This document shows, in pieces, positions 1-64,000 of a stretch of DNA of 64,000 nt. Below the pieces are notes generated by a model. The model ran no database searches. It saw nothing but the letters and a program-made list of their open reading frames with translations, and was not told the origin of the DNA. The DNA is from Candidatus Latescibacterota bacterium (GTDB lineage: Bacteria; Latescibacterota; UBA2968): contig OZ242010.1 in NCBI GenBank assembly GCA_965204745.1, forward strand, positions 1,440,001 through 1,504,000, written 5' to 3'. The translations under genes and the position numbers were made by a program. How positions within the stretch are numbered: position 1 is the stretch's first letter; each line of letters begins with the position of its first letter.

Positions 1-2014
1 GCGCGTACTGCACCGCATTGACATCTTGGAACTCATCCACCAACACATGGGCAAAACGCGCCTGCACATCCCGCAACACCTCGCCGCACAACACCTCGTC
101 CAAGACGAGCAAAATATCGTCAAAATCCATCAGCCCATAAGACGCCATGAGACCCTGATACGCCGCATAAATCGCACGCGAATCAGCGTCTAATTCCCGC
201 GCACCGGCCTTGCACATCGCGATATCGGACAGGGCTTGGTCAACCGACACCTCTGCCCCCAAACTGGCAACCGCCTCTTGCAAAACGCCGCGCGCCTCGG
301 CCCTATCGGCGATGGTGCCCAACCGGTCGGGCGCGTATTCCCGCAGGAGATCCAACGCCAAGCGGTGAAACGTGCCCACGCGCAACGGCACGAGTTCCTC
401 GCCCCCGGAGAACAGGGTCACGACGCGCTCCCACATTTCAGCCGCAGCGCGATTGGTAAATGTCACGGCCATGACGGATGCCGGCGACACGCCGCGATTT
501 TGAATCAAATCGACGATGCGATGCGTGAGCACGCGGGTTTTTCCGGTACCGGGGCCGGCGATGGCGATTGTGGGGCCTGTGGCGATTGCGACGGCTACCC
601 GTTGGTCCGGGTCTAAGCCAGAGGTGGAAAGCGGCGAGGGGTTGTGCGCTGGTGGTTGTGCGCTAGGGATTGTGCGTTCTGCGTCTTTCTTTTTAGCGGG
701 GATTATCTGCTCCACCTTTGCGGGTAGATGGAACAGGGCGTCTTGTCGGCTTAGGATGGCGCGGTCTTCGTCTGAAAAAACTTGGATTTTCCCGTACACG
801 CCGTCGTAGCCCGGCGCGATATGAACTTCGCCTACGCGCATCCGGCGGATGCCTTCGGCGATGAGGGGGTCGCCCGTTCGTGCGAGTTCTTCCACTGGCA
901 AGGCGCGCAAAATGTGCAATTCTGGCCCGTGCGTTGCCAGCATGGTCTCGTACGCGGCTTGCACGCGCTTGCTCGTCGGCCCCACCTGCAAAACCGAGCC
1001 GATGATCTCGGGCAGGGGGATCAGGTTCTCATAAGGCATCGCCACGTCCGGGCGGGCGTCTTCTGCGCGGTCCGCGAGCCGTTCGACTCGGTGCAACACG
1101 CCCACGGTCAACGCACGCCCGCACACCGGGCAGATTCCCTCGGCGCGGAGGGTCTGCGCGGGTTTCCAACACACGTCGCATTTGCGGTGCCCGTCAAAAT
1201 GGTACTTGCCCTCTTCCGGATAAAATTCCAGCGTGCCCGTGAACCGCGTGGGATCTCGGTCTCGCAATGCCTCGTACATCCCGCGAAATGAGAGGTCCGT
1301 GTCAAAACAAGTGGCTTCGCGAGCCAATTTTTGCGGCGAATGCGCGTCCGAGTTGGAGACGATTGCGTAATCGTCTAGCATGGACAACCGCCAATTCATC
1401 GGCGGGTCAGACGACAGGCCGGTTTCCACCGCAAAAATATGGGGCAACATGTCTTCAAAACACTCGTCCAACGTATCAAACCCGGAACTCGCGCCCAAAA
1501 CCGCGAAATGGGGCGTCCAAATATGCGCGGGGATGAACAACACCTCGTCGCATGCGTCCAAACAAATCTCCACCAGATCTCGGCTGTCCAAGCCCAAAAT
1601 GGGCCGCCCGTCTGACTTCAGATTGCCAATGGCCCCCAAGCGCGCATTCAACCGCGCAACCGCGTCAAAACTCGGCATCACCACCACATGGTGAACTTTC
1701 CGCGTTTTGCCATTTTTTTTGTAAATGAGGCTGATCTCGACCGAGAGCACAAAGCGCGTCTCCCCGAGACACGCCTGCGGCAACGCCGCATCCACGTTCT
1801 GCCGCAAATCGCGCCGCAGTTGGAACAAGCCCTCTTCGCTCGGTTCGAGTTGATCGCGCAATTCTTCAACCCATACCGGATGCGTAAAATCGCCCGTGCC
1901 CACCACTGTCAGCCCTTTGATGCGGCTCCACCGATACAAATTTTCCGGATTCAATGTCTTGCTCGTCGCACGGGCAAAACGCGAATGCAGGTGAACATCG
2001 GCGATGTATTTCAT
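1..2014 (-). CDS. Endonuclease Q (PHP-like) domain fused to UvrD/REP helicase; runs off the window start
   Basis: Not in the ORF track (no stop in window). Manual translation from ATG 2014 gives MKYIADVHLHSRFARATSK..GTGDFTHP (EndoQ/PHP); downstream AGPGTGKT, VTFTNRAA and VLVDEFQD (UvrD motifs I, Ia, II); both ends are in the same frame. Confidence 0.88.
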   Translation of the reverse strand, partial: MKYIADVHLHSRFARATSKTLNPENLYRWSRIKGLTVVGTGDFTHPVWVEELRDQLEPSEEGLFQLRRDLRQNVDAALPQACLGETRFVLSVEISLIYKKNGKTRKVHHVVVMPSFDAVARLNARLGAIGNLKSDGRPILGLDSRDLVEICLDACDEVLFIPAHIWTPHFAVLGASSGFDTLDECFEDMLPHIFAVETGLSSDPPMNWRLSMLDDYAIVSNSDAHSPQKLAREATCFDTDLSFRGMYEALRDRDPTRFTGTLEFYPEEGKYHFDGHRKCDVCWKPAQTLRAEGICPVCGRALTVGVLHRVERLADRAEDARPDVAMPYENLIPLPEIIGSVLQVGPTSKRVQAAYETMLATHGPELHILRALPVEELARTGDPLIAEGIRRMRVGEVHIAPGYDGVYGKIQVFSDEDRAILSRQDALFHLPAKVEQIIPAKKKDAERTIPSAQPPAHNPSPLSTSGLDPDQRVAVAIATGPTIAIAGPGTGKTRVLTHRIVDLIQNRGVSPASVMAVTFTNRAAAEMWERVVTLFSGGEELVPLRVGTFHRLALDLLREYAPDRLGTIADRAEARGVLQEAVASLGAEVSVDQALSDIAMCKAGARELDADSRAIYAAYQGLMASYGLMDFDDILLVLDEVLCGEVLRDVQARFAHVLVDEFQDVNAVQYA

Positions 2015-2089
2015 GGGAAATCCTCGGGATGAGCGGTTAGCGGCGCACGCACAGACGTAGCCAACGCCGGATCTAGACGCTTACTTTTT

Positions 2090-3076
2090 CTAAATCTGCG
2101 AATCGTAAATCGCATCGACCAATGCCATAGACTTTGCCGCGTCTTCAAAATTGGTCTCGGGTTGCCGGCCCGTTTTAATACAGTCGATAAAATGGCGGTT
2201 GATGGCATAGGCGCCAAACGCGACATGGGCTTCTCGGCTCTTGCCCAGTGCCCAGGGATCGAGCGTCTGCACGGGTTCGACATTGCCATCGGCAAAGACC
2301 TGCCCGCCCTCTTCGGGATCGCCAAACATCGACACGCCCGCCGAATGCGCTTCCACCGTGAACATGCGCCGCCCCATCATGTAACAATTTTGCAACACGC
2401 CGGTCGCGCCGGACGAAAAGCGCACCAATGCCGTGTGCATATTCCTAAATGTGGCATCCAATCGCCGCACGTCGCTCGCCACGCCCTCCACTTCGCCCCC
2501 GCACAAATACCGCAGGGTATCCACCGCGTGAATCCCATCGCAGGTCAGCTTTTCCATCGCGCCCTTGTAAATCGGTTGCCCGCCCACCTCGTTTTTGTAG
2601 AAATACGCGGCCGCGCTGTGAATGGGCCCGTTTTGCTCGCAGATCGCTTTGCCTGTGCGGATCACGGGCGCGAACCGCCGCTGGAATGTCACGCCGGTGA
2701 TCACCCGATTTTTTTTCGCGAGCAATGCCATCTGTTTGGCTTGTTCGGTCGTGACCGCGGGCGGTTTTTCAATGACGAGATGCACGCCCATCTCCATGAT
2801 ATTCGCCGCGAGGTCATAGACGTGATGCGGCGGCATAATCGCATAGACCACATCCGGCTTTTCCCGCTCGATCATCGCCGCGTAATCCGTGTATTGCGCG
2901 GGGATATCGTATTCTTCGGCCACCTGATTCATGCGCGTTTCATTCAATTCGCACACGGCCACTATCGCCACATCTGCCATATCGCGCAGCGAGGGATAGT
3001 GGGCACTGCGCGCCCGCCCCCCGGCGCCGATCATGGCGACCTTCACGCCCCCGTTAGACGATGTTGCTCGTTTCAT
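2090..3076 (-). CDS. Gfo/Idh/MocA family oxidoreductase
   Basis: N-terminal IGAGG Rossmann motif, EKP motif, DGIHAVD. Confidence 0.9.
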   Translation of the reverse strand: MKRATSSNGGVKVAMIGAGGRARSAHYPSLRDMADVAIVAVCELNETRMNQVAEEYDIPAQYTDYAAMIEREKPDVVYAIMPPHHVYDLAANIMEMGVHLVIEKPPAVTTEQAKQMALLAKKNRVITGVTFQRRFAPVIRTGKAICEQNGPIHSAAAYFYKNEVGGQPIYKGAMEKLTCDGIHAVDTLRYLCGGEVEGVASDVRRLDATFRNMHTALVRFSSGATGVLQNCYMMGRRMFTVEAHSAGVSMFGDPEEGGQVFADGNVEPVQTLDPWALGKSREAHVAFGAYAINRHFIDCIKTGRQPETNFEDAAKSMALVDAIYDSQI

Positions 3077-3115
3077 CTTGCTCTCCTCGTGTGTTGGCGT
3101 TGAGCTACCTGACCG

Positions 3116-4066
3116 CTAATCGCTTTCCCAAACCACTTGAACTAGCGCACGCATATACCCCACGGCAAAAGCGCGACCCGCCCAATCCGTGCCCGATTGC
3201 CAGAACTTGGGCGTGTGGTCCATCATGAACGGCCCGTTGAATCCCACGGATTTGTACGTTTGCATGGCGTTGTGCATATCGTTTTGCCCCTCGTCGATAA
3301 ACACCTCGCGGAAACTTCGCGGCGTGCCCTGAATGTCTCGAAAATGCACGTACGCGATTTTGCCCTTGCCACCGATATCGCGGATCGCTTCGCAAACATC
3401 CTCGCCCATTTCAGCCACACAGCCCTGGCAAAACAGCATGGCATTGCGCTCGCTACGGACGAGGTCAAAGATGCGGTGGTAGTGGTCGAGCGTTGATACG
3501 ATGCGCGCGGCCCCGCCCATGGGTTCGGGAATGGGCGGATCGTCCGGGTGCAAGGCCATGGTCACGCCGTATTCCTCGGCCACGGGTACGACGCGCTGCA
3601 AAAAGTACTCGATATTTTCCCACATGCCCGCTTCCGAGATCTCCTTGTCCGGATGATGCACGCCTTGGCGTGCCCATTCGTCGTAGTCAAACGTGCTGTA
3701 TTTGACGCCCCCGCGCCCTGTGGCAGACGCCGTGCGGAAATTCCCCACGGGCTTAAAATTGTACCCCAAAGTGGGGACGCCCGCCTCGCCCAAGTTGCGA
3801 ATGAACATGCACCAGGCGTCAATTTTTTCGTCTCGGTCTTCTCGCGCCAAAGTGATTTCATCCCAGCACGCGCTCGCGGCATTTTGCAAAACCAAGCCGT
3901 GTGCGGCCGCGAGATCGCGCATCTCCGCCCAGTACGCGCGGCGGTCTTTGCCATCGCGCATGTCCATCGACGGGTTGATGGTCAGATAGTCCACGCCTAT
4001 CGCTTTGAGAAAACTCAGGGATTCGTCATTCACCTGCGCGTAGTGCAACTGCTCTTGAATGGTCAT
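3116..4066 (-). CDS. Mannonate dehydratase (UxuA)-family protein
   Basis: YFLQRVVPVAEEYGVTMALHPDDPP, HFRD, FIDEG, DHTP, AFAVGY motifs; start at ATG 4066 after AAGGAGG RBS (the longer ORF reads through repeats). Confidence 0.85.
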   Translation of the reverse strand: MTIQEQLHYAQVNDESLSFLKAIGVDYLTINPSMDMRDGKDRRAYWAEMRDLAAAHGLVLQNAASACWDEITLAREDRDEKIDAWCMFIRNLGEAGVPTLGYNFKPVGNFRTASATGRGGVKYSTFDYDEWARQGVHHPDKEISEAGMWENIEYFLQRVVPVAEEYGVTMALHPDDPPIPEPMGGAARIVSTLDHYHRIFDLVRSERNAMLFCQGCVAEMGEDVCEAIRDIGGKGKIAYVHFRDIQGTPRSFREVFIDEGQNDMHNAMQTYKSVGFNGPFMMDHTPKFWQSGTDWAGRAFAVGYMRALVQVVWESD

Positions 4067-4086
4067 GACAACCTCCTTATCTCTTT

Positions 4087-4150
4087 GGGCGAGCACGGGG
4101 GCATCGCCCCTACGGGTCTCAGGTCTCGATTTTGGGGGATGGCAGGGTGG
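4087..4150 (-). repeat. GTAG-family REP element with flanking mosaic module
   Basis: Reverse complement GTAGGGGCGATGCCCCCGTGCTCGCCC; about 12 copies across the window. Confidence 0.8.
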
Positions 4151-4173
4151 CCCTCTTCCGTCTTCCTCGCAAG

Positions 4174-4368
4174 CCCTATCCCCCCGGCCCCCTTTCCTAC
4201 AAGGAAAGGGGGAGCGCATGGCTTTTTGAAGGTTTGTATCCCTAGCTGTTTTGATGGCTTTGAGCGAATGGATCACGCCATGAACCCCAAAAACCTCTCG
4301 CGCAAATCCCTCACAAACCCTCTCGCCATTCCCCCCTTCCTCACAGGAAGGGGGGTTAGGGGGGTAGG
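4174..4368. repeat. Inverted pair of CCCC..TTCC/GGAA..GGGG hairpin repeats (4174-4213 and 4331-4368)
   Basis: cctatccccccggccccctttcctacaaggaaaggggg resembles the reverse complement of ccccccttcctcacaggaaggggggttaggggggtagg. Confidence 0.65.
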
Positions 4369-4438
4369 TCCCAATAAACGTCTCGATCTTGGTTGACCAT
4401 TGAGACGGGACCGAGAGGGATTGAATCCACCGAGTAGC

Positions 4439-4481
4439 GAAAGGACAAGCACGCGATGGATCCAACGCTTAATTCGCATTG
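4439..4481 (-). mobile_element. Orphan copy of the IS982-like left end
   Basis: Reverse complement CAATGCGAATTAAGCGTTGGATCCATCGCGTGCTTGTC nearly matches 5372-5409. Confidence 0.7.
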
Positions 4482-4500
4482 ACAACTGACAACTGACAAC

Positions 4501-5352
4501 GGCGTTGTTGCATAAATGTTGTCGTGGCTAAGTTCGTCCCTTTCCCGCGAGATTTAAGCCCCTCTTTCTCTGGGATAGGACACGGGTTTCGCGATCCTCA
4601 TCATGCGATTGAGCACATCCCAACCGCGCTTCCGTTTCTTGGTTCTCCTGACTTCGCGCACGCAACTGCCGCCCAATGCGTTGTTTGTAGCGGCATAGTT
4701 GGGTTTCAACGACCGAGCGACGATGATAGCCACGGGTGCGTTTCCACTTTCGGCGGCCTTGACGCCGGATGGCTCGGATGATTTCATCGCGGGCCAAGGG
4801 AGGGACCTTCCTGTTTCCGTGTTGTTCAATTTTCGCGTCATGGCGCGGGGGAAGAAGGGGCCGGATGGGTGCTCCTTCTGTCGCCGGCAGAGGGTCGTGT
4901 GATCGGGCACACGCAACCACCCCCATCAACGCCAGGATGGACGTGAGAAACCCCTCGGTTTGACGCAGGGGCAAGGCAGAGACCAAGCGCAACATCAATG
5001 CCGTTTGAATAGCCAAATCTGAAAAGGTGTATGGCCTCCCCCGTTGCGTTGGCCCTTGATGGTACCACCCCCGAAGGGCTTGCGGCGTGATCCAAAACGT
5101 CAGACTGCCCCGTTGCTTGAGACCGGCCTCGTAGGCCGCCCAGTTCCTAACCCGATAGACAGGCTCACAGCGCGGGCGACGCGGGCGACGAGGTGCCTTG
5201 ACGGCGGTCTTGGAAGCGGTTATCTTGGGCATGGCAGGTTCCTTAGTGAGAAAGGGTGAGTTGTTTTGGTGATCCATATGCCCAATCTACGAAGGAGCCT
5301 GTCTTTTTGCAATCCCAACTTGCAGGCAATAGCTAATTTATGCAACAACGCC
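4501..5352 (-). mobile_element. IS5 family (IS903-group) element, decayed
   Basis: Perfect 17-bp TIR GGCGTTGTTGCATAAAT at 4501-4517 and 5336-5352; near-TSD actgacaac/attgacaac. Confidence 0.9.
4528..5232 (-). pseudogene. IS5/IS903-group transposase, internally deleted and frameshifted
   Basis: YRVRNWAAYEAGLKQRGSLTFW, PLRQTEGFL, PDHTTLCRR (alternate frame), GYHRRSVVET; central catalytic region missing. Confidence 0.85.
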
Positions 5353-5371
5353 ATTGACAACTGACAACTGA

Positions 5372-6034
5372 CAATGCGAATTAAGCGTTGAATCCATCGC
5401 GTACTTGTCTTTTCTTGAGGGCGCAACCCTTTCACCCTCAAAGGAAGGAGCACGCGATGGATTGGCAAGATAAACGCATTCACTTGTATGTCTCTATTTA
5501 TCAGCAGTATGACCAAAAGCATCTGTGGTTTTATACACAACGCATGAGCAAGAACGACACGCCGACCTTCACAGATGAAGAAGTGCTGACGATCCCTCTG
5601 TTTGGGATCATGCAACAACACACGCAGATCATGGCGATTGATACCTATACGAAGGATCATCTGTTCGACTGGTTTCCCAATCTGCCCACTTATGCAGGCT
5701 ATGTCCGGCGGTTGAACCGCTTGTGTGTGGTCTTCGCCCCATGGATTGAACAAATCCAAAAGGACAGTCCCGCAACCGATGTCTCTGAACACACCTACTC
5801 GGTGGATTCCATGCCGATTGTCATGGCACAATCGGCACGCAGGCCGAAAAAGACTTTTCTCGGGCGGTTTCGAGCATGCGACAGCCGATAGCGGCCTTGT
5901 TCAGTTGGATTGAACAAAAGACAAACCTCTCGATGGCGTCTCGGGTACGATCAGAGGATGGCTTACTCGTTCATGTCTTTGGGCGATTGACCGCGGCTTG
6001 CTTCTTACTCGCTTTCTACTCTTGATTCGCATTG
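5372..6034 (+). mobile_element. IS982-family element, internally deleted
   Basis: TIRs CAATGCGAATTAAG (5372-5385) and CTTGATTCGCATTG (6021-6034), 13/14 match; transposase fragments inside. Confidence 0.75.
5457..6025 (+). pseudogene. IS982-family transposase fragments
   Basis: N-terminal FTDEEVLTI..WFPNLPTYAGYVRRLNRL..VDSMPI; C-terminal piece RQPIAALFSWIEQKT..RVRSEDGLLVHVFGRL in another frame. Confidence 0.75.
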
Positions 6035-6039
6035 TCAGT

Positions 6040-6140
6040 GGCGTTGTTGCATAAGTGCCTTCTGTTTGGGGGTTGCAAAAAGACAGGCTCCTTCGTAGAT
6101 TGGGTCTATTTGTCACCGAAACAACTCATCCTTTCGCATG
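6040..6140 (+). mobile_element. IS5/IS903-group left-end remnant
   Basis: GGCGTTGTTGCATAAGT followed by TTGCAAAAAGACAGGCTCCTTCGTAGATTGGG, as in the reverse complement of 5240-5352. Confidence 0.8.
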
Positions 6141-6144
6141 TCAG

Positions 6145-6206
6145 CCCCCGCCCAGCCGCCCAAAATCGAGACGTGAGACCGTAGGGGCGATGCTCCTGTG
6201 CTCGCC
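6145..6206 (+). repeat. REP (GTAG family) with mosaic module
   Basis: ccaaaatcgagacgtgagaccGTAGGGGCGATGCTCCTGTGCTCGCC. Confidence 0.75.
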
Positions 6207-6237
6207 GCATGATCGCTGACTGCTGGTCGCTTATTTT

Positions 6238-8289
6238 ATGGCAAAAAGAACAAATGCAAATCGGACGCGGCAGAGCGGGGCGCGTGGGAATAATGGTCAG
6301 GCGTCTCGGCAGGAGCGCAGGCGGGCCGTGCGGGCGCGACGCAGGCAACCGAGTCGTGAATCGCACACTTCGCAACGCACATGGACGCGGCGGGACGCGC
6401 TGGGCATTCTCGTGCTGGGCCTGTTGGTGGGCGTCAGCTATGGGCCGGCCATGCTGTGGGGCGGGTTTGTGTGGGATGACCGCGTCATTACCGAGGCACC
6501 GCCGATTCGAGAGGGCGCGTCCGGCCTGTGGCAGATCTGGTTCTCTCCGGGCGCGTTGCGAATGTGGGAAGGGCATTACTGGCCCTTGGTGTATTCGACC
6601 TTTTGGCTAGAGCACAAGTTGTGGGGGTTTGACCCGGCCGGGTACCATATCGTCAACGTGGTGCTGCATTTTGCCAATGTGGTGTTGCTGTGGCACTTGC
6701 TGGCGCGGTTGACCGTGCCCGGCGCGTGGATCATCGCCGCGGTGTTCGCGGTGCATCCCCTACATGTCGAATCCGTCGCGTGGGTGATCGAGCGCAAGGA
6801 CCTGCTCTCGACCCTGTTCTATCTCGCTGCGTTTTCCACCTATATCCACATGGCGCGAGACAAGGCCGGATATGTTCTCGCGCTCGGGCTGTTTGTGCTG
6901 GGGATGTTGTGCAAGTCCATTGTCGTCACCCTGCCGGTGGCACTGTTGATCTATCACTGGTGGCAACAGGGCCGCGTGCCCGGCGCAGAGGTGCAAAGGC
7001 TGCTGCCGTTTTTTGCGGTGGGCCTGTTCATCGCCATCATGGACGCGTCGTTTTACCAATCCAACGAAGTCATTGCCTTTGGGTACTCGTTCCTTGAACG
7101 GGTGCTCATCGCAGCGTGCGTCCTGTGGTTTTACGCGGGCAAATTGCTGTGGCCGACCGACTTGGCGGTCATTTATCCGCATTGGGCGGTCGTGGTTGCA
7201 GACCCGTTCGCGTGGGGCCGTGTTGTCGCGGCCTGTGCGTTGGCGGGCTTGCTCTACGGGTTTCGGAATCGCATCGGGCGCGGGCCATTGGCCGGCGCGT
7301 TGTTCTTTGCGGTGACCTTGTCGCCCGTGCTCGGGTTTATCGACTTTGGCTATATGCAGTTCTCCTTTGTCGCGGATCGGTATCAATACTTGGCCGGCGT
7401 CGGGGTGTTGACCGTGCTCATCGGCGCGATGGTGCGCGGTGTTGCCCTGTTGCCGGGCGCGTCGCAAAAGGGCTGTCTCGCGGTCACTGTGGTCGCGCTC
7501 GGTGCGATGGGCATCCTGACGTGGCAACAATCGGGCATCTACCGGGACAAAGTGACCTTCTGGAGCCACGTCATGGCGCACAATGCAGTCGCGCCAATCG
7601 CCCCGTACAACCTCGGCACCGCGCTCAGTGGGGTCGGTCGGTTGGACGAGGCCGAGGAAAACTTGCGCCGCGCACTCGAACTCGACCCGCGCCATGAAAG
7701 CGCGCTCCAAAATCTCGGCTCAGTGCTGGTCAGAAAGCAGCATCACGAGCAAGCGGTGGACGCTTATCGCCAACTCATCGAGATCGACCCTCGTAGCGCG
7801 GCAGCGCACTCGGGCATGGGCATCGCGCTCTACTACTTGGGGCGGACGGACGAAGCATTGCAAAGCGTCGACCGCGCCCTCGCCATTGACCCGAACTTTG
7901 AAGAGGCCCTCATCAATCGCAAAGGCATGCCACAGGTCAAGGCACACGCAGACGCAGGCGTCGCGTTCATGGCGCAGGGCAAACTCGACGAGGCCGAAAA
8001 ACACCTGCGCTACGTCCTGCAAATCGACTCCAAATACACCATAGCCCTCCAAAACCTGGCCCTGTTGCACCTCAAGCGTCAGCAGTACGAAGACGCACGC
8101 GACCTGTATCAGCGCATCGTAAAAATGAATCCGGACAACGCTGCCGCGCACTCGGGCATGGGCATCGCGCTCTACCACATGGGCGAGGTGGAGGATGCCA
8201 TAGCGCGTTTGGACAAGGCATTGACACTCGATCCAACGCTTGAAGATGCGCGAGCGAATAGAGAAGTGATGAAGAAGGAACAGAAATAG
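6238..8289 (+). CDS. TMTC-like membrane GT-C glycosyltransferase with C-terminal TPR repeats
   Basis: FVWDD, YWPL, GYHIVNVVLH, AVHPLHVESVAW, ADRYQYL motifs; multiple TM segments; TPR repeats. Confidence 0.88.
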   Translation: MAKRTNANRTRQSGARGNNGQASRQERRRAVRARRRQPSRESHTSQRTWTRRDALGILVLGLLVGVSYGPAMLWGGFVWDDRVITEAPPIREGASGLWQIWFSPGALRMWEGHYWPLVYSTFWLEHKLWGFDPAGYHIVNVVLHFANVVLLWHLLARLTVPGAWIIAAVFAVHPLHVESVAWVIERKDLLSTLFYLAAFSTYIHMARDKAGYVLALGLFVLGMLCKSIVVTLPVALLIYHWWQQGRVPGAEVQRLLPFFAVGLFIAIMDASFYQSNEVIAFGYSFLERVLIAACVLWFYAGKLLWPTDLAVIYPHWAVVVADPFAWGRVVAACALAGLLYGFRNRIGRGPLAGALFFAVTLSPVLGFIDFGYMQFSFVADRYQYLAGVGVLTVLIGAMVRGVALLPGASQKGCLAVTVVALGAMGILTWQQSGIYRDKVTFWSHVMAHNAVAPIAPYNLGTALSGVGRLDEAEENLRRALELDPRHESALQNLGSVLVRKQHHEQAVDAYRQLIEIDPRSAAAHSGMGIALYYLGRTDEALQSVDRALAIDPNFEEALINRKGMPQVKAHADAGVAFMAQGKLDEAEKHLRYVLQIDSKYTIALQNLALLHLKRQQYEDARDLYQRIVKMNPDNAAAHSGMGIALYHMGEVEDAIARLDKALTLDPTLEDARANREVMKKEQK

Positions 8290-8450
8290 CGAAAAGCGGA
8301 ACATCTGTTCCTCCATTCATCCCTGATGTGATGCAGGATATGGACAACTTAAAATCAAATTGGTATTATTCAGTACGTGAGACGCGACACGCTTGCATTG
8401 TGAAGTTGAGAACAGTAAATTGTATTAGCAAACTGATTCCTGGATATGAG

Positions 8451-8510
8451 GACAGGCACGGGGGCATCGCCCCTACAAGTCTCACATCTCGATTTTGGGG
8501 GTGGCTGGGC
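8451..8510 (-). repeat. REP (GTAG family) with mosaic module
   Basis: Reverse complement ..ccaaaatcgagatgtgagacttGTAGGGGCGATGCCCCCGTGCC. Confidence 0.75.
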
Positions 8511-8598
8511 GGCCCTCTTGCGTCTCCCCTCTCCCCTCTTGCTTTTGCTAGGCGGGGACTGACCGCTTTTAACTTGTTTCCCAACAAAGGAGTCCACT

Positions 8599-9456
8599 AT
8601 GCTGACGCAACAACAGATCGCATTTTACCATGAGCACGGGTATCTCGGTGTGGAGAACGTGTTGAGCCAGGGCGAAGTCGATGACCTGCGGCGCGTTACC
8701 GATGTGTTTGTGGAGAAGTCGCGGGAGGTCGCGGAACACACCGCAGTGTTCGACCTCGAGCCTGGGCACACGCCCGAGAATCCCAAATTGAGACGCTTGA
8801 AGAGCCCGATTGAGCAACACGAAGTGTATCGCAACACCCTGCATCACGAGAAAATTTTGGCGATGGTGTCGCAGTTGATCGGCTACGGCCTGCGGTGCAA
8901 TGGGAACAAGTTGAATATGAAGCAACCCGGCTACGGCAGTCCGGTCGAGTGGCATCAGGATTGGGCGTTTTATCCGCATACCAACGACGATTTGCTGGCC
9001 GTGGGCGTGGTGATCGACGATATGACAAAGGAAAATGGGCCGTTGCTGGTGATTCCGGGGTCGCACAAAGGGCCGGTGTACGATCATCACCTCAACGGGC
9101 ATTTTTGTGGTGCTGTCACAGACCCGACGTTCAGCGACAAGGGAACGACGCCCGTGATGGTGAAGGCCGGCGGCATTACCATTCACCATGTCCGCATGTT
9201 GCACGGTTCCGTGTCCAACACGTCTGACAACCCCCGCCGCTTGTTGCTGTTTCAATATTGCGCGATAGATGCGTTTCCCCTGGGCGGTATCGCGAACTGG
9301 GATGCGTTTAATGCGACCATTGTGCGCGGCGAAGCGACCAATATCCCGCGTGTAGAACCCGTGCCCGTGCGCCTGCCCTACCCCGGTGCCCTCCGCACAG
9401 GCTCTATCTACGAGTCGCAAACCGTGCTAAAAAAATCGACCTTTGAAAAGCGATAG
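8599..9456 (+). CDS. Phytanoyl-CoA dioxygenase (PhyH) family Fe(II)/2OG enzyme
   Basis: WHQD, ENGPLLVIPGSHK, LHGS motifs; AAGGAG RBS. Confidence 0.92.
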   Translation: MLTQQQIAFYHEHGYLGVENVLSQGEVDDLRRVTDVFVEKSREVAEHTAVFDLEPGHTPENPKLRRLKSPIEQHEVYRNTLHHEKILAMVSQLIGYGLRCNGNKLNMKQPGYGSPVEWHQDWAFYPHTNDDLLAVGVVIDDMTKENGPLLVIPGSHKGPVYDHHLNGHFCGAVTDPTFSDKGTTPVMVKAGGITIHHVRMLHGSVSNTSDNPRRLLLFQYCAIDAFPLGGIANWDAFNATIVRGEATNIPRVEPVPVRLPYPGALRTGSIYESQTVLKKSTFEKR

Positions 9457-9567
9457 CGCGTTCAAAAGCGATCAGTCCCAAAGATACGAGATGTAAAATG
9501 CGGAGATAGAGGGGTTAGTCCGCTTCTCAATCCGCGTCAATCCGCGATTCAGACAAGGAGGTGTACA

Positions 9568-10113
9568 ATGCCAAAGCGCGAGCATCGGGGATTGAACAAA
9601 TACCAGAAACGCGCGCGAAAGAAGGGCGAGTTTCGGTTGCGACGGGAAGATATTCCGCATTATCTCGCCTTGGCAGAGAGCGATGACCCGGCAGAGCGGC
9701 ACGAGGCCGCGGCCAATTTGTGTCCGTGCCATGTGCGGCATCCCGTGCCCGAAATCCAGACCGCGCTGTTCAAGCTCATGGAAGACCCGGACCCCAATGT
9801 GCGCGCCCGTGCGTGGCACACCTTGGAAGATGGCGGCGTGCCCAATGATCCGAGGATGGATGCCATTTTTGAACGCGCCCGCCAAAATGAAACCGATAAG
9901 ACCGTGTTGAATTTTATGCGGCAGGTCGGCAATGAAAATTACGCGCACAAGGAACGCACCATGCTCGAGGTCGCTGCCCGCTCGGAATACGATCAGATGG
10001 GCCGATGCGATTTTTGCGGCGTGACCGCGAAGGTCAAGACCGATTTTGATACGGAAATCCCCGACCTCGGGCACACGCGCTTTGCCTTGGTGTGTGAAGC
10101 CTGCGATAGGTAG
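9568..10113 (+). CDS. HEAT-repeat protein with CPCH motif and C-terminal CxxC..CxxC
   Basis: DPAERHEAA and EDPDPNVRARAWHTL HEAT-like repeats; AAGGAGG RBS. Confidence 0.7.
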   Translation: MPKREHRGLNKYQKRARKKGEFRLRREDIPHYLALAESDDPAERHEAAANLCPCHVRHPVPEIQTALFKLMEDPDPNVRARAWHTLEDGGVPNDPRMDAIFERARQNETDKTVLNFMRQVGNENYAHKERTMLEVAARSEYDQMGRCDFCGVTAKVKTDFDTEIPDLGHTRFALVCEACDR

Positions 10114-10214
10114 GGTGAATGGCGAATCAACGGAACGGGGTACAATTGCGATAGCAGTGCAGCGCACACGGGGCGGTGCAGGGGAGGGGGGACCTTTCAC
10201 CAAAGAGATCACAC

Positions 10215-11015
10215 ATGCTAATCGACACAAATGCTTGGCTCGGCACATGGCCTTTTCGATCCCTGCGCGACAACACGCCGCACGCGCTGATCGCCCGCAT
10301 GGATCGCTCGGGCATTGACAAAGCTGTCGTCTCGTACATCGAAGCCGCGTTTCACCGGCATCCGCAATCCGCGAATGAACGGCTCGCACGCGACATCGAA
10401 CCGCATGGGCATCGCCTCATTCCCTTGGGCACGCTCAACCCCCTGTCGCCGCATTGGGAGCAAGACCTGACCGCGTGCATCGCCCTGGGCATGAAAGGCA
10501 TTCGCCTGTTTCCGCAATACCACAAGTACCCGACCGATGGCGCGGAAATCCGAAATGCGGTGCAAGCCTGCGCCGAACACGCGCTCCCGGTCTTCATCCC
10601 GCACAGGCTCGAAGACGTGCGTCAGCACCACTGGATGGACCCGGGCCACAGCATGGACTTGGCACACCTCGCGGACCTCATCGCTGCGGTACCCGATGCC
10701 GCGATCATCATCTCCAATGCCCGTCCGCTCGCGCGCTCGCCCCTCTGGATGCGCGAAGACCTGCGCGACTTGAATTGGTATGTCGATCTCTCGCTCGCTG
10801 AAATTCACTATGGCCTGCACAGAAATACCAACGCGATGAAAGACCTCGCGTACCTCATCGAAGAAGGCGGCGCGAACCATCTCCTCTTTGGCACGCACCT
10901 GCCCATCTCCTACGCAGGCCCTGCCCTGGTCAAACTCGCCCTTCTGCCCGTGGATGACAAAACCCGCGAAAACATCGCCCACCGCACCGCCGCCAAACTC
11001 CTGAATCTCATGTAG
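10215..11015 (+). CDS. Amidohydrolase_2 family protein
   Basis: MLIDTNAWLG..MDRSGIDKAV..GMKGIRLFP..LLFGT. Confidence 0.85.
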   Translation: MLIDTNAWLGTWPFRSLRDNTPHALIARMDRSGIDKAVVSYIEAAFHRHPQSANERLARDIEPHGHRLIPLGTLNPLSPHWEQDLTACIALGMKGIRLFPQYHKYPTDGAEIRNAVQACAEHALPVFIPHRLEDVRQHHWMDPGHSMDLAHLADLIAAVPDAAIIISNARPLARSPLWMREDLRDLNWYVDLSLAEIHYGLHRNTNAMKDLAYLIEEGGANHLLFGTHLPISYAGPALVKLALLPVDDKTRENIAHRTAAKLLNLM

Positions 11016-11069
11016 AGATAATTCGGACAAGGGAGTTGTCCTCCCATCCTTTCTCAAGGAGAGATCAGC

Positions 11070-12122
11070 ATGTTCAACGCCCGCATTCCCAAACGCGCAC
11101 AAACCACCGTGCAATTCAACGGCATCACCTGCGGCGCATCGCCCTCGGAACACGGGCCTATCGGCGGGGGGCAGGGCTACAAACGCCCAATCGCGCCGGT
11201 TGCCCCGCTTGTCAAAACCCTCGACGAATTGCTCCACGCACTTGCAAAAGCGCGGTCGGGCGATGTGGTATTCGTCGCGCCACAGGCCACTATCGACTGC
11301 ACAGAGCGCGTATATATCGAAAAACTCGTGCTCGAAATCCCCGAAGGCGTCACCCTTGCCAGCAACCGGGGGCAAAACAACGCGCCCGGCGGGATGATCG
11401 CCAGCGACACCTTTGACACGCGCCCCCTGATCCGCGCCTGCGGCCCCAATGTGCGCGTCACGGGCCTCCGCGTTCGCGGCCCCAATCCCAAACCCTGTCT
11501 CGAGCATCACCACCGATCTTTTGCCGAAGGTCGGGGGCACGAGTACTATTACAAATTCCCCACCTCTGACGGTATCTACACCAAACACGACCACCTCGAA
11601 GTCGATAACTGCGAACTCGCCGGCTGGAGCCAATCGGCCATCTCCTTGATCCGCGGATGTGGACATTTCATCCATCACAATTTCATCCACCACAACCAGT
11701 ACAATGGCCTTGGATACGGCATCGCCCACGACATCGCGCAATCCCTGATTTCCCACAACCTCTTCAACACCAACCGGCATTCAATAGCGGGCACGGGCCG
11801 CTCCGGCAGTGGATACGAAGCGCGTCACAATATCGAACTCGGTCAATCCCTCAGCCATTGTTTTGACATGCACGGCGGGCGAGACCGCAAAGACGACACC
11901 ACCATTGCGGGGACGTGGATGCACATTCACCACAACACCTTCTTCTGTCCAAAAACCGCGGTCGTCATTCGCGGCATCCCAGAAGAACGCGCCGACATTC
12001 ACCACAATTGGTTCTATCAATCCCCGCACGACCTGTCCATCCGCTCCGACGGCAACACCACCATCCACCACAACGCCTACGGCCTCCACACCCCCCAATA
12101 CCGCGCCACCGCAAAAATCTAA
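11070..12122 (+). CDS. Right-handed parallel beta-helix protein
   Basis: Repeated IHHNFIHHN, ISHNLF, IHHNTF strands; HCFDMHG. Confidence 0.75.
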   Translation: MFNARIPKRAQTTVQFNGITCGASPSEHGPIGGGQGYKRPIAPVAPLVKTLDELLHALAKARSGDVVFVAPQATIDCTERVYIEKLVLEIPEGVTLASNRGQNNAPGGMIASDTFDTRPLIRACGPNVRVTGLRVRGPNPKPCLEHHHRSFAEGRGHEYYYKFPTSDGIYTKHDHLEVDNCELAGWSQSAISLIRGCGHFIHHNFIHHNQYNGLGYGIAHDIAQSLISHNLFNTNRHSIAGTGRSGSGYEARHNIELGQSLSHCFDMHGGRDRKDDTTIAGTWMHIHHNTFFCPKTAVVIRGIPEERADIHHNWFYQSPHDLSIRSDGNTTIHHNAYGLHTPQYRATAKI

Positions 12123-12140
12123 CCCCGCATTCTCAACCAA

Positions 12141-12180
12141 AAAAACGCCCCTGTCTCCTCAGTCGAAACAGGGGCGTTTG
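12141..12180. terminator. Likely bidirectional intrinsic terminator between convergent genes
   Basis: AAACGCCCCTGT..ACAGGGGCGTTT stem with an A-run on the left. Confidence 0.7.
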
Positions 12181-12203
12181 CGTTGGTATCATTATGCGTT
12201 GGT

Positions 12204-12611
12204 TTAGTCTCCGAACTTGAACAAGATCAGCGTGCCGAGGGTCAACAGCGTTGTGATCTGAATGCCCACAATCCAGCACAAGGCCGTAAAAAAACGGGCT
12301 TCAAGGTTGGTCAAGCGGGTGTCAATGCTGTTGATTTGCCGACTTTGCTGGTCCGCGCTACCTTCCATGCGGCTCATGCGATCTGACAAGTCGAGTTGGC
12401 TTTGCATCAGGTCGCGCTGGCTTTGTTCAATGCTGTTTTGTCTTTGAACGATCTGCCCCATGGTGCCTTCCATGTGGCTCATGCGATCTGACAAGTCGCG
12501 TTGCATGGACGCGATGTCGTTCAATTGTCGCAAGATCTGCTCCAGGACGCCTTCCCGTCGTTGCGTAGGGACCTCCAATTCGGCGATAGGGCTTTCTGCG
12601 GTGCTTTGCAT
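12204..12611 (-). CDS. Small coiled-coil protein with C-terminal TM helix (DUF1640/CCDC90-like)
   Basis: Heptad repeats with duplicated DLSDRMSxMEG; hydrophobic C-terminus; AAGGAG RBS before ATG 12611. Confidence 0.7.
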   Translation of the reverse strand: MQSTAESPIAELEVPTQRREGVLEQILRQLNDIASMQRDLSDRMSHMEGTMGQIVQRQNSIEQSQRDLMQSQLDLSDRMSRMEGSADQQSRQINSIDTRLTNLEARFFTALCWIVGIQITTLLTLGTLILFKFGD

Positions 12612-12681
12612 GGTGTTCTCCTTTTGTCGTGGGGTGCATCTCCGATGGGTTGGGTACATCGCATTTTCAACTGCGCCGATC

Positions 12682-14292
12682 TCATACTTCTTTGCACGGC
12701 TTTCGCACAATCACGAGATTGAGCGTGGGGTCGCAAAGCGCGTCTCGGAAAACCGCGCGCATGCGGGCGTCCGTATCTTCTGCTTGCACCTCGCGCACTT
12801 GCGACACGCCGCACGCGAGAGCGAGATCGCGCATCGCAACCTGCGGGCCTGTTTCGCCATCGATGTGAACGCCCGTGTCCGGCGTGGTCTGTCCGCCCGT
12901 GGTGAGGGAACCGCCATTGTCGAGCACCATCACAATGGGCGTTGCCCCTGTTGCGCGCGCATGCACCAGCGCGTTGATGCCGCTGTGGTAAAAGGCCGAG
13001 TCCCCGCAGATCGCTATGGCGCGTTCGGCGATATCGGTTTTGCCCAAGCCGCACGCCACGCCAATGGCCGACCCCATCGACAATTTGGTGTCGAGCATGG
13101 GCGCGGCCATCACAACGCAGCCCGGATCCGCGGAAATAAAGGGATTTTGACCGAGGCGTTGGGCCTCATCGCGCAGGGCAGAAATGATCTCTGGGAATGG
13201 GCAACCCGCGCAGTGGTTTTTGCGAAACGGCTTTTCTCGTTCCCAATCCTCCTCTGTGTAGCGCGTGCGCGGCGAGAACCCCGGCACGTACGCGTCGAGC
13301 GCGTTTTGCATCTGCCAGCGGAAGAGTTCGCCCACGCCTGGGACGTGCCCAGTGCGTTTCCCGAAAATGGCCGGGGTAAAACCCGCGTCGTACCCAATGG
13401 CCTTGATATTGTCCTCGATATAGGGATCGACCTCCTCAAACACGAGCACCTCGTCACACCTTGCGAGAAAGTCTGCAATGAGTTGGTTGGGCAGGGGATA
13501 GAGCGCGCTGAGTTTGAGGATCGAGAGATCAGCGGTACTTGCTCCTTCAAGTGCGTCTCGCAATTTGGCATGCACCATGCCCGCGGCGATGATGCCCTTT
13601 TTCCCCGCGCCATCTATGCGGTTGAAGGGCAGGTCGTTAAACTGCGCCGTGGCGCGGGCGATCTTGGCGTGCAATTTTGCGTGGTTGCCCTCGGTTGTCC
13701 GCAACGCCGATATCCAACTCATCGGCTGCCGATCCGGTTCGCGGGTGGGGCGTTCTGCCGGCGGATGAAAGCCCGAGCGCGCCTCGGTGCTCACGCTATA
13801 ACTCCGGGTCAAGCGCAAGATCACGATGGATTGCAAGTGCTCGGAATAGTCAAACGCCCATTTCATCATCTCGCGGCCTTCCCCCGGCGTGCTCGGTTCG
13901 AGCATGGGCAACTCGGCCAAGGGCCCGAGCGTGCGCGTGTCCTGCTCGTTTTGCGACCCCCACGCGCCCGGATCATCGCCCATCGCGATCACCAGCCCGG
14001 CGTGTACCCCGGTCATGTTGAGCACCATCAGGGTATCGAGCGCGACATTCATCCCCACGCTTTTGAGACACACGAGCGCGCGCTTGCCGCCTTGAGACGC
14101 GCCCGCCGCCATGTCCAGCGCGATGCGTTCATTGATGCACCATTCGGCGCGATGCCCATAGTCCTTCGCCATTTCGGCCATTGCATTAAACGTATTTGTG
14201 CCGGGCGAACCGGGATACCCTGTCACGACACCGACCCCCGCTTCAACCGCACCCCATGCCAGCGCGCGTTCTCCATCAATAAGTTGCGTCAT
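12682..14292 (-). CDS. iorA: Indolepyruvate:ferredoxin oxidoreductase alpha-subunit-like TPP enzyme
   Basis: GYPGSP, WCINE, KSVGMNVALD, SQNEQDTR, CAGCP and GDSAFYHSG TPP motif. Confidence 0.82.
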   Translation of the reverse strand: MTQLIDGERALAWGAVEAGVGVVTGYPGSPGTNTFNAMAEMAKDYGHRAEWCINERIALDMAAGASQGGKRALVCLKSVGMNVALDTLMVLNMTGVHAGLVIAMGDDPGAWGSQNEQDTRTLGPLAELPMLEPSTPGEGREMMKWAFDYSEHLQSIVILRLTRSYSVSTEARSGFHPPAERPTREPDRQPMSWISALRTTEGNHAKLHAKIARATAQFNDLPFNRIDGAGKKGIIAAGMVHAKLRDALEGASTADLSILKLSALYPLPNQLIADFLARCDEVLVFEEVDPYIEDNIKAIGYDAGFTPAIFGKRTGHVPGVGELFRWQMQNALDAYVPGFSPRTRYTEEDWEREKPFRKNHCAGCPFPEIISALRDEAQRLGQNPFISADPGCVVMAAPMLDTKLSMGSAIGVACGLGKTDIAERAIAICGDSAFYHSGINALVHARATGATPIVMVLDNGGSLTTGGQTTPDTGVHIDGETGPQVAMRDLALACGVSQVREVQAEDTDARMRAVFRDALCDPTLNLVIVRKPCKEV

Positions 14293-14362
14293 GGTCACAC
14301 TCCAAAAAATCGGTGAAAAATTCGCGTACCGCCAAATAGTAAAACGCGCCACCGCGGATTTG

Positions 14363-16327
14363 TCAAGCACTCATATTGCCATTCAAACGGGACGAGAAAT
14401 CGATCAACGCGCCGTTTTTCACGCGGTCGCGTTGGATGGTCAGCGTGGCTTCGGGATGGCGTGCGTACGCGGCTTCGGCCCAAGACGTGTCGAACGCATC
14501 GCCCGCATTGTGCAACAGCAAATTGTTCGGCGCGACCAGTGCGGCGGCATTGGGCAACCCGCCGACCTTGAGAATGCCGGGAATGGGCAAGCGATGGAGA
14601 TAGTCGTCCTCGCGCCCCGTGTCAAACGCACCGACATCGCACGCGAGTTGCAAATCCGCGCGTTCTGAAATCGCCCCGGCGATCAACGCCCAAAGCCCGG
14701 CCCGTCCAAAGCCCGCGATAGTCAGCGGGCCGCTGGGAACATGGCGCAACGCCAGCAAAATATCGCCCACGCGCTCGGCATCGTCCGTTCGGTTAAACGT
14801 ATTGAAAAACGGACTGCTGCCGCGTGGCTCCTCCGGATTTTCCTCTCCGACATTGCGCCCCACACCGAACAGATCAACCGCATAAACCGTCTGCCCCTGG
14901 TCGAGCAAGGCGCGAATTATGGGCGAATACAGCGCGTCCATGCCGCGCGGGTGGAGCAACAGCGCGGAGGTGTCAGAAGGCGCGGCCGGCACAAAAGTGC
15001 GAATGGGCACGCGACTGCCGCGGCGACTGCCGATCAGGATGCCATCCTCGCAGGGCATAGCCGCGAACCGCGTTCCCGCATCGCGTTCATAAACCACCGC
15101 GCTATCGCCATACCCAACCGCGACGCGCAATGCCTGACCGAGCACGCGCCGATTCTCCGCTAGGGCACGACTTGGGCGATAGGCTTCCAGCGCGGTCTTG
15201 GACGCTGTTATGCACTGTTGGATCAGGTCTTCATGTCGCGTGATCGCGCCATCGGGCAGGCCGTCGAAAAACGCGAGCATGTCTTTGTGTTCCTCGACTT
15301 CAAACGCCGGCTCGACAAAATCGTCGCCAACCGGCAGGTCGAGCCACTTGGCGAACCAGCGATACACGGCTTCGCGCATGTCGAGATCGTACCCGTGCGG
15401 CGCGTCGATTTGGATTTGCGAAACGCAATCCCCCGCGTCATAAAGGTCGTAAATCCGCTTGATCGCGGGGTATTCCACCGTTGGCGTGTGTTGCGTCCAA
15501 TCCTGGGCGGAACTGACCAACAGGAGCGGCTTGGGTGCAAATGTCGCGCCGATATCGACATTGTGCGTATCGACCCGCAACGAGGGCGCGTTTTCGCAAA
15601 CACACCCCCCTTGCATGAAGGCCGAGACCATGCACACCGGCGCGGCCACCTGCAACCGGTCGTCAACCGCGTAAAGATTGTACGTTTGCGTGCCCCCGCC
15701 GGACTCGCCCGTGCAACCCAAGCGGGCCGCATCGACCTCGGGCAATTCGCAGAGGAAGTCGAGGGCGCGGATGCCGTTCCAAAGTTGCAACCCCAAAATG
15801 CCGATGTTCCACAGCATGCGCTCGTCTTGCTCGTGTGCCCACGGCGCGCGGTGGACGACGCCGTAAGTCTCTTCTTGATACGCCCCGGACAAATGGCGTG
15901 CGCTGTCGTTGTAATCGACCATATCCCACATAAACGCCGTGCATCCCATGCGGGCAAAGGTAATGCCGCGTGCGGGGTAGGATGTGTCCCCGTGTTGCAG
16001 GCGCCCGAGTTTGGCATGCCCGTGCGGACTGAGGATGCCGGGATGGCTGTTGGGCTTTGGATCCACCGGGCGAAAGAGGCTACCGCCCACGTAAAAATTG
16101 GGCAGGCTTTGGAAATGGGCTTTTTCTATGGTGTACCCATCGCGCTCGACGCGGTCAAAAATGCGAATCTCGAGTGGGGGCTTTTCCGGCATGGGCCAAA
16201 GCCCGGCCGCAAACAGAACTTGCGTTCTCAACCGCGCTCGTTCCCGTTCCCACGTCTCGCGGTCCGGATATGTTTTGGGCGCGAATTTCGCGTGCGTATG
16301 CGGAAGATTTTGCCAGCGTGGATCCAT
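14363..16327 (-). CDS. Acetyl xylan esterase-like alpha/beta hydrolase (two-domain)
   Basis: PHGH, GCTGESGGGTQT nucleophile elbow, GGCVCEN. Confidence 0.82.
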   Translation of the reverse strand: MDPRWQNLPHTHAKFAPKTYPDRETWERERARLRTQVLFAAGLWPMPEKPPLEIRIFDRVERDGYTIEKAHFQSLPNFYVGGSLFRPVDPKPNSHPGILSPHGHAKLGRLQHGDTSYPARGITFARMGCTAFMWDMVDYNDSARHLSGAYQEETYGVVHRAPWAHEQDERMLWNIGILGLQLWNGIRALDFLCELPEVDAARLGCTGESGGGTQTYNLYAVDDRLQVAAPVCMVSAFMQGGCVCENAPSLRVDTHNVDIGATFAPKPLLLVSSAQDWTQHTPTVEYPAIKRIYDLYDAGDCVSQIQIDAPHGYDLDMREAVYRWFAKWLDLPVGDDFVEPAFEVEEHKDMLAFFDGLPDGAITRHEDLIQQCITASKTALEAYRPSRALAENRRVLGQALRVAVGYGDSAVVYERDAGTRFAAMPCEDGILIGSRRGSRVPIRTFVPAAPSDTSALLLHPRGMDALYSPIIRALLDQGQTVYAVDLFGVGRNVGEENPEEPRGSSPFFNTFNRTDDAERVGDILLALRHVPSGPLTIAGFGRAGLWALIAGAISERADLQLACDVGAFDTGREDDYLHRLPIPGILKVGGLPNAAALVAPNNLLLHNAGDAFDTSWAEAAYARHPEATLTIQRDRVKNGALIDFSSRLNGNMSA

Positions 16328-16337
16328 GGGGTACTCC

Positions 16338-16640
16338 TGTCAGTGGTCAGTTCCCACCCCGCACAACCCCCTTCGGTGAGAGGTGAGACGGGAGAGGTGA
16401 GACGGGAGAGGCAAGACGGGAGAGGCAAGACGGGAGAGGTAAGCGGTAAGAGGCGAGGATAGAAACGTAGGGGCGATGCCCCTGTGCCCGCCCGAAGATA
16501 AGGGCAGTGGTCAGTGGTCAGTGGTCAGTAGTCAGTCCCCGCCCAACAACCCCAAAAGGCGAGAAGCGAATTGTAGGGGCGATGCCCCCGTGCCCGCCCG
16601 AAGATAAGGGCAGTGGGCAGTGGTCAGTCCGCCCCGCACA
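16338..16640 (+). repeat. BIME-like mosaic of heptamer tandem repeats plus two GTAG REPs (16467, 16573)
   Basis: (cagtggt)n and (gagacgg/gagaggc)n runs; 16467-16625 closely matches 62049-62199. Confidence 0.8.
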
Positions 16641-16695
16641 ACCGCCCCAAGGTGATTGCTGGATTCTCCGTTGCCTCCCGTTCCGTAGATTCGCA

Positions 16696-17298
16696 TCACG
16701 CCTTTGCGCGTGCGAGAAAATCCCGCACCTTTTTGTGATCCTTTTTGCCCGGTTCGGCTTCTACACCGCTGCTCGTATCGACCGCATAAGGGGCCACTTG
16801 TTCAATCGCTTCTCGCACATTGTCCGGATTTAGCCCGCCGGAGAGGATGATGCGCCCATAATTTTTGGCTTCTCGCGCCTTTGCCCAATCAAATGTCTCG
16901 CCCGTGCCGCCGTAAGAACCTGCCCGCGCCGTATCCAACAAAAACGTGCGGACCGGATAAGATCGCAGGGCCAGCGCGTCAAACTCGTTGCCTACGCGCA
17001 ACGTACGAATCACGGGGACATCATGTCCCAAACACGCTTCCGGGGGTTCGTCGCCGTGCAACTGAATCGTGCGCAAGCCCGCCAATTTCACAGTGGCAGC
17101 GATGTGCGGCGCGTTGACAAACACGCCCACGGGCGTTACAAACGGGGGCAAATCGCAAATGATCTCCGCGGCTTTTTCCGGCGCGACATAGCGCGGGCTC
17201 TTTTCGTAAAAAATGAAGCCCAACGCATCTGCGCCGCACTTGACCGCGCACAGCGCGTCCTCGCGGCTTGTAATGCCACAAATTTTAGCATGCACCAT
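16696..17298 (-). CDS. trpF: Phosphoribosylanthranilate isomerase
   Basis: KICGIT, GADALGFIF, QLHGDE, GGTGETFDW, GGLNPDNV, VDTSSGVE. Confidence 0.96.
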   Translation of the reverse strand: MVHAKICGITSREDALCAVKCGADALGFIFYEKSPRYVAPEKAAEIICDLPPFVTPVGVFVNAPHIAATVKLAGLRTIQLHGDEPPEACLGHDVPVIRTLRVGNEFDALALRSYPVRTFLLDTARAGSYGGTGETFDWAKAREAKNYGRIILSGGLNPDNVREAIEQVAPYAVDTSSGVEAEPGKKDHKKVRDFLARAKA

Positions 17299-18079
17299 AG
17301 CCCAATAGCTCCCGCAACTTGCCGCCTACATCTGAGGCGCGCATCAAACTTTCGCCCACCAACACCGCATCTGCGCCCGCGTCTTTGAGTGCTGCGACAT
17401 CTTCGCGCGTGTCAATACCGCTTTCGCTGATCTTCAGGATGCCCTTGGGGATATGTGGGATCAGCGCGTAAGTCGTGTCCAAAGACGTTTCAAAGGTCTT
17501 CAAATTCCGATTGTTGATCCCGATCATCTCCGCGCCCGCGTCGAGGGCGATAGTCAATTCCTCTCGGTCATGGACTTCCACCAGCGCGTCCAGGCCCAAG
17601 GCCCGACTCGTCGCCAAAAATGCGGCTAGTTCATCGGGCGTTAAAATCGCCACAATCAGCAGCACAGCCGACGCGCCCAAGGCCCGCGCTTCGCAAATCT
17701 GATAGGGGTCTATCGTGAAATCCTTTCGCAAAATGGGGCGATCCACAACGCTCGCAATGCGCGTCAAATCACCTGCGGACCCGCCAAAGAATTTCTCATC
17801 CGTCAACACGGACAGGGCGGCGGCCCCATTTTTTGTGTAAATTTTCGCAATGCCCACCGCGTCAAAATCCGCACGGATCACGCCCTTGGATGGCGACGCC
17901 TTTTTGACCTCGGCCATGATCGCGATATCGCCCGCATCCATCAGCCCATCAAAAAGCGATGGCACAGGCGGCGCGCTTTCCGCCAACCGCATCATCTCAT
18001 CCCGCGACGTCTGCGCCATGCACTCGGAGAGAAATCCGCGCTTGTAAGCCACGATTTTATCAAGAATTGTTTTTGCCAT
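17285..18079 (-). CDS. trpC: Indole-3-glycerol phosphate synthase
   Basis: AEVKKASPSKG, LSVLTDEKFFGGS, LRKDF, GINNRNL, SESGI. Confidence 0.96.
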   Translation of the reverse strand: MAKTILDKIVAYKRGFLSECMAQTSRDEMMRLAESAPPVPSLFDGLMDAGDIAIMAEVKKASPSKGVIRADFDAVGIAKIYTKNGAAALSVLTDEKFFGGSAGDLTRIASVVDRPILRKDFTIDPYQICEARALGASAVLLIVAILTPDELAAFLATSRALGLDALVEVHDREELTIALDAGAEMIGINNRNLKTFETSLDTTYALIPHIPKGILKISESGIDTREDVAALKDAGADAVLVGESLMRASDVGGKLRELLGYGAC

Positions 18080-18499
18080 ATCGTCACGTCCGATCTACGG
18101 AACGGGATATATACCAATTTGATTTTTAGTTGTGGTAACATTTTATTTTTTGATGTTACGCACAGATTAGCAAGTGTTGCTTGCTCATTTAAGGCGTTTG
18201 GTCATACAACCTCGTTGGTTGCCTTTGATGCCTTCGGCGTCAAACGCTCAAATTATTCGCGTTTTCATACTTTTTTTCAAGAAAAAAAAGTAGCCAAAAA
18301 ATGCCGCTCTCAAACGCCGAGAGGCTTGCACAGCGCAAAGCACTTTTGTAACAGCACAATATGCGCCAGCCTGCAAGGTGGATTGCAAGATGGATGTAGG
18401 TTGCCAGACGGCCTTGCGCGCTGCGCGTGATGGCTTGATCGGAGGGTGTTTTGCGAGGGCACTTATTGGGATGCCTTCAATGAGCGTGGTAGCAAAAGG

Positions 18500-18595
18500 C
18501 GAGAAATCTGAAGGAGCGACTGTTCCAATTTCTCAAACCGAGAGCATATTCTGCGATAGGGCTTGATCTTCTCGATAAGCCGCCTCATTCCGTTG
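18500..18595 (-). pseudogene. IS5-family transposase C-terminal remnant
   Basis: RRLIEKIKPYRRICSRFEKL resembles the IS5 C-terminal K.K.YRRI.TR(F/Y)EKL motif. Confidence 0.55.
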
Positions 18596-18624
18596 CATGG
18601 CTCGCAAATGTCAACACAACCTAG

Positions 18625-18649
18625 TCCCGACGACTTGCAACGTCGGGAC
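18625..18649. terminator. Hairpin just beyond the CRISPR trailer
   Basis: GTCCCGACG..CGTCGGGAC perfect 9-bp stem. Confidence 0.45.
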
Positions 18650-18656
18650 ATAACCG

Positions 18657-21600
18657 GTTTCAATCCGCTCCCCTCACTGATGTAAGGGGAGATTCGGCCC
18701 GCAAGGCGACCAAGGGCGACACGGACTAGTTTCAAGGGGAGATATGGCGTGCATGGAACATGATTGGGATACAGGGTATGTTTCAATCCGCTCCCCTCAC
18801 GGATGTAAGGGGAGATTTCCACCGACGATAGATTACAAATCGGCTTCCAAGTTTCAATCCGCTCCCCTCACGGATGTAAGGGGAGATTCCGCCTCCACAG
18901 CCGAAAGCCGCGATTGCGCGCTGTTTCAATCCGCTCCCCTCACGGATGTAAGGGGAGAATCTATCTCGCAGGAGGTGTTTGAGCGCATGTCCAGTTTCAA
19001 TCCGCTCCCCTCACGGATGTAAGGGGAGAGCGCGATCTCGATACCTACCGCCGCGCGGCACAACAGTTTCAATCCGCTCCCCTCACGGATGTAAGGGGAG
19101 ATTCGCTATCCTTGCGTCAATCTCCTCGTCCGTGCGTGTTTCAATCCGCTCCCCTCACTGATGTAAGGGGAGATTCTCAGTTTGAGATTGTGCCACAAAT
19201 CAATAAGGAGTTTCAATCCGCTCCCCTCACGGATGTAAGGGGAGATGATAGGTGCGCGTATCATGCCTACGTCAAATTTCGGGTTTCAATCCGCTCCCCT
19301 CACGGATGTAAGGGGAGATTGCTACAATGCTACAATGCCGTGTTACACAACATGGTTTCAATCCGCTCCCCTCACGGATGTAAGGGGAGATTTGACGGGT
19401 TGACCACCCACAGCGCGGCGAGAGCGGTTTCAATCCGCTCCCCTCACGGATGTAAGGGGAGATCTTTTCGCAACGCTTTGCGTGCCTCGTGCAACTCGTT
19501 TCAATCCGCTCCCCTCACGGATGTAAGGGGAGATGCCATGCGTATGCACGAAAGCACCAAATCATCGAGGTTTCAATCCGCTCCCCTCACGGATGTAAGG
19601 GGAGATCGAGCGGATTTGAACCGCTATCTGTGCCGTGCAAGGTTTCAATCCGCTCCCCTCACGGATGTAAGGGGAGATATCTATGGCCAGGATTGGATCA
19701 ATTTCATGATGGAAGTTTCAATCCGCTCCCCTCACGGATGTAAGGGGAGATTCACCAGCAGCCTTGAGACACAACGCAAACAACCGTTTCAATCCGCTCC
19801 CCTCACGGATGTAAGGGGAGATGCGGAATAAAGCCAGTGGTAGCCCGAAAACTGATCATCGGTTTCAATCCGCTCCCCTCACGGATGTAAGGGGAGATGA
19901 GGCCGAAATGCTGTCGCCAGCAACAACAGGTAGTTTCAATCCGCTCCCCTCACGGATGTAAGGGGAGATAACAGGGTTGCAGGTCGAGCGCGAGACCATA
20001 CATAGTTTCAATCCGCTCCCCTCACGGATGTAAGGGGAGATGAGGCCGAAATGCTGTCGCCAGCAACAACAGGAAGTTTCAATCCGCTCCCCTCACGGAT
20101 GTAAGGGGAGATATCATCGCCAGTAGCGAGAATACAGAGCGCGAACAGTTTCAATCCGCTCCCCTCACGGATGTAAGGGGAGATCACAGCTAACAGACAT
20201 AGGGCCAAAGTCCTCGCGAATGTTTCAATCCGCTCCCCTCACGGATGTAAGGGGAGATGCCTCCGCGATCACCTTCCGAGGTGTACGTCAATGTTTCAAT
20301 CCGCTCCCCTCACGGATGTAAGGGGAGATTTTATGGTCAGGATTGGATCAATTTTATGATGGAAGTTTCAATCCGCTCCCCTCACGGATGTAAGGGGAGA
20401 TTGGCTTTGGATACCCAACGCTTTTCTCAGCAGCAATGTTTCAATCCGCTCCCCTCACGGATGTAAGGGGAGATATCGCTCTCAGAGCAGTTAAAACGGT
20501 GCCCAAATAGTTTCAATCCGCTCCCCTCACGGATGTAAGGGGAGATAGATCGACGTTGAAAGACTGGACTATAGCTCCGGAGTTTCAATCCGCTCCCCTC
20601 ACGGATGTAAGGGGAGATGCTGTTCCCGCCGCTGGCGGTTTTCTGGCTGGCCTTGTTTCAATCCGCTCCCCTCACGGATGTAAGGGGAGATGTCAAAAGA
20701 CTCAACGAATGCACCATTGTCATCCGGGTTTCAATCCGCTCCCCTCACGGATGTAAGGGGAGATTTGATCCATGCAACGCAACAATCTTGATCCGACTGC
20801 CGTTTCAATCCGCTCCCCTCACGGATGTAAGGGGAGATTTAACTTGTGTTGAATGTTGCGGTAGCAGTATTTGTTTCAATCCGCTCCCCTCACGGATGTA
20901 AGGGGAGATTCATCCAGAGCGCGATAGACATACACCCCGACCTCTGTTTCAATCCGCTCCCCTCACGGATGTAAGGGGAGATGGGGCTGTTGCCAGCGGA
21001 CGACGGCGGCGGCTGTGTTTCAATCCGCTCCCCTCACGGATGTAAGGGGAGATGTGTTGTCCTCGGCCTTCTCCGAGGATGAGGCCAGGTTTCAATCCGC
21101 TCCCCTCACGGATGTAAGGGGAGATAACAATGATCAACAAGAAAGGAGCGGTTATTTGATGTTTCAATCCGCTCCCCTCACGGATGTAAGGGGAGATACA
21201 GATAAAACAGGCTCCCTGCTTCCTGAAAGGCTGTTTCAATCCGCTCCCCTCACGGATGTAAGGGGAGATGAGGATGACCTGCGAGAGATTCAGCGCATTA
21301 ATGAGGTTTCAATCCGCTCCCCTCACGGATGTAAGGGGAGATTTATGTGCAATATTGACGCCTTCCGCGTCATTCCAGTTTCAATCCGCTCCCCTCACGG
21401 ATGTAAGGGGAGATTCATTACGCGCTGAATTCCAAGTCCTACACCGTCGGTTTCAATCCGCTCCCCTCACGGATGTAAGGGGAGATCCAAACAGCCGCAT
21501 GAGGACGTCATCATAGTAGCGGTTTCAATCCGCTCCCCTCACGGATGTAAGGGGAGATACAAAGATAGAGATCATCGCCGCAATCATCTCCGCGGTTTCA

Positions 21601-24600
21601 ATCCGCTCCCCTCACGGATGTAAGGGGAGATTTGAGCGTGTTTGCTATGCTGTGTCCTCTGCCGCTGTTTCAATCCGCTCCCCTCACGGATGTAAGGGGA
21701 GATCCTGCCGATGCGTATGGTCGCGCTGGGTACGTATGTTTCAATCCGCTCCCCTCACGGATGTAAGGGGAGATTCGTATTTACAATGACATGGCTGCAA
21801 AGGTTAAAATGTTTCAATCCGCTCCCCTCACGGATGTAAGGGGAGATCTTTAAGTCCTATACGCAAGGAGGTGATTTCCCATGTTTCAATCCGCTCCCCT
21901 CACGGATGTAAGGGGAGATATGCACGATGATTCTTTCCAGCGTCTTATGGAAGGTTTCAATCCGCTCCCCTCACGGATGTAAGGGGAGATGCTATTGTCT
22001 TACTGAGCAGAAGAAACTTAGAACGTTTCAATCCGCTCCCCTCACGGATGTAAGGGGAGATCTGAGTATCCGCAACAAAGCCCTGCTCCTCTCCTATGTT
22101 TCAATCCGCTCCCCTCACGGATGTAAGGGGAGATCCGCCCCGATTTGTTGGTTGTCCAAATCGGAACGGGTTTCAATCCGCTCCCCTCACGGATGTAAGG
22201 GGAGATGCGGCTGGCTGTGCTATCATACGCAGAACAGCCGCGTTTCAATCCGCTCCCCTCACGGATGTAAGGGGAGATTCCTCGCGCGACAGGGTTCGCC
22301 CCTCGGCGGCCTGTTTCAATCCGCTCCCCTCACGGATGTAAGGGGAGATCTCCTCGCGCGACAGGGTTCGCCCCTCGGCGGCCTGTTTCAATCCGCTCCC
22401 CTCACGGATGTAAGGGGAGATAGAGTGTGATAAAAAGTTAATGGGCGTGGCGCAAGTTTCAATCCGCTCCCCTCACGGATGTAAGGGGAGATACAGTAGA
22501 TAACGGAGCAAACAGAAACTCATTCGCGTTTCAATCCGCTCCCCTCACGGATGTAAGGGGAGATCGCCTCTGTCGAAGAAGCGGTGGAGAAGTGGAAACG
22601 TTTCAATCCGCTCCCCTCACGGATGTAAGGGGAGATAATAATGCGATCCGATATAATCTGCGTAATGGCGATGTTTCAATCCGCTCCCCTCACGGATGTA
22701 AGGGGAGATTGCCAAACGCGCTTGGCAGTGACCGCAGAATGGTTGTTTCAATCCGCTCCCCTCACGGATGTAAGGGGAGATATGGCGCCATCGCCGAATC
22801 CGCCCTCGTCCGTCTGGTTTCAATCCGCTCCCCTCACGGATGTAAGGGGAGATCCCCCGCTGTCGGTGAAGTCGTCCCACTTTTTACTTGTTTCAATCCG
22901 CTCCCCTCACGGATGTAAGGGGAGATACTTCAATTTCAACGACTTGCGGATGTTTGGACAGGTTTCAATCCGCTCCCCTCACGGATGTAAGGGGAGATAC
23001 CCCAACCAAACATCTTTCTTGGAATAGAGACAATGTTTCAATCCGCTCCCCTCACGGATGTAAGGGGAGATTATTCGGCAAACTTGTCATCGCCAAACTT
23101 CGCGTGGTTTCAATCCGCTCCCCTCACGGATGTAAGGGGAGATGTCTGTGCCATATCTTTCCTCTCCTGTGTTAAACGTTTCAATCCGCTCCCCTCACGG
23201 ATGTAAGGGGAGATCGTGGGCGTTCTTCTGTATCCTCGCGATAGGCAAGTTTCAATCCGCTCCCCTCACGGATGTAAGGGGAGATTGCACTTCTGCGATG
23301 AGCATGGCCTGCAATACCTGTGTTTCAATCCGCTCCCCTCACGGATGTAAGGGGAGATGTCGTGCTCCCGTAAGAGCTGTCCATCTGCGCCAAGTGTTTC
23401 AATCCGCTCCCCTCACGGATGTAAGGGGAGATTTCGCATGCAGTCTCGTCAGCATGAGCATGAGCAGTTTCAATCCGCTCCCCTCACGGATGTAAGGGGA
23501 GATCCAAGCACAAACCTCGTCGTCCGCGCAAGAAACGTGTTTCAATCCGCTCCCCTCACGGATGTAAGGGGAGATGACAAAATCATCCGACGTCAAGTTG
23601 ATTCCCACACCAGTTTCAATCCGCTCCCCTCACGGATGTAAGGGGAGATTGACTCGATATCGCATGGTAATAGTTTGTATTCACAGTTTCAATCCGCTCC
23701 CCTCACGGATGTAAGGGGAGATGTTGTCAGATCGTCCGTGTCCCAAACAGGAGCGATGTTTCAATCCGCTCCCCTCACGGATGTAAGGGGAGATATATAG
23801 ACGATCTGCCGTTCACTACATTACGGCGGTGTTTCAATCCGCTCCCCTCACGGATGTAAGGGGAGATGATTGATCTATCCGCGCCGTGGCCGTCGCGGCC
23901 ACGTTTCAATCCGCTCCCCTCACGGATGTAAGGGGAGATCGGATTGCCAACGCTCCCGTCAAGATCGGTTTGTCAGTTTCAATCCGCTCCCCTCACGGAT
24001 GTAAGGGGAGATCAAAATCATCCGACGTCAAGTTGATTCCCACACCAGTTTCAATCCGCTCCCCTCACGGATGTAAGGGGAGATACAGACCGCCGCAATG
24101 CACCAGGCTCTACTCTCTGTTTCAATCCGCTCCCCTCACGGATGTAAGGGGAGATGTAATTTCTCATTTTGAGCGCGCAATCGCTTATTGTTTCAATCCG
24201 CTCCCCTCACGGATGTAAGGGGAGATCTCACACACGCGAGGCTTTTCTGCCAAAGGGGTTGCGTTTCAATCCGCTCCCCTCACGGATGTAAGGGGAGATC
24301 CCTCAAGCCACTCCGCGGAGCTCCTCATCTCGTTGTTTCAATCCGCTCCCCTCACGGATGTAAGGGGAGATGAACATCGGTGACTATTGACGGGCTGGCA
24401 GCGGAGTTTCAATCCGCTCCCCTCACGGATGTAAGGGGAGATCGGTGACTGACCCCAATGATGTGATATTCATCGCAGGTTTCAATCCGCTCCCCTCACG
24501 GATGTAAGGGGAGATTTTATACGCCTGCCTCCATTCCCGCGGATACCGACGGTTTCAATCCGCTCCCCTCACGGATGTAAGGGGAGATTTGTGAATACGA

Positions 24601-27600
24601 GTGCGACATGTCCAACACCCTTGTTGGTTTCAATCCGCTCCCCTCACGGATGTAAGGGGAGATTTGCCGCGGATGGCCTTTCTCGTGGAGAGTTCGAGTT
24701 TCAATCCGCTCCCCTCACGGATGTAAGGGGAGATGTATTCGCAAGTGTGCCGACGTTTCTCGCTCGATGTTTCAATCCGCTCCCCTCACGGATGTAAGGG
24801 GAGATTGCTCGGCGCGCTTCTTAAGGATGGTACGCACGCCGGTTTCAATCCGCTCCCCTCACGGATGTAAGGGGAGATCACGCGCGTAAAAGCGCTGTGC
24901 TTCGATTGATTCACGTTTCAATCCGCTCCCCTCACGGATGTAAGGGGAGATGCGTCACGCAGGGCACTATATCTCGTCCCTGGCGTGTTTCAATCCGCTC
25001 CCCTCACGGATGTAAGGGGAGATCGCGCACCTTGCCAATGTGCTGGTTGCCGAATCGTGTTTCAATCCGCTCCCCTCACGGATGTAAGGGGAGATTCGGC
25101 GGGATTGATGCGACAGATAGATATTTGGCCTGTGTTTCAATCCGCTCCCCTCACGGATGTAAGGGGAGATACCTTGAGCGTGAGCGCGTGGTCAGTTGAT
25201 ATTGGTTTCAATCCGCTCCCCTCACGGATGTAAGGGGAGATTCAACCTGGGCGAAGATGGCGACATCGCAGACAATGTTTCAATCCGCTCCCCTCACGGA
25301 TGTAAGGGGAGATTCAATCAGTCTGGCCGCTACTCCATGCGGTGGGGCGTTTCAATCCGCTCCCCTCACGGATGTAAGGGGAGATTTGACCGTGCGTGGG
25401 GCGATTTCGTCTCAACGTGATGTTTCAATCCGCTCCCCTCACGGATGTAAGGGGAGATCAGGGGGCGTATCCAGCAGATTGTAAGAGACTTTGATGTTTC
25501 AATCCGCTCCCCTCACGGATGTAAGGGGAGATTGCGATTGCCACGCTCAATCTTGCTCTTTCGCAAGTTTCAATCCGCTCCCCTCACGGATGTAAGGGGA
25601 GATCATTTTTGTCTTCTTCTTCAAAGCGGTAATACTTGTTTCAATCCGCTCCCCTCACGGATGTAAGGGGAGATCGCCGACCATTGAATTATGGCGGTTG
25701 CCCTCTACGTTTCAATCCGCTCCCCTCACGGATGTAAGGGGAGATTGTCTGCGCCTACTGGCCTTATCACCGCTTTGCAGTTTCAATCCGCTCCCCTCAC
25801 GGATGTAAGGGGAGATAGTAACACTAAAAATTGTGTATTGTTGCCATTCTTGTTTCAATCCGCTCCCCTCACGGATGTAAGGGGAGATAACAGTTGCAGA
25901 GGGTTCAAAGAGATAGAGTGTTGTTTCAATCCGCTCCCCTCACGGATGTAAGGGGAGATAAATATGACCAAAATATAACCTATTTGGGTTGGGTTGTTTC
26001 AATCCGCTCCCCTCACGGATGTAAGGGGAGATTGGCAACCAGTTGGGCAGCCGCGAAAGAACATTTTGTTTCAATCCGCTCCCCTCACGGATGTAAGGGG
26101 AGATAAATCTGACCAAAATATAACATATTCGGGTAAGGTTGTTTCAATCCGCTCCCCTCACGGATGTAAGGGGAGATATCCCTTCAAATACGCTCTCTGA
26201 CTACTGGCTCTATGTTTCAATCCGCTCCCCTCACGGATGTAAGGGGAGATTACGATGCCGATCTCGCCTGTTACAACTTCGGTGCTGTTTCAATCCGCTC
26301 CCCTCACGGATGTAAGGGGAGATAAGACGATCCATAATATTGCGGTAAGACATATTTTGTTTCAATCCGCTCCCCTCACGGATGTAAGGGGAGATTCTGG
26401 GATCTCGCGCCTTGCGCAATCAATTGATGCGAGTTTCAATCCGCTCCCCTCACGGATGTAAGGGGAGATCAAGAAAAGAGAGGGACGCGGGCATATCCAT
26501 CCAGTGTTTCAATCCGCTCCCCTCACGGATGTAAGGGGAGATTTCCTGTCGCTCATAGCGAAAGACCGGCGCGGGTGTGTTTCAATCCGCTCCCCTCACG
26601 GATGTAAGGGGAGATTTGGGGCCGCTTCCGAGAAGGACGCGGAAGGACGCGGTTTCAATCCGCTCCCCTCACGGATGTAAGGGGAGATGGCATGGCGGAC
26701 CGGCAGAGCGAGGATATGAAGTTGTTTCAATCCGCTCCCCTCACGGATGTAAGGGGAGATGTGCGTGCGAGCGGAAAACTCACACAAATGGGGACCGTTT
26801 CAATCCGCTCCCCTCACGGATGTAAGGGGAGATAGAAAAAAAAGGGGGGGGGGATGGATGAGGCAAGGTTTCAATCCGCTCCCCTCACGGATGTAAGGGG
26901 AGATAGCGCGAGATCGACGCCTTTGTCGAAGAGCAGATCCGTTTCAATCCGCTCCCCTCACGGATGTAAGGGGAGATACCGACCTCGCGCTTCAATGGAG
27001 CACACAGGGCAGTTTCAATCCGCTCCCCTCACGGATGTAAGGGGAGATCAACCGCGGGTTGCGAAACTTGCGCTCGCCCATGTTGTTTCAATCCGCTCCC
27101 CTCACGGATGTAAGGGGAGATACGCGCACAGCGCGCCGGACTTGCTCCTCGACAAAGTTTCAATCCGCTCCCCTCACGGATGTAAGGGGAGATCGAATTT
27201 TTCGCACACCCTCGGCAACACCAGCAGGATCGTTTCAATCCGCTCCCCTCACGGATGTAAGGGGAGATCGGCCGAGGCGTTTGTCGATGCGCTGATCGCA
27301 CATCATGTTTCAATCCGCTCCCCTCACGGATGTAAGGGGAGATGTGATCTCGCTTTGTGCTGCGAGCTTCGCCAGTTCAGTTTCAATCCGCTCCCCTCAC
27401 GGATGTAAGGGGAGATCGGGCGCACAGGGCATGCTCACCCAGCCAATATCATGTTTCAATCCGCTCCCCTCACGGATGTAAGGGGAGATTGCCAGAACCG
27501 CAGTTTCCGGTTTGTCGTTATTTATGGTTTCAATCCGCTCCCCTCACGGATGTAAGGGGAGATCGTCACTGCAAGTCGGCGACTTCAGAAAGGTCGGTGT

Positions 27601-30600
27601 TTCAATCCGCTCCCCTCACGGATGTAAGGGGAGATTAGAAATTCGCAACCACTTCTTTTTGCGTTACGGATGTTTCAATCCGCTCCCCTCACGGATGTAA
27701 GGGGAGATTTCGTGGGCGGCGTGTTCATCTCTCCAAACACCACGGTTTCAATCCGCTCCCCTCACGGATGTAAGGGGAGATCCACCGCGCGCTCGACAGG
27801 AGCGCGATGCGGCGGCGTTTCAATCCGCTCCCCTCACGGATGTAAGGGGAGATAAAATTCCACAGAATTTGCCGAGCCGCGCTTGTTGTTTCAATCCGCT
27901 CCCCTCACGGATGTAAGGGGAGATTGCGTCCGCACACAGCGTGCGGACGGCGGCCTGTTCGTTTCAATCCGCTCCCCTCACGGATGTAAGGGGAGATTTT
28001 TTCCCTGCTTGTCCACCCACTCAAGCGTCTCGAGGTTTCAATCCGCTCCCCTCACGGATGTAAGGGGAGATATTTCTTTCTCACACGACGAAAAACTTGC
28101 GATCCCGTTTCAATCCGCTCCCCTCACGGATGTAAGGGGAGATGGGATGGTTGGGCGGTGTGCCGCCTGCGGTCGAGGGGATGTTTCAATCCGCTCCCCT
28201 CACGGATGTAAGGGGAGATCCTGGTGCGAAAAATCGGGCGCACGACCGAGTATATGTTTCAATCCGCTCCCCTCACGGATGTAAGGGGAGATTCAGATCA
28301 GCGACCACATCGGAGAGGATTGTGTTGTTTCAATCCGCTCCCCTCACGGATGTAAGGGGAGATCCCAAACATGAAAATCAAGGAAATGCTGAACACAGAG
28401 TTTCAATCCGCTCCCCTCACGGATGTAAGGGGAGATTCGACGCCTGTCGCGTAGTGATAGCGCGCGATTCCGCGTTTCAATCCGCTCCCCTCACGGATGT
28501 AAGGGGAGATTTTTGTTATGGTGTCAAAAGCTTCGGTGAGTGTATCGTTTCAATCCGCTCCCCTCACGGATGTAAGGGGAGATCTGTGCCCAGCGCGGAT
28601 CGACTTGCGAAAAATAAGTTTCAATCCGCTCCCCTCACGGATGTAAGGGGAGATTTCTGTGGTCACGCTTCCCATCGCGTACGCGGCTAAAAAGTTTCAA
28701 TCCGCTCCCCTCACGGATGTAAGGGGAGATCCGCAATACCCCCGACGTTCTGATCGCATTGAGCAGTTTCAATCCGCTCCCCTCACGGATGTAAGGGGAG
28801 ATAAAAAGCCTTGATCTCCCTCGGCTTCGAAAAGCGCGTTTCAATCCGCTCCCCTCACGGATGTAAGGGGAGATCGAACGGGTTGAGCACACGAATAAAC
28901 CTCGGAATTTGTTTCAATCCGCTCCCCTCACGGATGTAAGGGGAGATTCTCAAAGAGTGCGAGCCCATCTCCTCGCGCACAATTTGTTTCAATCCGCTCC
29001 CCTCACGGATGTAAGGGGAGATGGGCGAGCCAACGGTTGTAGGTGGAAGGGTGGAGGGTTTCAATCCGCTCCCCTCACGGATGTAAGGGGAGATGAAAGA
29101 GGATGTCATCGCCCATGTGCCCCACCCCGAGGTTTCAATCCGCTCCCCTCACGGATGTAAGGGGAGATATACGCCTTGGTGCTGATCGAAACCTTTTTTT
29201 TCCAGGTTTCAATCCGCTCCCCTCACGGATGTAAGGGGAGATTTTTCCGCAGCGCACTCGCGCACTTGGTGCCCGCAGTTTCAATCCGCTCCCCTCACGG
29301 ATGTAAGGGGAGATTTGGTACCGAGCGTGGCGGTAATCGAAAAGTCCAAGTTTCAATCCGCTCCCCTCACGGATGTAAGGGGAGATCGCGCCTGTTGGGC
29401 CGCGGCATAGTCCAAGGGTGTGTTTCAATCCGCTCCCCTCACGGATGTAAGGGGAGATTTGAGCATTGCTAAAACTCTCTTTGCTTGCATCAGTTTTGTT
29501 TCAATCCGCTCCCCTCACGGATGTAAGGGGAGATCACGCCTAACCAGTCTAAATTGTTACCCCACAGGAACTGTTTCAATCCGCTCCCCTCACGGATGTA
29601 AGGGGAGATACAGAAACCCAAAAATAGGCAACCCACAACCCTTTAGGTTTCAATCCGCTCCCCTCACGGATGTAAGGGGAGATGACAGGCATAACCAAGG
29701 TATGGCTAACCTTGCTATGTTTCAATCCGCTCCCCTCACGGATGTAAGGGGAGATAACCCGTTTGGATAACTTCCCAAATGCACCAGACCGAGTTTCAAT
29801 CCGCTCCCCTCACGGATGTAAGGGGAGATAATTTCAGTATCCAAGTCCTGCTTGACGCCTTCCCGGTTTCAATCCGCTCCCCTCACGGATGTAAGGGGAG
29901 ATTCAAATCCCTCTTGGACTTGCAAGCCCCAAGAATTGTTTCAATCCGCTCCCCTCACGGATGTAAGGGGAGATATGGTCAGCGTTATCAATTTTGATTT
30001 CAACGCTTTCCATGTTTCAATCCGCTCCCCTCACGGATGTAAGGGGAGATCTGCGATTCTGGCACCGTGCATACAGCTAGATTTCCTGTTTCAATCCGCT
30101 CCCCTCACGGATGTAAGGGGAGATTCGACCATGTCATCCCGCAGTCGCGGGGTGGGGACGTTTCAATCCGCTCCCCTCACGGATGTAAGGGGAGATAGCA
30201 GACGGGGTGATTTCCGGCCACTTTAATGATCGGTTTCAATCCGCTCCCCTCACGGATGTAAGGGGAGATGGTTTGACCTTCGAGTTTTTTGAACTCTTCG
30301 CGCAGTTTCAATCCGCTCCCCTCACGGATGTAAGGGGAGATACGAAGACGAAAATGGTTGGGTCGACGACAACGACGTTTCAATCCGCTCCCCTCACGGA
30401 TGTAAGGGGAGATGCCCGGGCGACCATCACAGCGCGAAGTGTGACATGTTTCAATCCGCTCCCCTCACGGATGTAAGGGGAGATTCACGGTTTCCAACTT
30501 GGCTCGCTGACCAACATAGGTTTCAATCCGCTCCCCTCACGGATGTAAGGGGAGATTTGGGCGCGTGAACTCAACGCTTGCAAAAAAATTGTGTTTCAAT

Positions 30601-32744
30601 CCGCTCCCCTCACGGATGTAAGGGGAGATGCGTTTCGAGATTCCCAGACCCGGGGGGCGTGCCGGCTGTTTCAATCCGCTCCCCTCACGGATGTAAGGGG
30701 AGATCGCGGGGCCGTCTGGGCGCACCAACATCGCGGATGTTTCAATCCGCTCCCCTCACGGATGTAAGGGGAGATTCCCGCGAGCATCGACGGATCGGCG
30801 TACCTGGTGCCGGTTTCAATCCGCTCCCCTCACGGATGTAAGGGGAGATACAGCGGGGCAACTCGACAGCATGATCCCCGTCGAGTTTCAATCCGCTCCC
30901 CTCACGGATGTAAGGGGAGATAGATTCAGATCCCGCACAGGATGTGATCGCGATGAAGTTTCAATCCGCTCCCCTCACGGATGTAAGGGGAGATTGGGTT
31001 GGGTGCGATAGAAAGCAAGTACATCCAAGTTTCAATCCGCTCCCCTCACGGATGTAAGGGGAGATAAATGCCCCGGCCTGATGAGGCCAGAGAGGGCCGA
31101 GTTTCAATCCGCTCCCCTCACGGATGTAAGGGGAGATCGCGCACGCAATATGTGTGACCGAGATCGCGGCAAAGTTTCAATCCGCTCCCCTCACGGATGT
31201 AAGGGGAGATCGCCCCGCAAATTTCGTACACGCGCTTGAGATCGCGGTTTCAATCCGCTCCCCTCACGGATGTAAGGGGAGATAAAATGGCTGGATTCGT
31301 ACTCATCAGTCGGCTGCTGTTTCAATCCGCTCCCCTCACGGATGTAAGGGGAGATAAGACGCGGATCAAACGGACGGCGACGCGGACCAAACGGTTTCAA
31401 TCCGCTCCCCTCACGGATGTAAGGGGAGATATCACGGGTCGGCCGGTACTTGGCATCCTCACTTCCAAGTTTCAATCCGCTCCCCTCACGGATGTAAGGG
31501 GAGATATGAGACTCGCCCTTTCCGAAGACCTTGTGAGCATTGTTTCAATCCGCTCCCCTCACGGATGTAAGGGGAGATCGCCACAATGCGATCCGACTCC
31601 CACTGGCCAGACGCGAGGTTTCAATCCGCTCCCCTCACGGATGTAAGGGGAGATACAACAGGCCCGAAAAGCTGATGATGCCACCCAAAGTTTCAATCCG
31701 CTCCCCTCACGGATGTAAGGGGAGATAAACAGGCGCGCCGTCTCCGCATTGACAATGGCATGTTTCAATCCGCTCCCCTCACGGATGTAAGGGGAGATGA
31801 TGCCTCACAACCGCCGCCTTCGCCTTCTCCTCGGTTTCAATCCGCTCCCCTCACGGATGTAAGGGGAGATTTGGCCTGCAAGTCCAAGATGCACCTGAAC
31901 GACGCCCGTTTCAATCCGCTCCCCTCACGGATGTAAGGGGAGATCAAGGCGGGGTCGATTTGAGCGAATCGGACCCCATCGTTTCAATCCGCTCCCCTCA
32001 CGGATGTAAGGGGAGATGCATCACGAAAAATCAGCGCGGCCGCGACCTGCGTGTTTCAATCCGCTCCCCTCACGGATGTAAGGGGAGATATGTCATTCCT
32101 TGCTGTGATTGATGGTTTGAAAGACTTGTTTCAATCCGCTCCCCTCACGGATGTAAGGGGAGATTCAATGAGGGTGATGCGCTGATTTTTTCGTCGCTCA
32201 TGTTTCAATCCGCTCCCCTCACGGATGTAAGGGGAGATAGCAGGCCGCGGCGGTGGTGCGCGAGCTAGGAAAAGTTTCAATCCGCTCCCCTCACGGATGT
32301 AAGGGGAGATTTCGCGCTCGCGCTCGCCTGGTTCATCGGTATCGAGTTTCAATCCGCTCCCCTCACGGATGTAAGGGGAGATCGAGGCATTCCAGCGCAT
32401 GGTGCGCGGCATTTCAAGTTTCAATCCGCTCCCCTCACGGATGTAAGGGGAGATTTACGCTTGGAAAGGTCGCGACATCGCTCGGACAGGTGTTTCAATC
32501 CGCTCCCCTCACGGATGTAAGGGGAGATTTTATACGCGCTCTCGATGGCCTTTTCCGCGCTCGTTTCAATCCGCTCCCCTCACGGATGTAAGGGGAGATT
32601 CGATTTGGTGCATTTTGTTGCTGTGTTTCATCTCGGTTTCAATCCGCTCCCCTCACGGATGTAAGGGGAGATTGATCCTCTCCTCGCTCCTCGATGAGAG
32701 ATCCGCAGTTTCAATCCGCTCCCCTCACGGATGTAAGGGGAGAT
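18657..32744 (-). CRISPR. Type I-C CRISPR array, about 195 repeats (estimated from ~72-bp periodicity); transcribed repeat ATCTCCCCTTACATCCGTGAGGGGAGCGGATTGAAAC
   Basis: 37-bp repeat with 33-39 bp spacers; ATTGAAAC 3' end on the minus strand; variant repeats concentrated at the left (trailer) end; leader on the right next to cas2. Confidence 0.99.
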
Positions 32745-32969
32745 GCTGGTTGTTGTAACCAGCGGCACAACAAAAAGTTACACAAGCGGATGCGCGAACC
32801 TCCTTCCTTTGCTTCAATCCGCTCGAAAAGTAAGAGGGAATATTGCGATGTAAATTGTTATTGGTCATAAGTTTAGTCCATTGCGCGAAAGCACGGGCAA
32901 AATGCCATCACTCCCCTTTCGCGCCAAAAAATAATTCAAGCCGATCTCCTCATCGGATCGAGGAAAGGG
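32745..32969 (-). promoter_or_regulatory. CRISPR leader
   Basis: AT-rich non-coding region between cas2 and the first repeat; contains GCGCGAAA..TTTCGCGC and GGTTCGCGC motifs. Confidence 0.85.
32811..32841 (-). repeat. Degenerate CRISPR repeat inside the leader
   Basis: Minus strand ATTCCCTCTTACTTTTCGAGCGGATTGAAGC versus consensus ATCTCCCCTTAC...GAGCGGATTGAAAC. Confidence 0.6.
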
Positions 32970-33260
32970 CTAAAGAATAAGCGGCTCGTTTAGGTCTATG
33001 GGTTCTTTAAGCCCGTGATGCTCCGTCTTGTTTTTGGCGTTTTCGTCCAGATGGTAAAACCTCAGGGAATCCTGCTTGGGATCGATTTCTTTTAGCAGAC
33101 GATCCCTGAGTGTTGCCCATTCCGTTTTTCCAAGTTGGCATTCAAAAAGCGATTTTTGAGCGCGAACACCGTAATCCTCACAGGCTCTTGCCACTCGGCG
33201 CAACCGCTTTTGCCCGGCGCGGTCAGATGTGGAAACGTCATAAGCGATCAAGACAAACAT
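32970..33260 (-). CDS. cas2: CRISPR-associated Cas2
   Basis: MFVLIAYDVST..KRLRRVARAC..QKSLFEC..DSLRFY. Confidence 0.96.
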   Translation of the reverse strand: MFVLIAYDVSTSDRAGQKRLRRVARACEDYGVRAQKSLFECQLGKTEWATLRDRLLKEIDPKQDSLRFYHLDENAKNKTEHHGLKEPIDLNEPLIL

Positions 33261-33298
33261 GTTCGATCTCTTTCCCTTATCCACAAAGGGAGATGGGG

Positions 33299-34360
33299 TT
33301 ATTTGTAGATGAATGGGATATAGTCGGGGATATCGCCGCGGAGTTTTCGGGCCAACAATTTTGATTGGATGCTGAACACTTGCCCGATGCGGATATTTTG
33401 CTTGAACAAGGGATGCTTGATTTCCGTTTGTTTGCGCCGTTGCCAAGCTCGGATGACCTCTCTCCTGCCCCGGTCGGTAAATTCCACAGCACCGCCTTCT
33501 CGCACGCGAAAGTGTTTGGCCTCAATTTGGCGGCGGTTGATCAGGGTCAACGCCAGCCGCTCTGCCAAACAGGGGCGAAATTCTTCCATCAGATCCAAAG
33601 CGCAGGCTGGCCTCCCGGCCCGCGTCGCATGAAGCCAGCCGACATAGGGATCCAGCCCGGCAGTCGTCAACGCGGCCAAACAATCGTGGCGGATCAGCGC
33701 GTAAATGAAGGAAAGCAAACAGTTGATTCGATCCCGAGGCGGACGGCGCGTGCGCGTTGTGAACGCGAAGGTTTCGCGCTGTTGTTTGAGCATGTGTTGA
33801 AAGACCGAAAAATAGATCTTGGCCCCAAGGCCCTCAAATCCCCGGATCGGGTCGAGTGCCTCTCGGAGCGTGCGATCTGACGTAGCAGACGGCGCGTTGC
33901 CGAGTTGGCGAATCAGCCTGGCGAGTTCGGCAACAGCATCCGACAATGCCGTGCGATCCGAATCCCGATCTGCTTCCCGGGCGGATCGCAAGAGGTTTGC
34001 ACGCGAGTTTTGCAGTTTGCCGGCGACGAACTGCTGGGCAATGCGGGCCGCATCCTCTGGGCTATCCGCCGCGGCGTACTGCGCACGGCGCAACAAGTAG
34101 CGCGTGTCGCCACTGCCAATGACCTGTGCCAGCAGATAGCCGCTCTCCGTGTGATAATGCACTGCCACTTGGTGTTGCCAGCACAATGCCATCGCCGGCG
34201 GCGTGACCACGACTTGCCCAAACGCGCAGATGCTTTCCAAGTGGTGAATCGGCACGCGCAAGCGGGTTTGCCTTTCGATTTCGACTCGGAGCGTCAGATG
34301 ATCTCGGTGTACCACTGTCTTGGGCGTCGTCAGGTAAAGGGTGTTTTGAATCTCGGCCAT
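33299..34360 (-). CDS. cas1: CRISPR-associated Cas1 (I-C)
   Basis: NTLYLTT, RGFEG, RTRRPPRDRINCLLSF, GLDPYVGWLH, LDLMEEFRP; start at ATG 34360. Confidence 0.97.
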   Translation of the reverse strand: MAEIQNTLYLTTPKTVVHRDHLTLRVEIERQTRLRVPIHHLESICAFGQVVVTPPAMALCWQHQVAVHYHTESGYLLAQVIGSGDTRYLLRRAQYAAADSPEDAARIAQQFVAGKLQNSRANLLRSAREADRDSDRTALSDAVAELARLIRQLGNAPSATSDRTLREALDPIRGFEGLGAKIYFSVFQHMLKQQRETFAFTTRTRRPPRDRINCLLSFIYALIRHDCLAALTTAGLDPYVGWLHATRAGRPACALDLMEEFRPCLAERLALTLINRRQIEAKHFRVREGGAVEFTDRGRREVIRAWQRRKQTEIKHPLFKQNIRIGQVFSIQSKLLARKLRGDIPDYIPFIYK

Positions 34361-34370
34361 AATGTCCTCT

Positions 34371-34406
34371 GTTTCAATCTGTTCCCTCACGGATGTCAGG
34401 GGAGAT
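34371..34406 (-). repeat. Solitary CRISPR repeat between cas4 and cas1, overlapping the cas4 stop codon
   Basis: Plus strand GTTTCAATCTGTTCCC-TCACGGATGTCAGGGGAGAT, 33/37 match to consensus. Confidence 0.9.
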
Positions 34407-35046
34407 ACACGTCCCGATAGGCCCGCGCCAGTGCAGAAGGGGCACTGGTGATTTCGGGCAGGCAATGATCAAAAAGCGAACACTCCGAACACTGGGGTTT
34501 GTGAATGGCGTTGGGGACTGCCTCCGCTTCGACGAGCCGATGCACGGCTTCAACCGCCTGTTCGGTGAGGCGGCGCAGTTCCTCGGTAAATACCACCTCT
34601 CGGCGGTGCTTGCTGCTCGCATGGAAGATGGCCCCTCGGGGAATGTCCAGCCCAAACATTTCTTCCAAGCACAGGGCTTGCGCGCAAAGTTGGGCATCGT
34701 CATTGTCAAATTTTCGTCGGCGACCCTTTTTGAACTCAACCGGAAACAACGATCCGTCGGGATGGCGTTCGACGATGTCGCACCTGCCGCTGAGCCGCAG
34801 CCGATCTGACCAAACGGGCAAGGCACGCAACAGCGTCACACCCCCAACCGTTTCGTAACCAGAAACATCGGCCTGCTCGTGGAACTGATTACCTACCAAG
34901 GTGTGTTCGTTGTCGCTAAAGGTGCCTTCGACATGAATCAGGGCAGCCCGGCGCGGACAATAAAGATACTGGTTGATGGCAGAGAGCGGGATGCTCCGAT
35001 CTGCATCATCTGATGGACTAGGCAGAACAACCATTGCTTTACTCAT
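34396..35046 (-). CDS. cas4: CRISPR-associated Cas4
   Basis: YCPRR, GRCDIVE, PVEFKKG, QLCAQALCLEEM, CSECSLFDHC. Confidence 0.96.
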   Translation of the reverse strand: MSKAMVVLPSPSDDADRSIPLSAINQYLYCPRRAALIHVEGTFSDNEHTLVGNQFHEQADVSGYETVGGVTLLRALPVWSDRLRLSGRCDIVERHPDGSLFPVEFKKGRRRKFDNDDAQLCAQALCLEEMFGLDIPRGAIFHASSKHRREVVFTEELRRLTEQAVEAVHRLVEAEAVPNAIHKPQCSECSLFDHCLPEITSAPSALARAYRDVYLP

Positions 35047-35083
35047 GTTTTAATCCGCTTCCCTCACTGAGGTAAAGAGAGAA
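35047..35083 (-). repeat. Solitary CRISPR repeat between cas7 and cas4, abutting the cas4 ATG
   Basis: Plus strand GTTTTAATCCGCTTCCCTCACTGAGGTAAAGAGAGAA, 30/37 match to consensus. Confidence 0.85.
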
Positions 35084-35094
35084 GCGGACTTGCT

Positions 35095-36051
35095 TTACTC
35101 ATGACGTTTATTCAAACGCACGCCGGCAGGCAGGTCGGTGTCGTCCCATCCGCAGTTGACCTCGTAATCGGCAAAAGATTTGGGAAATTCCACGCCATCC
35201 TTCAACTTCACCTCAATGCCCTCAAAGAGTTTGTGGGCATGAGCGCAACCGAGGCGGGCTTCTCGCCTGTTCTGCGCGGCGTTGTTCTCGTGCTGAGTGC
35301 CCACATGCTCAAAGTCGTAGATGCCGCGCACCACCATTTCGCCGCGAGCAGCGGAGCGGTCGTGCTCAAACATGTGGTTGAGCGCGTCAAAGAGAACCTC
35401 GAGGTCAGCGTTGGTGAACCCCGTGCGTTCGGCAAAAGCAGGAGACACGTAAGCCTTGGCCATATAGAGGGCGTAAGGCACAATGTGCTTATTGCCCATG
35501 GTGCGTTCCTTCTCGGCGTCCTCCTCTTTGGTCACGGCCATGCGAGTGATGGAGATCTCCATCGGGGTGATAGAATGGTACGATTGACCGAAGGTGATCT
35601 GTACCGGACCGCGCACTTGGCCCCAAGCGGAGCCTCTCATAATGTCGTCGCCGACAGAAAGCACACCACCAAAGGTGCGGACATCAAAGAACTCGCGGCA
35701 CAGCCATTTCATGGCGGCTTCCTGCTTTTCGGATTTGGACGCACCCGAGGCCAAGCCCTCACCGCTTTTCTCAATGCCATTATTGATCTCGTTGTTGAGC
35801 ACGGCGCCCTGCTTGATCAGCAGATTATAGCCGTTGGCACCATTCTCCCCAACCCGCTCCGGGGCGAACATTTCGACGAAGTTCCGCACTTTGCGCTTGA
35901 GGCACACATCGGAGACGATGCCACGGTTGGTATTGGGATCAAGACGCGGCATGTTGCCGGCATCGGGATCGCCATTGGGGTTGCCATTCGTGACCTCGAA
36001 GATCAGCAACACATCGTGCCGATTGGTGAGAATGTCGTTGATTTCGTTCAT
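35095..36051 (-). CDS. cas7: Cas7/Csd2 (I-C)
   Basis: NGNPNGDPDAGNMPR, SDVCLKRKVRN, FFDVRTFG, GQVRGPVQ, FEHDRSAARG. Confidence 0.97.
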   Translation of the reverse strand: MNEINDILTNRHDVLLIFEVTNGNPNGDPDAGNMPRLDPNTNRGIVSDVCLKRKVRNFVEMFAPERVGENGANGYNLLIKQGAVLNNEINNGIEKSGEGLASGASKSEKQEAAMKWLCREFFDVRTFGGVLSVGDDIMRGSAWGQVRGPVQITFGQSYHSITPMEISITRMAVTKEEDAEKERTMGNKHIVPYALYMAKAYVSPAFAERTGFTNADLEVLFDALNHMFEHDRSAARGEMVVRGIYDFEHVGTQHENNAAQNRREARLGCAHAHKLFEGIEVKLKDGVEFPKSFADYEVNCGWDDTDLPAGVRLNKRHE

Positions 36052-36072
36052 CGTTCAATCTCCTGTCAGGGG

Positions 36073-36489
36073 TTATTGGTTATCGGCTTCTTTGTTTTGC
36101 TTGGCCGCGTCGCGGGCGACGCGGTCGGCGGCTTTTTGCTGGTAAAAGCCGATGGCGAACCGCCCCTGCGCGTGCAGGTCCAGCGTGCGGGGGAATTGGT
36201 TGACTTGGGTCAACACATCTTGAATGGCTTCGTCGAGGAAACGCTCATGGTTTTCATATTTGTCGGACTTGCCGATTTTGCTGAGGTGATGGCGGTTGAG
36301 CTTGAGGAGGATGGGAAACACCGAGGCCGGCGAGGCCATGGCGGTGCCAAAGTACCGTTCGACAACGCCAGCACCTTCAAGCTTATAGTCATGCGCCTTG
36401 GCCTGAGTTTCGGCGAGTACGGCGAGCAACCGCCCGCATTGATAGGCCGCATCGCCCGCATCGGCGGTTTGTCTTTCTGCAATTTCCAT
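36073..36489 (-). CDS. cas11: Putative internally translated Cas11c small subunit
   Basis: In-frame ATG at 36489 preceded by AAAGGACG, at the start of the C-terminal helical domain of Cas8c. Confidence 0.65.
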   Translation of the reverse strand: MEIAERQTADAGDAAYQCGRLLAVLAETQAKAHDYKLEGAGVVERYFGTAMASPASVFPILLKLNRHHLSKIGKSDKYENHERFLDEAIQDVLTQVNQFPRTLDLHAQGRFAIGFYQQKAADRVARDAAKQNKEADNQ

Positions 36490-37926
36490 AATGTCGTCCT
36501 TTCTGTTTCGGTTTAGAATGAGTTTCGCCAAGGCGAAACGGGAATGGTTCAATAATGCCGTGCTCCCATCGCGCGCTATATCAACGCGCAGGCGGTTCAG
36601 CATGGGATGCAGTAAAGTGAGTGAAGGGGCAACACCTTCTAGTGCTGCGCGAAACAACTGAGCGGTCACTTCCGGTTGCAAATACTTCGCCTCTCGCACC
36701 GTAGTACAGGCCAGTCGGAATAGGGCCAACGGCGGCATTTTTTCCTTGCCGGAAGACGGGCGTACAGGCTCCAACTCAAGGTCGCTGAACCAGCGTTGCA
36801 GGTTTTCCGTAGCGGTTTCTAAGGTGGTCTGAATCCAGTGGCGCACGACGATCCGACCACTGTTGCCCGCGAGGGTGACAGCATGGAACTGCTCCTGCCG
36901 CAATGCCTCGCGCTCTTGACCAGACCATGGGGATTTGAGGAAATCCGCCACCGCCTTGGGGTCAGCTTGGTTGAGTAAATCACTCCAAGTGCTCGTGGCG
37001 TTCGTTTTGTTGCGAGTCCAGAAGCAACACGATGCCTGCCCCAAGCGAATGGAATGATCCTCACGACCAAGCATCCAGTTAAGCGCGGTGCAATAGGCGG
37101 TGACCGCCCGGGTGGAAGTGGAAGCATTGAGACTTTGCTCAAAACCGTAAGAAACGAAAGCATCCTTATCAAATGAGACAATCGCCGCACCAAAGGCTTG
37201 GGTGTTGGGCACGCCTTGCACTTTGGGGTTATGAGTCAGTGCAATGGGCTGATCGCGTTCACCAGTGATCAAGCAGTGACCGTGAGGCGCGTCTGTCTCA
37301 TGGGCTTCATTTTCCTTCTCGAATTGCCGCCGCCAAAAGGGCCTGATGTGGTTTTCGTCTTCCAGCAACAATTGTTCTCTCAAGCGGAATGAGAAATTGT
37401 CATTCCCTAACTTGACTTCCTCGCCATCGGCTTTGGTGATCCACCAAGCGGATTTTTCTTGTGGCTTGGGATCGGAACTGGTACCCCAGCGCAAAAAAGA
37501 TGGCATCTGCCCCGGCTCGGGCTTGAAAGCCAGCAGGGACTTCAATGCCTGACTGCGTGTGTCCCCATGGGCCTGTTCAATTTGTGCCCAAAAGTCATCG
37601 TATTTCCGGCAATTGTTTTTTATTCGATCCTTCCGCTGGTTTTCAGACATGGATTTTTCCGGGTCCGTATCGAGACCGAATACAGCCGTGATGCTGTCCG
37701 CCATGAACTCGGCCACGCCACCGGCATTCTTGGGCCGCGTGGTTTGCGGGCAACTAAATTCTTTTCCTTTTCCCTTCCTTTCTCCCACAGTTTCTACGGG
37801 ACCCTGTCCGACAAAGTTGCCCATATCGTCCAGCGCGATGATCCATCGCACCGCTTTGGATTTGAAAGCCAAATTGTCGAGGAGTTTTCGCGAAATTGCA
37901 AAGTCGTACAGATGTTTCAGCAACAT
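36073..37926 (-). CDS. cas8c: Cas8c/Csd1 large subunit
   Basis: CLITGE, AIVSFDKDAFVSYG, NSGRIVVR, AYQCGRLLAV, QGRFAIGFYQQ; start at ATG 37926. Confidence 0.94.
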   Translation of the reverse strand: MLLKHLYDFAISRKLLDNLAFKSKAVRWIIALDDMGNFVGQGPVETVGERKGKGKEFSCPQTTRPKNAGGVAEFMADSITAVFGLDTDPEKSMSENQRKDRIKNNCRKYDDFWAQIEQAHGDTRSQALKSLLAFKPEPGQMPSFLRWGTSSDPKPQEKSAWWITKADGEEVKLGNDNFSFRLREQLLLEDENHIRPFWRRQFEKENEAHETDAPHGHCLITGERDQPIALTHNPKVQGVPNTQAFGAAIVSFDKDAFVSYGFEQSLNASTSTRAVTAYCTALNWMLGREDHSIRLGQASCCFWTRNKTNATSTWSDLLNQADPKAVADFLKSPWSGQEREALRQEQFHAVTLAGNSGRIVVRHWIQTTLETATENLQRWFSDLELEPVRPSSGKEKMPPLALFRLACTTVREAKYLQPEVTAQLFRAALEGVAPSLTLLHPMLNRLRVDIARDGSTALLNHSRFALAKLILNRNRKDDIMEIAERQTADAGDAAYQCGRLLAVLAETQAKAHDYKLEGAGVVERYFGTAMASPASVFPILLKLNRHHLSKIGKSDKYENHERFLDEAIQDVLTQVNQFPRTLDLHAQGRFAIGFYQQKAADRVARDAAKQNKEADNQ

Positions 37927-37928
37927 GG

Positions 37929-38732
37929 TCAGGCTCCGTTCGGTTCGAGGATTTCGATTTCGTCGGGGTGGCAAACCAAGGTGGAATCTATGATCTTGGC
38001 ACGGAAGAAACAGGCTCTCGGTCGGGCCAATTCGCCGACACAACGCGGGGTATTCTTTTTCGGTTTGGGCCCTAGTTCATCAGGGCGTTTCCAGCGAAAG
38101 CCCTGGGCGCGGGCGTTAGGCGAAAAAACATCGTAGAGCATCAAGCCCAAGTCCTCCTCGGGTTGCCGCCAACTGGTGCCAAGTTCGGTGGTTCGATCTT
38201 CCAGGGAGGCTTGGGGATCATCTACCCACTCGAAGTCCGCCGCAAATTCGCGCATGCCCAAGGCGGGGCGGTGGAAGCACTTGCCCTGCTGGGCGCGGCG
38301 TTTGAATTCAGCCAAGTACTTCACTGGTGGGTCGGTTTTGGGATTCGCCAACGGCGTGGTACGCAACTCGGCACTGATGATGTACTCCACCTCCTGCAAT
38401 GCCAGCATGTTGCGCTGGGTGCCGGCTGGTGCGCCGCCCCCGGCCTCAATGGGCGAGACTTTCTCCGGCTGTTTCATCCATTGACCAACATTGCGAATGC
38501 TGATAACTGATTGCACTTCATTGCGCCGAATCGAGGCCCAGCGACCTCGCCGAATTATCCGGATGGTAGCGACGAGATAGCGAACTTGCGGCTCCCAAAA
38601 GATGGCCTCCAAGATGCCTCGGGCAACAGAAGGCGTCATAATTGGGTAACTGACGCGCTCCACTTTCATTTCGGGGCGCGTGAAACATGCCCAATCGCCC
38701 CAAACTCTCAGGTGTACTTGGTTATCTTTCAT
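37929..38732 (-). CDS. cas5: Cas5d (I-C)
   Basis: WGDWACFTRPEMKVERVSY, IRRNEV, GKCFHRPALGMREF, DLGLMLYD. Confidence 0.97.
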   Translation of the reverse strand: MKDNQVHLRVWGDWACFTRPEMKVERVSYPIMTPSVARGILEAIFWEPQVRYLVATIRIIRRGRWASIRRNEVQSVISIRNVGQWMKQPEKVSPIEAGGGAPAGTQRNMLALQEVEYIISAELRTTPLANPKTDPPVKYLAEFKRRAQQGKCFHRPALGMREFAADFEWVDDPQASLEDRTTELGTSWRQPEEDLGLMLYDVFSPNARAQGFRWKRPDELGPKPKKNTPRCVGELARPRACFFRAKIIDSTLVCHPDEIEILEPNGA

Positions 38733-40972
38733 AACAAAAAATCCTCAGTCGGATGTTGGTCAACAACTACGCCGAGATGTTCGTGATAGGCGGCCTCTCT
38801 GAGTACATACAGTTCCATACCGGGCAACAGCGGGCAAAGCAACCCCATTGCGTAGAGTTTTTGAAAATCACGCGAATGCAGATTCACCATAAAGCGTTGG
38901 AGACCGCGCAAGTCCTTGCGCGTAAAACGCGGCCCATCTTGGGTGCGCTCCCGGATCGCGGCGACCTCTTTTAAGGATTCCCCCCAGGGCGCAATGACGG
39001 CCCGGGTGTCATCGCTAATTACCTTCGCTTTGCGGGCCACTTCTCGGAAACGCAACTCTTTTCGATCTTCCTGAATAGAGCATTCCCGTTTGACATGATG
39101 ATCCGTGGGCACGTATTCAAAAAGCTCTCTAAAGTAACGCCCAAACAACGTCGGATCGCCAGACAAATCGTCCGTATCCAATTGATCCAGCAACCGCGCC
39201 GCAATGTCCGTGGCGACGCGATAGACGCCGACTGGCAACTTGGCGTCCATTGGCCGGAACACCACCACGCGCCCCTTGCTCGGCAGGCGTCCTTCCCGAT
39301 TGCACCGCCCTGCTGCCTGCACAATGGAGTCCAGCGGCCCCAAGGCGCGATAAACCAACGGGAAGTCGATATCCACCCCGGCCTCTACCACCTGCGTAGA
39401 AACCAACCAACAAAATCGGCCTTCCCTTAAACGCCGCCGAACCTTTTTAATCACTTGGGTTCGGTGTTCTGCACACATAGCAGACGAAAGGTGCAATACA
39501 CTCCTCAACTTGGCTTCCAACTCATCTTCTCTCAAGCCTTGCTCTTTCAAAGAATCCCTCAATAGTTCCCACCATTCGGCGGCCTGCTTGCGCGTATTCA
39601 CCACCCCCAAGGCTCGAGGTTCGCTTATCCATTCCGCAGCCAATTCCGACCAATCGCTCTCTGTCTTTCGCACCTCGTACACTACCCGCCCCAACTCGTT
39701 AAACAAATCGCCGGGTTGCGATACAATTTCCTTTACTTCATTCGCATCAAACCCCTGCGGCAACGATGGGCTTTGTCTAAAGGCCGGTTGGGTAGCCGTG
39801 GAAAAAACAAAACTCACTCGGTAGTGTTTCTCGAGATCGCGCAATACATGTAGCAATGGATCGAGCAGATGTGAAGGCAAGGTCTGCACCTCATCCAGCA
39901 ACACCACGGAATTTGCGATGTTGTGTAGTTTTCGGCACTTGGAGGTGCGGTTGGCAAAGAGGGACTCGATGAACTGCACCGAGGTGGTGACGATGATCGG
40001 CGCGTCCCAGTTCTCCGCCGCCAACTCCTCGGGGGACCGACCTTGTTCGTCATTATCATCTTTTGAAGCCACGGCCGAATGGTGCTCAATCACAATGCCT
40101 CTGTTTTTCGGATCGAGCACTTTGCGGTACTCGGCGGCGTTTTGCTCGATAATTGACAGGTACGGTATGACCACGATCACCCGTTGCATTCCATGCCGCC
40201 GCGCATGTTCCAAGGCAAAGGCCATGCCCGAAAGCGTTTTGCCCCCACCTGTCGGCACGGTCAGAGAAAAGAAGCCCGCTGGCTCTGCCGCCTTTGCCAA
40301 GCACTCTTCAAACACCCTGTTACGCAACGCATTGAGTTCGCCAGAAGAATCAAACTTGCCCCGGTGCGCTTGCAGTCGCTCCAGCAACGACGTTGCATCC
40401 AACTTCACCGAGCGTCGTTCTTGGCCGCGGCTAAATTGTTCCGTATCCAGAAAATCCGCATCCACCAAGCAGGAAAACAACATTCGCACGTAGAATTCTG
40501 TGATGGCGGGATCGTCAAATTCCGGTTCGGCTAACTCGTTGGGAATTTTGCCCAGTTCCTCTTCAAACCGGTTGACCAGAGGATCGAGCCCGTTCATAGC
40601 ATCGTACTTTTTCCCATAAACCAATGCCTGCAAATCGCTCAAGTCATGCAACCCCGCATGATGCCCGGCAACGGCAAAAGCTGGGCCGCCCCACCCTCGT
40701 TGAAAAGCCAGCGCAGCACCATACACCGCATGATGTGTTTCAGCGGATACAAGGCGTTTGCCTGCCAGATATTCTTGGAATGGCTGCCGATATTTTCCAA
40801 GGTCGTGCAACAGACCTGCGAGGTGGGCTTCATCTGCCAACCCAAAGGGAGCGGCGAATTGTCGGGCCAATTCCGCGACATTGTGCAGATGGGTAGAAAG
40901 CAATTGCCAGCGCGATTGATTCGGATCGCGTTCTCCGGTCTCTGTTTCGGCTGTGTGGGCGTAATAGTTCAT
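38729..40972 (-). CDS. cas3: Cas3 HD-nuclease/helicase
   Basis: LHDLGK, GHHAGL, VDADFLDT, PTGGGKT, DEVQ, STAT, QAAGRCNREG. Confidence 0.97.
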   Translation of the reverse strand: MNYYAHTAETETGERDPNQSRWQLLSTHLHNVAELARQFAAPFGLADEAHLAGLLHDLGKYRQPFQEYLAGKRLVSAETHHAVYGAALAFQRGWGGPAFAVAGHHAGLHDLSDLQALVYGKKYDAMNGLDPLVNRFEEELGKIPNELAEPEFDDPAITEFYVRMLFSCLVDADFLDTEQFSRGQERRSVKLDATSLLERLQAHRGKFDSSGELNALRNRVFEECLAKAAEPAGFFSLTVPTGGGKTLSGMAFALEHARRHGMQRVIVVIPYLSIIEQNAAEYRKVLDPKNRGIVIEHHSAVASKDDNDEQGRSPEELAAENWDAPIIVTTSVQFIESLFANRTSKCRKLHNIANSVVLLDEVQTLPSHLLDPLLHVLRDLEKHYRVSFVFSTATQPAFRQSPSLPQGFDANEVKEIVSQPGDLFNELGRVVYEVRKTESDWSELAAEWISEPRALGVVNTRKQAAEWWELLRDSLKEQGLREDELEAKLRSVLHLSSAMCAEHRTQVIKKVRRRLREGRFCWLVSTQVVEAGVDIDFPLVYRALGPLDSIVQAAGRCNREGRLPSKGRVVVFRPMDAKLPVGVYRVATDIAARLLDQLDTDDLSGDPTLFGRYFRELFEYVPTDHHVKRECSIQEDRKELRFREVARKAKVISDDTRAVIAPWGESLKEVAAIRERTQDGPRFTRKDLRGLQRFMVNLHSRDFQKLYAMGLLCPLLPGMELYVLREAAYHEHLGVVVDQHPTEDFLL

Positions 40973-41071
40973 GATTTAGGTACCTTTTTTGACAGGTCGT
41001 TTTTTTTCAAGCGCGGATTTGTTTTTTTGCTACGGGAGAAAACGAGTACAGAGCGTATTGTCCCTGTGTCG

Positions 41072-41100
41072 AATATACTGAAAATTTGTTTAGGTCGCAA
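41072..41100 (-). promoter_or_regulatory. Candidate sigma70 promoter for the cas operon
   Basis: Minus strand TTGCGA-N17-TATATT about 100 bp upstream of cas3. Confidence 0.5.
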
Positions 41101-41255
41101 TGGGTTTTTCAGTGGTTTGAGACCGCTTGTGGCCTTCGGTTGTCCGGCGATGGTCGAAACGAAAAGCCACCTGCTTTGCAACGGCGGCTTGCAGGGAAAA
41201 AATAAAAATATGCCGTTGCGCCCGCTCCCCATGATCTATCGACGTATCTTCGGGT

Positions 41256-41283
41256 TTGACAAGTCTTCAATTTTTAGTATGTT
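41256..41283 (+). promoter_or_regulatory. Candidate sigma70 promoter for the divergent membrane gene
   Basis: TTGACA-N16-TATGTT. Confidence 0.45.
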
Positions 41284-41425
41284 AGACCGACGGTCGTTAA
41301 TGGTCTTTGCGTGGCAGGGGGTTGTCGGCCTTCTCGAAATTCTGTGACTTGTCTCAAAACCTTATCGGCCCGGCTCGGTTACAGAATACCCGTTCACAGA
41401 TTCAGGGCCAAAAGGAGCGTTGGAT

Positions 41426-42952
41426 ATGGGCGAAGTGTGGCGTCAGATGACGCATTTCTCGGAGGGATATGTGCTGCCGTTGATGAATGTGCTCGTGCCC
41501 CTGGGTATTCTGGTGGTCGGTTGGCTGATCGCCTTGGTGGCGCGGATGCTGACCTACCGGCTGTTGCGGCGCACGGAATTGGACGACAAACTCGCCCGCT
41601 TGACCCTCGGGGAAGCGGGCGCGTCGAAAATCCAGCCGGAAAAGTGGATCAGCAAAGGCGTGTATTACTTGCTGATGTTGTTCGTCCTCGTGGCGTTTTT
41701 TCAATTTATCGGCCTGACACAGGTCACCGAACCGCTCAACCAGTTGCTGGTGCAACTCTTTGCCTTCTTGCCCTTGCTGGTCAGCGCCGGATTGTTGCTG
41801 TTGCTGGCTTGGATCGTCGCCCGTTTGTTATGCGCGCTGGTCGAGCGCGTGCTGTCGGCGGCGAAGCTGGAGGAACGCCTCGGCGAGACCGCCGAAGATC
41901 GAGATCCCAGCCGGCTTTCCATTTCCAAAAGTGTGGGCAATGCCGTGTATTGGCTGGTATTTCTCATCTTTTTGCCGGCCGTGCTGGGCGCCTTGGGGTT
42001 AGAGGGGTTGATGACCCCGGTGCGGGAGATGGTGGGCAAGGCCATGGGGTTCGTGCCCAATTTGCTCGCCGGCGGTTTGATCCTGCTCGTGGGCTGGTTG
42101 GGTGCGCGAATCACGCAGCGCATCGTGGTCAATTTGCTCACCGCCAGCAATCTGGACCAAACCGGCAAAAAAGCCGGGTTGGACGCGGTCTTGGGAGAGC
42201 GATCCTTTTCCAGCCTGGTCGGCTGGGTGCTCTACTACGCCATTTTCATTTTGGCGATCATCGCCGCACTCGATGCCTTGCAGTTCGAGGTCATCTCGAG
42301 ACCCGCCAGCGCCATGTTGGGCCACATTTTTGACGCCATTCCGTCTATTTTCACCGCGGGCCTGGTTCTGATCGTGGCCTATATGGTGGGGCGATTGGTC
42401 CAAGAGATGGTCGTCGGGCTACTGACTAAAATCGGCTTCAACGAACTTCTCGAGCGGCTGGGAATCAGCGCGGGCGAAGACGCAGAAGAACGCAGCCCAG
42501 CCGTGTGGGCGGGGCACCTCAGCCTGGTGGTCATCCTGCTTTTAGCGGCCATAGAAGCGGCCGATCTGCTGGGGTTTTTGGGGCTTCAGGCCCTGCTGAG
42601 CGAATTTACCTACTTTGCCGGGCAAGTGGGCATGGGGCTGATCATTTTCATCCTGGGCCTCTATCTGGGCAATCTGGTCGGCGATATGGTGTCGAGAAAA
42701 GAGATGGCCCAAAGCAAACTGGTGGCTTCGGGCGCGCGCACGGTCGTGATCGTCCTCGCATCGGCGATGGCCCTGAGGCAGATGGGCATTGCCAACGACA
42801 TCATCAACATGGCTTTCGGGCTGTTTTTGGGGGGCATTGCCGCGGCGGTGGCCTTGGCCTTTGGGTTGGGATGCCGCGATTTGGCAAGCGATGCGGTCAA
42901 GGGTTGGTTGGCTGTGCTGGGCAAAAAGGAGGAAGACGATTCCGAGCAATAA
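41426..42952 (+). CDS. Conserved TM-helix repeat membrane protein (CmpX / MscS-associated type)
   Basis: Repeated 'FxPxLxxAxxILxVGWLxAR' TM units; ALAFGLG C-terminal motif; AAGGAG RBS. Confidence 0.82.
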   Translation: MGEVWRQMTHFSEGYVLPLMNVLVPLGILVVGWLIALVARMLTYRLLRRTELDDKLARLTLGEAGASKIQPEKWISKGVYYLLMLFVLVAFFQFIGLTQVTEPLNQLLVQLFAFLPLLVSAGLLLLLAWIVARLLCALVERVLSAAKLEERLGETAEDRDPSRLSISKSVGNAVYWLVFLIFLPAVLGALGLEGLMTPVREMVGKAMGFVPNLLAGGLILLVGWLGARITQRIVVNLLTASNLDQTGKKAGLDAVLGERSFSSLVGWVLYYAIFILAIIAALDALQFEVISRPASAMLGHIFDAIPSIFTAGLVLIVAYMVGRLVQEMVVGLLTKIGFNELLERLGISAGEDAEERSPAVWAGHLSLVVILLLAAIEAADLLGFLGLQALLSEFTYFAGQVGMGLIIFILGLYLGNLVGDMVSRKEMAQSKLVASGARTVVIVLASAMALRQMGIANDIINMAFGLFLGGIAAAVALAFGLGCRDLASDAVKGWLAVLGKKEEDDSEQ

Positions 42953-42989
42953 GCAGCAGGGCACGCGCCCCCTCCTCACATGACTTTTT

Positions 42990-43032
42990 AACGGGCTTTT
43001 GGTCGCTGTGGACCTCGAGCCCGTTTGCTTTT
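42990..43032 (+). terminator. Intrinsic terminator
   Basis: AACGGGCT..AGCCCGTT stem followed by a T-rich tract. Confidence 0.55.
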
Positions 43033-43078
43033 TAATGCGAGATAACCGTTAAGAAATGCGTTCGCCAATGCAACGCGA

Positions 43079-44029
43079 TCAGAACAGCGAGAGTTGGGTG
43101 GGGGCTTCTCTGGGGGTGGGTGTCGCGTGTGGATAGCACGCGGCTTTGAAGGGGCAGGTCGTGCATTGATGGGTATGGGGCGTCATGGGAAAGGCGTCTT
43201 GAGACGCGGTATTTTGATCGGGATCGTCGAGGAGCGCGCGCATTTTTTGGATGCTCTCGGCGACAAAGATGCGCGTCTGCGCGAGATCGTCGGGCGAGAG
43301 ATGGACACTGCTCGCGGTGTTGGTTTGCAAATACACGTCTCGCAGGTGCAAATCGGACAGCGCGATGCCCCATTGCGACGCGGCATACAGCGCGTACACC
43401 GCGAGTTGGTGGCGGTCAGAGGCGCGCTCGCGCCCGGTCTTCCAGTCGAAAATCAAGACGCTTTTGCCATAGCGGATCGCCACGTCGAGCACCACCCAAA
43501 TTTTGGTCTCGCCCAGCGCGAAATCCGCGAGTTTCTCGATGCTGAGGTAGTGCTCGGGCAGAACGGATTGCAAGGTGGCGTACGCATCGGACGCAAAAAA
43601 GGTCTGGAGACTCGCCGCAACGCGCTTGACCGCCTGCATCCGGGCCGCGGCTGAAAGGGGTTCGCCGTAATAGTGTTCAAACAAATTGGTATATCGGGAT
43701 GGGGCACGCCGCCAGCGTTGTTGCTCGGAATCCCGAAGGTGCTGGTCGAACAAGTTTTGCGCGTAGGTCTCCACCGCCTGCGGGGACACGTTGCGTCCCA
43801 GTTGCAACGCCTTGAGCACCTGCTTGATGGCCTCGTGGACCACGGTTCCGATGAGTTGGGGAACCGTGGTCATTTTTTTGAGGCGATAGAGCAGTTGGGC
43901 GTGCGCGTCTGCGTCCTGCTCCCATCCGCCCCAACTGCCGTAGTAGTTGAAATAATACTGCCGCTTGCAGGCTTCAAACATGCGATGCCGCGAGGGAGAC
44001 CAGGAAAATTCGTTTTGGAAAATGGGCAT
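43079..44029 (-). CDS. PD-(D/E)XK RecB/AddB/Cas4-like nuclease with 4-Cys motif
   Basis: SWSPSR..EACKRQYY, GTVVH, VLDV..IFDWKTG, HQLAVYA, CTTCPFKAAC. Confidence 0.85.
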   Translation of the reverse strand: MPIFQNEFSWSPSRHRMFEACKRQYYFNYYGSWGGWEQDADAHAQLLYRLKKMTTVPQLIGTVVHEAIKQVLKALQLGRNVSPQAVETYAQNLFDQHLRDSEQQRWRRAPSRYTNLFEHYYGEPLSAAARMQAVKRVAASLQTFFASDAYATLQSVLPEHYLSIEKLADFALGETKIWVVLDVAIRYGKSVLIFDWKTGRERASDRHQLAVYALYAASQWGIALSDLHLRDVYLQTNTASSVHLSPDDLAQTRIFVAESIQKMRALLDDPDQNTASQDAFPMTPHTHQCTTCPFKAACYPHATPTPREAPTQLSLF

Positions 44030-44062
44030 GGGAGTTGTCAGTTTAGTCTAAGAGGGGATTTT

Positions 44063-44225
44063 AGCCACGAGCGGGGTACAACTGGCGACAGCCAGTTCAA
44101 AGGCACAAAAACACGAGCGGGGTACAACTGGCGATAGCCAGTTCAAAGGGGAGCGATGCGTGTAGGGGCGATGCCTCCGTGCTCGCCCAAAGATACAAGG
44201 GGAGACGGGAGACGGCTGTCCAAGC
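44063..44225 (+). repeat. Two copies of a hairpin unit (44066-44101, 44112-44147) plus a REP (44162) and heptamers
   Basis: CACGAGCGGGGTACAACTGGCGA(C/T)AGCCAGTTCAAA twice; third copy at 50724-50759. Confidence 0.8.
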
Positions 44226-44357
44226 GGTCAGTGGTCTGTCCTATTTTCGGCCGGGAAAAACCAAAAAGTCGCTGCTCCGGCCCCTGCTAATCATACAGGG
44301 GACTGCTTTCGCGGGCGTGATAGTTGTGCTTTTTATCCGCGTTCATCCCTGATTACA

Positions 44358-45662
44358 TCACGCAGGGACAGGGCCGTGGTTGGTTTTTGCCTTCTCCAGC
44401 ACGTCGAAATAAGTCGGAAATGTTTTGGCGACGCACGCGGGATCGTTGATGGTGATGCCGGGGATTTTTAGGCCGATGAGGGACAGGCTCATCGCCATGC
44501 GGTGGTCGTCGTACGTCTCGAGCGCGGCGGGTCGCATGTGGGAGGCGGGATAGACCGTAAGCCCGTCGGCGCGGGTTTCGACGCGGACGCCGAGGCGGTT
44601 CAACTCGGTTTTGAGCGCGGCGATGCGGTCGGTTTCGTGCAGGCGCAGGACAGCCGCGTTGCGGATGTTGACCGGGCTAGTGGCAAAAGGGGCCAGCGCG
44701 CACAGGGTCGGCACGAGGTCGGGCGTGGCGTTCATGTCCAAGTCCAGGCCGGACAGGCGGCCCGTGCCGCGCACTTCGATGCCATCCGGGTCTTTGCGAA
44801 CGCGACAGCCCATTTTGAACAAAATATCGACAAACGCGATGTCGCCCTGAACCGATTGCGCGGTCAGTTGGGGCACGCGCACGCGACCGCCGGTCAGCGC
44901 GGCTGCGGCAAAAAAATAAGACGCATTGGACGCATCGGGTTCGATTTGGTACGTGCGAGGCTCGTACCGTTGCCCGGCGCGCACAGTGAAAGACCGGTAA
45001 TTGCGGTTGACGACTTCCACGCCAAAGTCGCGCATCACGGCGATAGTGAGGTCGATGTACGGCTTGGACACCAGATCGCCGTCAACGCGGATTTCCACAT
45101 CGGTTTGAGAATATGGCGCGACCTGAAGCAGGGCCGTGAAATACTGGCTGCTCTGGTTGCCTTTCATCGCGGTTCGCCCGCCCCGAAGGCCAGAGGCGAC
45201 CATGAGCACCGGGGGGCAGACGCCACCTTTGCCCTCGCAACGCGCCGTTGCCCCCAAGGGCGCGAGCCCGTCGAGGAGGTCTTGGATGGGCCGCTCGCGC
45301 ATCCGCGCAACGCCATCGATCAAATACGTCCCATGGCCCAAGCCGAGGTACGCGGTGAGAAAGCGCGCGGACGTGCCCGAGTTGCCGATGTGGAGTTCCG
45401 CATTCTCAGCGGGGATGCGACCACCCGTGCCAAAAACGCGAAATGTGGCCTCCGATGGGTTTTCATCTACGCGGATGCCCAAGTCGCGCAAGGCATTTGC
45501 CATATACGAGGTGTCGTCGCTCATCAGCGCGTTGTCGAGTTGGCTGATGCCATCTGCGAGCGCGGCGATCAACAGCACGCGGTTGGTAATGCTTTTCGAT
45601 CCCGGAATCGAGACGTCCGCATCGATGGGCGTCGTCAGGGGTTGGATTTCGAGGGTTTGCAT
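44358..45662 (-). CDS. aroA: EPSP synthase
   Basis: PGSKSITNR, GNSGTSARFL, RMRERP, SSQY, ETDRI, DDHRMAM, KTFP. Confidence 0.97.
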   Translation of the reverse strand: MQTLEIQPLTTPIDADVSIPGSKSITNRVLLIAALADGISQLDNALMSDDTSYMANALRDLGIRVDENPSEATFRVFGTGGRIPAENAELHIGNSGTSARFLTAYLGLGHGTYLIDGVARMRERPIQDLLDGLAPLGATARCEGKGGVCPPVLMVASGLRGGRTAMKGNQSSQYFTALLQVAPYSQTDVEIRVDGDLVSKPYIDLTIAVMRDFGVEVVNRNYRSFTVRAGQRYEPRTYQIEPDASNASYFFAAAALTGGRVRVPQLTAQSVQGDIAFVDILFKMGCRVRKDPDGIEVRGTGRLSGLDLDMNATPDLVPTLCALAPFATSPVNIRNAAVLRLHETDRIAALKTELNRLGVRVETRADGLTVYPASHMRPAALETYDDHRMAMSLSLIGLKIPGITINDPACVAKTFPTYFDVLEKAKTNHGPVPA

Positions 45663-45666
45663 GGGG

Positions 45667-47823
45667 TTAGTTCACCGTGAAGGTATTCTCGCTGCGGTGT
45701 CGTCCTCTAACGCCGTTGATGCTCACGTCGCCTACCAATCGGTATTCGCCGGGCGTGGTGGTCGAATAGGCGCACACTTCTCCCGTGCGTGCCGTGCCGG
45801 GAATATCGACCCACGATGTCCCGGATTTTCTCTGCCATTTTGAAGTGTGGACCTCGTATCCACCGATTCCAGCCAAGGGAATGCAGTTCTCCACTGAGAA
45901 AGACGCGAGTTGAATCCGGCCGTTTGACACGCGAAGTCCCGATATCGGGGTATAGGTGTCTGAGCCGCCACCGCTGCCGCTACTACTCGCGCTGACGCGC
46001 TCGGCGTGAACGTAGTTTGAACAACCCGCACCATTGCAAGCCCGCACCCAATAGCCGATGCGGGATGCCCCGCTATTGTGACGCGCGCTTGAGTCCGTCA
46101 CTGTGGCGATCAGCTCACAGCCTCCTGGACAACTCACGGAAAAGAAAAACGCGCTGTCGAAATAGACCCGGTAAAAAGTCGCGCCAGGAGAAGGGGACCA
46201 CGCGATTTGATACTCGGAATCAGAGCGGTCTCGCCAATACCGCGCATTGTTAGGTGGGGGCGGTGTCGCGCCGGCGCTGCTTTGCACGGTCACCCGAACC
46301 CCATCCGAGCAGTTGTTGTCGGTCTCGCGCTCTCCGCTGACGCGCACCACACACGCGCCGTAATAATACGTGTCTGCGCGCAATGGGGCCGTCAGGTTGA
46401 TCGATATGTCACGGGTGCCAGAAGCCGAAAGACGCGCTATCCTGTCTGAACCAACTGGCGTATCACCCGTGGCGATCGTCGCATCGGACGAGCGGTAATA
46501 GCGCATGGTCGTCACGGCAGAAGAACCCGTGCCCGCGTTGCGAACCGTGGCCCTCAGCGCGAAGGATTGCCCGGGCGCCAAGGTGCGATTGCTGACCGAA
46601 GGGGATTCGACAATCAGGTCTGGACGACCGCTATCGCCACCGCCGCCACCACTGCCGGGGGATGTGCCAAAGCTGCGGCTGAAGATCAGAAAATCGGGGA
46701 ACCCAACCGCGCCATCGCCATCTAAATCGTATTTCGCCTCGTACGTCCCATCGCCCCGACGCGCCCCAAACTGGCCTGCAAACAGCAAAAAATCGGGAAA
46801 GCCAACCTCGCCATCGCCATTAAAGTCGGGTGATGGCGCCGCGGGGACTAACAACGCAACGCGCACATCTAGCGTCTCAATCTGCGTTTTGACCCCCGCA
46901 TAATAAAGATCCGCCCTCGTCAACCGAATGGTGCTGCCCGAAAACGCCGCTGTCGTGCGAAAGCGAAACGCGCCAACTAGCCCGCTGTTGACTGTGGCGC
47001 GCCCGCCAAGAGACCCAATGCCAATTTCGACAAAAGTCGGATTTGATCCCCTGTCCTCAAAGCTTTGGACATTGGGCAAGACACCGCCGCCGCTATCGAA
47101 CCTCTCGTAAGCAACTTGAGTTGCGTCGTATTCAAAGCGAAGCGTAATACCCGTGATGTTTTGAATCTGCGCGCCGAAGACCTGAATGGCAACAACGCTA
47201 TCGGGATGGACTTCGACAGAGGCGACTGCTTGATCTCCGGGCGCGTCATCTGCGTCGAGGGAAAGGGAAAAATTGGTGGACGTCACATTAAACGCGATTC
47301 GGTCTGTGGGCATAAACGCGTCGCTCAATGCCGAGTTTTCAGCGAGTATCAACGTCGCAATGCCAATGGAAAATTCCCTGCCCGTGACATCCGCAAGCGT
47401 GGTAAATTCCGCGCGGGCCAAAAATCCCGATGCCTTCAATGTGACAGGGGGATCTGATGCGAAGTTCGTGCCCCTGCCCTGCCTTCCTGGAATGGAGAGG
47501 GAAAACGCGCTGTTCTCGGCTTTGACGAAGCTCAACAGGGACGAATCAAAATCAAAGACGATCTGCATCCCGACCAACGGCGTCGTGACACCCGTTGCGA
47601 AAATTTCGATGGCAATGGTCGTGCCCCGTCCCGAAACCCTGCCCGCTGTGACGCCATCATCTCTCTGATTTCCCGCGCCGCCCGTGGGGATCAGGTCGAG
47701 CGACAGCATCGCATCGGCATTGGCACCGGCAGATGCCTGCCCCGCAAAGACCAGCACGATCAGCGCGATCACCGCTGACAATGCGTGTGCTGAAGTGTTT
47801 TTATCTTTTGTCCATTTCCACAT
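45667..47823 (-). CDS. Secreted multi-domain surface protein (cohesin-like, dockerin/EF-hand-like, CARDB/Ig, FN3-like)
   Basis: Signal peptide; DFNGDGEVGFPDFL and DLDGDGAVGFPDFL; PDLIVESPSV..VRNAG..ETDNNC (CARDB); Gly/Ser linkers. Confidence 0.75.
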   Translation of the reverse strand: MWKWTKDKNTSAHALSAVIALIVLVFAGQASAGANADAMLSLDLIPTGGAGNQRDDGVTAGRVSGRGTTIAIEIFATGVTTPLVGMQIVFDFDSSLLSFVKAENSAFSLSIPGRQGRGTNFASDPPVTLKASGFLARAEFTTLADVTGREFSIGIATLILAENSALSDAFMPTDRIAFNVTSTNFSLSLDADDAPGDQAVASVEVHPDSVVAIQVFGAQIQNITGITLRFEYDATQVAYERFDSGGGVLPNVQSFEDRGSNPTFVEIGIGSLGGRATVNSGLVGAFRFRTTAAFSGSTIRLTRADLYYAGVKTQIETLDVRVALLVPAAPSPDFNGDGEVGFPDFLLFAGQFGARRGDGTYEAKYDLDGDGAVGFPDFLIFSRSFGTSPGSGGGGGDSGRPDLIVESPSVSNRTLAPGQSFALRATVRNAGTGSSAVTTMRYYRSSDATIATGDTPVGSDRIARLSASGTRDISINLTAPLRADTYYYGACVVRVSGERETDNNCSDGVRVTVQSSAGATPPPPNNARYWRDRSDSEYQIAWSPSPGATFYRVYFDSAFFFSVSCPGGCELIATVTDSSARHNSGASRIGYWVRACNGAGCSNYVHAERVSASSSGSGGGSDTYTPISGLRVSNGRIQLASFSVENCIPLAGIGGYEVHTSKWQRKSGTSWVDIPGTARTGEVCAYSTTTPGEYRLVGDVSINGVRGRHRSENTFTVN

Positions 47824-47923
47824 GGTTTCCCCTTTTCTTGGGTGTTTAGATGACCGGATGGATATGACGCAATATAACACGCCTGTTGCATTGCTCAAAA
47901 AAATTAAATAGCACCCATCCGAA

Positions 47924-48796
47924 TCATCTGCGGACCGCCTTTGGATCCAGCGCGTCTCGCAAGCCGTCGCCGACCAGATTGAACGCGAGGACCGTCAAAA
48001 AAATCGCGCCACCGGGGAAGGTGAGCACCCATGGCGCACGCACGATCAATTCGCGCCCTTGGCTGAGCATCGCGCCCCATTCGGGTGTGGGAGGTTGCGC
48101 GCCCAGTCCGAGAAAACTCAAGCCCGCCGCGTCGAGGATCGCGGTTGCCAACCCCAAGGTCGCCTGTACGATCAAGGGGGCGAGGCAGTTGGGCAAAATC
48201 GCGATGGTCAAGATGCGTACATCAGACGCGCCCAATGCGCGGGCCGCGAGGACGTAATCGGTCTCTCGCACGGTCAAAACCGAGGCGCGAACCAAGCGCG
48301 CGTATTGGGGCACGGCGACAATGCCCACGGCCAGCATTGCGTTTTCCAACCCGGGGCCTAAGATCGCCACGATGCCGATAGCGAGCAAGATGCTCGGAAA
48401 AGCCAGCAGGAGATCCATCACGCGCATCAACACTTGATCGATCCACCCGCCCCAATAGCCGGCGACCAGCCCGATACCCGTGCCCAGCACGAGGGCGATC
48501 AGCACGGCAACCACGCCCACGCGCAGGGAGATGCGTGCGCCGTAGATCACGCGGCTCAAAATATCGCGCCCAAAATCGTCTGTGCCAAACGGGTGGGCGA
48601 GCGTTGGGGGCGACAAGCGGTTGTACAGCGCTTGTTGCATCGGATCCGCAGGGGCGATCAAGGGCGCGGCAAAGGCCAGCAACAGGAAGCCCGCGATCAG
48701 TGCGAGTCCCACCACCGAGAGGCGATTTTGACGCAAGCGATGCCACAGCGCGATGGTCTCGGGCCGGGGTTGCAGGGTATCTTGCAGACGCGCCAT
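47924..48796 (-). CDS. Peptide ABC transporter permease (DppC/OppC)
   Basis: HPFGTDDFGRDILSR, GARISL, AARALGAS, LSFLGLG, PEWG. Confidence 0.93.
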   Translation of the reverse strand: MARLQDTLQPRPETIALWHRLRQNRLSVVGLALIAGFLLLAFAAPLIAPADPMQQALYNRLSPPTLAHPFGTDDFGRDILSRVIYGARISLRVGVVAVLIALVLGTGIGLVAGYWGGWIDQVLMRVMDLLLAFPSILLAIGIVAILGPGLENAMLAVGIVAVPQYARLVRASVLTVRETDYVLAARALGASDVRILTIAILPNCLAPLIVQATLGLATAILDAAGLSFLGLGAQPPTPEWGAMLSQGRELIVRAPWVLTFPGGAIFLTVLAFNLVGDGLRDALDPKAVRR

Positions 48797-48801
48797 GCCG
48801 T

Positions 48802-49812
48802 CTATTCCTCGCTGTATTTGATGCGCGGATCCAGCCATGCATAGAGCAAATCCGCGATCAAGTTGATCAGGACAAAGGTCGTGGAGACGATCAGCACGCC
48901 CCCTTGAATGGCGCGAAAATCGCGCGCGTACACGGATAGCAACAGCCAACGCCCGACCCCTGGCCAGGCAAAAATACTCTCGGTCAAAACCGCGCCGCCG
49001 AGCAAATAGCCAAATTGCAGACTGATGACAGTCAGCACCGGGATAAACGCATTTTTCAAGGCATGGCGCGCAATCACCACCCGTTCAGACAGCCCTTTGG
49101 CCCATGCGGTTCGCACGTAATCCTCGCGCAACACCTCCAGCAAACTCGACCGGGTCATGCGCGCAATCACCGCCGCGGGCACGGTGCCCAGGGTCACGCC
49201 GGGCAAAATCAGGTGCCAGAGCGCGTCTCCAAACGCGGGCAGGTCGCCTGCTAGCAAGCTGTCGATGAGGTACAATCCCGTGACCGGGTGGATAAACACA
49301 TGCGAACTGAGACGCCCAGAGACCGGGAACACGGGTAGCGAAACCGCGAGGCCGAGGATCAGCAACAAGCCCAGCCAGAAGATCGGCACGGACACCCCGG
49401 CCAGCGACGCGGTCATCCCGATGTAGTCCCACCAGGTGCCGCGGCGAATGGCGGACACAATCCCCGCGCCAATGCCGAGCACGCACGCAAAGACCATGCT
49501 GACCAGCGTCAATTCCATCGTCGCGGGAAAACGCGCCATCAACTCCACGGACACGCGCTCGTGCGACTTGATCGACCGCCCCAAATCGCCCTGCATCAGG
49601 TCCGAGAGATAGCGTCCAAATTGCACATGCAAGGGCTGATCCAACCCCAAATCGCGCCGCAACGCGGCCAAACTTTCCGCACTCGCCCGCTCGCCCAGCA
49701 TCACCTGCGCCGGGTCGCCGGGGACGAGATGGACCATAAAAAAAATGAGCACCGTAATGCCGAACAATGTGGGAATCAGTGCCAGTAGTCGTTTGAGAAT
49801 GTAGATGTGCAA
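48802..49812 (-). CDS. Peptide ABC transporter permease (DppB/OppB)
   Basis: YILKRL, PGDPA, GDLGRS, DYVRTAWAKGL, TESIFAWPG; TTG start after GGAG. Confidence 0.92.
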   Translation of the reverse strand: MHIYILKRLLALIPTLFGITVLIFFMVHLVPGDPAQVMLGERASAESLAALRRDLGLDQPLHVQFGRYLSDLMQGDLGRSIKSHERVSVELMARFPATMELTLVSMVFACVLGIGAGIVSAIRRGTWWDYIGMTASLAGVSVPIFWLGLLLILGLAVSLPVFPVSGRLSSHVFIHPVTGLYLIDSLLAGDLPAFGDALWHLILPGVTLGTVPAAVIARMTRSSLLEVLREDYVRTAWAKGLSERVVIARHALKNAFIPVLTVISLQFGYLLGGAVLTESIFAWPGVGRWLLLSVYARDFRAIQGGVLIVSTTFVLINLIADLLYAWLDPRIKYSEE

Positions 49813-49827
49813 GGGAATGCTCCAAAG

Positions 49828-49882
49828 GCGGTGAGAGGGAAGGCGGTGAGAGGGGAGACGCAAGAGGGGAGAGGGAAAGGCG
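49828..49882. repeat. Heptamer-type purine-rich tandem repeats
   Basis: gcggtgagagggaaggcggtgagaggggagacg.. Confidence 0.6.
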
Positions 49883-49954
49883 AAAAGCAACCACAGATGA
49901 ACGCGGATGAGGGGCAAAAGGGGCTAGATGCCGGTAGCTGATTTTCAAACGCGT

Positions 49955-50920
49955 TCAAAACTTCACAAAATACACCACGCGGAGTTCGCGGTCCGGATGT
50001 GGCTCGCGCATGCCATTGCGAAAAATGTTCTTCAAATCAAATTCCACGGCAAAACTGCCGGACGCGGCGACGCGGAGGCCCGCATTCAGAAATCCCTTTC
50101 CGGACCCCAAACTGTTGTCCGCGTTGTCATTCAATCCCAAATCGTATTCTGCCAACAGCATCGCGTATCGCCCAAGCCCGACATCGACCCCGACATAGCC
50201 CGTCACCGTGTCGTCGCCGTCGTCATCCTCAAAACTGCGGTTCGCGCCGACGTGAATGCCCGCGTGCCCCGCGAACCACATGAAATTTTTGCTGGCGACG
50301 ACGTACACGCCCTTGGACTTTTTGGTATAGCGTTTCAACTCCTCGTCATACGTCCCGTATCCCTGAGACGCATAGCCCACCGCAATGCCCGGCATCTTAT
50401 ATCCCTCTTCCAGCACCCGCACGCGGGCTGAAAATTCCACGCGCGGATTCAATGACACCGCGTCCTCACCCAACAGATCGCGCCCGCCAAACGAGATGCC
50501 CGCCATGCCGCGGCCGAACATGCCGACCGACAAATGGCCCAAAATGCCATCGCCCTCGTAAAACCGAAAATCCACCCCGACGCTGCCTCCGGGCAACAAC
50601 CCCGCGGTGGGGGATTCGACCAACTGTCGCGGCTCCAAGTCCTGCTGTGCCTCAACGTGCGTAGCGGTCAAAACGCACAACGCGGCGAGGAGTAAGACGG
50701 GAGACGGAAGACGGGAGTTTAGCCACGAGCGGGGTACAACTGGCGACAGCCAGTTCAAAAACAAAAAAACACAATGAGCCACAAAAGGCACAAAAACACA
50801 AAAGGCGAACGGTAGGGGCGATGCCCCCGTGCTCGCCCGAAGAGATGGGAGGCGGGAGACCCGTCCATTCTGACCGCTACGCGATTCGATTTGCCGTTCT
50901 GTCAATCCTCTTTTAGCCAT
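49955..50920 (-). CDS. YjbH-like outer-membrane beta-barrel protein; N-terminus includes in-frame repeats (start uncertain)
   Basis: ESPTAGLL, PGIAVGY, GVYVVASK, AEYD, C-terminal Phe; signal h-region LLLAALCVLTATHVEA. Confidence 0.75.
   Translation of the reverse strand: MAKRGLTERQIESRSGQNGRVSRLPSLRASTGASPLPFAFCVFVPFVAHCVFLFLNWLSPVVPRSWLNSRLPSPVLLLAALCVLTATHVEAQQDLEPRQLVESPTAGLLPGGSVGVDFRFYEGDGILGHLSVGMFGRGMAGISFGGRDLLGEDAVSLNPRVEFSARVRVLEEGYKMPGIAVGYASQGYGTYDEELKRYTKKSKGVYVVASKNFMWFAGHAGIHVGANRSFEDDDGDDTVTGYVGVDVGLGRYAMLLAEYDLGLNDNADNSLGSGKGFLNAGLRVAASGSFAVEFDLKNIFRNGMREPHPDRELRVVYFVKF
50696..50860. repeat. Mosaic of heptamers, hairpin unit, cacaaaa repeats and REP (50812) lying within the ORF
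   Basis: Same modules as 44063-44225. Confidence 0.8.
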
Positions 50921-51386
50921 ATCGCCTTCCGAATGCTATGGTTAGATTTCGCATCGTCTCGCCCGCATGGTCAAAACGCACGTCAATCGCGTGCTCGGGA
51001 ATCAGTTCGCCCCCCAAATCTGCCCATTCGATCAAACAAACGCCCGCGCCGAAAAACAAATCATCGCCCCCGATAGCGTGTAGCTCCTCCGGACTGCCCA
51101 ACCGATACAGATCAAAGTGATACACAGGCAGGGGCGTGCCATCGGCTGCGGCCCCCGCGTATTCATTGACGATCACAAATGTCGGACTCGTCACCGCATC
51201 AATCACGCGCAAGCCCTCGCAAACGCCTTGCACAAAGCAGGTCTTGCCACTGCCCAACTCGCCGGTGAGGGCCACGCAATCCCCGGGCTCGAGTCGCGCC
51301 GCGAGGTCCCGCCCGAGTTGGTGTGTTTGATCCGGAGATGCAGAGAGATGTTTGGTCGTTTTATTTGATCTGTTCATCGTTTCCAT
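50913..51386 (-). CDS. tsaE: tRNA t6A biosynthesis ATPase TsaE
   Basis: GELGSGKT, VTSPTF, HFDLYRL, LIEWA. Confidence 0.96.
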   Translation of the reverse strand: METMNRSNKTTKHLSASPDQTHQLGRDLAARLEPGDCVALTGELGSGKTCFVQGVCEGLRVIDAVTSPTFVIVNEYAGAAADGTPLPVYHFDLYRLGSPEELHAIGGDDLFFGAGVCLIEWADLGGELIPEHAIDVRFDHAGETMRNLTIAFGRRYG

Positions 51387-51515
51387 GTTCTCCGCTTCCT
51401 CATCTCGTAGGCCGGCCAGTTCCGCCCGATAGACAGTCTCACAAAAGTGGGTGGAAGAGGGGCGAGATGAAGTTCAATAAACTCAAGACAGGTGCTGATA
51501 CGGTGCTAAATTGTG

Positions 51516-51543
51516 TTGACATTTGAAAAATATTGCTTATTCT
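51516..51543 (+). promoter_or_regulatory. Candidate sigma70 promoter
   Basis: TTGACA-N16-TATTCT upstream of the 51615 ORF. Confidence 0.45.
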
Positions 51544-51614
51544 AGACATCCGCAACAATGGCCTAAAATTGTAGATTTCGTTTTTCACAACATCGACAGC
51601 GAAAGGAGTGACTC

Positions 51615-52358
51615 ATGCCGAGAACAACGCAATGGATGCAGGTATTGTCTGCCCTAGAACAACTGGGCGGTATCGCTACATTATCACAGTTAAATCACGT
51701 CCTACTTTCTCCAGATGGGGACGGGGTGAATTGGAAGACCAATACGCCGGAGGCGACGATACGTCGCATTGTGAGGCAAAAGACCGACCACTTTTATTCT
51801 GTTAAACCGGGTTTGTACTGCATTCGGGAGTTGGCAACAAAGTTTGAGAAAGAGTACACCCTTCCGCAACAAGATGACATTCCCTCCAAAGTGGCGGATC
51901 GCAATCACTGGTATTATCAGGGTTTAATGGTTGAAATCGGCAAGGCACAGGGGTACAAAACCTATGTTCCCCCGCAAGACAAAAATCGGATATTCGTCAA
52001 CCGAAAACTCGGCGATGTCTGCGATATAACGAATCTGCCAAATTTCGGCTACCGAGATCTTATGCGTAGAGCCAGAACCGTGGATGTCATCTGGTTCAAC
52101 CGGCGAAACATGCCAGCAAAGATGTTCGAGATTGAAGTTTCGACTGATATGTTAAATTCATTGACTAAATTTAACGAACTGCGCGACTTTTGTACCGCAC
52201 TCAAAATCATCGCCCCTTCACGCCGAAAAAATCACTTCACCGGCAGAATTGAAATGGACACGTTTTACGAAATTCGCGGACGAGTGAAATTTTTGGGATT
52301 TGAGGAATTGGAGAAAAACTACGCTTCTGGCAAATACACCTTTAGTAAGCAAGAATGA
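51615..52358 (+). CDS. HTH plus PD-(D/E)XK restriction-endonuclease-like protein
   Basis: N-terminal wHTH-like (ALEQLGGIATL..WKTNTPEATIRR); H..YQG..VDVIW..FEIE nuclease-like motif; AT-richer than neighbours; AAGGAG RBS. Confidence 0.65.
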   Translation: MPRTTQWMQVLSALEQLGGIATLSQLNHVLLSPDGDGVNWKTNTPEATIRRIVRQKTDHFYSVKPGLYCIRELATKFEKEYTLPQQDDIPSKVADRNHWYYQGLMVEIGKAQGYKTYVPPQDKNRIFVNRKLGDVCDITNLPNFGYRDLMRRARTVDVIWFNRRNMPAKMFEIEVSTDMLNSLTKFNELRDFCTALKIIAPSRRKNHFTGRIEMDTFYEIRGRVKFLGFEELEKNYASGKYTFSKQE

Positions 52359-52512
52359 ATCCCGATAAATCGCGAATGACAGACAAAAGGCGAGAACATA
52401 GGGACCCACTCCTACATTCTTGCCTTTTATTTTTATTTTTCTATGGCTACTGCTCACTTGCCGAGGATGGCGGCTGGGCGGACTGACTACTGACTACTTG
52501 GAACTACTCAAC

Positions 52513-54306
52513 CTATCCCACCAGCGCGAGCACCTGTCCATTGCTCACTTGGTCGCCGATGTCGAGGGGCATTTCGACGAGTGTACCTGCCACGGGCGCG
52601 GTGATCTGCACTTCCATCTTCATGGCTTCCAAAATGAGAATGACTTCGCCCTCTTGGACGCGATCACCTGCCTGCTTCAAAATCCGAATGACCTTGCCGG
52701 GCATCTGCGCGTGTACAGGTGCGGCATTGGTGCCCGACGTCGAATCCCGAGTCGGCTCTGCGTCCTGTATCTCGACGGTGTACGTCTTGCCATTGACGGT
52801 TGCGAGCTTGCCATCGATCTGCACGCGCACGGTTTTGCCATTGACCTGCAAGGCGTATTCTGCGGCGCCATCTGCCGCGGGCGCGGGTGCTCCATCCTGC
52901 TTTTCGACCTTCCGCACGCCGATCTCGCCCTTGCCCTTCAAAAAATCCATCCCCTTATCGCCGCACGTCGCCAGAATAAAAATGTGCTCGTCCGTCGCCT
53001 CAATCCCCTCGGCGTCCAACAGGTGTTGCGCGGCGGCTCTGCCCTTTTGCGGGTCCGCATCATTGCGTTCGAGAGGCGGTTGATCCGTGGGTTCAAGCCC
53101 CAACTGCTCGGACGCGATTTTTACGACCTCGGGATCGGGCGGCACAGGGGTTTTGCCAAAATAACCGAGCACCATCTGCCCGTAGGGTTCGGCGATTCTT
53201 TCCCACGCGCCAAACATCACGTTGTTGAAGGCTTGCTGAAAATAGAATTGCGACACGGGCGTGACCGACGTGCCAAACCCCCCGCGCGCCACCACGTCGC
53301 CCATGGCTTTGATCATATCGGGATATTTGTCCATAATGCCATTGTCGCGCAACATCTGCGTGTTGGCGGTCAGCGCGCCGCCCGGCATGGGGCTCCACGG
53401 AATCAGGGGTTCGACCGCCGTGGCTTCTGGCGGCAAAAAATAATCCGCCATGCACTCCTTAAACACCTCTTCGGCATCGCGGACTTTCTCAATGTCGATA
53501 TCCAAATCGTAATCCGTGCCGCGCAGGGCGTGCCACATCACCAAAATATCGGGCTGACAGGTGCCTCCGGAACACGGCGCCAGAGACAGATCGATGGCAT
53601 CGGCGCCCGCATCCAACGCGGCGAGATTGGCCTGCACGCTGATCCCGGCGGTTTCATGGGTGTGAAAGTGAATCCACGTATCGGCAGGCAAGAGGTTGCG
53701 CGCCCGCTCGATAGTCTCATACACCTTCGACGGCACAGCCGTACCGGACGCATCCTTAAAACACACGGAGTCGTAGGGAATGTCGGCGTCCAAAATCCCG
53801 CGCAAGGTCTGCTCGTAAAAATCCGCGTCGTGCGCGCCTTCGCAACCCGGGGGCAATTCCATCAAGGTGACGCACACTTGGTGGTGCAACCCGGCATCTA
53901 CGATGCACTGCCCGCTGTAGATCAAGTTATCCACGTCGTTGAGCGCGTCAAAATTGCGAATGGTCGTAATGCCGTGCTTTTTGAACAACTCGGCGTGCAA
54001 TTTGATGATGTCACTCGACTGGGATTCCAGCCCGACCACGTTCACGCCGCGCGCCAGCGTTTGCAAATTGGCATCCGGGCCTGCGGCTTCGCGGAACGCA
54101 TCGGTCATGGCAAACGCATCTTCGTTGCAATAAAAGTACAGGGACTGAAACCGCGCCCCGCCGCCGGCTTCGTAATAATCGATGCCGGCTTCGCGCGCGG
54201 CCTCCACTGCGGGCAAAAAATCGGCTGTGAACACGCGCGCGCCGTACACGGACTGAAAACCATCTCGAAACGCCGTACACATAAATGTCACTTTTTTCTT
54301 TTTCAT
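52513..54306 (-). CDS. oadA: Na+-translocating decarboxylase alpha subunit (oxaloacetate decarboxylase / pyruvate carboxylase B type)
   Basis: FRDGFQS, FKDASG, HFHTH, VTPVSQ, biotin EAMKM. Confidence 0.88.
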   Translation of the reverse strand: MKKKKVTFMCTAFRDGFQSVYGARVFTADFLPAVEAAREAGIDYYEAGGGARFQSLYFYCNEDAFAMTDAFREAAGPDANLQTLARGVNVVGLESQSSDIIKLHAELFKKHGITTIRNFDALNDVDNLIYSGQCIVDAGLHHQVCVTLMELPPGCEGAHDADFYEQTLRGILDADIPYDSVCFKDASGTAVPSKVYETIERARNLLPADTWIHFHTHETAGISVQANLAALDAGADAIDLSLAPCSGGTCQPDILVMWHALRGTDYDLDIDIEKVRDAEEVFKECMADYFLPPEATAVEPLIPWSPMPGGALTANTQMLRDNGIMDKYPDMIKAMGDVVARGGFGTSVTPVSQFYFQQAFNNVMFGAWERIAEPYGQMVLGYFGKTPVPPDPEVVKIASEQLGLEPTDQPPLERNDADPQKGRAAAQHLLDAEGIEATDEHIFILATCGDKGMDFLKGKGEIGVRKVEKQDGAPAPAADGAAEYALQVNGKTVRVQIDGKLATVNGKTYTVEIQDAEPTRDSTSGTNAAPVHAQMPGKVIRILKQAGDRVQEGEVILILEAMKMEVQITAPVAGTLVEMPLDIGDQVSNGQVLALVG

Positions 54307-54335
54307 AGCTCAAAATCCTTCGACGAATACAGGGC

Positions 54336-55463
54336 CTACTGAACCAGCACGGACCACAAAATCCCCGCGGCAACAGCCGAACCGATCACCCCTGCCACAT
54401 TGGGCGCCATGGCGTGCATCAACAAAAAATTGTGCGCGTCTTCGCGCTGCCCCACCATTTGCACGACCCGCGCCGAGTCGGGCACAGCCGATACCCCTGC
54501 CGCGCCCACCAAGGGGTTGATCTTTTCCTTGCTCAACGCATTCATCAATTTTGCAAACAACACGCCACTAGCCGTTGCCACGGCAAAGGACAGCGCGCCC
54601 AGGCCAAAAATCAACAGCGATTGCGGGGTCAAAAATGTCTGCGCCTGCGTGCTCGCGCCCACGGAAAACCCGAGCAAAATCGTCACGATATCGACCATTG
54701 CCGTGCGCGCGGATTCCGCCAATCGGTCCGTGACCATGCTCTCTTTCAGCAAGTTGCCAAAAAACAACATGCCCAGCAGGGTCAACGCGCCCGGCGCGAT
54801 CAGCGTGGCGATCAAAAAGCCGGCGATGGGAAAAATAATGCGCTCGCGCTTGGAGGGCTTGCGCGGTTCGGGCATGCGGATCAACCGTTCGCGCTTTGTG
54901 GTCAGCAACATCATGACCGGCGGCTGAATCACCGGCACGAGTGCCATATACGAATAGGCCGCGATGGCGATAGCCCCCAAGAGGTGCGGCGCCAACTTGG
55001 CCGACAAGAAAATCGCGGTCGGCCCATCGGCCCCGCCGATGATCCCGATGGCGCCGGCCTCGGCGGGCGTAAATCCCAGGTACAGCGCGCCGATCAACGT
55101 CAGGAAAATGCCCATTTGCGCGGCGGCGCCCAACAGCACGAGTTTGGGATTGGACAACAGGGTGGAAAAATCGGTCATCGCGCCAATGCCCAAAAAAATC
55201 AGGGGTGGAAACAAGCCCGAGGTCACGCCAAAATAAATGTAGCGCAACACACTGCCCTCGTCATACACCCCAAGTGCCATGCTCGATATCGAGGGGATAT
55301 TGCCCACGATCATGCCAAAGCCAATGGGCAACAAGAGCAGGGGTTCGTAATCCTTGGTGATCGCCAGGTGGATGAACACGATGCCTATCGCGATCATGAT
55401 CCCATTGCCCACGCTCAAGTTGGCAAAGCCGGTCGTATTTAAGAAGTCGTAAAAAATATCCAT
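54336..55463 (-). CDS. oadB: Na+-translocating decarboxylase beta subunit
   Basis: EPLLLLPIGFG, GIIGGADGPT, AAYSYMALVP, GAAGVSAVP. Confidence 0.95.
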   Translation of the reverse strand: MDIFYDFLNTTGFANLSVGNGIMIAIGIVFIHLAITKDYEPLLLLPIGFGMIVGNIPSISSMALGVYDEGSVLRYIYFGVTSGLFPPLIFLGIGAMTDFSTLLSNPKLVLLGAAAQMGIFLTLIGALYLGFTPAEAGAIGIIGGADGPTAIFLSAKLAPHLLGAIAIAAYSYMALVPVIQPPVMMLLTTKRERLIRMPEPRKPSKRERIIFPIAGFLIATLIAPGALTLLGMLFFGNLLKESMVTDRLAESARTAMVDIVTILLGFSVGASTQAQTFLTPQSLLIFGLGALSFAVATASGVLFAKLMNALSKEKINPLVGAAGVSAVPDSARVVQMVGQREDAHNFLLMHAMAPNVAGVIGSAVAAGILWSVLVQ

Positions 55464-55489
55464 CTGCCACCTATTCTCTAACGCTCGCC

Positions 55490-55741
55490 TTACCCCTTGC
55501 CCGCGCGCCGCATGTGCATCACAAACCCAATCGCGGCCATCAGCGGGCCATCGTCTTCCTGCCCTGCATGCCCTTCGGATTCGGGAAATTTCTTTGCTAT
55601 GACCGCCAACGCCTTGGGCAACAGGACGATGAACGCGCTGATCAACGCCAACACGCTGAACACGATGATCATCCCCGTCAGCGCAATCCCCAAGCCCTGA
55701 CCGTCTTCGATATTCTGCACACTAAAATTGAAATCGTACAT
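55490..55741 (-). CDS. oadG: OadG family gamma subunit
   Basis: Single TM segment GMIIVFSVL; C-terminal AAI motif; upstream of oadB. Confidence 0.85.
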   Translation of the reverse strand: MYDFNFSVQNIEDGQGLGIALTGMIIVFSVLALISAFIVLLPKALAVIAKKFPESEGHAGQEDDGPLMAAIGFVMHMRRAGKG

Positions 55742-55873
55742 AGATCACCACAAAAAAGCCCCAACAGATAGGGGCTCGTTCACAAATTCGCCGAGACATT
55801 CCCGCCGTAAAGCCGTAAATAGTGCAGGAAACAGAGGGGATTGTCAAGGCAAAAGCAACCGACAACTTCCGCA

Positions 55874-56134
55874 TCACAGCACGATCTGAATGCTATGATG
55901 GTGGATGAGGGCCGCGTAGATGTTGAGGCGGTGGGATTCGTTGAAAACGACCATGTCCAAATTCAAACTGCAATACTTACCGTGCCTGCTCTGGTTTGAA
56001 AACGTCAGCCGATAGGCGTAATCGCCCATAATCTCGGCAATGGCCTGACGCATGTGGTCTTCTTCGCGGCCGATCACTTTGAAATTCCAGGGGCACGGAT
56101 ATTCGATTTCCGGGCGTCTGTTGAGTCGTTGCAT
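55874..56134 (-). CDS. DUF493 (YbeD/HP0495) family protein
   Basis: IEYPCPWNFKVIG..SRHGKYCS..VL. Confidence 0.88.
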   Translation of the reverse strand: MQRLNRRPEIEYPCPWNFKVIGREEDHMRQAIAEIMGDYAYRLTFSNQSRHGKYCSLNLDMVVFNESHRLNIYAALIHHHSIQIVL

Positions 56135-56305
56135 AAAACACCTTTATCTTGCGAGAAAGGGTTAGACGATCTCTTCTTGGTGCTGTGCCAGTTCCACTGA
56201 TCGCTCGGCGCGTTCCCGCAGGGTGGCAATTTCTTGTTCTTTGAACAAGTCAATGATGATAATGGTCGTCTTTGAGTATCGCTTGGATCATGTCCGATTG
56301 CCGGG

Positions 56306-56611
56306 TCATTTGTTCTCCGTCCCGTTTTGTTTCGAGTCGGAATCCGCGTGGTCTTCCTCCAAGCGCAGGGATTCGTCGATGATTTGTCGGAAAATGCGTT
56401 GCGCGGCCTCATGGCTCAAGGGCCCGGTATTCAAGGCGCGGATGCGGCTGAGAATCAGGGTTTCGCGGTCCGGAGCATAGAGGGGCAAACCCACGGCGCG
56501 CTTGATCTGCCCCACGGCCAACGCGCATTGGGCGCGCTCGTTGAGCAACGCGAGAATCTGTTCATTGAGCGAGTCGATTTTCTCGCGCCAGAAATCCAGA
56601 TCCTTGTCCAT
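56306..56611 (-). CDS. Chorismate mutase (AroQ)
   Basis: REKIDSLNEQILALLNER..VGQIK..PDRE. Confidence 0.9.
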   Translation of the reverse strand: MDKDLDFWREKIDSLNEQILALLNERAQCALAVGQIKRAVGLPLYAPDRETLILSRIRALNTGPLSHEAAQRIFRQIIDESLRLEEDHADSDSKQNGTENK

Positions 56612-56614
56612 AAC

Positions 56615-57418
56615 TCACGCGCCTTTTCTCAAAGGGCCGATTAAAGACCCGACAAACGCGCCGACCTTGGCGACGAGGTCCGCATCATTTTGATACGCGC
56701 CGATGCGCCGCACAATCGCGCTACCCACGACCACCGCATCTGCATATCGCGCGAGTTCCGATACGTGTTCGGGCTTTGAAATCCCAAACCCAACGGCAAT
56801 CGGTATCGCCGCGTGCTGGCGAATGGCCGCGACCTTGGTTTGAATCTCATCCGCCAACTCATCGCGCTCGCCCGTCACGCCCGTGCGCGACACGTAATAG
56901 ACAAACCCGCGGGTATGCGACGCGATCAACGCCATTCGATCAGCACGAGTGGTGGGGGTCATTAGAAAAATGGTATCCAGCCCGTGCGCGTCCATTCGCG
57001 CTTTGTACTCGCCGCCCTCTTCCGGGGGCAAATCCAGCATCAGCACGCCGTCTATGCCCACTTCTGTTGCGCGTTCGACAAAGCGCGCGATGCCATAGCG
57101 ATGAATCGGATTGTAATAGGTGAACAGCACGATGGGGATTTCGGTTTCCGCACGCAGATCCGCGACCAATGACAACACGCCCTTGAGCGTCGCGCCTGCG
57201 CCCAAGGCGCGTTGAGACGCCTCTTGGATCACCGGGCCATCGGCCAAGGGATCGGAAAACGGAACGCCCAATTCGAGGATATCCACGCCTCGCCTATCCA
57301 ATTCCAACACGATCTGATGCGTGGTGGTCAACTCCGGATCGCCCGCCATAAGATACGCCACAAAGCCCGTTTGCCCGGCTTTTTGCAAGTCTTCAAACCG
57401 TTTTCCAATGCGCGTCAT
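56615..57418 (-). CDS. trpA: Tryptophan synthase alpha
   Basis: ELGVPFSDPLADGPVIQ, YYNP, SRTGVTG, VGFGI. Confidence 0.97.
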   Translation of the reverse strand: MTRIGKRFEDLQKAGQTGFVAYLMAGDPELTTTHQIVLELDRRGVDILELGVPFSDPLADGPVIQEASQRALGAGATLKGVLSLVADLRAETEIPIVLFTYYNPIHRYGIARFVERATEVGIDGVLMLDLPPEEGGEYKARMDAHGLDTIFLMTPTTRADRMALIASHTRGFVYYVSRTGVTGERDELADEIQTKVAAIRQHAAIPIAVGFGISKPEHVSELARYADAVVVGSAIVRRIGAYQNDADLVAKVGAFVGSLIGPLRKGA

Positions 57419-57463
57419 GATCGTCCTTGCGGTCAGCGGTGGTGAGGGGTAACTGACTACTGG

Positions 57464-58657
57464 CTACTGACTGGCTACTTGTTGCACATCTTTGTCGCCG
57501 CGGCCGGACAGATTGACGATCACAATCTGATCCCGTTGCATTTTAGGGGCCAGTTTGCAAACGTGGGCTATGGCGTGGGAACTTTCCAGCGCGGGGATAA
57601 TGCCCTCGCTGCGGCCGAGCAACTCAAAGGCGCGCAGGGCCTCTCGGTCTGTGGCATACGTGTAGGTCGTGCGCGCCATGTCCCGCAAATAACAATGCTC
57701 TGGCCCCACGCCCGAATAGTCAAGCCCTGCGGAAACCGAGTGCGTCAGCGCGATTTGCCCGTCGTCGTCTTGCAACACGTAGATGCGTGCGCCGTGCAAC
57801 ACGCCCAATTCGCCGCCGTTGAACCGCGCCGCGTGGTCGCCGGATGCAATGCCCCGGCCGCCGGCCTCCACGCCGATCATCTGCACATCGGCATCGTCCA
57901 AAAAGGCGTGAAACAACCCGATGGAATTGCTGCCCCCACCCACGCACGCGATGAGCACATCGGGCAAGCGGTCTTCTCGCGTCAAAATTTGCGCGCGCGC
58001 CTCCACGCCGATGACCCGCTGAAAATCGCGCACGATCATCGGGTAGGGATGCGGGCCCAAGACCGAGCCGAAAATGTAAAAGGTGTCATCGACATGCGTG
58101 ACCCAATCGCGGATGGCTTCGTTGATCGCGTCTTTCAGTGTTTTGCTGCCCGAATGCACGCCCGTGACTTGCGCGCCCAAAAGGCGCATGCGAAACACGT
58201 TGAGGGCCTGGCGTTCCATGTCTTCAACGCCCATATAGACTTCGCATTGCAAGCCGAACATCGCCGCGACAGTGGCGGTTGCTACGCCGTGTTGCCCCGC
58301 GCCGGTTTCGGCGATGATGCGCGTTTTGCCCATGCGCTTGGCGAGCAAAATCTGCCCCATCGTATTGTTGATTTTATGCGCGCCGGTATGGGCGAGGTCT
58401 TCGCGCTTGAGATAAATTTTCGCGCCGCCCAGATATTCGGTCAATCGCTCGGCAAAATAAAGCGGCGTGGGCCGCCCCACAAACTCGCGCCAATAGCGGT
58501 CCAATTCGGCCCAAAACTCGGGATCGCGCTTGGCCTCCCAGTATGCCGCCTCCAAGTCTTGCAACAGCGCCATCAGTGTCTCGGGCACATATCGCCCGCC
58601 ATAAGGCCCAAAATGCCCGCGTGCATCGGGCAACGCAGTTGTGGTCATGTTTCGCAT
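57464..58657 (-). CDS. trpB: Tryptophan synthase beta (start 58657 or 58648)
   Basis: [38 protein letters not shown]. Confidence 0.97.
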
Positions 58658-58685
58658 TTCTCTCTCATTTCTCCTTTTAAGGGAC

Positions 58686-59357
58686 CTATCCCCCCGGGAC
58701 CCGTACCGCTCGTTTAGCCTCGTCAATCACCCGTTCAAGCTCTATTGTTCTCTTTCGCAACGCGCAGGGCGTATCGCCAAATTTGTCCTCTGCGTTGACA
58801 TCGGCCCCCATTTTTTTTAGCAACGCTTCCATCTCACGGGCATCGACCACCGCCGCATAGTGCAATGGCGTCTTGCCATCTTTGGCCTTCGCATTGACAT
58901 CTGCTCCTTGGCTGAACAACAACTTTGCCGTTTTAAGCGCGTTGTGCCACGCGGCATAGTGCAACGGCGTCTTGCCATCTTTGGCCTTCGCATTGACATG
59001 GACACCGCGTTTTAACAACAATGCTGCTATCTCACATGCATTTCTTTTTCCAGCAACATGCAACGGCGTTCCCGCAAATTCCGCGGTGGCGCAGACATCG
59101 GCCTCATAGTTCAGCAAGACCCGTGTCGTTTCGAGCGCGTTGTACTTCGCCGCATAATGCAACGGCGTCATGCCATAGTTGGCCTTCACGTTGACATTAG
59201 CCCTCTGCTTCAACAAAGAGAGCGTCAGGGCGGGCAGGTTCAGACGCGCTGCAATATGCACGCCGGTCTCGCCCTTATTGTTCATCGCCTCCACGGATGG
59301 ATCGCGGCACACCTCCAGGCGAAATTTATCTTTTTCCATAGCGAGATTCGGAATCAT
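58686..59357 (-). CDS. Ankyrin-repeat protein
   Basis: Repeated GxTPLHxAA..GADVNA units; near-identical DNA repeat with 99-bp period; GAGGAG RBS. Confidence 0.93.
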
Positions 59358-59434
59358 TGTGTTCTCCTCTTTTATGATAAAGCGGTGTTTCTTACCGCTC
59401 ACACGCCCTTTCGCAAAGCCCATCTTTTAGGGTT

Positions 59435-59592
59435 AAGGGGTCTGACCTATCCCCCTGGCTCACTCGTTTTGCCCTTCGATTTTGGGTAGCCAGGCGGGGA
59501 CTGGCCCCTGATCGTTTCGCCGCTGGGTGCGAGGACAGGCACGGGGGTCTGTCCCTACGGTTGATGGGCCGTAGCGGACTGACCCCTGACCA
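59435..59592. repeat. GGGGTCTG(A/T)CCC-type hairpins and a REP variant
   Basis: aggggtctgacc..ccctggct / agccagg..ggcccct; ggacaggcacgggggtctgtccctac. Confidence 0.55.
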
Positions 59593-60570
59593 CTAAACAT
59601 CCCCCGCCACGCGGTCGTAGAAGGACACGTATTGATCGCGGTTGTTGCCGTCGAGGAGGGACATGGCTTCGCGGGGGTGTTGGTTGTGCTGACCGGTGAT
59701 ATTGTAGGGCACGAGAGGCCCCCACGTCATCTCGCGGCGCAATTTGACGAAATGCGCTTCCAACAACTGATAGACCGGGCGAACCTTGAACTTGGGATTA
59801 CGCAGAAACCCGAGTAGCAATTCCATCGGACAATTGCCCGCGCCGCGTCCCAAGCCATCCACAGTGGCATCCACCCGGTTCGCGCCCAAAATAATGGCTT
59901 CGATGGTATTGGCAAAGGCCAGTTGCTGGTTGTTGTGTGCGTGAATGCCCACCTCTTTGCCCGTAGTGTGGGTGGCGTCCAGATATTTTCGCACGAGCAT
60001 ATCCACTTGTTCGCGGTACAGCGCGCCAAAGCTATCGACAACGCATATCGTACCCACCGGGGTTTCCAGCAGCACTTCCAATGCCTGATCGATCTCCACA
60101 TCTTGCACGGTCGAAATCGCCATGATATTGCAACTCGTTTCGTACCCCTTCTCATGGGCATCGCACACCATTTCAACGGCCTCGGGAATTTGCTCGACAT
60201 AGCACGCCACGCGCACCATATCGACCACGCTCTCGCTGCTCGGCAAAATGTCTTTGGCCCAATCGCTCTTGCCCGCATCGGCCATGATCGCCAGTTTCAT
60301 GCCCGTGGCTTCGGGGTCGTGATCCCCGGTGATTTTGCGAATGTCCTCTTCGTCGCTGTGCCGGAACGCGCCAAATTCCGCCGGGGGAAACATCTCTTTG
60401 GAGTTCCGGTACCCGATCTCCATGTAATCCACGCCCGCCGCAACGCAGGTTTCGTACACGGCTTTGACAAAATCATCGCCAAAATGATGGTCGTTCATCA
60501 GACCGCCATCCCGGATCGTACAATCGAGTACTTTGAGTTCCGGGCGATACGTAATCCAAGGTGCCTTCAT
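59593..60570 (-). CDS. HMGL-like / aldolase catalytic-domain (DRE-TIM) protein
   Basis: LDCTIRDGG, VDSFG, HAHNNQQLAFAN, GLGRGAGNC. Confidence 0.88.
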   Translation of the reverse strand: MKAPWITYRPELKVLDCTIRDGGLMNDHHFGDDFVKAVYETCVAAGVDYMEIGYRNSKEMFPPAEFGAFRHSDEEDIRKITGDHDPEATGMKLAIMADAGKSDWAKDILPSSESVVDMVRVACYVEQIPEAVEMVCDAHEKGYETSCNIMAISTVQDVEIDQALEVLLETPVGTICVVDSFGALYREQVDMLVRKYLDATHTTGKEVGIHAHNNQQLAFANTIEAIILGANRVDATVDGLGRGAGNCPMELLLGFLRNPKFKVRPVYQLLEAHFVKLRREMTWGPLVPYNITGQHNQHPREAMSLLDGNNRDQYVSFYDRVAGDV

Positions 60571-60697
60571 AAAAAATCCTTTCTAAAAAAATGGGAACGC
60601 GGATGAACGCGGCCGAGATAACCCTCTGTCGGAGTTGTACAACGTTGGTGAAAGAGGGATCGACTTTGGAAAACATCTTTGGTCTCGACATAATTTT

Positions 60698-61963
60698 CTA
60701 ATCGCTCTTGATCTCCCACCGCACCAGATGGTAGCCGCGTTTGCCGCGGCGCAAGACGAGGTGTTCTCCCGCGAGTCTTTCAGAGGAGTCTAAAATTCGG
60801 CGCGTATCGGTGCAGCGTTGCCCGTTGATGGAGATGGCGCCGTTCGCGATGTCTTCTCGAGCTTGGCGTTTGGACGATGAAATTCGGGCAACTACGAGCA
60901 AATCGATCAACCCGATTTCATCTGTGCTCTCAAGCGCGTAGGATGGCACATCGCTGAATCCTTCTTCGATCTCTCTCGCGGTCAAATCGCGCAACTCGCC
61001 GTAGAACAAGGCGTTGGAAATCCGCTGGGCGCGTTGGGTCGCCGCTTTGTCGTGGACCAGCGTGGTCAGTTCTTCGGCCAGCACGCGCTGCGCCTCGCGC
61101 TTTTCTGGGCGTTCTCGCACCTCTGTTGCCAGATCGAGAAGCGCATCTTTCGGCAAAAAGGTGAGCAGCTTCAAAAATTGCATCACGTCGCGGTCGTCTG
61201 CGTTGATCCAGCATTGGTAGAACTGGTAGGGCGTTGTTTTGTTTGCGTCCAGCCAAACCGCGCCAGATTCGGTCTTGCCGAATTTGGTGCCATCTGCCTT
61301 TTGCAACAAGGGGAATGTCAGGCCGTACGCCTGCTGGTTCAGCCGCCTGCGAAGCAACTCGATCCCGGCGGTGATATTGCCCCACTGATCGCTGCCGCCG
61401 ATCTGGAGTTCACAGCCGTACTGGGCGTGCAGTTCTGCAAAGTCGTACGCCTGTAAGACCATGTAACTAAATTCGGTAAATGAAATCCCGGTCTTGAGCC
61501 GCGACGACACGGATTCCTTCGCCAGCATGTAGCCCATGGAAAAGTGCTTGCCCACATCGCGCAAAAATTCAATCGCCTTGAGCTCGGACAGCCAGCCCAA
61601 ATTGCTCACCACCCGCGCCGGATTTGACTTGGCCTCAAAATCCAAAAATTTCGCCAACTGCGCGGTCTGTCGCTCGGTATAAGCCGCCACGACCTCGGGC
61701 GTATTCAATGCGCGCTCCTCTGTTTTGCCACCCGGATCGCCGATCAACCCGGTGCCGCCGCCGATCAAGCCAATGGGATGATGCCCTGCCAGTTGAAAAC
61801 GCCGCAAGCCCAAAATCGGAATCAGATTGCCCACCTGCAGGCTATCCGCGGTCGGGTCAAACCCGCAATACAGCGTCACAGGCCCGGCGGACAACCGCTT
61901 GCGTAGGCCATCCGTCATCTGAAAAATAGAGTTGCGAAACGCCAAATCGTCTAATACATCCAT
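60698..61963 (-). CDS. tyrS: Tyrosine--tRNA ligase
   Basis: YCGFDPTADSL, QIGGSDQWGN, KFGKT, C-terminal S4 domain RRGK. Confidence 0.97.
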   Translation of the reverse strand: MDVLDDLAFRNSIFQMTDGLRKRLSAGPVTLYCGFDPTADSLQVGNLIPILGLRRFQLAGHHPIGLIGGGTGLIGDPGGKTEERALNTPEVVAAYTERQTAQLAKFLDFEAKSNPARVVSNLGWLSELKAIEFLRDVGKHFSMGYMLAKESVSSRLKTGISFTEFSYMVLQAYDFAELHAQYGCELQIGGSDQWGNITAGIELLRRRLNQQAYGLTFPLLQKADGTKFGKTESGAVWLDANKTTPYQFYQCWINADDRDVMQFLKLLTFLPKDALLDLATEVRERPEKREAQRVLAEELTTLVHDKAATQRAQRISNALFYGELRDLTAREIEEGFSDVPSYALESTDEIGLIDLLVVARISSSKRQAREDIANGAISINGQRCTDTRRILDSSERLAGEHLVLRRGKRGYHLVRWEIKSD

Positions 61964-61982
61964 CGTTTGTCTCCAAAAATGC

Positions 61983-62198
61983 AGTGGTCAGGCCGCCCCG
62001 CTCAACCCCTTCGGTAAGACGTAAGAGGTGAGACGTAAGAGGTGAGACGTAGGGGCGATGCCCCTGTGCTCGCCCGAAGATAAATGCAGTGGTCAGTAGT
62101 CAGTAGTCAGTGGTCAGTCCCCGCCCAACAACCCCAAAAGACGAGAAGCGAATTGTAGGGACGATGCCCCCGTGCTCGCCCGAAAATCAGTGGTCAGT
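61983..62198 (+). repeat. BIME-like mosaic (heptamers plus REPs at 62049 and 62155)
   Basis: Matches 16467-16625. Confidence 0.8.
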
Positions 62199-62356
62199 GG
62201 CGTGAAGAGCTATTGCCTACTTGTTTGGGGATTGCAAAAAGACAGGCTCCTTCGGAGATTGGGCATAGTTGTCACCGCAACAACTTACCCGTTCTCACCT
62301 TTCTCACCAGGAACCTGTCATGCCCAAGATAGCCTCTTCCAAGACCTCCGTCAAGT
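62199..62356 (+). mobile_element. IS5/IS903-group left-end remnant with the first transposase codons
   Basis: GCTATTGCC..TTGCAAAAAGACAGGCTCCTTCG..ATGCCCAAGATA, as in the reverse complement of 5200-5352. Confidence 0.75.
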
Positions 62357-62409
62357 TCCGAGTACGAGGACAAGCACAGGGGCCTGTCCCTACGAGCAAA
62401 CTGGTATAA

Positions 62410-63339
62410 TTACTGCTCCTGCCTCTCCGAGCGATTGGGCAATAAAAATACGCCATTGAAAGAACGGGTGGACGCTTCTTCCAAAAACGCGACCTCGGCT
62501 TCAAAATCGCGCCGAATGACCGTGCGGTCCGCGGTGTCTTCAACACTGGCCTCGAGTTGCCGATCCAGCAAATCGAAAATTTTGCGCCGCACCGCTGCCT
62601 TCATCGCGCCTGCGTCAAAGCACGTTTGGCGAAACGCCTCAACCTGCGCTGAGGATGGCAACAGGGATTCCAAATCCAATGCCAGTGCCAAAATGAGATT
62701 GCGTAACAACCCGTCATACGTGCGCCCATCGACCGCGGATTCCAACTCGACCAGCGCGGATTGGGGAATGGAGCGCGAAAACGCGAGACGTCGAAGCGCG
62801 GTCGCATAAGCCGCGTAATCCCGCTTGGGGTCCACCAGTTGTGGAACTTCTTCCTCGTCATCCGGCGGGCGGTACCAAGTCTCGGGGATGGCTTTTGCCC
62901 AGCGGGACACATCGCGGTATTCCGGTTGCAAAACAGTCACCTCGGGCCGCAGCAACAGCAAGCGACACTCGCGGACCATCTCTTGCAAGCGGAAAAACGC
63001 GATCTCGTACCCGCGCTTGCGGCAACCTTCAAAATCGCCCTGCGCGATGATCTCCACCGCCCGATTCAAGTCGCCCTCTGCATTCGCCTCCAAGCCCAAG
63101 TCCAGCGCAATCAACGCCTGCCGCACCCCGTGTTCTAACTCCTCGCGCCGAATGGCAATGCCCGACCGGTTGCGCTTGCCATAGTGCAAGCCCCGCACGC
63201 GCAAAAAGCCCAACAGCGCGTCCCCGGCATTGGGCGGCAACTTTTCAAAGCGCGTGCCCAATTCAAGGGCCTGCCCGACAAAGCTCTCTGAATCGATGCG
63301 AAACCGGCTTAAATCCAGCCTTGCGAGTGGGTTTTGCAT
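62410..63339 (-). CDS. Hypothetical helical protein
   Basis: 309-aa ORF with GAGGA RBS and protein-like composition; no motif recognised. Confidence 0.7.
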   Translation of the reverse strand: MQNPLARLDLSRFRIDSESFVGQALELGTRFEKLPPNAGDALLGFLRVRGLHYGKRNRSGIAIRREELEHGVRQALIALDLGLEANAEGDLNRAVEIIAQGDFEGCRKRGYEIAFFRLQEMVRECRLLLLRPEVTVLQPEYRDVSRWAKAIPETWYRPPDDEEEVPQLVDPKRDYAAYATALRRLAFSRSIPQSALVELESAVDGRTYDGLLRNLILALALDLESLLPSSAQVEAFRQTCFDAGAMKAAVRRKIFDLLDRQLEASVEDTADRTVIRRDFEAEVAFLEEASTRSFNGVFLLPNRSERQEQ

Positions 63340-63360
63340 GGGAAATCCTCAGTCGTCAGC

Positions 63361-63512
63361 AAAAGGCGTGAGAGGCAAAAGGCGTGAGAGGCAAGATGTG
63401 AGAGGCGAGAGGCGTGAGAGGCAAGACGCGAGAGGCAAGACGTGAGAGGCAAGACGTGAGAGGCGAGACGTGAGAGGCAAGACGCGAGAGGCAAGACGTG
63501 AGAGGCGAGAAG
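63361..63512. repeat. Heptamer tandem array (gtgagag/gcaagac)n
   Basis: About 20 consecutive 7-mer units. Confidence 0.9.
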
Positions 63513-63589
63513 GCCGCCCCACCACCACCCGTGCGGCCTCACCTCCCTTCCCCGCCACCCGTGCGTTCCCGTCCCGTCCCCACCCCGCC

Positions 63590-63670
63590 CCCGTGCTCGC
63601 CCGAAGATAAATGCAGTGGTCAGTTGTCAGTCCCTGCCCAAAACCGAGACGCGAGACCGTAGGGGCGTCA
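63590..63670 (+). repeat. REP/heptamer mosaic remnant
   Basis: ccccgtgctcgcccgaagataaatgcagtggtcag..gagaccgtaggggcg. Confidence 0.7.
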
Positions 63671-63715
63671 CTCCTGCGGAATCAGGCGTCCAGTGACTTT
63701 GCGGTTTTAATCCGC

Positions 63716-64000
63716 TCACTCCCTCTCCACATACACATAGTACGCGCCGAGGGAGAGGTCGTTGCCATCGGTGAGTTCGGTTTCGAGGCTGGTCTCGCCG
63801 GCGTCGAGGGTGTAGGTGAACGCAATCCCTTTGTCATTGGGGCCGATGGATTGCGTTTTTTTTGTACCGCCGACGCGGATGCGCGCGGTGGTCACGGCGA
63901 TGGCGTTGCCCCCGTAATAGGGCGTGAGTTTGCCGGGGATGCCCTCGGCGATGGCGCGGTCTTCTTCGCGCGGCCAGCGGCGCAGTTCAAAGGTGTAGGT
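63716..64000 (-). CDS. C-terminal domain of a probable arylsulfatase (partial)
   Basis: Manual translation TYTFELRRWPREED..LDAGETSLET..GAYYVYVERE*. Confidence 0.65.
   Translation of the reverse strand, partial: TYTFELRRWPREEDRAIAEGIPGKLTPYYGGNAIAVTTARIRVGGTKKTQSIGPNDKGIAFTYTLDAGETSLETELTDGNDLSLGAYYVYVERE

What the first reader, a model, noticed from the sequence alone, without database searches (positions are those of the whole stretch)
34371..35083. Solitary CRISPR repeats bracket cas4 inside the cas operon: possible Cas5d-cut mRNA and self-regulation of adaptation
Seen: a 30/37 repeat copy (35047-35083) ends ..ATTAAAAC directly on the cas4 ATG. A 33/37 copy (34371-34406) encodes the last cas4 codons, and its T>G change on the mRNA strand (TTA>TGA) creates the cas4 stop; it ends 10 nt before the cas1 ATG. 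Both copies have the same orientation as the array. In the upstream copy two C>U changes keep the stem as U.G pairs, with one new mismatch, and it shares the 'CACTGA' variant of the oldest trailer repeats. Known: in type I-C, Cas5d cleaves repeat hairpins. Inference: Cas5d or Cascade may cut or bind its own polycistronic mRNA at cas7|cas4 and cas4|cas1, tuning translation or stability of the adaptation genes and making cas4 resemble a giant spacer. Alternatives are array relics left by module exchange, or crRNA-like regulators (CreA/SRU-like).
Basis: partly seen in the sequence, partly recalled or inferred. Interest (0 to 1): 0.82.

Follow-up and report, generated by a model that had tools for sequence, protein, structure and literature searches.

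The report
CRISPR repeat copies heading adaptation genes
Worn copies of the CRISPR repeat sit directly in front of the cas4 and cas1 start codons of this type I-C system and at the same gene junctions in about half of its relatives, so they are a recurrent feature that may tune how much spacer-acquisition machinery is made, although no expression data exist to show that they do.

Summary
Two degenerate copies of the 37-nt repeat lie at 35047-35083 (30/37) and 34371-34406 (33/37, one gap). They have the array's orientation. One abuts the cas4 ATG; the other supplies the cas4 stop and ends 10 nt before the cas1 ATG. In the whole 5.48-Mb genome only these two and one remote copy match a repeat profile at E<0.1.

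In 37 loci of the same adaptation-module clade (37-nt repeats), repeat copies recur at cas7|cas4 (6/37), cas4|cas1 (12/37) and cas1|cas2 (7/34). At least one is present in 19/37 loci. Every significant non-array hit lies at one of these junctions. The repeat end usually abuts the start codon, or the handle's TTG is the start. 24 canonical I-C loci have none.

Function is unproven. The 11-nt handle is somewhat more conserved than synonymous sites, but the stem-loop drifts at the neutral rate, no consensus hairpin is recovered, and no RNA data exist.

My reading is that these are recombination-born repeat copies kept as 5' leaders of the adaptation genes. They may be Cas5c-sensitive (about 0.3). 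Neutral relics remain a serious rival. This is a new variant of the known standalone repeat-like elements.

The parts
35047..35083 (-). Solitary repeat copy in front of cas4 (c4 copy). 30/37 identical to the array repeat. Handle CGGATTAAAAC abuts the cas4 ATG.
   Evidence: Genome-wide nhmmer E 0.01. z 12.3 against random windows of the locus.
35056..35086 (-). Extended hairpin predicted for the c4 copy (CGCUUCUCUC / GAGGGAAGCG). It pairs the linker with the 3' arm and the first two handle bases.
   Evidence: RNAfold of the 40-mer 35047-35086, -16.1 kcal/mol. Prediction only.
35090..35102 (-). Upstream copy of the 13-nt direct duplication ATGAGTAAAGCAA. It holds the cas7 stop (TAA 35095-35097) and a now unused copy of the cas4 start.
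   Evidence: Orthologues without the insert have cas7 and cas4 overlapping as ATGAATGA.
35034..35046 (-). Downstream copy of the 13-nt duplication, which is the first 13 nt of cas4.
34371..34406 (-). Solitary repeat copy between cas4 and cas1 (c1 copy). 33/37 identical with a one-base gap. It encodes the last cas4 codons and the TGA stop.
   Evidence: Genome-wide nhmmer E 0.0018. z 15.2.
34361..34370 (-). 10-nt spacer AGAGGACATT carrying cas1's own Shine-Dalgarno sequence (GAGGA) at the genome's usual distance from the ATG.
   Evidence: Genome SD profile peaks at -11/-10.
33261..33294 (-). Candidate third, strongly decayed copy between cas1 and cas2 (ATCTCCCTTTGTGGATAAGGGAAAGAGATCGAAC), abutting the cas2 ATG.
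   Evidence: Only 23/37 identical to the repeat and not significant alone (8.5% of random windows score as well; z 1.1). It is 26-28 of 34 identical to clear copies in L037/L054 (same junction) and L034. 7 of 34 related loci have a significant copy at this junction.
34396..35046 (-). cas4
   Evidence: NCBIfam TIGR00372, E 4e-36.
33299..34360 (-). cas1 (type I-C Cas1c)
   Evidence: NCBIfam TIGR03640, E 7e-127, above cutoff.
32970..33260 (-). cas2
   Evidence: NCBIfam TIGR01573 on residues 63-154 of the ORF 32970-33446. Start taken at the ATG 33260.
35095..36051 (-). cas7 (Csd2)
   Evidence: NCBIfam TIGR02589, E 7e-87.
36073..37926 (-). cas8c (Csd1). Start inferred at the ATG just after the cas5c stop.
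   Evidence: NCBIfam TIGR01863, E 5e-99. Sequence read.
37929..38732 (-). cas5c (Cas5d), the presumed pre-crRNA endonuclease; no cas6 gene lies in the operon.
   Evidence: NCBIfam TIGR01876, E 7e-33. PDB relatives are Cas5d / pre-crRNA processing endonucleases.
38729..40972 (-). cas3 (HD + helicase)
   Evidence: NCBIfam TIGR01587 / TIGR01596.
18657..32744 (-). CRISPR array of 194 repeats of 37 nt. The repeat has a 10-bp stem, a 4-nt loop and the 11-nt handle CGGAUUGAAAC.
32745..32969 (-). Leader. It contains a handle-like 14-mer GAGCGGATTGAAGC at 32813-32826.
   Evidence: The 14-mer is not significant alone (E 39).

Best explanation
The two elements are genuine, worn copies of the array repeat. 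They belong to a lineage-wide habit. In the adaptation module (cas4-cas1-cas2 plus a 37-nt repeat array) that this locus shares with many Latescibacterota-labelled and other metagenome-assembled genomes, repeat copies are repeatedly placed, in sense orientation, immediately 5' of the start codons of the adaptation genes.

Origin (inferred): recombination or gene conversion with the leader-proximal repeat of the neighbouring array. At the overlapping cas7/cas4 junction this had to duplicate the stop/start overlap.

What they do (partly shown, partly inferred): the 3' half of the copy (G-run plus 11-nt handle) forms the 5' leader of the downstream gene. In several relatives the handle's TTG is itself the start codon, with the G-run (changed to GGAGAG) at ideal Shine-Dalgarno distance. 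Where an ATG abuts the handle, as for cas4 here, the G-run lies too far upstream and sits inside a hairpin. The copy then replaces tight translational coupling with a poor, structured initiation site and keeps adaptation proteins low.

The retained part is also what Cas5c reads (cut site plus handle). Cas5c or Cascade binding or cutting there would separate or cover the initiation signals and repress cas4/cas1/cas2 further. That feedback step is inference only.
For: The copies are real and non-random:
- Genome-wide there are only 3 hits at E<0.1.
- In 37 related loci (357 kb of non-array sequence, both strands) there are 31 hits at E<=0.1. 16 lie at array edges. The other 15 are all at cas7|cas4 (5 sense and 1 antisense), cas4|cas1 (6) or cas1|cas2 (3). 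None lies elsewhere.
- A uniform z-test gives 6/37, 12/37 and 7/34 for the three junctions, with at least one copy in 19/37 loci.

Position relative to start codons:
- The repeat end abuts the start codon in most cases (relative end -1 or -2; sequences).
- The handle TTG is the first start codon after an in-frame stop for cas1 in L046. It is the likely start in L043 and L057 and for cas2 in L037, L050, L053, L054, L055, L064 and L070.
- The genome uses SD strongly, peaking at -11/-10. GGAG lies at -10 from the handle TTG in the GGAGAG variants.

Conservation and clade specificity:
- All 11 handle columns are at least 75% conserved, against 60% of 68 four-fold sites (P 0.004). Mean conservation is 0.87 against 0.75.
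- Cas5c enzymes recognise the cut site and downstream handle rather than the loop (passages of PMC8524198).
- The feature is clade-specific: 0 copies in 24 canonical I-C loci with 32-37-nt repeats (all but L072 are 32-33 nt).

Origin:
- The L057 cas1 copy is preceded by about 36 nt homologous to its own leader end (z 11.9).
- The window's c1 copy has the window-specific loop plus the GGGAAC signature shared by other cas1 copies.
- The c4 copy has the ancestral ATCA-type loop base.
- Orthologues without the insert have an overlapping ATGAATGA.
Against: - Stem-loop columns of the cas1 copies are no more conserved than four-fold sites (0.72 against 0.75).
- RNAalifold finds no consensus structure for the cas1 and cas2 sets. 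For the cas4 set it finds only a weak one with no compensatory pair.
- Many individual copies fold no better than shuffles.
- 18 of 37 loci have no significant copy, so the element is dispensable.
- For ATG-abutting copies the G-run lies at -15 to -19, at or beyond the edge of the genome's SD window, so an RBS role is weak there.
- In this window cas1 carries its own SD in a 10-nt spacer, and its copy has lost a base of the 3' arm.
- The handle's extra conservation is modest. It rests on 11 columns of 13 related sequences, and part of it is coding or initiation context in some loci.
- Occasional gene conversion from the array could mimic conservation.
- No RNA or protein data of any kind were available.
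Confidence: 0.42

Rival explanations
1. Neutral relics. The copies are scars of recombination between the array and the neighbouring genes during frequent module exchange. They are seen at start codons only because other insertion points inside a tightly packed operon are lethal. They then simply decay.
For: - Copies exist in all states of decay, from 33/38 (L039) to 23/37 (window c2).
- The stem-loop evolves at the synonymous rate.
- The distribution on the Cas1 tree is patchy, and 18/37 loci have none.
- Effector modules of three kinds are interleaved on the Cas1 tree.
- A protease cargo gene is inserted at the same junctions, with a duplicated flank, in L033 and L034.
- A decayed copy without any gene behind it lies 1 Mb away.
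- The L057 copy carries a leader fragment.
Against: - The handle is more conserved than four-fold sites.
- The handle TTG has been recruited as a start codon, with the G-run changed to GGAGAG at optimal SD spacing. At least some copies are therefore functional parts of genes.
- All 14 sense hits abut or nearly abut start codons at three different junctions.
Confidence: 0.33
2. Cas5c cleaves the polycistronic mRNA at the copies, separating effector from adaptation messages. Their stability then differs: a hairpin-capped cas7 3' end and short-leader cas4 and cas1 messages.
For: - The copies have sense orientation and lie at gene boundaries.
- The handle and the first handle bases (CGG or CAG) are mostly kept.
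- All three effector variants linked to this module encode a Cas5c-type protein, and no Cas6 turned up among the ORFs examined (8 upstream ORFs of L039 and L043, plus the window's operon).
Against: - The hairpin that Cas5c needs is not conserved.
- In the window's c4 copy the predicted hairpin pairs the cut-site bases.
- The c1 copies mostly carry A instead of the closing G (GGGAAC).
- No RNA ends could be examined.
Confidence: 0.15
3. CreR/CreA-like guide. A copy plus the following gene sequence is matured into a crRNA-like RNA that steers Cascade to a partly matching site and blocks transcription.
For: The would-be spacer of the c4 copy (ATGAGTAAAGCAA...) has a 13-nt match 56 nt upstream at the cas7 end, flanked by GTC. 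Mini-arrays with partial matches regulate cas genes in other type I systems (abstract and passages of PMC10120712; abstract of bioRxiv 10.1101/2023.03.10.532045).
Against: - There is no second repeat at spacer distance: the two copies are 640 nt apart.
- The 13-nt match is explained by the duplicated stop/start overlap. It shrinks to 8 nt, or is broken in the seed, in L030, L041, L057 and L070.
- The c1 and c2 would-be spacers have no seed match in the cas locus; the only other hit in the window is a single 10-nt match of the c1 seed at 60349.
- The PAM of this clade is unknown.
Confidence: 0.05
4. DNA-level sites. The copies act as recombination or Cas1-Cas2 docking sites that allow cas4, cas1-cas2 or whole adaptation modules to be swapped like cassettes.
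For: - The copies sit exactly at module boundaries.
- Effector types are shuffled relative to Cas1.
- The right edge of every copy is the repeat-spacer boundary, where the integrase acts (recalled knowledge of Cas1-Cas2 chemistry).
- The L057 copy includes leader sequence.
Against: - Loci with the other two effector types have no copy upstream of cas4, although that is where the exchange must happen.
- No spacer-sized insert or duplicated copy pair that would mark integration was seen, only short doubled handles in L030, L046 and L057.
- No spacer in 1976 examined matches a cas gene.
Confidence: 0.08

Closest known systems
Standalone repeat-like sequences / solitary repeat units in CRISPR-cas loci (Shmakov et al. 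2023, PMC10120712; abstract, section 21 and passages read)
   Same: Degenerate repeat copies outside the array, inside cas loci, conserved among related loci. They are thought to arise through the recombinogenic nature of repeats and are sometimes exapted.
   Different: The enrichments described there are next to cas3 (I-E, I-D, I-F1), next to cas6 (I-B) and next to cas12a, in long intergenic regions, often as two-repeat mini-arrays aimed at promoters. In the text I read, I-C occurs once and adaptation-gene junctions are not discussed. Here single copies are fused to the start codons of cas4, cas1 and cas2 in short junctions.
CreR / CreA regulatory mini-CRISPRs (abstracts of bioRxiv 10.1101/2023.03.10.532045 and PMC8501985, seen in the listing)
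   Same: Degenerate repeats used to let Cas proteins regulate cas or linked genes.
   Different: Those are trans-acting guides: two degenerate repeats around a spacer-sized segment with partial complementarity to a promoter. Here there is no second repeat at spacer distance and no conserved target. Any action would be in cis on the mRNA.
Engineered Cas6/Csy4 hairpins in mRNAs (PMC4604432 and PMC13478208; titles and abstract starts only)
   Same: A CRISPR repeat hairpin placed in an mRNA leader makes stability or translation depend on the crRNA endonuclease. This is the mechanism proposed here.
   Different: Those are synthetic constructs with Cas6f. Here the elements are natural, lie in the cas operon itself, involve a Cas5c-type enzyme, and are unproven.
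RNA anti-CRISPRs (Racr) made of solitary repeat units in phages (PMC10651486; abstract start only)
   Same: Solitary repeat mimics that could bind Cas proteins.
   Different: Racrs are carried by mobile elements and inhibit the host system. These copies are part of the host's own cas operon and overlap coding sequence.
Translational autoregulation by RNA mimicry, such as ribosomal-protein operons whose mRNA leaders mimic the rRNA binding site (recalled textbook knowledge, no call)
   Same: A protein whose main ligand is a structured RNA also binds a look-alike at the start of an mRNA and represses it when the main ligand is saturated.
   Different: This is an analogy only. In those systems the protein regulates its own operon segment. 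Here Cas5c would regulate the adaptation genes downstream.

Membership tests
Type I-C CRISPR-Cas system | Gene set cas3-cas5c-cas8c-cas7-cas4-cas1-cas2 without cas6 | tested here: met
   NCBIfam hits above cutoff for Cas5c, Cas8c/Csd1, Cas7/Csd2, Cas4, Cas1c and Cas2, plus Cas3 domains, in that order on the minus strand.
Type I-C CRISPR-Cas system | Repeat with a hairpin followed by an 11-nt 3' tail ending ATTGAAAC | tested here: met
   10-bp stem, 4-nt loop, tail CGGAUUGAAAC, -17.4 kcal/mol, z -4.0. The repeat is 37 nt, longer than the 32-33 nt of all but one (L072, 37 nt) of the 24 canonical I-C loci examined.
Type I-C CRISPR-Cas system | Cas5c with the catalytic Tyr/Lys/His triad (as named in the abstract of PMC8524198) | tested here: inconclusive
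   Cas5c aligns with solved Cas5d endonucleases (E 1e-39). I could not map the triad with confidence. Candidate positions vary among the three Cas5 variants of the clade.
CRISPR repeat-derived solitary unit | Significant sequence similarity to the locus's own repeat, outside the array | tested here: met
   30/37 and 33/37 identity. E 0.01 and 0.0018 in the whole genome. The third candidate at 33261-33294 does not meet this test.
CRISPR repeat-derived solitary unit | Conserved position in related loci | tested here: met
   6/37, 12/37 and 7/34 loci at the three junctions. Both copies are present in the closest relative, G018/L030.
CreR/CreA-type regulatory mini-array | Two degenerate repeats flanking a spacer-sized segment | tested here: not met
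   The copies are separated by whole genes: 640 nt between the two reported copies.
CreR/CreA-type regulatory mini-array | Partial, seed-anchored, PAM-flanked match of the pseudo-spacer to a promoter | tested here: not met
   The only seed match lying in the cas locus is the 13-nt duplication at the cas7 end, flanked by GTC (the c1 seed has one further 10-nt match, at 60349). It is not conserved in relatives. The promoter scan found no promoter-like site in 32600-36200.
Cas5c substrate or operator (works-like claim) | Stable stem whose 3' base adjoins the handle, with conserved bases just downstream of the cut | tested here: inconclusive
   The handle is kept. Stems are weakened or shifted and are not conserved as a structure.
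Cas5c substrate or operator (works-like claim) | Binding or cleavage by Cas5c | not testable with these tools
   No RNA run holds the locus. The available complex-prediction tool handles proteins only.

The most novel reading that the evidence does not exclude
The copies are operators for the crRNA-processing protein. Cas5c (alone or as the seed of Cascade) binds the handle mimic that sits on, or contains, the start codons of cas4, cas1 and cas2. Translation of the spacer-acquisition machinery is then repressed whenever Cas5c is not busy with pre-crRNA. This would be a cis-acting RNA-mimicry feedback linking crRNA load to adaptation. It would differ from the known trans-acting CreR and tracr-L circuits, which act on transcription.
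Probability: 0.25. Interest if true: 0.85.

Novelty: new variant of a known kind. Interest (0 to 1): 0.6.

Why it matters
How cells keep Cas1, Cas2 and Cas4 scarce while making plenty of effector from the same operon is poorly understood. Known autoregulation by repeat-like RNAs works in trans on promoters of effector genes.

A family of type I-C systems in which repeat copies are welded to the start codons of exactly the three adaptation genes offers a concrete, testable candidate for post-transcriptional control of adaptation. In some members the crRNA handle even supplies the start codon.

It also gives a natural counterpart to the synthetic Cas6-hairpin translation switches.

Even if the copies prove neutral, they mark where and how arrays recombine with cas genes, and they show leader-repeat junctions being copied into the operon. 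That bears on how adaptation and effector modules are shuffled.

Tried and rejected
- **RNA evidence.** The look-up of sequencing runs listed no RNA holder, so expression, RNA ends and cleavage could not be examined.
- **Strain variants.** I laid contigs of four DNA runs (X3, X4, X10, X11). No joined form lacking either copy was found. No difference was seen in 34371-34406 in any of the four runs. One difference was seen in 35047-35083 (35047 G>A in X4; X10 does not cover that part). The flanking genes differ at up to 24 of 1001 positions (X11). With 73 nt at stake this has no statistical weight.
- **Promoter or terminator role.** No promoter-like site was found in 32600-36200, and no terminator-like site at the copies.
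- **Rfam.** Only the first array repeat gave a weak CRISPR-DR9 hit; the copies gave nothing.
- **Origin from self-derived spacers.** I considered recombination between a spacer copied from cas4, cas1 or cas2 and the gene. 1976 spacers from the window and the loci were searched against the genome and the masked loci. None matches a cas gene beyond 15-19-nt chance hits. The PAM could not be derived.
- **Transposon-like insertion with a target-site duplication.** The duplications at cas7|cas4 differ in length (13, about 9, 8 and about 10 nt). Duplication is forced by the overlapping stop/start, so I do not read it as a transposase signature.
- **Leader remnants upstream of the copies.** They are significant only for L057 cas1 (1 of 29 flanks tested). 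The short CAGC/CAGT before the cas2 copies is too short to count.
- **Pairwise ungapped identities.** These understate conservation of the stem-loop because of indels. I replaced them with the column analysis.
- **Covariance-model search.** Not attempted, because array repeats would have filled the 300-hit list. nhmmer on array-masked loci was used instead.
- **tRNA next to the remote copy.** aragorn found none.
- **Cas5c catalytic residues.** Not resolved.
- **Literature.** Papers read in part were PMC10120712 (abstract, section 21, passages), PMC8524198 (passages), PMC9067536 (passages) and PMC8616872 (passages). None describes repeat copies at adaptation-gene start codons. Supplementary tables were closed and might list some.
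Full report
**1. The locus.** The minus strand of the window carries a complete type I-C operon. The genes are cas3 (38729-40972), cas5c (37929-38732), cas8c (36073-37926), cas7 (35095-36051), cas4 (34396-35046), cas1 (33299-34360) and cas2 (32970-33260). A 225-nt leader follows, then an array of 194 repeats (18657-32744). As RNA the repeat is AUCUCCCCUUACAUCCGUGAGGGGAGCGGAUUGAAAC. It has a 10-bp stem, a 4-nt loop and the 11-nt tail CGGAUUGAAAC that is typical of Cas5c-processed repeats (-17.4 kcal/mol, z -4.0).

**2. The observation.**
- The copy at 35047-35083 is 30/37 identical to the repeat and abuts the cas4 ATG.
- The copy at 34371-34406 is 33/37 identical with a one-base gap. It supplies the last cas4 codons and the TGA stop (TTA in the repeat), and it ends 10 nt before the cas1 ATG.
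- Both copies have the array's orientation.
- The upstream copy shares the CACTGA base with the two variant repeats at the trailer end. The five repeat copies I read at one end of the array of the closest relative, G018, all carry that base. It is therefore probably the ancestral form.
- A profile of 23 related repeats finds only three hits below E 0.1 in the array-masked 5.48-Mb genome. They are these two copies and one at genome position 2,440,204.

**3.
- The upstream copy is bracketed by a 13-nt direct duplication, ATGAGTAAAGCAA (35090-35102 and 35034-35046). The left member contains the cas7 stop and the right member is the cas4 start. Orthologues without the insert have cas7 and cas4 overlapping as ATGAATGA. 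A 56-nt insertion therefore split an overlapping gene pair and had to duplicate the overlap.
- The 6-nt linker left of that copy is complementary to the start of the handle. The predicted hairpin (35056-35086, -16.1 kcal/mol) is consequently longer than a repeat hairpin and pairs the bases where Cas5c would cut.

**4. Relatives.** I used Cas4 and Cas1 as probes on species-representative genomes and metagenome contigs. This gave 37 non-redundant loci whose Cas1 is at least 70% identical and whose arrays carry the same 37-nt repeat family.
- The closest relative, G018/L030 (Cas4 93% identical), has both copies at the same places.
- An nhmmer search of the 357 kb of non-array sequence of the 37 loci, both strands, gave 31 hits at E<=0.1. 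Of these, 16 are imperfectly masked array ends. The other 15 all lie at three junctions: cas7|cas4 (5 sense plus the antisense of one palindromic copy), cas4|cas1 (6) and cas1|cas2 (3). Nothing was found before cas3, cas5, cas8 or cas7.
- A uniform alignment test against 400 random windows per locus gives z>=3.5 at cas7|cas4 in 6/37 loci, at cas4|cas1 in 12/37 and at cas1|cas2 in 7/34. At least one copy is present in 19/37 loci.
- 24 canonical I-C loci (32-33-nt repeats in all but L072, which has 37; Cas1 35-58% identical) show none.

**5. Position relative to start codons.**
- In most cases the last base of the repeat is the base before the ATG of cas4 or cas1.
- In other loci the TTG inside the handle (GGATTGAAAC) is the start. 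For cas1 of L046 it is the first start codon after an in-frame stop. It is the likely start in L043 and L057.
- For cas2 of L037, L050, L053, L054, L055, L064 and L070 the reading frame runs TTG AAA CTG ATC..., replacing the usual ATG TTT ATC CTG ATC.
- The window has a matching element before cas2 (33261-33294, abutting the ATG). It is so decayed (23/37; z 1.1) that it counts only as a candidate. Its support is 26-28 of 34 identities to clear copies in L037, L054 and L034.

**6. Are the copies under selection?** I took 13 cas1 copies and compared their alignment columns with 68 four-fold degenerate sites of the adjoining cas1 genes.
- The four-fold sites have a mean majority fraction of 0.75.
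- The stem-loop columns have 0.72, which is no constraint.
- The handle columns have 0.87. All 11 reach 0.75, against 60% of four-fold sites (binomial P 0.004).
- RNAalifold finds no consensus structure for the cas1 and cas2 sets. For the cas4 set it finds a weak one with no compensatory pair.
- Individually, some copies still fold well (L039, L046, L030, the window's c4 with its flank). Others fold no better than shuffles.
- So only the 3' part is kept. That fits the way Cas5c enzymes read their substrate: the cut site and the bases downstream, not the loop (passages of PMC8524198). It also fits any constraint on a translation-initiation region.

**7. Translation signals.** The genome uses Shine-Dalgarno sequences strongly. 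GGAG-type cores start mostly at -12 to -9, peaking at -11/-10, upstream of 3591 long ORFs.
- Relative to the handle TTG, the repeat's G-run lies at -8. In the cas2 copies, where GGGGAG has become GGAGAG, it lies at -10, which is optimal.
- Relative to an abutting ATG, the G-run lies at -15. In the window's cas4 copy it lies at -19, inside the hairpin. These distances are marginal to useless.
- The window's cas1 has its own GAGGA at -9/-8 in the 10-nt spacer.
- The copies therefore serve as true ribosome-binding sites in the TTG class. In the ATG class they replace tight coupling with a poor, structured leader.

**8. Origin.**
- On the Cas1 tree, three effector types are interleaved. They are the window's I-C type, a canonical I-C type with Cas7 about 42% identical, and a divergent cas5-cas8-cas7-cas3 type. 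Adaptation and effector modules are therefore often recombined.
- The cas1 copies share a signature absent from arrays (GGGAAC instead of GGGGAGC), which speaks for descent from an old copy.
- The window's cas1 copy nevertheless carries the loop peculiar to the window's lineage. The L057 copy is preceded by about 36 nt homologous to its own leader end (z 11.9; 1 of 29 flanks tested).
- This points to occasional gene conversion of old copies by the leader-proximal repeat.
- A retropepsin-like protease gene is inserted at the same junctions in L033 and L034, again with a duplicated flank. These junctions tolerate or attract insertions.
- No spacer among 1976 matches a cas gene. An origin through self-derived spacers therefore has no support.

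**9. Reading.** I consider the following established:
- The elements are repeat-derived.
- They are a recurrent, clade-specific feature.
- They lie on the start codons of the three adaptation genes.
- In part of the clade they supply the start codon and Shine-Dalgarno sequence.

I infer, without test, that they lower and uncouple translation of the adaptation genes where an ATG abuts. I also infer that Cas5c or Cascade binds or cuts them, giving feedback. I put the Cas5c step at about 0.25-0.3, and the plain-relic view at about one third. The CreR-like reading fails for lack of a second repeat and of a conserved target. Promoter and terminator roles find no support.

**10. Novelty.** Standalone repeat-like sequences in cas loci are known, and some are regulatory guides (PMC10120712: abstract, section 21 and passages). 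In the text I could read, the known cases lie beside cas3, cas6, cas8 or cas12a and act on promoters. Neither that paper, nor a survey of structured RNAs in CRISPR operons (PMC9067536, passages), nor a broad review (PMC8616872, passages), nor seven full-text searches turned up repeat copies fused to adaptation-gene start codons. Supplementary tables were closed. I therefore class this as a new variant of a known kind, of moderate to high interest. Its value hinges on a simple Cas5c binding/cleavage and reporter experiment.

Noticed in passing
window 33261-33294 (-): Candidate third, heavily decayed repeat copy abutting the cas2 ATG. It is not significant alone, but it resembles clear copies at the same junction in relatives.
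   Followed up: yes
G000:C1:2440192-2440228 (+), outside the window: Another solitary repeat copy (30/37 ungapped; nhmmer E 0.0033) with the ancestral ATCA loop base and a perfect 3' half. It lies in an intergenic region with no start codon behind it. aragorn finds no tRNA nearby. It may be the last trace of an older array site or of a mobile element.
   Followed up: partly
window 32813-32826 (-), in the leader: Handle-like 14-mer GAGCGGATTGAAGC followed by GGAGG, about 70 nt upstream of the first repeat. Similar GATTGAA..GGAGG motifs stand at the same place in several related leaders, whose last about 55 nt are well conserved.
   Followed up: partly
L021 / L102 (genome G018): The closest relative keeps the whole cas operon with both copies, but its large array of the same repeat family (258 pattern hits) lies about 300 kb away. 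No array lies within 8-9 kb of the operon on either side.
   Followed up: partly
L033:5537-5986 and L034:about 6665-7057: A small retropepsin-like aspartyl-protease ORF (Pfam PF13975, E 1e-7) is inserted between cas7 and cas4 in L033 and between cas4 and cas1 in L034. In L034 a duplicated piece of the cas4 3' end lies behind it.
   Followed up: partly
window 21126-21160 (-), one array spacer: 26 of its 35 nt match three places in the same genome exactly (3056222, 3848851, 5434645), presumably a repeated element. This is a partial self-match.
   Followed up: no
L030:6681-6693, L046:6713-6721, L057:6716-6733: Doubled handles: a full copy followed by a second partial 3' end of the repeat (9-18 nt) in front of cas1. 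In L046 and L057 the second handle holds the likely TTG start.
   Followed up: partly
L030, L033, L035, L038, L041, L042, L051, L057, about 4.7-4.8 kb upstream of cas4, antisense: A conserved 12-mer GGAGCGGATTGA (the start of the handle region) on the opposite strand inside the effector genes. Each hit is weak (E 3-5) and may only reflect conserved coding sequence.
   Followed up: no
window 16375-16536, 62013-62118, 63363-63510: Tandem arrays of 7- and 14-nt units (GGTGAGA, CAGTGGT, AAGACGTGAGAGGC).
   Followed up: no
G000:C1:1892380-1919502 (+), outside the window: The 11-mer CGGATTGAAAC recurs about 20 times at regular spacing. It evidently sits inside a large tandemly repeated region, and is probably a coincidence of a repeated coding unit.
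   Followed up: no
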